Assembly (NCBI GenBank): GCA_964618535.1
Contig: CAZUAW010000004.1
Coordinates: 1-26,520, forward strand
Source of the DNA: an uncultured Thiotrichales bacterium
GTDB taxonomy: Bacteria; Pseudomonadota; Gammaproteobacteria; UWMA-0217
Direction of reading: 5' to 3'
Length of the DNA stretch: 26,520 bases
Shown: positions 1-26,520 of the stretch, piece by piece
Layout of the letters: every line of letters starts with the position of its first letter
How positions within the stretch are numbered: the stretch's first letter is position 1
Position numbers and translations under genes: made by a program
The notes under the pieces: model-generated
What the model was told of the DNA's origin: nothing
Database searches by the model: none
The model's input: only the letters and a program-made list of their open reading frames with translations

Positions 1-12
1 GGTGTTACGCAC

Positions 13-38
13 AAAAAAGGGCGCTTGCGCGCCCTTTT
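13..38 (-). terminator. Rho-independent terminator closing the chemotaxis cluster (possibly bidirectional)
   Basis: Minus strand reads AAAAGGGCGC-GCAA-GCGCCCTTTTTT: GC stem, GNRA loop and U-tract, 26 nt after the stop at 65. The plus strand also has TTTT after the stem. Confidence 0.85.
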
Positions 39-64
39 AAACTAATCAACTTTCCAGCCAATAG

Positions 65-544
65 TTAGGTGGTAACAAAAGAGATGTTACCACTACCGTA
101 ACGGGGGAAATCAATTCCAAAGCCATTGCTCTCAGGCGCTGTGTCGATCATTGCACGAGCATCTTCTGGCAGCTGTGATTCATCAGTGTACATTTTCTCA
201 AGCTTTAGATGCGGTGTGTTATCACCCATAAACATTCTAGAGCAGATGTTAATCAGCTCATGAACATTCTCTTCCATCGCAGGAGTTAAATCACCTGATT
301 CAGCGGCATCTTCAGCCCCACCAGGGGGAAGCATCATTAACGCAGAACCTGCAAATGCAGCAAATGGTGCATCACACATTGTTGCTGCAACAGGTTTTCC
401 TTCAGGGTCTACAAACAATCCATAAACTTTATTCTCAGACAATGGCTTGGCACTCGATTCTGTGACATCTAAATTATTACCATAAAGCATACCAAAAGAA
501 TTTAATAAATCTTTCGACTTTGGCAAAATATAATTAGTGGACAT
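65..544 (-). CDS. CheC/CheX-like protein (putative CheY-P phosphatase), uncharacterised family
   Basis: 159 aa with SD AAGGAG before the ATG. Contains EENVHELINICSRMF, carrying the E-x2-N motif of CheC/CheX/FliY phosphatases. Lies directly downstream of a single-domain response regulator. Confidence 0.55.
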   Translation of the reverse strand: MSTNYILPKSKDLLNSFGMLYGNNLDVTESSAKPLSENKVYGLFVDPEGKPVAATMCDAPFAAFAGSALMMLPPGGAEDAAESGDLTPAMEENVHELINICSRMFMGDNTPHLKLEKMYTDESQLPEDARAMIDTAPESNGFGIDFPRYGSGNISFVTT

Positions 545-589
545 ACTTAACTACTCCTTATAAAAGTTTCTTATTTTTTTAAAAAAGGC

Positions 590-952
590 CTAAACAATAT
601 ATTTATCAAGCTCAGCTGAAAAAGAATCCGCTGTAAAAGGCTTAGCTATCAAAAAATTTGCACCTGCATCTATAGCCCGAGACCGCATTTCACTGGTAGC
701 TTCCGTAGTAACGAAACCAAAAGGAACTTTAAGTCCTTCTACATTTAAAGCCTCTAAAAATTCAGGGCCATTCATGTTTGGCATATTCCAGTCGCATAGA
801 ATTAAATCTGGCTTATCTTCACGAACGCTTTCCAACGCCTTTAATCCATCTTCTGCTTCAGCGTAATCATGATCTTCATAACCAGCATCACGAAGGGTCT
901 TTTTTACAATCATGCGCATAGCGCGGCTATCATCGACAATAAGTATATTCAT
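590..952 (-). CDS. cheY: CheY-like single-domain response regulator
   Basis: Start reassigned to the ATG at 952 (MNILIVDDS) with SD GAGG. Receiver residues present: DD, CDWNMP (phospho-Asp), FVTTE (Thr), AKPF (Lys). 120 aa, no output domain. Confidence 0.85.
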   Translation of the reverse strand: MNILIVDDSRAMRMIVKKTLRDAGYEDHDYAEAEDGLKALESVREDKPDLILCDWNMPNMNGPEFLEALNVEGLKVPFGFVTTEATSEMRSRAIDAGANFLIAKPFTADSFSAELDKYIV

Positions 953-1046
953 TAATATTTTCCTCTTGGTATTATTATGTCCAATTTTTAAGTAGCATTT
1001 CAGTTCAGCCGCCACTCTCCAGCTGAGATTTTTATTTTAATTTATA

Positions 1047-1074
1047 AAGGGCGTCTCTAAATAGAGGTGCCCTT
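1047..1074. other. Intergenic stem-loop between cheB and cheY-like
   Basis: AAGGGCGTCTCTA-AA-TAGAGGTGCCCTT: 13-bp stem with two G-U pairs on the plus strand (A-C mismatches on the minus strand). No U-tract follows it on the minus strand. Confidence 0.45.
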
Positions 1075-1087
1075 AACGATATTGACA

Positions 1088-2194
1088 CTATTGCATTGCT
1101 ATCCTACCCAACGCGGCTTCTGCAATTTGAGACAGCGGAAGTACTTTGTCTACCGCACCTCTTTTTACAGCTTGGCCTGGCATCCCCCAAACAACGCTGG
1201 ACTCTTCATCCTGAGCAATCGTATACGCTCCAGCATCATGTAACTGCTTCATCTCGCGTGCACCGTCATCCCCCATACCCGTTAGCATAATCCCCAGCGA
1301 CTTTGAACCCACTGCTGTCAAGACCGACTCAAATAGTTTATCGACAGAAGGCTTATGACAATTAACTGGTGGGCCATCGTCCAAGTGACAAGTTAATTTA
1401 CCATCTATTTTCTTCACAGTAAGGTGCTTGTCTCCCGGTGCGATGTAAATATTCCCCGACATAACCTCTTGTCCTTGTTCTGCCTGATGAACGGTAACTT
1501 TACAAATTGCATTGAGTCGATCTGAGAATGATTTTGAAAATGCTGCAGGAATATGCTGCGTAATAACAATCGGTGGAGAAGTCTTTGGGAAAGGTGCCAA
1601 TAATTGTTTTAATGCTTCAGTACCACCGGTAGACGCACCTATCGCTATTAGATTATTCGACTCAAACAAGGAACGAGTTGATGAAAGCGAGTTTGTTACC
1701 AATTTTGGCTCAGGATTTATTACATCAGGATGGTAAGCTTTCACATTCGCTTTGCTGGCCGTTTTTACTTTAGAAATAATTTCAATGGCATAAGCATCCA
1801 TTGCTGTAATTGCATTACCTTCTGGTTTATGAATACACTCTACCGCACCAACTTCTAGAGCATCTAAAGTAACCGAAGCGCCTTTTTTTGTTAGTGTAGA
1901 AACCATCACTACTGGCATAGGCCGAAGTCGCATAAGGTTTTTTAAAAATTGAATTCCATCCATACCTGGCATTTCGACATCTAACGTTATCACATCAGGA
2001 TTATACTTCTTGATCTTTTCTCTCGCGTCAAATGCGTCAACTGCGGTCGCAACCACTTCGATACTCGGATCTTGAACGAGTATTCTCTCGATCACACTAC
2101 GCATTAGCGCACTATCGTCGACAACGATGACTTTAATGCGTCCCTCATTGTAATCTTCCCCCAAATAACCACTTATTCTTAACCCAGCTCCCAC
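1088..2194 (-). CDS. cheB: Chemotaxis response-regulator methylesterase CheB
   Basis: N-terminal receiver (IKVIVVDDS...TLDVEMPGMDG). Esterase triad motifs IGASTGG, TQHIP, LTGMGDDGA. Exact start uncertain (see findings). Confidence 0.96.
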   Translation of the reverse strand: MGAGLRISGYLGEDYNEGRIKVIVVDDSALMRSVIERILVQDPSIEVVATAVDAFDAREKIKKYNPDVITLDVEMPGMDGIQFLKNLMRLRPMPVVMVSTLTKKGASVTLDALEVGAVECIHKPEGNAITAMDAYAIEIISKVKTASKANVKAYHPDVINPEPKLVTNSLSSTRSLFESNNLIAIGASTGGTEALKQLLAPFPKTSPPIVITQHIPAAFSKSFSDRLNAICKVTVHQAEQGQEVMSGNIYIAPGDKHLTVKKIDGKLTCHLDDGPPVNCHKPSVDKLFESVLTAVGSKSLGIMLTGMGDDGAREMKQLHDAGAYTIAQDEESSVVWGMPGQAVKRGAVDKVLPLSQIAEAALGRIAMQ

Positions 2195-2246
2195 GCTACA
2201 CCTGCTTTTTAAAATTTAACCAAACAACACTTACCATTCATGCTTA

Positions 2247-3077
2247 CTAAGATTTTTTATAGATTGTTTTACTCAGTAATCTAAATTTATCGGTAATATT
2301 ATTAAGTGTTTCGGAATGACCAATAAAAAGAGTTCCATCATCATTTAACTGCTTCGAAAAACGCTCGAATAATTTTGTTTGCGTAGGTGAGTCAAAATAA
2401 ATAACCACGTTGCGACAAAAAATCACATCAAATGCGCCTTGCATAGGCCATACTTCCATCAAATTTAATGGATTAAAAGTAATCAAAGATCTTATCTCTG
2501 GAGAAACTCTAACTTTCCCCTGATTATCACCTGCGCCTTTTTGAAACCAACGGTGCAACCGTAATTTTGACACTCCGGAAAGTCTATCTAGGTCATACAC
2601 ACCCAGTTGTGCATGTGTCACCATGGTCGTATCTAGGTCAGAAGCCAGAATTTTAAAATCCCAAGATTGAATATTGGGTATGACTTCTTGAGCGACCATT
2701 GCTATTGAATACGCTTCTTCACCAGAAGAGCATCCTGCAGACCAGATTCGTATTTTTCTATCTTTCCGACGCTGCTTGATGAGCTCTGGAAAAAGAGTGG
2801 TTCTCAAATACTCAAAATGATGTTCTTCTCTAAAAAAAGATGTCAAATTCGTCGTTATCAAATTTGAAAACTTTTCCAGCTCGGCAGCAGACCCTTTCTC
2901 AAGTTCTTCCCTATAGTCTGAAAAACTGTTTAACCCAAGGTCTCGAACTCGCCTCGATAGGCGACCATATACAAGATCTCGTTTATTTTCCCCGATATGG
3001 ATACCTGTGTGAGTATTAATAATTTCTCGAAACTTACTAAACTCATTATCTGAAAACTCAAATGTAGCTGCTTCCAT
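2247..3077 (-). CDS. cheR: Chemotaxis protein methyltransferase CheR
   Basis: ITTNLTSFFREEHHF, IWSAGCSSGEEAYS, FDVIFCRNVVIYF, LFIGHSE motifs; SD GAGGA. Confidence 0.97.
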   Translation of the reverse strand: MEAATFEFSDNEFSKFREIINTHTGIHIGENKRDLVYGRLSRRVRDLGLNSFSDYREELEKGSAAELEKFSNLITTNLTSFFREEHHFEYLRTTLFPELIKQRRKDRKIRIWSAGCSSGEEAYSIAMVAQEVIPNIQSWDFKILASDLDTTMVTHAQLGVYDLDRLSGVSKLRLHRWFQKGAGDNQGKVRVSPEIRSLITFNPLNLMEVWPMQGAFDVIFCRNVVIYFDSPTQTKLFERFSKQLNDDGTLFIGHSETLNNITDKFRLLSKTIYKKS

Positions 3078-3138
3078 TATACAAAACTTCCTCAGACCTA
3101 TTTTAGTCGTACTTTAGTTAGTCTCTCGGTAACTTACG

Positions 3139-3405
3139 TTATACCGCCAAACTATCAGTGCCTGTCATCGCCAAAAATCGATTCAGATTTTCAGAAACGC
3201 CGCTACTCTTTACCGAGCCACCTTCCGACTGAACAGACTTGGACCAGGCCATAAGCAACTGAATACTTCTCATATCTGGACTTTCTACTGAAGAAAAATC
3301 TAACTCTACGTTCACTCCATTTAGCGCGCCATCCAATAGATCGTCTTTAAGCGTGCTTAAAGTAGATGCAGTACATTTACTTTCTAGTTTTATTATATTT
3401 TTCAT
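3139..3405 (-). CDS. STAS-domain protein (chemotaxis-cluster type)
   Basis: Probable start ATG at 3405 (MKNIIKLES), 88 aa. VELDFSSVESPDMRSIQLL matches the STAS pattern lD-x-x-x-V-x-x-x-D-x-x-x-lQLL. Confidence 0.75.
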   Translation of the reverse strand: MKNIIKLESKCTASTLSTLKDDLLDGALNGVNVELDFSSVESPDMRSIQLLMAWSKSVQSEGGSVKSSGVSENLNRFLAMTGTDSLAV

Positions 3406-3524
3406 ATTTTTATTATTATTGATTAAATATCTTGAGTTAATGTACATTCCAGTAAAAATCACTGTCGATTCTCATCGCTTATGCCACGAAAACCGACAGC
3501 TTCATTAAAACTACTTGGGTTATT

Positions 3525-5801
3525 TTAAAAACTATTCCAATTAGCACTATCATTGACTGCAACAGGTTGACTGAAGTCATCACTCAATCCATTTCCTGAA
3601 CCATTCTTCACTTCATCTTCAACATCTCCAAGTAATGCTACAACCTTACCGGACGCCCTTTCGATGTTTGAATAGCGGTTGGTCGCTTCAGCATCATTCC
3701 CACCTTCTTTTAAGCCAATGATGTTTTTAATTTCGGCATGCATCTCGGCGTGTTCTTTTTCCAGCTCCTGCATTGCAGCAGAAGAGCCATACTTAGTCAT
3801 GCCATCAGAATAGATCCACTTACCTAAATCACAATCCCTGTGCGACACAGCTTGATCCATTGTCAATGACTCTTTGCCCTGCAAAAACCCTCGTATGCGG
3901 TTTTTCCATGAAAGATGCTTCGACTTAGCAGCGGCAAAATCAACCCCCCCAGAAGATTGGGGTGAAGCGGTTTCAGACCACGGTCGAGCTGCTGAACGTC
4001 TGTCAACAGAACTAGAAGAATGATTTCCTACTGATACTGAAAAGAAACTCATTTTCTCTGACAATGATTCAGACTCACTGTCCAGAGAAGCACTTAAGCC
4101 CGCTACTTTTTCGACCATTCTTGTATTTTGCTGGGTCATTTGATCCATTTTTAGCATCGCTTGATTGACCTGCTCTATGCCAATGGATTGCTCCTGGTTC
4201 GCTGCATCGATTTCAGAAATAATATGGCTCACTTTCTGAGATGCTTCGACGATTTCAGCTAGGGATTTGCCGGTGTTGTCTACTAGAGCCGTTCCCGCAT
4301 TCACTTTTGAAACACTGTCTTCAATCAGTTCTTTGATTTCTTTGGCAGCTTCTGCGCTACGTTGCGCCAGGTTTCTTACCTCTGATGCAACCACTGCAAA
4401 ACCTTTACCCTGATCTCCAGCATGCGCTGCTTCCACCGCTGCATTTAGCGCCAATAAATTGGTTTGAAATGCAATTTCATCAATCACACTGATAATGTCA
4501 GAAATTTTCGCGCTGGAGGTATTGATCTCGGCCATTGCACTGACAGCCGCCGAAACCACGTCGCCACCTTGTTCTGCCTTTAATCGAGCGTTGTTAGACA
4601 GTTCATTCGCCTGACGAGCATTTTCCGCATTGTGTCTAACCGTACCAGTAATTTCCTCTACGGCAGCGGCTGTTCTTTCAAGACTGGAAGCCTGCTCGGT
4701 GGTTCTTCTTTGTAGATCAATATTGCCAGTGGAGATATCTCTGGCACCTTCATGAACAGAACGAGAACTTTCTGAGACACTACCTAGCACTTCGTTTAAT
4801 TTATCAACACCATTGTTCAAGCCATCCTTAAGCGTTGCATAGATGCCACCATAGTCATACTCAATTTTCTGATTTAAATCGCCTCTGGAAATACTGCTGG
4901 CCACTTTTGAAGCTTCCGAGACGACATGTTCATTGACCGACAAGACATCGTTGATAACCTGCCCCAAAGACATCAAGTATCCCGTTTTCCCATCTAAAGA
5001 AATACGCTTTGAAAGATCTCCTTCAAGTGCCCGATCAGCGATTTTAGCAATTTCACTTTCAATTGCATTCTCATCAGTATGATCCTTCCATTCTACAAAG
5101 AACCCTATTTTTTCTCCCTTTGCATCAGTTAAAGGATGCGCTGTAAAACCGACATCTACATCACTGACAGAAAATTTGGCAGTATGAGAAGTAGTAAGAT
5201 TCGCTAACATACCTCGTTGTTTTTGTGGGTTTTTATGAAAAATGTCAATATTCGAGCCAACGAGGGTAGCAATATTAAAATTTGGAATTCCTTTCTGCAA
5301 TTCATTTTGAATATTACCGAACAACTGTAGTAAGGATGGATTAACATAGCTGATATTAAAATCTTTATCTGCCATCATAATTGCAGACTCAGCGTGATCA
5401 AGGGCCGTCTTGAATACCTCTGAGCTTCCTGCGACTAGAGATGCGTCAACAGCGTGACTAGATAGGTTTTTCATCGCTAACGACATGCCACCGTACAAAC
5501 TCCCTAACTCCTTAATATCAAAATCTTCAGATTCAATCTCAGCAGCAGACTTATTAAGCAACTCTCTAATCTCATAGGTTTCTGCGCCGATCCATTTTTT
5601 CACCTTGCTGAGTACCACATAGCTCATTGCGGCAACGCTTGCCCCGCTAACGATACCTGCCGACAACAACACCCACATAGCAGAAGAGCTTGCTGTAAAC
5701 AATATGGCACCAACCGAGAACACTCCTACAATTAATATAAACTGTGTGAGTGATAAGAACAGTGGTGAGATTTTGATATTTTTAATTTGATAGTTTGACA
5801 T
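3525..5801 (-). CDS. Aer2-like methyl-accepting chemotaxis protein: 2 TM - PAS(heme) - HAMPs - MA - CZB - pentapeptide
   Basis: Two N-terminal hydrophobic segments. PAS with [11 protein letters not shown] and VEWKDHT (Aer2-like His and Trp). Signalling tip [33 protein letters not shown] motifs [20 protein letters not shown]. Ends NWNSF. Confidence 0.93.
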
Positions 5802-5860
5802 TACTGACTCCGTAAGACTGGATATTCCCCATGAAAATATTAATTGTTACTGTTAGTTCT

Positions 5861-6391
5861 CTAGTGAACTTTGACTGGCTGATCATCTAAAGCTTGCTCT
5901 GCTAATAACGTAGAAATATCAAGCAATATCACCATTTTTTCATCCAGCGTTGTGAGCCCTTTAATATATTCTGCATCAACACTGGCATGTACATTAGGTG
6001 GCGGCTCTATTGCTTCAAATGCAACGTTATAGACCTCTGCGACCGCATCAACAACGACACCAACGACCCGCTCTTCACCATCGGCAACCACTTTGATCAT
6101 GATAACAACGGTAGTCTCAGTAAAGGCTTTATGCGGCAAACTAAAGCAAGTTCGTAATTCGATTACCGGTACAATGGTACCGCGTAAATTAATCACGCCT
6201 AAAATATGTTCTGGTGTATTTGGGATAATCGTCGTACCGTCCCAGCCCTTAATCTCCTGCACATCGAGTATGTTAATTCCATACTCTTCCTCACCAAGGA
6301 AAAATGTTAGATACTGACTAGCATCTTCCCCTACACTCATTGCCATATCGTGAGTTTGATCTACGATTGAAGCATCCAGATTAAAATCCAT
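5861..6391 (-). CDS. cheW: Chemotaxis adaptor CheW
   Basis: QYLTFFLGEEEYGINILDVQEI and ILGVINLRGTIVPVIELR. ATG at 6391 preferred over GTG at 6397 because of spacing from SD GGGGAG. Confidence 0.96.
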   Translation of the reverse strand: MDFNLDASIVDQTHDMAMSVGEDASQYLTFFLGEEEYGINILDVQEIKGWDGTTIIPNTPEHILGVINLRGTIVPVIELRTCFSLPHKAFTETTVVIMIKVVADGEERVVGVVVDAVAEVYNVAFEAIEPPPNVHASVDAEYIKGLTTLDEKMVILLDISTLLAEQALDDQPVKVH

Positions 6392-6401
6392 TTCCACTCC
6401 C

Positions 6402-8531
6402 CTATGCAGCTTCCCGTTGCGTATTATTCACTTTCCCGGCTTCACCCAAGCGATTACGTATGAGCCCGGCAGCATCAATAATCAGCGCTACTTCCCCATC
6501 ACCTAGAATGGTGGCCCCCGAAAATCCATCAATTTTTCTAAAATTCCGCTCTATACTCTTAATCACGACTTGTTGCTGGCTGAGTAATTCATCGACAAAG
6601 AATCCCACACGTCTTCTTTCAGCCTCAACAACGACCAATAGCCCCTCATCAAAAACACAGCCGCTATCATCCAGACCAAATACTTCCTTGAGCCTGAAGA
6701 TCGGGATGTACTCGTCTCTTAATCTATATAGATCGGGTTGTCCCTTGTAATGCTTAACCATCTTTGGGTCGATCTGTAGTGATTCGTCGATAGATAGCAT
6801 CGGAATCACATACTGGCTATCTCCAACCTTGACTAATTGGCCATCAATAATCGCAAGTGTCAACGGTAAGGTAATTCTTAAAGTGCTTCCTTTTCCTTCC
6901 TCAGACATAACAAATACGTCACCCCCAAGGTCGGATATATTACGTCTCACCACATCCATTCCAACGCCACGACCTGACACATCACTAACAATTTCAGCCG
7001 TTGAGAAACCAGCTTGAAAAATTAAATTATTAATCTCATCATCATCGAGTTGTTGATCAGGAGAAACAACCCCACTTTCAATCGCTTTAGCAAGAATTCG
7101 TTGTTTATTTAACCCTGCTCCATCGTCAATTACATCAATGACGATATTTCCTCCTTCATGACACGCATTTAATTTCAGCAGACCTGTTTCAGATTTACCT
7201 GCTGCTAATCGAATTTCTGGTGTTTCCAATCCGTGGTCGAGTGAGTTTCTTACCAAATGAACCAATGGGTCACCAATTTTTTCGAGCACTGTTTTATCCA
7301 GCTCCGTACCTTCCCCAGTAATTACCAGTTCTACTTTCTTATTCAATTTATTACTTAAATCTCTTACCAGCCTGGGAAATCGATTAAACGAACTACTGAT
7401 CGGTAACATTCTAATCTGCATGGCTGTTTGTTGAAGCTCTCTAGAATTTCTTTCCAATTCATTAAGACCATCGCGTAGAACATCAATTTGTGCCATATCA
7501 AAATCTTCGCCAAACTGGCCCAACATCGACTGAGTAATCACCAATTCTCCAACCAGGTTAATTAGCGCATCTATCTTACTGATTGATACTCGTATCGAAC
7601 CTTCGGGTTTTCCAGCCGTCTTCTTGGCAACTGACTTTACAGATTTTTCCACAGCGTCAGTTTCAACTTTTGCTGGTGACGAAACACCCTTTGGAGTGAG
7701 TTCTTCAGGCTGTACAATTACCTGCGATACTGCTTCATCTTGAGGCTGATTTTTATTTTGTTCTGTTGGCTCTATCCTGCTACTTGAAGTTTCGACTACA
7801 CTCCCTTGCGTGTCGTTAAGTGCGGTGATTTCTATATCAGAATCACTATCTACCCAGGAAAAAATATCCTTAATTCTCTGTAACTTAATATTTCCCAGTA
7901 ATATTGCATTCCAACTTAAATGTAACTGTTCAGGATTCAAGTCTTTTAACGCGGGCACATTATCTGTTCCACAAGTCACCTTAAGATCACCCAGATCAGA
8001 CAGTGCTTCAAATACAGCCAATGGGTCCAATCCTTTTTGGATCGCATCAATACCAGGGGAAAATTTAATTCTCCAACCTTCGTCAGTTGCGTCTGAATCA
8101 ACGTCATGAGATTGATTCTCCACAACACTAGAAGACTCGTCACCCTTATCTTCAAGCATCTGCTCCAAACGCTTTTTTAAATTTGAAACTCGGGCAGAAT
8201 CTATTGCTTCTTCGTCCTTTGTGGCGTTAATCATTTCAGTTAAACAATCAACCGATTCAAGTAACAAATCTACCGCAGACGTAGTGACATCTCTATCACC
8301 GGAACGCATTTGATCTAACAGCGTTTCCATCACATGTGTAAAACTAGCAATTTCGTTAAAATCAAATGTGGCAGAACCTCCTTTAATAGAATGTGCTGCG
8401 CGGAAGATGGTATTAATTTCCTCCATATCCGCTGAACCTGGTGCTAGCGCAAGCAAACCAGACTCCATAATTTCAAGCCCTTCAAAACACTCTTCAAAGA
8501 ACACTTCGTAAAATTCTGATAAATCGGACAT
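6402..8531 (-). CDS. cheA: Chemotaxis histidine kinase CheA
   Basis: HPt IFRAAHSIKGG; dimerisation LINLVGELVITQSML; HATPase HLVRNSLDHG, DDGAGLN, SGRGVGMDVV; C-terminal CheW domain. ATG at 8531 has SD AAGGAG. Confidence 0.97.
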   Translation of the reverse strand: MSDLSEFYEVFFEECFEGLEIMESGLLALAPGSADMEEINTIFRAAHSIKGGSATFDFNEIASFTHVMETLLDQMRSGDRDVTTSAVDLLLESVDCLTEMINATKDEEAIDSARVSNLKKRLEQMLEDKGDESSSVVENQSHDVDSDATDEGWRIKFSPGIDAIQKGLDPLAVFEALSDLGDLKVTCGTDNVPALKDLNPEQLHLSWNAILLGNIKLQRIKDIFSWVDSDSDIEITALNDTQGSVVETSSSRIEPTEQNKNQPQDEAVSQVIVQPEELTPKGVSSPAKVETDAVEKSVKSVAKKTAGKPEGSIRVSISKIDALINLVGELVITQSMLGQFGEDFDMAQIDVLRDGLNELERNSRELQQTAMQIRMLPISSSFNRFPRLVRDLSNKLNKKVELVITGEGTELDKTVLEKIGDPLVHLVRNSLDHGLETPEIRLAAGKSETGLLKLNACHEGGNIVIDVIDDGAGLNKQRILAKAIESGVVSPDQQLDDDEINNLIFQAGFSTAEIVSDVSGRGVGMDVVRRNISDLGGDVFVMSEEGKGSTLRITLPLTLAIIDGQLVKVGDSQYVIPMLSIDESLQIDPKMVKHYKGQPDLYRLRDEYIPIFRLKEVFGLDDSGCVFDEGLLVVVEAERRRVGFFVDELLSQQQVVIKSIERNFRKIDGFSGATILGDGEVALIIDAAGLIRNRLGEAGKVNNTQREAA

Positions 8532-8776
8532 AATTAACTCCTTGTCACTTAAGGTCAATCCCTTTTCTACTCTCAAATTCCGAGCAGAATTTACATTTGT
8601 TAAAATTAATCATAGTGAGAAGATAGTCTAATCTATTTTCTAGAAAAGCTGCCTTCTCACCACGTAGATTGTTAATCTTCTTTAGAGAACCGTCCATGTT
8701 GCGCTGGCTCTGTTTTCTCTACTGTCATTTTTTATTCAACTTCGTTTATAAAGCCCTTTCAATATTTCCCAGCACA

Positions 8777-11515
8777 CTATCCTGCTTTTCTTTGCCACGG
8801 ACGCGAAACACTTCGTTTATCATTGGTTGATAACGACTTGTTCTGATTGCTATGTGGATCCAATTTAAAATAAGCCACCAGATTAGATAGCTTTTGTGAT
8901 TCTTCCAAGAGTGAACCACTTACATCTGAGGTTTTACTCACCAGACTAGTATTTTGTTGGAGTGAATTATCAAACTGAATCACCGCGTTGTTAACTTGAT
9001 CCATGCCAATGGTTTGTTCTGCTCCTGCTGATGAAATCTCGTCCATATGTTGACTAACTTTAGAAACTGTTAGAATGATTTCATCCAGATGATGCCCAGA
9101 AACATCTACTAACTGAGAACCTTCTTCTATCTTATTAGCCGTATCTTTAATTAAAACATTAATTCGTTTTGCCGCTTCTGAACTTCTCTGAGCCAGATCT
9201 CTGACTTCTGTTGCGACGACGGCAAATCCACGCCCTTGCTCACCAGCATGCGCAGCCTCAACAGCAGCATTAAGTGCCAACAGGTTTGTTTGAAAAGCGA
9301 TTTCTTCGATAACTGTTGTAATATCCGTTATTTTTGCACTTGCCTTGTTAATCTCTGCCATAGCCTGAGTGGTGTTAAGAACAGCATTACCGCCTTTTTC
9401 AGCCTGATCCTTTGCTTTTTTCGCTAGTAGATTAGCCTCATCAACATTTTCACCATTTCGTCTAACTGTTCCTGTGATTTCTTCCATGCTGGCAGCGGTT
9501 TTTTCAATATTGTTGGCTTGCTCGCCAGTCCGTTGTTTCAAACTCTTGTTCCCGTCAACAATGTCACCGACATTATCGCGCATGCTCTCAGCAGAATGCC
9601 TTATTTTGCTAATGACATCTTTCAGCTGATCCACAGTCTCATTTGCATTTTGCTTTAATTCATTAAATGACCCTTGGTAAGTCCGAGATACAGTCTCAGT
9701 CAGTTCACCTTTTGCCAGCGCGCTAAGTACTCGGCCAACGTCACCAACGACTTGTTCATTAACATCCAACAAATCATTGATTGAACCAGCCAGTCTACCG
9801 GCAAAGCCATTACCTTCTTTCGCTATTTGCAATCTTCCACTTAAATTACCGCTCTGAGCCTGATGAACAATTTTGTTGATGGAGTTTTCTATTTTCAACT
9901 GCTCAGTACGATCATCCCATTCAAGTACAACTCCAATTTTATTCCCTTCATCATCCAGTATTCGATTGGCAGTAATACGGAAAGTTAAGTTGCCGATTTC
10001 TTCGTCTGCTACAGATGTTACACCCAGTTGCATTAGCTGATGTCTATTGAGCGATTTAATTGCTTTAAAAATATCAATACTGTTTCCAACCAATCCTTCT
10101 GATTCAAATTCAGACAACGCCAACTTAAACTCGTTCTGCCTAGCTCGAAATGTCGTCATTAAAGAACCATTCAAATAAATTATTTCGAAAGACGAATTAA
10201 TGACCATGACATTGGTTTGCACATTATCCAACGCCTGCTTTATACGTCCCGATTCAATGGATTTTTGGCGTTCTTCAGCAATCTGCTGACGGAGCTGGCT
10301 TTGCATTGAATCGAGCGATTTCAATAGTCTCCCTGTCTCGTCATCTGCACCAGGTTCAATAGTATTGGAGAAATTACCACCGGCGATAGAACGGGCAATG
10401 TCAGCTGCTTTCTTTAATGAACCAATAATTTGCCCTGACATCAGCCATGTCAGTAAAGAGACGAAAGCCAAAAACCCAATTCCGGTTATCACTGCCCGTA
10501 CCAGCTTTGTATAGTAAAGCGTACTAACATCATCCAGAGTAGCGTTGAGATGATCCGTCTGAAATTGAATTAATTCATCAAGGTCTAGGTGCAGACGATT
10601 TAGAGCTGGCATAACCTCCGTCTCCACAAGATACGCATCCATTCTCCATGTTTCACCACCATGTAATTTAATAAGCTCATTAGTCTTAAGAAAAACAGTC
10701 TGGGAAACTTTTTCTATACTCTCTAAAGAATCAACTTGATCAAGTGTCAAATCATCAGACCTCCCTTTAAGGCGTGACATATTTTGTTCAAAACTGATTC
10801 TGTAGGCATCCAATTCAACCAGAGAAGCCTCACTTCTAAACGCCAGAAAAGCACGTATCGAATTCATGATATTCGTCCAAGAATACCTCACTTCGTTAAT
10901 ATCATTTAAGATCTCTTTACGCAGTGGCGTAGCTTCTTCTTCCAACTCAGTAAAAAGCATTTTCCCAAGCATCTGCAATACTTCTTTACTACGTGGACTC
11001 ACTTCAGCTGCGGCAAGCTCTCTGGCTGGAAAATTCTTTAAATCATTCTCAGAAATTTGGATTAATTTCCCGTCCAGTTCTGAATATGCCTGCAAATTAG
11101 TTTGTAACGACTGAAGAAGGACTGAAGTTTCATTATTACCAGTGGAAATCAGAAGCGCTTCAATCGAATCCAATTCTTTCTCGAGCAGTTGAATCTTTTT
11201 ATGCGATTTTTCCAGTTGCGCTGGGGCTTTACTAAATAAATAAAATCCCATCGACCCTGACGATGCTTCCAACAATTCTTTTGCCTTATTTAAATGCATT
11301 AAGGCTGGCTGCACGTCAGTAACAAAATGATCAACCTGTTTATGTACTGTTGATAGAGCAGAAATTTCATCAAGACTGATAGAGACGATAGCAATGGCAG
11401 TCACCGAAAAACTAATCCAGAGTTTTGATTTAAGTGACAATCCCATAATCCAGTTTTTCAATTTGTTTTGTTTTCCTTGAACGGTCAATTTTTGATTAGT
11501 GCTTTTTGTTTGCAT
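8777..11515 (-). CDS. Methyl-accepting chemotaxis protein: TM - ~290 aa helical periplasmic sensor - TM - HAMP - PAS - HAMPs - MA
   Basis: TM1 [18 protein letters not shown]2 [65 protein letters not shown]...VLEWDDRT, tip [30 protein letters not shown]. Confidence 0.93.
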
Positions 11516-11722
11516 GCTCTTCCCTGTCTCAAACTGACTGATGTTGCGAGGTATTATTACTTTTAAATAAGTACGTAACGTGAATTAATTCTATGTTTTC
11601 ATGTTTCACTGGTAATTTATTGATCTATGGCATCTAGATAGAGACGAGGAGTAAAATCTACAGCGCTTAGAGTGCTTTCGAGTAACTTCTTTTCCAGTTT
11701 TCGCCTTTAAGTAATTTCAAAT

Positions 11723-12682
11723 TTACGCGGCTTTTTTATGCTTCATCACCAATCTAGATATAGTCGACGCCAGTTCTGCCGGATTAAGCTTAGGAACGTA
11801 GGCATCAACACCAATATTCTCACCCAAACTTTGATTACTATGCGCTGATAGCGATGAATGCATAATCACTGGAATTCCCGTAAATCTCGGATCACTTTTA
11901 ATTTTTTTAGTTAGCACATAACCATCCATGCCAGGCATTTCAATATCAGTAATGATGCAATTCACATCAGCTTGTAATGGATGGCCATTTTGTTCCGCCC
12001 GGTCGGCAAGCGTGTTCAGCTGCCGCCACGCCACCTCTCCATCTACCTCGCTGGCATAGCTAATTCCGAGGTGATCTAGCACCCGTCTCATCTGCCCTCT
12101 GGCGACGCGGGAATCATCACAAAAGAACACCTTAATGCCTTGTAAACTATCCCGTTCAATGCCATTGATATTGGCTTCTTCACGGCTTCCAAGCACATCT
12201 GACAAGACTTTTTCCACGTCCAGTAACATCAAAGTGCGAGCCTCACCCATTTGATAGATACCTGTCAGTAGCCCGGATTGATTGCCATCGGGCTGCGCTG
12301 GCGGCAATTTAATATCCCCCCAGGCAAGTCGCTCTATGGTTTCTACTTCGTGTGCTAAAAGCCCCTGAACCTGCCGATTGTATTCTGTAATTATGAGTAT
12401 TTTTGCAGGCTCTTCGGATTCGATACCACAAAACTTAGGCAAATCAATCACAGGAATAGATTGCCCTCTCACGGTAACAATCCCTACCAGGCAATCTTGA
12501 GCATTGGGCAAAGGTGTAATATCAGGTATCGCCATTAACTCTCTAACCTTAAACACGTTTATGCCAAACACTAGTTCTTTATTGGTCTTTTTATCTTTGC
12601 CTAAACTAAACAGCAGCGCTTCCAGGTGATTACTACCAGCAAGTTGGCTGCGATCTTCGATGGATTGCATTAGGTCATTCAC
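11723..12682 (-). CDS. cheV: Chemotaxis protein CheV (CheW + receiver)
   Basis: SQLAGSNHLEALLFSL, FGINVFKVRE, TVRGQSIPVIDL; receiver CDDSRVAR...ITDIEMPGMDGY. GTG start with SD GGAGA. Confidence 0.93.
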   Translation of the reverse strand: MNDLMQSIEDRSQLAGSNHLEALLFSLGKDKKTNKELVFGINVFKVRELMAIPDITPLPNAQDCLVGIVTVRGQSIPVIDLPKFCGIESEEPAKILIITEYNRQVQGLLAHEVETIERLAWGDIKLPPAQPDGNQSGLLTGIYQMGEARTLMLLDVEKVLSDVLGSREEANINGIERDSLQGIKVFFCDDSRVARGQMRRVLDHLGISYASEVDGEVAWRQLNTLADRAEQNGHPLQADVNCIITDIEMPGMDGYVLTKKIKSDPRFTGIPVIMHSSLSAHSNQSLGENIGVDAYVPKLNPAELASTISRLVMKHKKAA

Positions 12683-12844
12683 AGATCAATCTCCACAATA
12701 TTTTATAGCGCTGAGCGTCGTATCAAACAATCGACGAATGTCACAAAACCAGCGTTAATGAATTAGATTGATATAGGAGCAAGATTCACGCCAGATCATG
12801 GCGGTCATCAGATGATTCTCGTAGCAGGGGAACAAAACAATATT

Positions 12845-12864
12845 GGTGAGACGAACGTCTCATC
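12845..12864 (-). terminator. Candidate terminator hairpin downstream of der
   Basis: Perfect inverted repeat TGAGACG-AA-CGTCTCA, followed on the minus strand by AATATTGTTTTG. The U-tract is imperfect. Confidence 0.45.
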
Positions 12865-12871
12865 GAAGATA

Positions 12872-12907
12872 AATTACTAGTGTGGAATTACTAGTGTGGG
12901 AATTACT
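12872..12907. repeat. 14-bp tandem duplication AATTACTAGTGTGG x2 plus a partial third copy overlapping the der stop
   Basis: Read directly: 12872-12885 and 12886-12899 are identical, then G, then AATTACT (12901-12907). Confidence 0.9.
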
Positions 12908-14300
12908 TACTGAGTCTGCGCTCGCGATCCTGCTCGTATTTTTGTCGCGGAGTGAGCTTGGTACGCTTCTGTTTAGTCGCGTAGGGATTCTCACCAGTTT
13001 TAAATTCCAGTCGAATTGGCGAACCAACAACTTTTAATTTATCGCGGAAGAAGTTAATCAGATAGCGTTTATAAACATCGGGTACAAATTTGGTTTGATT
13101 GCCATGTAAGACGATCACCGGAGGCCGCCGACCGCCTTGATGAGCGTAGCGGAGTTTGATGCGTCGGCCACGCACCAGCGGTGGCTGATGACGAGCAATC
13201 GCCTCTTCCAGTAATCGGGTCAATACGGTGGTGGAGAGTTCTATTCTGGCAGAGTTATGGGCACGCTTAACCGCATCATAAAGCAGGCCTACGTTCGAAC
13301 CATGCAGCGCTGAAATATTAAAACGCTCGGCAAAATCAAGAAACGGCAATTTTAGTTTGTACTGGGACATGCGGCTTTCACGCTCTTCCGTACTTAATCC
13401 ATCCCATTTATTCAGCACCACAATAATCGCACGACCAGCACGTAGCGCCATGCCAATGAGGTGCACATCCTGATCCGTAATCGCCTCGTGCATATCCAGC
13501 ACGTTAATCACAACATCGGCTTTTTCAATGGCATCCAGCGTTTTCACGACGCTGAATTTCTCAACTGTTTCTTTCACCTTGCCACGACGACGCACGCCAG
13601 CAGTATCAATCAGCGTGTATTTTTGACCCTCGCGCTCAAACGGAATGTAGATGCTATCGCGGGTGGTGCCAGGGATATCGCTAACAACCACACGGTTTTC
13701 ACCCATAATACGATTGACCAGCGTAGATTTTCCAACATTGGGTCGGCCAATAAACGCAATCCGAATGTCTTTGCGATCGCGCTCACTCTCACGAGATTCT
13801 TCACTGTCTTCCTGCGCATCTTCGCCCAGCACCGCGTGAATAAGCTGGGTCACGCCTCGGCCATGCGAGCTGGCGATGGGTAACGGGCCATCGAACCCAA
13901 ATCCATAGAACTCTGTCAGCGCCTGATCGGCTGCAATGCCATCGGTTTTATTCACGGCAAGAAAAACAGGTTTTCCCACACGGCGTAATTGAGCGCCGAT
14001 AACCTCATCGGCAGGAGTTAGACCAGCACGACCATCCACCAGCCAGATAATCCGGTCAGCCTCATCAATTCCCAAACGAGTTTGCCCCATCATCAACGCG
14101 TTAAGCTGATCAGACTCATCGGTGATACCACCAGTATCAATGACAAAATAGTCGCCACCCAGTCGGCCAACGCCGTATTGGCGATCTCGCGTCAGACCAG
14201 GAAAGTCAGCCACCAACGCATCTCTGCTGCGAGTCAGTTGATTAAATAAGGTGGATTTACCGACATTGGGACGGCCTACCAGAGCGATAACGGGTTTCAA
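12903..14300 (-). CDS. der: Ribosome biogenesis GTPase Der (EngA)
   Basis: Two G domains (GRPNVGKS twice; DTGG and DTAG; NKTD and NKWD) plus KH-like C-terminus. Start placed at TTG 14300 (MKPVIALVGRPNVGKS), 465 aa. Confidence 0.97.
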   Translation of the reverse strand: MKPVIALVGRPNVGKSTLFNQLTRSRDALVADFPGLTRDRQYGVGRLGGDYFVIDTGGITDESDQLNALMMGQTRLGIDEADRIIWLVDGRAGLTPADEVIGAQLRRVGKPVFLAVNKTDGIAADQALTEFYGFGFDGPLPIASSHGRGVTQLIHAVLGEDAQEDSEESRESERDRKDIRIAFIGRPNVGKSTLVNRIMGENRVVVSDIPGTTRDSIYIPFEREGQKYTLIDTAGVRRRGKVKETVEKFSVVKTLDAIEKADVVINVLDMHEAITDQDVHLIGMALRAGRAIIVVLNKWDGLSTEERESRMSQYKLKLPFLDFAERFNISALHGSNVGLLYDAVKRAHNSARIELSTTVLTRLLEEAIARHQPPLVRGRRIKLRYAHQGGRRPPVIVLHGNQTKFVPDVYKRYLINFFRDKLKVVGSPIRLEFKTGENPYATKQKRTKLTPRQKYEQDRERRLSK

Positions 14301-14417
14301 AGGAGTCAGGGTTGCTGGGAAGTAAATCGAAGTATGTATCAGAGAGCCGCATGGAGCAATCGTATACGCTATATAATGAGTGTAACTTATGAGTGATGTA
14401 TACCAACAATAGACTGA

Positions 14418-14447
14418 TTGGTATTCTAGCCACCGCATTGTCATAAT
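14418..14447 (+). promoter_or_regulatory. Putative sigma70 promoter for degP/mucD
   Basis: TTGGTA-N18-CATAAT with extended -10 TG (14439-14440) and a GC-rich discriminator GGCGCGC. Motif match only. Confidence 0.4.
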
Positions 14448-14471
14448 GGCGCGCTTTCAACGCGCTTTCAA
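14443..14471 (-). promoter_or_regulatory. Putative sigma70 promoter for der
   Basis: Minus strand TTGAAA-N17-CATTAT. Motif match only. Confidence 0.4.
14450..14471. repeat. 11-bp tandem duplication CGCGCTTTCAA x2
   Basis: Read directly: 14450-14460 and 14461-14471. Confidence 0.9.
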
Positions 14472-14533
14472 TATGGCAGCCATTCGTAGCACACTAACTT
14501 ACACACCTAAATATAGCGTTTCTGGAATTAATT

Positions 14534-15988
14534 ATGCACATTCACACCTACCTACCTCGGCTTCTAGCCACGCTATTTATGTTCTGGATAACTGCCAGCC
14601 CAACGTTAGCCAGCGTTCAGGGACTACCCGATTTCACAGCCATCGTCGAAAACAACGGTGCTGCTGTGGTCAATATCAGTACCACCTACAAAGCTAAGCC
14701 TCATGGAATGTCAGGCAATTTTGGGCTACCCGATTCCTCAGAATCAGAGCTTCTTAATGACTTTTTGCGCAAATTTCTGGAGCAACACCCAGACATGCAA
14801 AAACCCCCACACGGCTCACAACCAGACGATGATGGTGAAAATTTTGAATCCAATTCACTCGGCTCCGGCTTCATCATTTCTGCGGATGGCTATGTGGTCA
14901 CTAATCATCATGTGATTGCCGATGCTTCCGAGATTGTCGTCAGAATGAGCAATCGTAAAGAATTTACCGCAGAAGTTATCGGCTCTGATCCACGCTCTGA
15001 TGTCGCCCTGCTTAAAATCGAAGCCACCAACTTACCCATATTGAAACTCGGCAGTGCCGATAAACTCAAAGTCGGTGAATGGGTGCTGGCGATTGGCTCA
15101 CCTTTTAATTTCGATCATTCAGTTACAGCTGGAATTATCAGTGCCAAAGGACGTAGCCTGCCCTCTGAGCAATATATCCCTTTCCTCCAGACTGATGTGG
15201 CGATTAACCCCGGCAACTCCGGTGGACCATTGTTTAATCTCGATGGCGAAGTGGTCGGCATCAACTCTCAAATCTACAGCCGTACTGGTGGATTTATGGG
15301 CGTATCATTTGCCATTCCGATTGAAGTCGCGATGGAAGTGGTTGAGCAACTTAAACAGCATGGCAAGGTAACGCGCGGCTGGTTGGGCGTTTACATTCAA
15401 GAAATCACCAGTGATCTGGCTGAATCATTTGGCATGAAACGGCCTCGCGGCGCGCTGGTTGCTCAGGTACTCGGCGAAAGTCCCGCTGAAAAGTCCGGTG
15501 TTGAAGTGGGGGATGTTTTACTCAGCTTTAATTCACATGGTCTCTCGCACTCAACAGACTTGCCTCCGCTGGTTGGCCGTGTGCCCATCGGCAACAAAGC
15601 AATCCTCAAACTGTTACGCGATGGTAAAGAACTGGAGCTTGATGTCGTCATCGAAGCACTGCCTGATGAAGACAAGTTAGCATCCAGCCGACGCAAAGCA
15701 GGTGAGAACAAACAGACGCTACTGGGTCTGGTCGTTAGCCCACTTACCGATGAAATCAGGGAAAAGGCAAGCGTCTCTCGTGGAGTGATCGTTGACAAGG
15801 TCTCCTCTGGTCCGGCTAAAAAAGCCGGTATTCGCAGTGGCGATATTATTGTATCGCTCAACAACCAATCGGTTAATGATGTCGAAAATTTGGATAAAAT
15901 TGTTAAAGACCTGCCAAAAGATCGCTCCATTGCGGTACTTGTACAGCGTGATGGCTCACCGATTTTCTTACCCTTAAAGCTTGAATAA
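14534..15988 (+). CDS. Periplasmic serine endoprotease DegP/DegQ/MucD (Do family)
   Basis: Signal peptide; catalytic motifs TNHHV, RSDVAL, NPGNSGGPL; two PDZ domains. Confidence 0.95.
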   Translation: MHIHTYLPRLLATLFMFWITASPTLASVQGLPDFTAIVENNGAAVVNISTTYKAKPHGMSGNFGLPDSSESELLNDFLRKFLEQHPDMQKPPHGSQPDDDGENFESNSLGSGFIISADGYVVTNHHVIADASEIVVRMSNRKEFTAEVIGSDPRSDVALLKIEATNLPILKLGSADKLKVGEWVLAIGSPFNFDHSVTAGIISAKGRSLPSEQYIPFLQTDVAINPGNSGGPLFNLDGEVVGINSQIYSRTGGFMGVSFAIPIEVAMEVVEQLKQHGKVTRGWLGVYIQEITSDLAESFGMKRPRGALVAQVLGESPAEKSGVEVGDVLLSFNSHGLSHSTDLPPLVGRVPIGNKAILKLLRDGKELELDVVIEALPDEDKLASSRRKAGENKQTLLGLVVSPLTDEIREKASVSRGVIVDKVSSGPAKKAGIRSGDIIVSLNNQSVNDVENLDKIVKDLPKDRSIAVLVQRDGSPIFLPLKLE

Positions 15989-15996
15989 TTATTCGA

Positions 15997-16251
15997 TTGG
16001 CTGCTCGGTTTTTGATCACACTAACCATTTACTCCCGACTCTACTGTCACCTTTGTGAGGACATGTTGAACGCTTTAAAGAAACTCCAGGCGGTTCACCG
16101 CTTTGATCTTGAAATTATTGATATCGATGAAGATGCAACGCTGCGTGAACGCTTTAACGCCGATGTACCTGTGCTCGCCCGAGGTGAGCAGATTATCTGC
16201 AAACACTTTTACAACGAGCAAGCAATAGCGGATATTCTTCACGATGGATAA
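15997..16251 (+). CDS. Glutaredoxin-like protein
   Basis: [15 protein letters not shown] (CxxC), IIDID, VPVL. Start could be the TTG at 16012. Overlaps the lepA start. Confidence 0.8.
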
Positions 16252-18043
16252 CCTTAAAAATATCCGCAATTTTTCAATCATTGCGCACATTGATCACGGT
16301 AAATCGACGCTTTCTGATCGCCTCATTCAAATCTGCGGCGGTCTCAGTGAACGGGAGATGGATAATCAAGTGCTCGACTCAATGGATATCGAGCGCGAAC
16401 GTGGCATCACCATCAAAGCACAAAGCGTCTCGCTCGATTACCACGCGAAAGATGGAGAAACTTACCAGCTTAACTTTATCGACACCCCTGGACACGTCGA
16501 TTTCTCCTACGAAGTCTCGCGCTCATTAACTGCTTGTGAAGGCGCGTTGCTGGTGGTTGATGCCTCCCAAGGTGTGGAAGCCCAGACCGTCGCCAATTGC
16601 TACACGGCACTGGATCTGGATGTCGAAGTGGTTGCGATTCTCAATAAAATTGATCTACCGGCGGCTGATCCAGAAAGAGTCATCCAGGAAATTGAAGACG
16701 TGATTGGCATCGATGCCGAAGGCGCACTCGGTGTCAGCGCAAAATCTGGTGAAGGCATTGATGAACTGCTGGAACTGATAGTTGAACGTATTCCCGCACC
16801 CGTCGGGGACGCTGAAAAACCCACCAAGGCATTGATCATTGACTCCTGGTTTGATAATTATCTCGGCGTTGTATCGCTGGTGCGCGTGTTCCAAGGCAGC
16901 TTGAAGAAAAAACAAAAGATCATGGCAATGTCGACCAAACAGGCTTATCAGATCGACAAGCTGGGCATTTTCATGCCCAAGCCTCAGGACAGAGACATGC
17001 TCAATGTCGGCGAAGTAGGCTTCGTCATTGCCGGCATCAAGGACATCGACGCTGCCAGAGTTGGCGATACCTTTACGCTGGTCAACGATCCCGCAGAAGA
17101 AGCCGTACCGGGCTTTAAGGAAGTTCAGCCGAAGGTATTCGCCGGTCTTTTCCCTGTCAGCTCAGATGATTACGAAGGCCTGCGTGATGCGCTCAACAAA
17201 CTTCGATTAAACGATGCCTCGCTCAAGTATGAGCCAGAAACCTCCCAGGCTTTGGGCTTCGGTTTTCGTTGCGGCTTCCTAGGCATGCTGCACATGGAGA
17301 TTATTCAGGAGCGATTGGAGCGCGAGTACAATCTGGATCTAATCACCACTGCACCAACAGTGATTTACCAGATTGAAAACACCAAGGGAGAAGTCTTGGA
17401 AGTCGACAATCCCAGCGACCTTCCCGCAGTCAATGAAATCGCAGAAATCCGCGAACCGATCATCCTCGCCAACATCCTCGTTCCGCAGGAATACATCGGC
17501 GATGTCATGACTCTGTGCATCGATAAACGCGGCGTGCAAAAAAAGATGCTGTATTTAGGGAACCAAGTCTCATTAGCGTACGAAATGCCGCTCAGTGAGG
17601 TAGTACTGGATTTTTTTGATCGGTTAAAATCTGTCAGTCGTGGATTTGCCTCGTTTGATTATCATTTTGAACGTTTTCAGAGTGCTGCACTGGTCAAGGT
17701 GGATATTCTGATCAACGGTGAGCGGGTTGATGCATTAGCTGTAATAATCCATCAAACAGACAGTCAGTCGCGTGGTCGGGAATTAACCAGTAAAATGAAA
17801 GAGATTATTCCTCGACAAATGTTTGATGTCGCAATACAAGCAGCAATCGGCAACCACGTGATTGCACGCTCAACCGTCAAGGCTTTGCGCAAAAACGTCA
17901 CTGCAAAATGCTATGGCGGAGACGTTTCGCGAAAACGAAAGTTGCTGGAAAAGCAGAAAGCAGGTAAAAAGCGCATGAAGCGCGTAGGAAGTGTCGAAAT
18001 ACCGCAGGAAGCATTTTTAGCTGTGCTCAAGGTTGGCGACTAG
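16244..18043 (+). CDS. lepA: Translation elongation factor 4 (LepA)
   Basis: [57 protein letters not shown]. Confidence 0.99.
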
Positions 18044-18075
18044 TTTTATACACAATAAGGATACTGAGAATTTAA

Positions 18076-18912
18076 ATGCATTTTGATTTAGAGACTTTAT
18101 TGGTCATAGGTTCTGCCCTCACTGGATTGGTCTGGCTATTGGATCTTGCCTGGTTACGCCCCCAGCGTCAGGCAGCCGCAGCACCTTCCATGGGTAAAGC
18201 AGGCGCTCCCTCAACACCTGCCGGCGAAACGAAATCAGTCAATGCTGTCCACGAGCCTTGGTATATCGAGTACTCGCGCTCATTTTTCCCAGTGTTGCTG
18301 GTCGTGCTGGTACTCAGAGCCTTCGTTGCCGAACCTTTCAGAATCCCCTCTGGCTCAATGATCCCAACTTTATTGGTTGGCGATTTCATTCTGGTCAATA
18401 AATTTGCTTATGGCATTCGCTTACCAGTAATCCATAAGAAAATTCTCGCGACCAGTGACCCCGAGCGTGGCGATGTTGCTGTTTTCCGCTGGCCCCGTGA
18501 TCCTAGCCTTGATTACATTAAACGCGTCATCGGTATACCTGGCGATCGAATTAAATACGTCGATAAAAAACTCTACGTCAACGGTGAGCTCATCAACACA
18601 GAACTACTCGGAGCCTACGAAGGTAACGATCAGTACTCGCACAAAATGGAATATGCGCTGCAGGAAAATCTGCTGGGCGTTGAACATGAGATCCTCATCA
18701 ATAAAGATAGTCGCAATCTCGACTATATTGACGTTGTTCCCGAAGGGCATTACTTCGTCATGGGTGACAACCGCGATAACAGTAACGACAGCCGCTTTTG
18801 GGGATTTGTCCCTAAAGAAAACCTGGTGGGTCGCGCCTTATTCATTTGGATGAATTGGGATGCACCCAACAAGTCCGTTAATTTCAGTAGAATTGGGACT
18901 AAAATCAAATAG
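18076..18912 (+). CDS. lepB: Signal peptidase I
   Basis: EPFRIPSGSMIPTL (Ser), DYIKRVIG (Lys), GDNRDNSNDSRFWG; two N-terminal TM segments. Confidence 0.98.
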   Translation: MHFDLETLLVIGSALTGLVWLLDLAWLRPQRQAAAAPSMGKAGAPSTPAGETKSVNAVHEPWYIEYSRSFFPVLLVVLVLRAFVAEPFRIPSGSMIPTLLVGDFILVNKFAYGIRLPVIHKKILATSDPERGDVAVFRWPRDPSLDYIKRVIGIPGDRIKYVDKKLYVNGELINTELLGAYEGNDQYSHKMEYALQENLLGVEHEILINKDSRNLDYIDVVPEGHYFVMGDNRDNSNDSRFWGFVPKENLVGRALFIWMNWDAPNKSVNFSRIGTKIK

Positions 18913-18939
18913 TTTAGAAAGGAACTATGGAGTACTAGG

Positions 18940-19296
18940 ATGTTAAAAAAACAACAGGGAATGGGCATGGTTAGCTGGATTTTATCACTGTCTGTTTTAG
19001 GCTTGGTTTTCATCTTTGGCTTAAAATTATTCCCCATTTACTACGACTACTTTGCGGTGCAGGATATTGTTAAAGATGTCGCCAGAGAATATCGTGGTAA
19101 AAAAGTCGGCCAGATCAAGCTCTGGAAAACCATCAAAAAGCATCTCAATGTGAATGATATCAACTACATCACACCTGATAATTTCAAAGCACTGACTACC
19201 AAAGATGGCACTGAACTCATTTTGAAATACGATGCCAGAACCACCTATCTGTGGAATATTGATCTGCTGGTAAAACTAGAGTCGCGAGCGAAATAG
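18940..19296 (+). CDS. DUF4845-family protein (pilin-like N-terminus)
   Basis: KKQQGMGMVSWILSL N-terminus, then LKLFPIYYDY. Conserved position after lepB. Confidence 0.8.
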   Translation: MLKKQQGMGMVSWILSLSVLGLVFIFGLKLFPIYYDYFAVQDIVKDVAREYRGKKVGQIKLWKTIKKHLNVNDINYITPDNFKALTTKDGTELILKYDARTTYLWNIDLLVKLESRAK

Positions 19297-19323
19297 TCTT
19301 TTCCAGAGAGCGTATCTCGCCTC

Positions 19324-19332
19324 TGCTATAAT
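19324..19332 (+). promoter_or_regulatory. Extended -10 promoter for the 113-aa hypothetical gene
   Basis: TGCTATAAT, a perfect TGn-TATAAT, ending 26 nt before the GTG at 19359. Confidence 0.55.
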
Positions 19333-19358
19333 TCTGACAAACCATCATCGGAATACAC

Positions 19359-19700
19359 GTGCCACGCTTAACTCACTCGAAAGACAGTTGGAATACGCAA
19401 AATTTCTCCGAGAGTTTCAAGCAGGAAGTTAGCCAGCTGAATAGCGAAACACTGCCACTCTTTGCCGCGATGTCAGTCGGCAGCCACGTCATCGACGACA
19501 AGTTGCAAGTGATGATTCTTAATAGCTCTGAAACCGCAACACATATCATTGTCAAAGCCGGTGTCTTTTTTAGCTCAATCATTGCCGGCTGCGCCTGTGA
19601 CGACGACCCAACTCCCGTCAACGAAAACCCAGAGTACGGTGAAATGTTATTCACCATTGATAAGCAGAGCGCTGAAACAGCCATCGCTTTGACTGACTAG
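19359..19700 (+). CDS. Conserved hypothetical protein with GCACDDDPTP motif
   Basis: 113-aa ORF filling the gap, protein-like composition, upstream extended -10. Function unknown. Confidence 0.75.
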   Translation: MPRLTHSKDSWNTQNFSESFKQEVSQLNSETLPLFAAMSVGSHVIDDKLQVMILNSSETATHIIVKAGVFFSSIIAGCACDDDPTPVNENPEYGEMLFTIDKQSAETAIALTD

Positions 19701-20461
19701 TGTAGATACGGCTTCAGCGCGGTAAACCAACGCATTGCCATTTTTTCTTCGCCAAAACTGTTGGGGTGCCATTTGTCATAGTTATCAGTTTGTGCGTCAT
19801 AGCCGCTAAACTGATCAACCACGACTAACGGAGACTGCTCGCTATGGTGCTCAATCGTCCAGCTTTCTAGCGCGTTATTAAATACCGTAGCATCAACTCC
19901 TCGTAGTGGAATTATCTTAGCCAACAATAAAACGATTTCAGGATTATCAGCCCGTAATTTGGTCACGATACTCAATAACTCAGCCAAAGTACTCTCTACA
20001 CTCTGCCCACGGTCTACGTCATTTGTGCCTGCATGAATCAACGCAATATCTGCATCGTAATCCTGTAACCAAGTAGCGAGATATGCGTCAATCTCACCAG
20101 CTTCCCAGCCCCAATGCCCTTCGTGATCTTGATCAAAATCCCGTAACTTCTTCGGCACAGCACCGTTAAATGCTGTCTCGCTACCGACAAAATCCACCCT
20201 ATAACCGGCTTCTTTCAGCAGAAACCACAAACTTCGGCGATAACTGGGGTGCCCGTTGCCACCTTGCGTAATAGAATCGCCAAGTGCCAGAATTTTAACC
20301 GCGTGATTATCCACATGGCTGACCGACTCATTACTTTTTGGCCAAAATAAAAATACGATGAGCAATATGATTGAGCCAGGAATCCATAGCTTCCCAGCGT
20401 ATTGCGAGATTAAATGTTGTAGAGGTTGCAATGATTGATCCGTTTGCTTGATTCGGCTCAC
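19697..20461 (-). CDS. Membrane-anchored SGNH/GDSL hydrolase
   Basis: Block I ILALGDSITQG, block III IHAGTND, block V DKWHPN. N-terminal TM LWIPGSIILLIVFLFW. Confidence 0.88.
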   Translation of the reverse strand: MSRIKQTDQSLQPLQHLISQYAGKLWIPGSIILLIVFLFWPKSNESVSHVDNHAVKILALGDSITQGGNGHPSYRRSLWFLLKEAGYRVDFVGSETAFNGAVPKKLRDFDQDHEGHWGWEAGEIDAYLATWLQDYDADIALIHAGTNDVDRGQSVESTLAELLSIVTKLRADNPEIVLLLAKIIPLRGVDATVFNNALESWTIEHHSEQSPLVVVDQFSGYDAQTDNYDKWHPNSFGEEKMAMRWFTALKPYLH

Positions 20462-20572
20462 TATAGATACATTTTAATAGGGTTGCCAACGATGTAAGAC
20501 TGTTGGCCTGTACTTTTTAGCTGAACGCTCGGGACTAGATTTATCACGCCCTATCAAGCATAGTCATAAACT

Positions 20573-21253
20573 ATGAAACGCGGCACAAAACTCTATGAAT
20601 TACTGGACGAGGAAATCAGAAATTCTGACCTTTTTCGAACAGCTATCACGCATCGAAGTGTTGGCAGCCACAACAATGAGCGGCTAGAATTTCTTGGCGA
20701 TAGTATCCTGAGTATAAGCATCACAGAGTATTTGTACCGCAATATGCCCGATGCGCCAGAAGGCGATCTCAGCCGTCTACGCTCGCATCTTGTCCGTGGT
20801 GAGACGCTCGCTGATATTGGAGTCGATAACTTTTTAGGTGATCAGCTCAAACTCGGCCCTGGTGAACTCAAAAGCGGCGGATTCAGGCGTCGGTCCATCA
20901 TTGAAGATGCTTTAGAGGCAATTATCGGTGCTGTCTTTTTGCTCAAAGGATTCGAATTTACACGTCAGTTTATTTACGATTTATTTGGCGATAAGCTGAT
21001 TGATTTACCCTCCGCGCAATCACTCAAAGATCCCAAAAGTCAGTTACAAGAATGGCTCCAGTCCCAGGGGCATCCTGTGCCAGAATATGAAGTGTTAAGC
21101 ACCTCGGGTAAAGCGCACCAAATGATATTTAATACTGTTTGCCGCATCCCCGCTTTGAGCATCGTTTGCGAAAATTCCGGCAGCAGCAGGCGCAAAGCAG
21201 AGCAAGGCGCAGCAGTAATGGCAATGCAACAGGCGATAGCATCCAATGACTGA
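20573..21253 (+). CDS. rnc: Ribonuclease III
   Basis: THRS...NNERLEFLGDSIL signature; dsRBD DPKSQLQEWLQ...SRRKAEQ. Confidence 0.98.
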   Translation: MKRGTKLYELLDEEIRNSDLFRTAITHRSVGSHNNERLEFLGDSILSISITEYLYRNMPDAPEGDLSRLRSHLVRGETLADIGVDNFLGDQLKLGPGELKSGGFRRRSIIEDALEAIIGAVFLLKGFEFTRQFIYDLFGDKLIDLPSAQSLKDPKSQLQEWLQSQGHPVPEYEVLSTSGKAHQMIFNTVCRIPALSIVCENSGSSRRKAEQGAAVMAMQQAIASND

Positions 21254-22163
21254 AAAAATCACCAATAAAGACAAAAAATACTGCGGCCATATCGTCATCG
21301 CTGGCCGCCCTAACGTTGGCAAATCTACTTTAATGAATCGAATGCTGGGTGTACATTTAGCGGCAACCACACCAAAACCCCAAACAACGCGAAACCGAAT
21401 CCTCGGCATTCATACGGTAGATAATCACCAATACGTGTTTGTTGATACCCCCGGCATTCACGATGACAAAAACCGTTTGCTTAACCGCCGTATCAACCGC
21501 ACAGCGATCGGTAGTTTGGTCGAAGGCGACGTCATTTTATTTTTGCTGGAAGCGGGACAATGGCGAAAAGAAGATGAAAAGGCACTGGGATTCATTGCTG
21601 AGCACAAGATTCCGGTGGTGTTGATCATCAACAAAATCGATCAAATCAAGAAAAAAGAAGCCCTGCTACCGTTCATACAAAAGGTCAGCGCATTCCATGA
21701 TTTTGACCAGATCATCCCACTGTCCGCGCTGCGAGAAAAGGATCCGCGACATCTGCTGGACAAAATTTCCCGCTACCTGCCGGAGGGAGAATTTGAATAT
21801 GATCCCGATGAATTAACCGATAGAAGTATGCGTTTCATCAGCTCCGAATTGGTGCGTGAGCAATTGATGTTCTCACTCAAACAAGAGGCGCCCTACGCCG
21901 TGGCAGTCGAGATTGAGGATTACCAGGAGACCGAAAAAGGCATTCACATTGATGCGTTGATCTATGTCGAGCGCGAAGGTCAAAAACGCATTGTCATCGG
22001 CAAAAAAGGCGCGGGACTCAAAACCATCGGCACCGAAGCTCGGCGACGAATCAGTGGTTTATTGGAGAAACCGGTGCATTTAAAACTTTGGGTTAAGGTC
22101 AAAGAAAACTGGCGTGAAAGTCCAAAAATGCTGGATATGCTGAGTATTGATCGTGAGCTATGA
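21246..22163 (+). CDS. era: GTPase Era
   Basis: GRPNVGKS, KPQTTR, DTPG, NKID; KH domain IVIGKKG. Follows rnc. Confidence 0.98.
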   Translation: MTEKITNKDKKYCGHIVIAGRPNVGKSTLMNRMLGVHLAATTPKPQTTRNRILGIHTVDNHQYVFVDTPGIHDDKNRLLNRRINRTAIGSLVEGDVILFLLEAGQWRKEDEKALGFIAEHKIPVVLIINKIDQIKKKEALLPFIQKVSAFHDFDQIIPLSALREKDPRHLLDKISRYLPEGEFEYDPDELTDRSMRFISSELVREQLMFSLKQEAPYAVAVEIEDYQETEKGIHIDALIYVEREGQKRIVIGKKGAGLKTIGTEARRRISGLLEKPVHLKLWVKVKENWRESPKMLDMLSIDREL

Positions 22164-22855
22164 GCGAGATTCCTGAGGATGTTGGGTTTGTCATCCACAG
22201 TCGGCGTTATCGCGAAAACAGCCGCATTGTCGAAATTTTCACCCGCGAACATGGCCGTATCGCGCTAGTCGCGAGAATCCCTAAAAAGCACGGCGGTCGA
22301 GAAATGGCAGCATTGCAACCTCACTGCGAATCACTGTTTAGCTGGCGGGGACGGCATGATTTGCAAAATCTGGTGAATGTCGATGCCCGTGAGAAATATC
22401 AACTGGAAGGTGAAAGTGGTATTTGTGGACTCTACTGCAATGAATTGATGCTCTACCTGCTAGACAAACAACTGCCCATTCCGGCGCTATACGATAGCTA
22501 TAAAACACTCATGCAGCAGCTCAACACCCAGACCGACGCGGCAATCAGCTTGAGACAATTTGAAGGCGATCTACTGCATCAACTTGGCTTTAGCCTTGAT
22601 TTTGCGAGTGTGCAAAAAGATCTGGGCAGACCCTGTTATTTTCATCCTGAAAATGGTCTTTCTTACCAACGTGAAGAAAACTCAATCAAAATCGCCCCCG
22701 CCGTTTTAGAAGATCTCGCACGTGAGGACTATGCCCGCCCAGAAACCGCCAGAGCTGCAAAAACAATCTTTTGTAGTACCATTCACACGCTACTGGAAGG
22801 TAAGAAATTACGCTCACGGGCACTTATGCAATCCTATCGGAAATACACATCATGA
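22160..22855 (+). CDS. recO: DNA repair protein RecO
   Basis: FVIHSRRYRENSRIVEIFTREHGRI, GLYCNELM, LRQFE. Follows era. Confidence 0.93.
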   Translation: MSEIPEDVGFVIHSRRYRENSRIVEIFTREHGRIALVARIPKKHGGREMAALQPHCESLFSWRGRHDLQNLVNVDAREKYQLEGESGICGLYCNELMLYLLDKQLPIPALYDSYKTLMQQLNTQTDAAISLRQFEGDLLHQLGFSLDFASVQKDLGRPCYFHPENGLSYQREENSIKIAPAVLEDLAREDYARPETARAAKTIFCSTIHTLLEGKKLRSRALMQSYRKYTS

Positions 22856-23577
22856 CTCAGCCGACAAACATCCGACTTGGCGTGAATATCGACCACGCCG
22901 CCACCATTCGCCAGGCTCGCTTCACGCCCTACCCTGATCTGGTAGAGATTGTTTCTGAAGTCGAAGCAGGCGGCGCTGACGGTATTACCCTACATCTTCG
23001 CGAAGATCGCAGGCATATCCAGGATGCTGATGTCACGCGGCTGAAAAAAGCGATTACGACCAACATGAATCTGGAAATGGCGGCGACTGACGAAATGGTC
23101 GGCATCGCCTGTAAAATTAAACCGGAAGACTGCTGCCTTGTGCCTGAAAGCCGCGAAGAACTGACTACCGAAGGTGGTCTTGACGTTCTACGCAACCGGA
23201 GCAGATTAGAAACTGTCTGTCGAAAGCTCGCTGATGAGCAGATTCGCGTCTCCATCTTCATCGAACCCAGCCTCGAACAGATCACCGCCGCCGCTGAGAT
23301 TGGAGCACCTGTGATCGAACTGCATACGGGCACCTACGCCAACGCTAGCGGTGATGTTGCCGTGCAGGAAGTCAATCGACTCATACAAGCGGCCAAGCAC
23401 GCGCATAGCCTCGGATTGATCGTCAATGCTGGGCATGGGCTCGACTACAACAATATTGAACCTATCTTGAAACTGCCGCATCTTAACGAACTCAATATTG
23501 GTCATTCCATCATCGCACGGGCGCTGTTCACGGGTATCCGAAGCGCAGTAAAAGAAATGGCGGATATTTTGCGTTGA
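22852..23577 (+). CDS. pdxJ: Pyridoxine 5'-phosphate synthase
   Basis: LGVNIDHAATIRQAR, HLREDRRHIQD, ELHTG, NAGHGL, ELNIGHSII. Confidence 0.98.
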   Translation: MTQPTNIRLGVNIDHAATIRQARFTPYPDLVEIVSEVEAGGADGITLHLREDRRHIQDADVTRLKKAITTNMNLEMAATDEMVGIACKIKPEDCCLVPESREELTTEGGLDVLRNRSRLETVCRKLADEQIRVSIFIEPSLEQITAAAEIGAPVIELHTGTYANASGDVAVQEVNRLIQAAKHAHSLGLIVNAGHGLDYNNIEPILKLPHLNELNIGHSIIARALFTGIRSAVKEMADILR

Positions 23578-23626
23578 GCGGCCGATATGACGGGCAGAGG
23601 CTCCGTGTTTGGTACCTCAGCAGAGG

Positions 23627-24880
23627 CTACTCTGTGCTATCCGATTGCGCAGGTCGGGTGGATTGTTCTATCGGGCTAAGATCAACAGGCGTCTTTTTAG
23701 CGTGAATGCCCAGCTCGGTCATTCTTCTAGCACCTGGCATGAGCTGTCTTTCTAAGGATCCGAGGGTTTTATTGTAGTGCTCGACGCTGCTGTTAAGGCT
23801 TTTACCGAGCCGCTGGAAGTGTTCGGTGAGGGTTGCGATACGGCGATGTAGTTCTTCGCCGAGCTGGCGAATCTGCTCAGTATTTTCTGAAAAAGCAATC
23901 TGCTTCCAGCCAAAAGCGACAGCGCGTAATAAGCCCATCAGGCTAGACGGAGTTGCGAGGATGATGTTGTGCTTCATGCCGAATTCAAGCAGATCGGCAT
24001 CTTCAGCAAGTGCCGCCGTTAGGAATTGATCACCGGGAATGAACAAGACAACAAAATCCGGGCTGTGGCTAAATTGTGCCCAATAGGATTTGCTGGCGAG
24101 AGATTTCACCCGATCACGCAGGTTGCGGGCGTGATTAACCATGGCAGCTTTCTGCAATTGCTCGGTATCAGCGTCAATAGCGCTGAGGTAGCCATCCAAC
24201 GGGGCTTTGGCGTCGATAATGATTTCCCGCTGCCCGGGCATACGTACGATCATATCCGGGCGCAGGCGATTATCATCGCTGAGGGTTTTAACCTGTTCAT
24301 CAAAATCACAATGTTCGACCATGCCTGCTAGTTCGATAAGACGTTTGAGGGTCATTTCTCCCCAGCGGCCACGCACATCGGGGCGTTTCAGCGCATTAAC
24401 CAGATGATTTGTTTCGCTACGCAGGTCAATTTCTGCACGTGTCAGGGTTTCAATTTGCTGCGAGAGCGAGCCAAAGGATTGCTTACGTTCATTTTCGATT
24501 TGCTTGATCTGTTCTTCGGTGCGATTAAGGGCTTCTTTAATCGGTGCAACGAGGTTGTCGATGGCCATTTCACGCTGCTGTAAATCTGAGGTGGCGCGCT
24601 GGCGATGAATTTTCAGGTTTTCAGCTGCGAGGCGCAAAAATAGGCTGCTGTTATCTTTGAGCGCCTGACGAGAAAGTACGGCAAAATGCTGTGACAGATT
24701 TTCGCGAGCATCATTGAGCTGCTTAAGCTGTGCGTCGAAGTGTTGTTGATCACGCGCAAGCTCGGTTGTCAGGCGAGTGTTTTCAATGCTTAAATCTTGC
24801 AGTTCGCGTTGCGCGTGTAACCAGGTGATGAGCGCACCAATGAGTAATCCAAGCAGTGCCGCGCCAAGCGAAAAATACAT
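23627..24880 (-). CDS. rmuC: DNA recombination protein RmuC
   Basis: N-terminal TM then coiled coil; RGRWGEMTL, RPDMIVRMP, IIIDAKAPL, PDFVVLFIP, ILATPSSL. Start moved to the ATG at 24880 to avoid overlap with the upstream gene. Confidence 0.92.
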   Translation of the reverse strand: MYFSLGAALLGLLIGALITWLHAQRELQDLSIENTRLTTELARDQQHFDAQLKQLNDARENLSQHFAVLSRQALKDNSSLFLRLAAENLKIHRQRATSDLQQREMAIDNLVAPIKEALNRTEEQIKQIENERKQSFGSLSQQIETLTRAEIDLRSETNHLVNALKRPDVRGRWGEMTLKRLIELAGMVEHCDFDEQVKTLSDDNRLRPDMIVRMPGQREIIIDAKAPLDGYLSAIDADTEQLQKAAMVNHARNLRDRVKSLASKSYWAQFSHSPDFVVLFIPGDQFLTAALAEDADLLEFGMKHNIILATPSSLMGLLRAVAFGWKQIAFSENTEQIRQLGEELHRRIATLTEHFQRLGKSLNSSVEHYNKTLGSLERQLMPGARRMTELGIHAKKTPVDLSPIEQSTRPAQSDSTE

Positions 24881-24896
24881 TAGCAAGTTTTGGGTA

Positions 24897-25607
24897 TCAG
24901 CCAGCAAGGTCGGCAGCCTTGTGCGGGCGAATCCAGGCATCAAGTTCCAGAGCATGATCTATGTTGCCATCGGCACCCCATTCCTCCCGTCTTTGCTCTG
25001 CGTCAATATAGCCGTAATTGGCGATGACTGTGGTCATGTTAGCGGCGTTACCGGCAGCAATATCGCGTTCAGCATCGCCCACGTAAAGACAGTTAGCAGG
25101 ATCGGCATTCGCAAGCTTTGCGGCAACCAGCATCGGCAACGGATGAGGTTTTCGCTCCGCAGTAGAATCACCGCTGATGACGCAAACCGCGCTGGACATT
25201 AAGCCCGCCTGCTCCATCAACGGATCAGTGAGCCAACCAGGTTTATTGGTAACAACGCCCCAGCTGAGACCTTGCGCCTGAATATTATCCAGCAGTTTAG
25301 CCATGCCAGGGAACAGCACAGTATCAACACAGAGACGGTTTTGATAATAGCTGAGAAAGCGTTGTTTTCTATCTTCAAAGTCTTTTGGGGATTGATCCTT
25401 TCCAAAGACGAATTCAACCAAAGCCGCCGAGCCATGTGAGACCTGATTGCGAAGCTGTGCCGCCGGCAGTGGTTCACGCTGCTCATCAGTGAGGACACGA
25501 TTCAACGCATGAATCATATCTGGCGCGGTATCCAGCAAAGTGCCGTCCAAATCAAACAGGACGCATTGTATTTGCCCAAATTTGGCTGAATTGAATGCTC
25601 TCATCAC
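24897..25607 (-). CDS. HAD phosphatase, Gph/MupP family
   Basis: [15 protein letters not shown] (motif I), VVTNKP, RKPHP, VGDAERD. ATGA overlap with the ubiG stop. Confidence 0.9.
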
Positions 25608-26314
25608 TCTATTTCTTTTTGCGTCGCCATCAGATAATTCACATCAATGTCGCTGCCGAGCTTGTAGTGTTTACTGAACGGGTTATAGCTCATGCCGGTA
25701 AGATCAGTCGTGAGCAGACCAGCTTCCCGCGCCCAACCGCTAAGCTCGGAGGGCTTGATGAATTTGGCATACTCATGCGTCCCTTTCGGTAGCAGATTAA
25801 GCACATACTCTGCGCCAACGATGGCGAACAAAAACGATTTCGGGTTGCGATTAAGGGTTGAGAAAAATACCCAGCCACCGGGTTTGACCAGCTTTGCGCA
25901 AGCCGTGATGACCGAAGAGGGATCAGGCACATGCTCAAGCATTTCCATACAAGTGATCGCATCAAATGAGCCTGGTACTTCTTGTGCCAGTGCCTCAACC
26001 GTGATTTTTTGGTAGGTCACTTTCCTGCCACTTTCAAGCAGATGTAACTCCGCAACCGACAAGGGCGCTTCACCCATATCAATCCCCGTCACATCAGCGC
26101 CATAGCTCGCCATCGCTTCAGATAAAATCCCGCCACCACAGCCGACATCAAGCACGGTTTTACCGGCAATATTGGCATAACGGTCAATATAATCCAGGCG
26201 CAGCGGATTAATATCATGCAGTGGCTTAAATTCACTATTGGGATCCCACCAGCGCGATGCGAGGGCTTCGAATTTTGCGATTTCCGCAGGGTCTACATTG
26301 GTTGCTGTATTCAT
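25604..26314 (-). CDS. ubiG: Ubiquinone biosynthesis O-methyltransferase UbiG
   Basis: [51 protein letters not shown]. Confidence 0.98.
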
Positions 26315-26520
26315 AGACCAGATTTTAACCCCATTGCTTTAGGGATGCAGCTTTCCCTGTATCGGACCCACCGGCAATCCCTGCCGGAGTCCGTTACTCA
26401 CTGCTTTGGCAACTAGTACATTGAACACGTTGGATGCGCTGATACCGACACTTTGAACTGGACAGTGTCCTAGCCCGAATATTTCATGAATTACACGAGT
26501 TCTCGCTTATCTATTGATTC

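Follow-up and report, generated by a model that had tools for sequence, protein, structure and literature searches.

Aer2-containing F7 chemosensory systems such as P. aeruginosa Che2 and those of V. cholerae and V. vulnificus (stages 1-2, PMC7184735) share the core gene order cheA-cheW-aer2-cheR-(cheD)-cheB, are associated with a STAS gene of the anti-sigma antagonist type, and have between cheW and cheR a receptor with an Aer2-type PAS-heme domain, a di-HAMP unit, a 36H signalling domain and an xWxxF tail. Such systems do not directly control the flagellum in any studied species (PMC10107281), and the published stage 1-2 genomes with an Aer2-bearing F7 system all carry an F6 system as well (Ortega et al. 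2020, PMC7184735). The F7 system of E. coli and Salmonella (stage 5) is the sole system of its host and steers the flagellum; it has lost cheD and the upstream cheY, carries a CheY and phosphatase pair after cheB, and uses 36H receptors with a pentapeptide, at least one of them with a periplasmic sensor. The locus described here has the receptor, core order and STAS gene of the former, and shares with the latter the CheA clade, these losses and receptor traits, a CheY with a putative phosphatase after cheB and, probably, its role.

The cluster is best assigned to the Aer2-type F7 systems

The window, a 26,520-nt stretch that makes up an entire contig, belongs to a metagenome-assembled genome (MAG), as do all genomes considered here, that is 92.8% complete in 419 contigs. 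Ten co-directional che genes occupy positions 65-12682 of the minus strand in the order cheV-MCP1-cheA-cheW-MCP2-STAS-cheR-cheB-REC-X159, followed by a terminator. All of the genes listed in the preliminary description of this DNA are present on that strand, nine of them with strong Pfam matches, but their order had to be corrected, as the two receptors are not adjacent. The intrinsic-terminator hairpin (13..38, minus strand; GC stem, GCAA loop and U-run; folding energy -20.9 kcal/mol, z -2.55) lies directly 3' of X159, so the 3' end of the operon is complete. The remaining core genes, all on the minus strand, are cheW (5861..6397; Pfam CheW 1.4e-36), cheR (2247..3077; CheR 2.1e-68, CheR_N 4.6e-16) and cheB (1088..2194; CheB_methylest 4.1e-64, Response_reg 4e-23), the latter two being the sole CheR match and the sole CheB in the genome.

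GC content is 0.38-0.45 in the cluster, 0.44-0.52 in the flanking DNA and 0.459 over the genome, which could point to an assembly or binning chimera, or to a recently transferred island unrelated to host motility. We consider this very improbable, as four independent runs (from three studies and no more than three samples) yielded contigs that span the entire stretch at ≥95% identity, its boundary with der included. Moreover, no genome of the family lacks the F7 cluster, and in the CheA tree the family and the genus each form a single clade (100% SH-aLRT in both cases).

CheA itself (P1-P5; 6402..8576, minus strand; Pfam Hpt, H-kinase_dim, HATPase_c and CheW), with a likely true start at Met16 (8529-8531) and its phospho-His in HSIKG (8391-8393), scores 604 bits against the enteric CheA model NF007835. 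It falls in a clade with E. coli CheA (99% SH-aLRT), apart from the F6 CheAs (100% clade), which were defined by the context flhA-flhF-fleN-fliA-cheY-cheZ-cheA-cheB-motAB, so that the class assignment draws on E. coli as the one named F7 reference and on context-defined F6 genomes rather than on MiST class HMMs. This placement, the 36H receptors, the Aer2-type receptor between cheW and cheR, and the gene order in relatives (cheY-cheA-cheW-aer2-STAS-x-cheR-cheD-cheB-REC-X159) support the earlier suggestion that, as judged from sequence, the cluster is an Aer2-type F7 (Che2-like) chemosensory operon. The relatives in which this order is conserved are all uncultured and uncharacterised.

As had been pointed out, cheD and the cheA-proximal cheY are both missing from the cluster; because sister genera keep them, as do P. 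aeruginosa Che2 and the Vibrio systems, their absence represents a genus-level loss. The upstream cheY is absent from all three genomes of the genus in which the region upstream of cheA is assembled (this stretch and two relatives). Conversely, cheV (11723..12682, minus strand; 319 aa with a CheW domain and a receiver; Pfam CheW 8.8e-31, Response_reg 2.4e-12), a gene that also occurs in Salmonella, is restricted within the family to this genus, where 4/4 genomes carry it. Having acquired cheV and the periplasmic-sensor receptor MCP1 while losing cheD and the upstream cheY sets the genus apart from P. aeruginosa Che2 and Vibrio F7, as does the additional CheY and CheX-like pair after cheB.

Receptors carry motifs for several predicted inputs

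MCP1 (8777..11515, minus strand; 912 aa; Pfam 4HB_MCP_1, HAMP, HAMP_2 and MCPsignal, 5e-47) consists of TM1, a periplasmic 4HB sensor (aa 26-186 and beyond), TM2, HAMP, an Aer2-like PAS, di-HAMP, a 36H signalling domain and an RRSVSRPW tail; its C-terminus has no pentapeptide. MCP2 (3525..5801, minus strand; 758 aa; Pfam MCPsignal 2e-53 and CZB 5.5e-13) has a TM hairpin without a periplasmic domain, an Aer2-type PAS, di-HAMP, a 36H signalling domain and a further 16-residue segment. Residues 635-892 of MCP1 align gap-free to Tsr 267-524, residues 303-601 of MCP2 align to Tsr 231-529 without net gap, and a third, unlinked receptor is likewise of the 36H class.

Both PAS domains are Aer2-like, in keeping with the two PAS-containing receptors noted previously: the MCP2 PAS and di-HAMP match PDB 3VOL (PaAer2 PAS-HAMP) at E=4e-43, and the MCP1 PAS (aa 421-545) at E=2.6e-34. 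The MCP2 PAS (5052..5429, minus strand; aa 125-250) was aligned residue by residue to the P. aeruginosa Aer2 PAS structures 3VOL and 4HI4, plus 6CEQ, a chain deposited merely as 'methyl-accepting chemotaxis protein'. It contains both His189 (5235-5237, NIDIFHKNP) and Trp238 (5088-5090, VEW); in Aer2 PAS domains, the His is the heme ligand and the Trp binds O2 (PMC10107281). The two receptors differ at the heme His (FHKNP), which only MCP2 keeps and which is replaced in MCP1 by Lys484 (10064-10066).

The CZB domain of MCP2 (3717..3917, minus strand; aa 629-695) has a complete zinc site composed of His (KHLSW, 3906-3920), Cys (CDLGKW, 3816-3833) and HxxxH (HAEMH, 3738-3752), a 3His/1Cys arrangement familiar from DgcZ and TlpD. 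C-terminal CZB domains with the full site are likewise found in the chemoreceptors TlpD of H. pylori and McpA of Salmonella, and a membrane-bound Aer2 reported from Leptospira provides an apparent precedent for the membrane anchoring of MCP2. Compared with these three receptors, MCP2 alone joins heme-PAS and CZB in one protein, a combination that recurs in public genomes and metagenomes, where at least 50 protein clusters, all uncharacterised, show it. Membrane anchoring and the C-terminal CZB also distinguish MCP2 from the receptor of P. aeruginosa Che2 and Vibrio F7, and the present cluster has neither an mcpA-like receptor nor a serine phosphatase. MCP2 ends in the pentapeptide NWNSF (3528..3542, minus strand), which reads as an xWxxF docking site for CheR and CheB; its orthologues end in DWDSF, EWTEF or EWEEF.

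The receptor motifs had been described as private, a view that the relatives contradict. The RPW motif ([ED]RRSxxRPW) is common to the examined receptors of the F7 clusters of the family, with the exception of the second receptor of one g5 locus, and it recurs in the third receptor, an Aer-type FAD-PAS protein encoded on another contig of the same genome.

The proposed inputs of O2 through the Aer2 PAS, Zn/redox through CZB and a periplasmic ligand through the 4HB sensor are each plausible given the intact motifs. In such a scheme, O2 would bind a heme held by the MCP2 PAS, to which the Zn-thiolate CZB would add an oxidant or zinc input, while MCP1 would supply the periplasmic four-helix-bundle sensor, probably coupled via the co-acquired CheV, and the unlinked receptor an Aer-type FAD-PAS input. 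All three receptors would act on the one CheA by way of CheW and CheV. For adaptation, CheA would phosphorylate CheB, with CheR and CheB docking at the NWNSF tail of MCP2.

REC and X159 form a candidate output pair

The single-domain receiver REC (590..1015, minus strand; Pfam Response_reg 2.8e-27; likely start Met22, 950-952; phospho-Asp 791-793) gives the genome's best match to CheY and is the sole stand-alone CheY of the assembly. It keeps D12, D13, D57, T87 and K109, that is, all phospho-chemistry residues, and differs by Y106->L at the aromatic switch and by I95->R, V108->A and K119->E at FliM-surface positions. In the tree, REC forms a 99/99 clade of its own, distinct both from the CheYs of F6 systems and E. 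coli and from the upstream CheY of F7 systems, which has Trp at position 106 in sister genera; REC thus appears to be a CheY of a distinct lineage. Since it lacks Y106, is altered at positions 95, 108 and 119, and is neither of the F6 nor of the F7-upstream type, its binding to FliM is putative.

X159 (65..544, minus strand; 159 aa) has no sequence match in Pfam, NCBIfam or PDB, and differs from CheX and CheC in having no match to their HMMs (PF13690, PF04509). Its AF2 model (pLDDT 88.7), however, matches FliM-middle (Z 13.4), CheC/FliY (~10) and CheX (9.8) in Foldseek and VIA-align comparisons, with the next unrelated fold at Z 3.8; the match to FliM-middle and to the CheX, CheC and FliY phosphatases spans residues 6-159 (Z 9.6-13.4), and the protein is of CheX-like size. 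The modelled fold bears out the earlier CheC/CheX-like annotation, and the family is best viewed as a sequence-orphan with a predicted CheC/CheX/FliM fold. N93, E96 and N99 (248-268) are invariant, and the E96-x2-N99 pair lies on a long helix, as does E-x2-N in CheX, CheC and FliY. On the other hand, the proline stands 12 rather than 22 residues after the Asn (in contrast to the x22-P of the CheC signature), the D/S at -4 is variable, and the closest structure is that of non-catalytic FliM. Like the genes for the known phosphatases, X159 lies beside a CheY: in 10/11 loci from other families it directly follows a gene of the REC type, and it is always beside cheB, cheR or cheA. Its feature neighbours in the Atlas carry CheX. 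We propose that CheA would phosphorylate REC, which would then act on FliM, and that the E-x2-N site of X159 may dephosphorylate REC in place of CheZ.

The F7 operon as a probable flagellar pathway

The preliminary description envisaged a dedicated, additional pathway with its own output module. The genome inventory does not support this, as the cluster holds the only CheA/CheW/CheR/CheB/CheY set besides the pilus Chp system, in a flagellated family that has no F6 system, CheZ or F6-type CheY. Besides ChpA, the genome encodes a single classical CheA, together with one CheR, one CheB and four MCPs, of which PilJ is one, and has no match to Pfam CheZ, CheD or CheX; its flagellar locus fliA-DUF2802-motA-motB is contiguous without cheYZAB. 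FlhA is found in 14/14 species of the family and CheZ in 0/14. A single classical CheA is present in 13/14 species, and the remaining one has an additional CheA that is not of the F6 class; in none of the 14 does the best match to F6 CheY exceed 44% identity. The N-terminal CheY-binding motif of FliM is kept in 4/5 genera, that is, in all with this terminus assembled.

Because this flagellated family has no F6, CheZ or F6-type CheY, REC and X159 are most simply explained as the motor output and its phosphatase; and because the F7 cluster is the only flagellar-type signalling pathway, it probably steers the flagellum itself. On balance, we favor the view that the flagellar motor of this vent gammaproteobacterial lineage is controlled by the F7 operon alone, in contrast to P. 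aeruginosa Che2 and Vibrio F7, where an F6 system, CheZ and an F6 CheY are co-resident. This looks like an independent takeover of the motor by an F7 system. Unlike in E. coli and Salmonella, the output pair comprises a separate CheY lineage and a CheC-fold protein, not a recruited F6 CheY and CheZ; Aer2 and the STAS gene are retained, and the cluster does not begin with flhDC or motAB genes.

A gap in the fragmented MAGs could alter this picture: an F6 set, or the CheY that actually acts on the motor, may be missing from them, with REC and X159 acting as a phosphate sink or modulator. The 419 contigs and incomplete state of the genome leave room for this, the upstream CheY (Trp106) of sister genera could be the real output, and phosphate-sink CheYs are known in alpha-proteobacteria. 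We nevertheless judge it unlikely, given that all four genus genomes have cheV and none of the three informative ones an upstream cheY, that no CheY of the upstream or F6 type turned up in this assembly, and none of the F6 type in the family, that fliA and motAB are contiguous without che genes, and that several family genomes which are 98-100% complete have the same inventory.

A more serious alternative to flagellar control involves the STAS-only protein (3139..3462, minus strand; Pfam STAS_2 1.3e-11; likely start Met20, 3403-3405). Small STAS-only proteins are also encoded within the che operons of Sinorhizobium meliloti (CheS) and in Shewanella and Vibrio F7 clusters (CrsA/RsbV). The Aer2/F7 systems in the literature have no part in steering flagella; they are associated with RsbU/RsbV or CrsR/CrsA partner switches. 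Like the systems of P. aeruginosa, V. cholerae and S. oneidensis, this cluster could be an ancestral-type pathway for stress or another cellular function, with REC and X159 (and STAS) feeding a non-motor output and the flagellum running without CheA control or under another regulator. The Leu106 and changed alpha4-beta5-alpha5 surface of REC, and the closeness of X159 to the non-catalytic FliM domain, would fit such a role, which we regard as a distinctly less probable, if serious, alternative. It leaves the motor without any other CheA or CheY in 14 family genomes that conserve the FliM peptide, and the operon has a full taxis-style adaptation set (CheR, CheB, pentapeptide, CheV). In addition, an orthologue alignment places Met (PDMRS) at the canonical phospho-Ser/Thr position of STAS, with M/L across the genus and DTAG in other genera, and no RsbW-, RsbU- or CrsR-type partner was found in the genome, in both respects unlike CheS, CrsA and RsbV. 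The genus also repeats steps of the enteric F7 motor takeover, in which cheD and the upstream cheY disappeared and a receptor with a periplasmic sensor was acquired. If the operon does control the motor, STAS would most likely be a CheS-like accessory at CheA or a partner-switch remnant.

Occurrence in hydrothermal-vent metagenomes

The suggested life in O2/sulfide gradients agrees in part with the data: SoxB and DsrA were not found in the genome, but RuBisCO is present, and metagenomes of hydrothermal vents from several studies contain the DNA. Contigs of one run labelled metatranscriptomic cover REC, X159, MCP2 and cheV, a weak hint of expression.

Organization of the chemosensory gene cluster

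The window is one entire contig (C4) out of the 419 that make up the source genome, a 2.58-Mb draft MAG with a completeness of 92.8%. Ten closely packed genes occupy positions 65-12682 of the window's minus strand: cheV (12682-11723), the chemoreceptor gene MCP1 (11515-8777), cheA (8576-6402), cheW (6397-5861), a second chemoreceptor gene MCP2 (5801-3525), a STAS-only gene (3462-3139), cheR (3077-2247), cheB (2194-1088), a single-domain, CheY-like receiver designated REC (1015-590) and X159, a 159-amino-acid open reading frame without a Pfam match (544-65). The preliminary description had the right set of genes but not their order, as cheA-cheW separates the two receptors. The operon ends after X159, since a GC-rich hairpin followed by a U-run, found by folding at 13-38, lies directly 3' of this gene. 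A scan of the window for terminator-like sites overlooked this hairpin and returned 9 sites versus 8.6 in shuffled sequences, while promoter-like sites were also not above chance (28 versus 29.4).

The flank of the cluster consists of housekeeping genes (der, degQ-like, lepA, lepB, rnc, era, recO and pdxJ). GC content is 0.38-0.45 in the che cluster (window 1-12000) and 0.44-0.52 in this flank (12000-26520), with a genome mean of 0.459. At the X159 end, contigs break ~60-220 bases downstream in four different MAGs (window 1-64; loci L019, L021 and L022), which suggests a repeat or hard-to-assemble element just beyond the terminator.

The cluster is an F7/Che2-like system

Against the enteric CheA model, the window CheA reaches 604 bits. 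A maximum likelihood tree was built from 33 sequences, comprising CheAs of the family, CheAs from elsewhere in the class, E. coli CheA and six F6 CheAs recognized by context alone (flhA-flhF-fleN-fliA-cheY-cheZ-cheA-cheB-motAB). In this tree, where E. coli CheA is the sole named F7 reference, the window CheA groups with E. coli CheA in a clade with 99% SH-aLRT support, and the F6 set forms a separate clade with 100% support. CheA phylogeny had been set beforehand as a check on the class assignment, and the window protein does not lie among the F6 CheAs.

In the sister genera the order is cheY-cheA-cheW-aer2-like-STAS-(~175 aa)-cheR-cheD-cheB-REC-X159, which is that of P. aeruginosa Che2 with additions. 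The window has the core cheA-cheW-aer2-...-cheR-...-cheB; the cheY and cheD typical of stages 1-2 in the F7 evolution scheme of Ortega et al. 2020 are absent from it, though present in the sister genera. The earlier proposal of an F7/Che2-like system is therefore well supported by the CheA tree, with its one named F7 reference, and by the sister-genus gene order.

Receptors share an Aer2-derived core

[quoted passage not shown] MCP2 has the features of an Aer2 receptor. Over residues 129-337 it matches 3VOL, the structure of P. aeruginosa Aer2 PAS/HAMP4-5 (E=4e-43), in an alignment covering the PAS and both HAMP domains, and a 36H kinase-control domain follows the di-HAMP. [quoted passage not shown] Its N-terminus has two hydrophobic segments with nearly no loop between them, and its C-terminal tail is NWNSF. 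MCP2 also contains a CZB domain (Pfam CZB, 5.5e-13) in which KHLSW, CDLGKW and HAEMH make up a complete zinc site, which we take to be of the 3His/1Cys type that includes the CxLGxW motif. At least 50 protein clusters in public data have this PAS, HAMP_2, MCPsignal and CZB architecture, none of them characterized.

MCP1 carries a periplasmic 4HB sensor between two transmembrane segments, followed by HAMP and an Aer2-like PAS in which Lys replaces the heme His; this His is also missing in MCP1 orthologues, and MCP1 lacks the pentapeptide. A third, unlinked 36H receptor (locus L016, contig C36:416-2731, minus strand) combines an Aer-type N-terminal PAS (NHNLVRHPDMP), a transmembrane region, HAMP, a His-less Aer2-like PAS and di-HAMP with the same 36H core and an ERRSKSRPW tail. 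The three 36H receptors of the genome have a common Aer2-derived core and differing inputs. An [ED]RRSxxRPW motif follows the signalling domain in all three and in nearly all family cluster receptors examined, so the two window receptors do not have the RPW motif to themselves, contrary to the first description.

At the hairpin tip, all three 36H receptors have His in place of a near-invariant Arg (EAAHAG; window 4422-4439 and 9233-9250, and C36); outside the family, F7 receptors have EAARAG. Separately, locus L015 (contig C176:1726-4425, minus strand) encodes a 900-aa protein in which dCache_1 and another Cache-like domain precede a C-terminal CheW domain, with no MCP signalling domain. This protein, a sensor fused straight to a CheW-type coupling domain, could be an input to the single F7 array.

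The family has a flagellum and an F7 system without F6

The source genome encodes only two CheA-type kinases, the window CheA and ChpA (1983 aa), whose gene lies in a pilGHIJ-chpA cluster. CheR and CheB each occur once and PilJ is one of four receptors; Pfam models for CheZ, CheD and CheX (PF13690) have zero matches in the genome. The genome has a full flagellar locus (fliM...flhA-flhF-fleN-fliA-DUF2802-motA-motB). The cheY-cheZ-cheA-cheB genes, which follow fliA in 6 of the 7 loci with F6 context that were examined in other families of the class, are not present there, and the receptors are 36H rather than the 40H class of F6 systems.

The same inventory is seen across the family. FlhA is found in all 14 species representatives, which span five genera and include several genomes that are 98-100% complete, while one classical CheA plus ChpA is found in 13 of the 14 and an additional non-F6 CheA in the remaining one. 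Neither CheZ nor an F6 CheA was detected in any of the 14 genomes. The best match to an F6-type CheY is at most 44% identical in each of them, compared with 61-66% identity between F6 and E. coli CheYs. Because this inventory recurs in 14 genomes, several of them 98-100% complete, the missing F6 system is no assembly gap. The FliM N-terminal CheY-binding motif, [LI][ST]QDE.DTLL or close variants, is found in every genus with that end assembled, 4 of the 5. FliM of sister genus g4 (L077-L080 and L086) has a long acidic N-terminal extension before this motif. A second full-length FHIPEP (FlhA-like) gene, which would represent a second flagellar or type III export system, occurs outside the window's genus in six genomes (G004, G006, G007, G009, G011 and G012).

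Ortega et al. 2020 (PMC7184735) found F6 in all genomes whose F7 system is Aer2-bearing (stages 1-2), and in their scheme F7 gains control of the motor only once the F6 cheY/cheZ pair is recruited. The family is an exception to this picture: in stages 1-2 a co-resident F6 system controls the flagellum, whereas the family has no F6 CheA, CheZ or F6-type CheY. The preliminary description had proposed a separate pathway with a private output; from the family inventory, the cluster is instead the lineage's sole pathway of flagellar type.

What Aer2-containing F7 systems control is an old question, to which a lineage with only an Aer2-type F7 system and an intact flagellar apparatus is directly relevant. 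Such systems do not steer the flagellum in Pseudomonas, Vibrio or Shewanella (PMC10107281), and the main rival reading is that here too, as in these model organisms, the output is non-motor; with no F6 components in any of the 14 family genomes, we regard this as less likely. The observation that prompted this analysis stands with the corrections described, and we think it moderately probable that the cluster serves aerotaxis and redox taxis, centred on Aer2/CZB, and steers the motor via a distinct CheY and a CheX-like protein. If motor control is correct, the family would offer a natural case in which F7 output could be read directly, from CheA through a defined CheY to FliM.

A distinct CheY is paired with a CheC-fold protein

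REC keeps all of the phospho-chemistry residues (D12, D13, D57, T87 and K109) and differs at aromatic position 106 and on the FliM-binding surface (Y106 to L, I95 to R, V108 to A and K119 to E). It scores 79 bits against the CheY equivalog, under the 189-bit cut-off. A CheY tree places REC with its orthologues in a clade of their own (support 99/99), apart from F6 and E. coli CheY and also from the F7 upstream CheY, whose residue 106 is Trp.

The X159 family comprises 54 clusters, all of ~160 aa and every one annotated as hypothetical. Sequence searches with X159 gave no match in Pfam, NCBIfam or a PDB profile search (E up to 10), and none of 30 members matched Pfam CheX (PF13690) or CheC (PF04509) at E up to 10. 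N93, E96, N99 and P111 are among the invariant residues, and E96-x2-N99 is present in 30 of 30 sequences; compared with the CheC signature D/S-x3-E-x2-N-x22-P, position -4 varies (E/S/D/G) and the invariant Pro is at +12, not +22. Since both the Pfam models and the exact signature spacing failed, X159 is not classed as a CheX family member. An AF2 model (pLDDT 88.7) aligned with VIA-align to the FliM middle domain (Z 11-13.4), CheC/FliY (Z ~10) and CheX (Z 9.3-9.8), with the next unrelated fold at Z 3.8. The predicted fold is thus of the CheC alpha/beta type, and the CheC superfamily is the only one that the model matches. Among language-model feature neighbours of X159, those with an assigned Pfam family are CheX.

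The X159 family occurs in 13 of 400 genomes sampled from the class, and in 10 of 11 loci of other genomes X159 lies immediately 3' of the same REC type, beside cheB/cheR/cheA. We infer that REC and X159 are a CheY with its own putative CheX-like phosphatase; if so, X159 would define a candidate new CheY-P phosphatase family, and the cluster a hitherto unstudied receptor with a heme-PAS and a CZB domain. At locus L045 (G014:C75:1-18000), REC and X159 are the last genes of a che cluster whose 802-aa CheA belongs to another class (CheA, cheW, MCP, cheB, cheR, REC, X159), which indicates that the module is not tied to F7; the genome there encodes three further CheA-type kinases.

Habitat and metabolism

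Near-identical cluster DNA is present in hydrothermal-vent and aquatic metagenomes from several studies, with contigs that bridge the entire stretch. Short contigs of one run, recorded as metatranscriptomic and flagged 'probably DNA', lie on X159, REC, MCP2 and cheV and cover other genes in part. Such contigs carry no expression levels and their uncovered parts are meaningless, and they give a weak hint of transcription. The initial suggestion of life in O2/sulfide gradients is made plausible by the vent metagenomes as regards habitat but is not borne out as regards metabolism, as SoxB was not found in the 92.8%-complete MAG and DsrA gave only a weak sub-threshold match; RuBisCO is present. 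A literature search on Aer2 and CheX in Thiotrichales returned nothing relevant.

Genus-level remodelling of the cluster

Three genes of the sister-genus clusters, the upstream cheY, cheD and the ~175-aa gene, have been lost in the window's genus. It has gained MCP1 and cheV, the latter occurring in all four genomes of the genus and nowhere else in the family. In stages 3-5, toward E. coli, cheD and the old F7 cheY were lost, a CheY/phosphatase pair came to follow cheB and a periplasmic-sensor receptor was acquired (PMC7184735). The window's genus shows the same steps but uses different parts. We consider the chances evenly balanced that this vent family independently repeated the E. coli-type repurposing, such that an ancestral Aer2-type F7 system took over the motor after F6 loss with an unrecognized CheY lineage and a new CheC-fold phosphatase family, not the F6 CheY/CheZ, and that one genus then lost cheD and the old F7 CheY and gained CheV and a periplasmic-sensor receptor. 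With this history, F7 would have replaced F6 a second time, independently and by a separate route.

The STAS phospho-acceptor position is Met or Leu in the window's genus (PDMRS, PDLRC, IDLRW) and Thr (DTAG) in sister genera g2, g4 and g5, and neither an RsbW-like nor an RsbU-like partner was found in the source genome. [quoted passage not shown] HATPase_c_2 and SpoIIE matches considered as partner-switch partners belong instead to an ordinary histidine kinase and to PP2C / Ser-Thr kinase proteins. RsbV/CrsA-type STAS proteins have been linked to F7 clusters (PMC9855816, PMC10107281), and CheS, a STAS protein of a che operon, binds CheA and tunes CheY traffic (PMC12654446). Our preferred guess, of low confidence, is that the STAS protein is a CheS-like accessory.

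Between STAS and cheR, the sister genera encode the ~175-aa protein on the minus strand at L027:4646-5173, L033:5012-5542, L032:5039-5557 and L034:4669-5322 and on the plus strand at L031:4752-5336. An early guess of an RsbW-like kinase was dropped, and comparison with E. coli CheZ by hhalign was negative. The protein has an invariant QFYDRLxQRLxHV, a C-terminal ELF and a predicted long helical hairpin (pLDDT 66), and as a lead these features recall the D-x3-Q site of CheZ and the peptide at the CheZ C-terminus that binds CheY.
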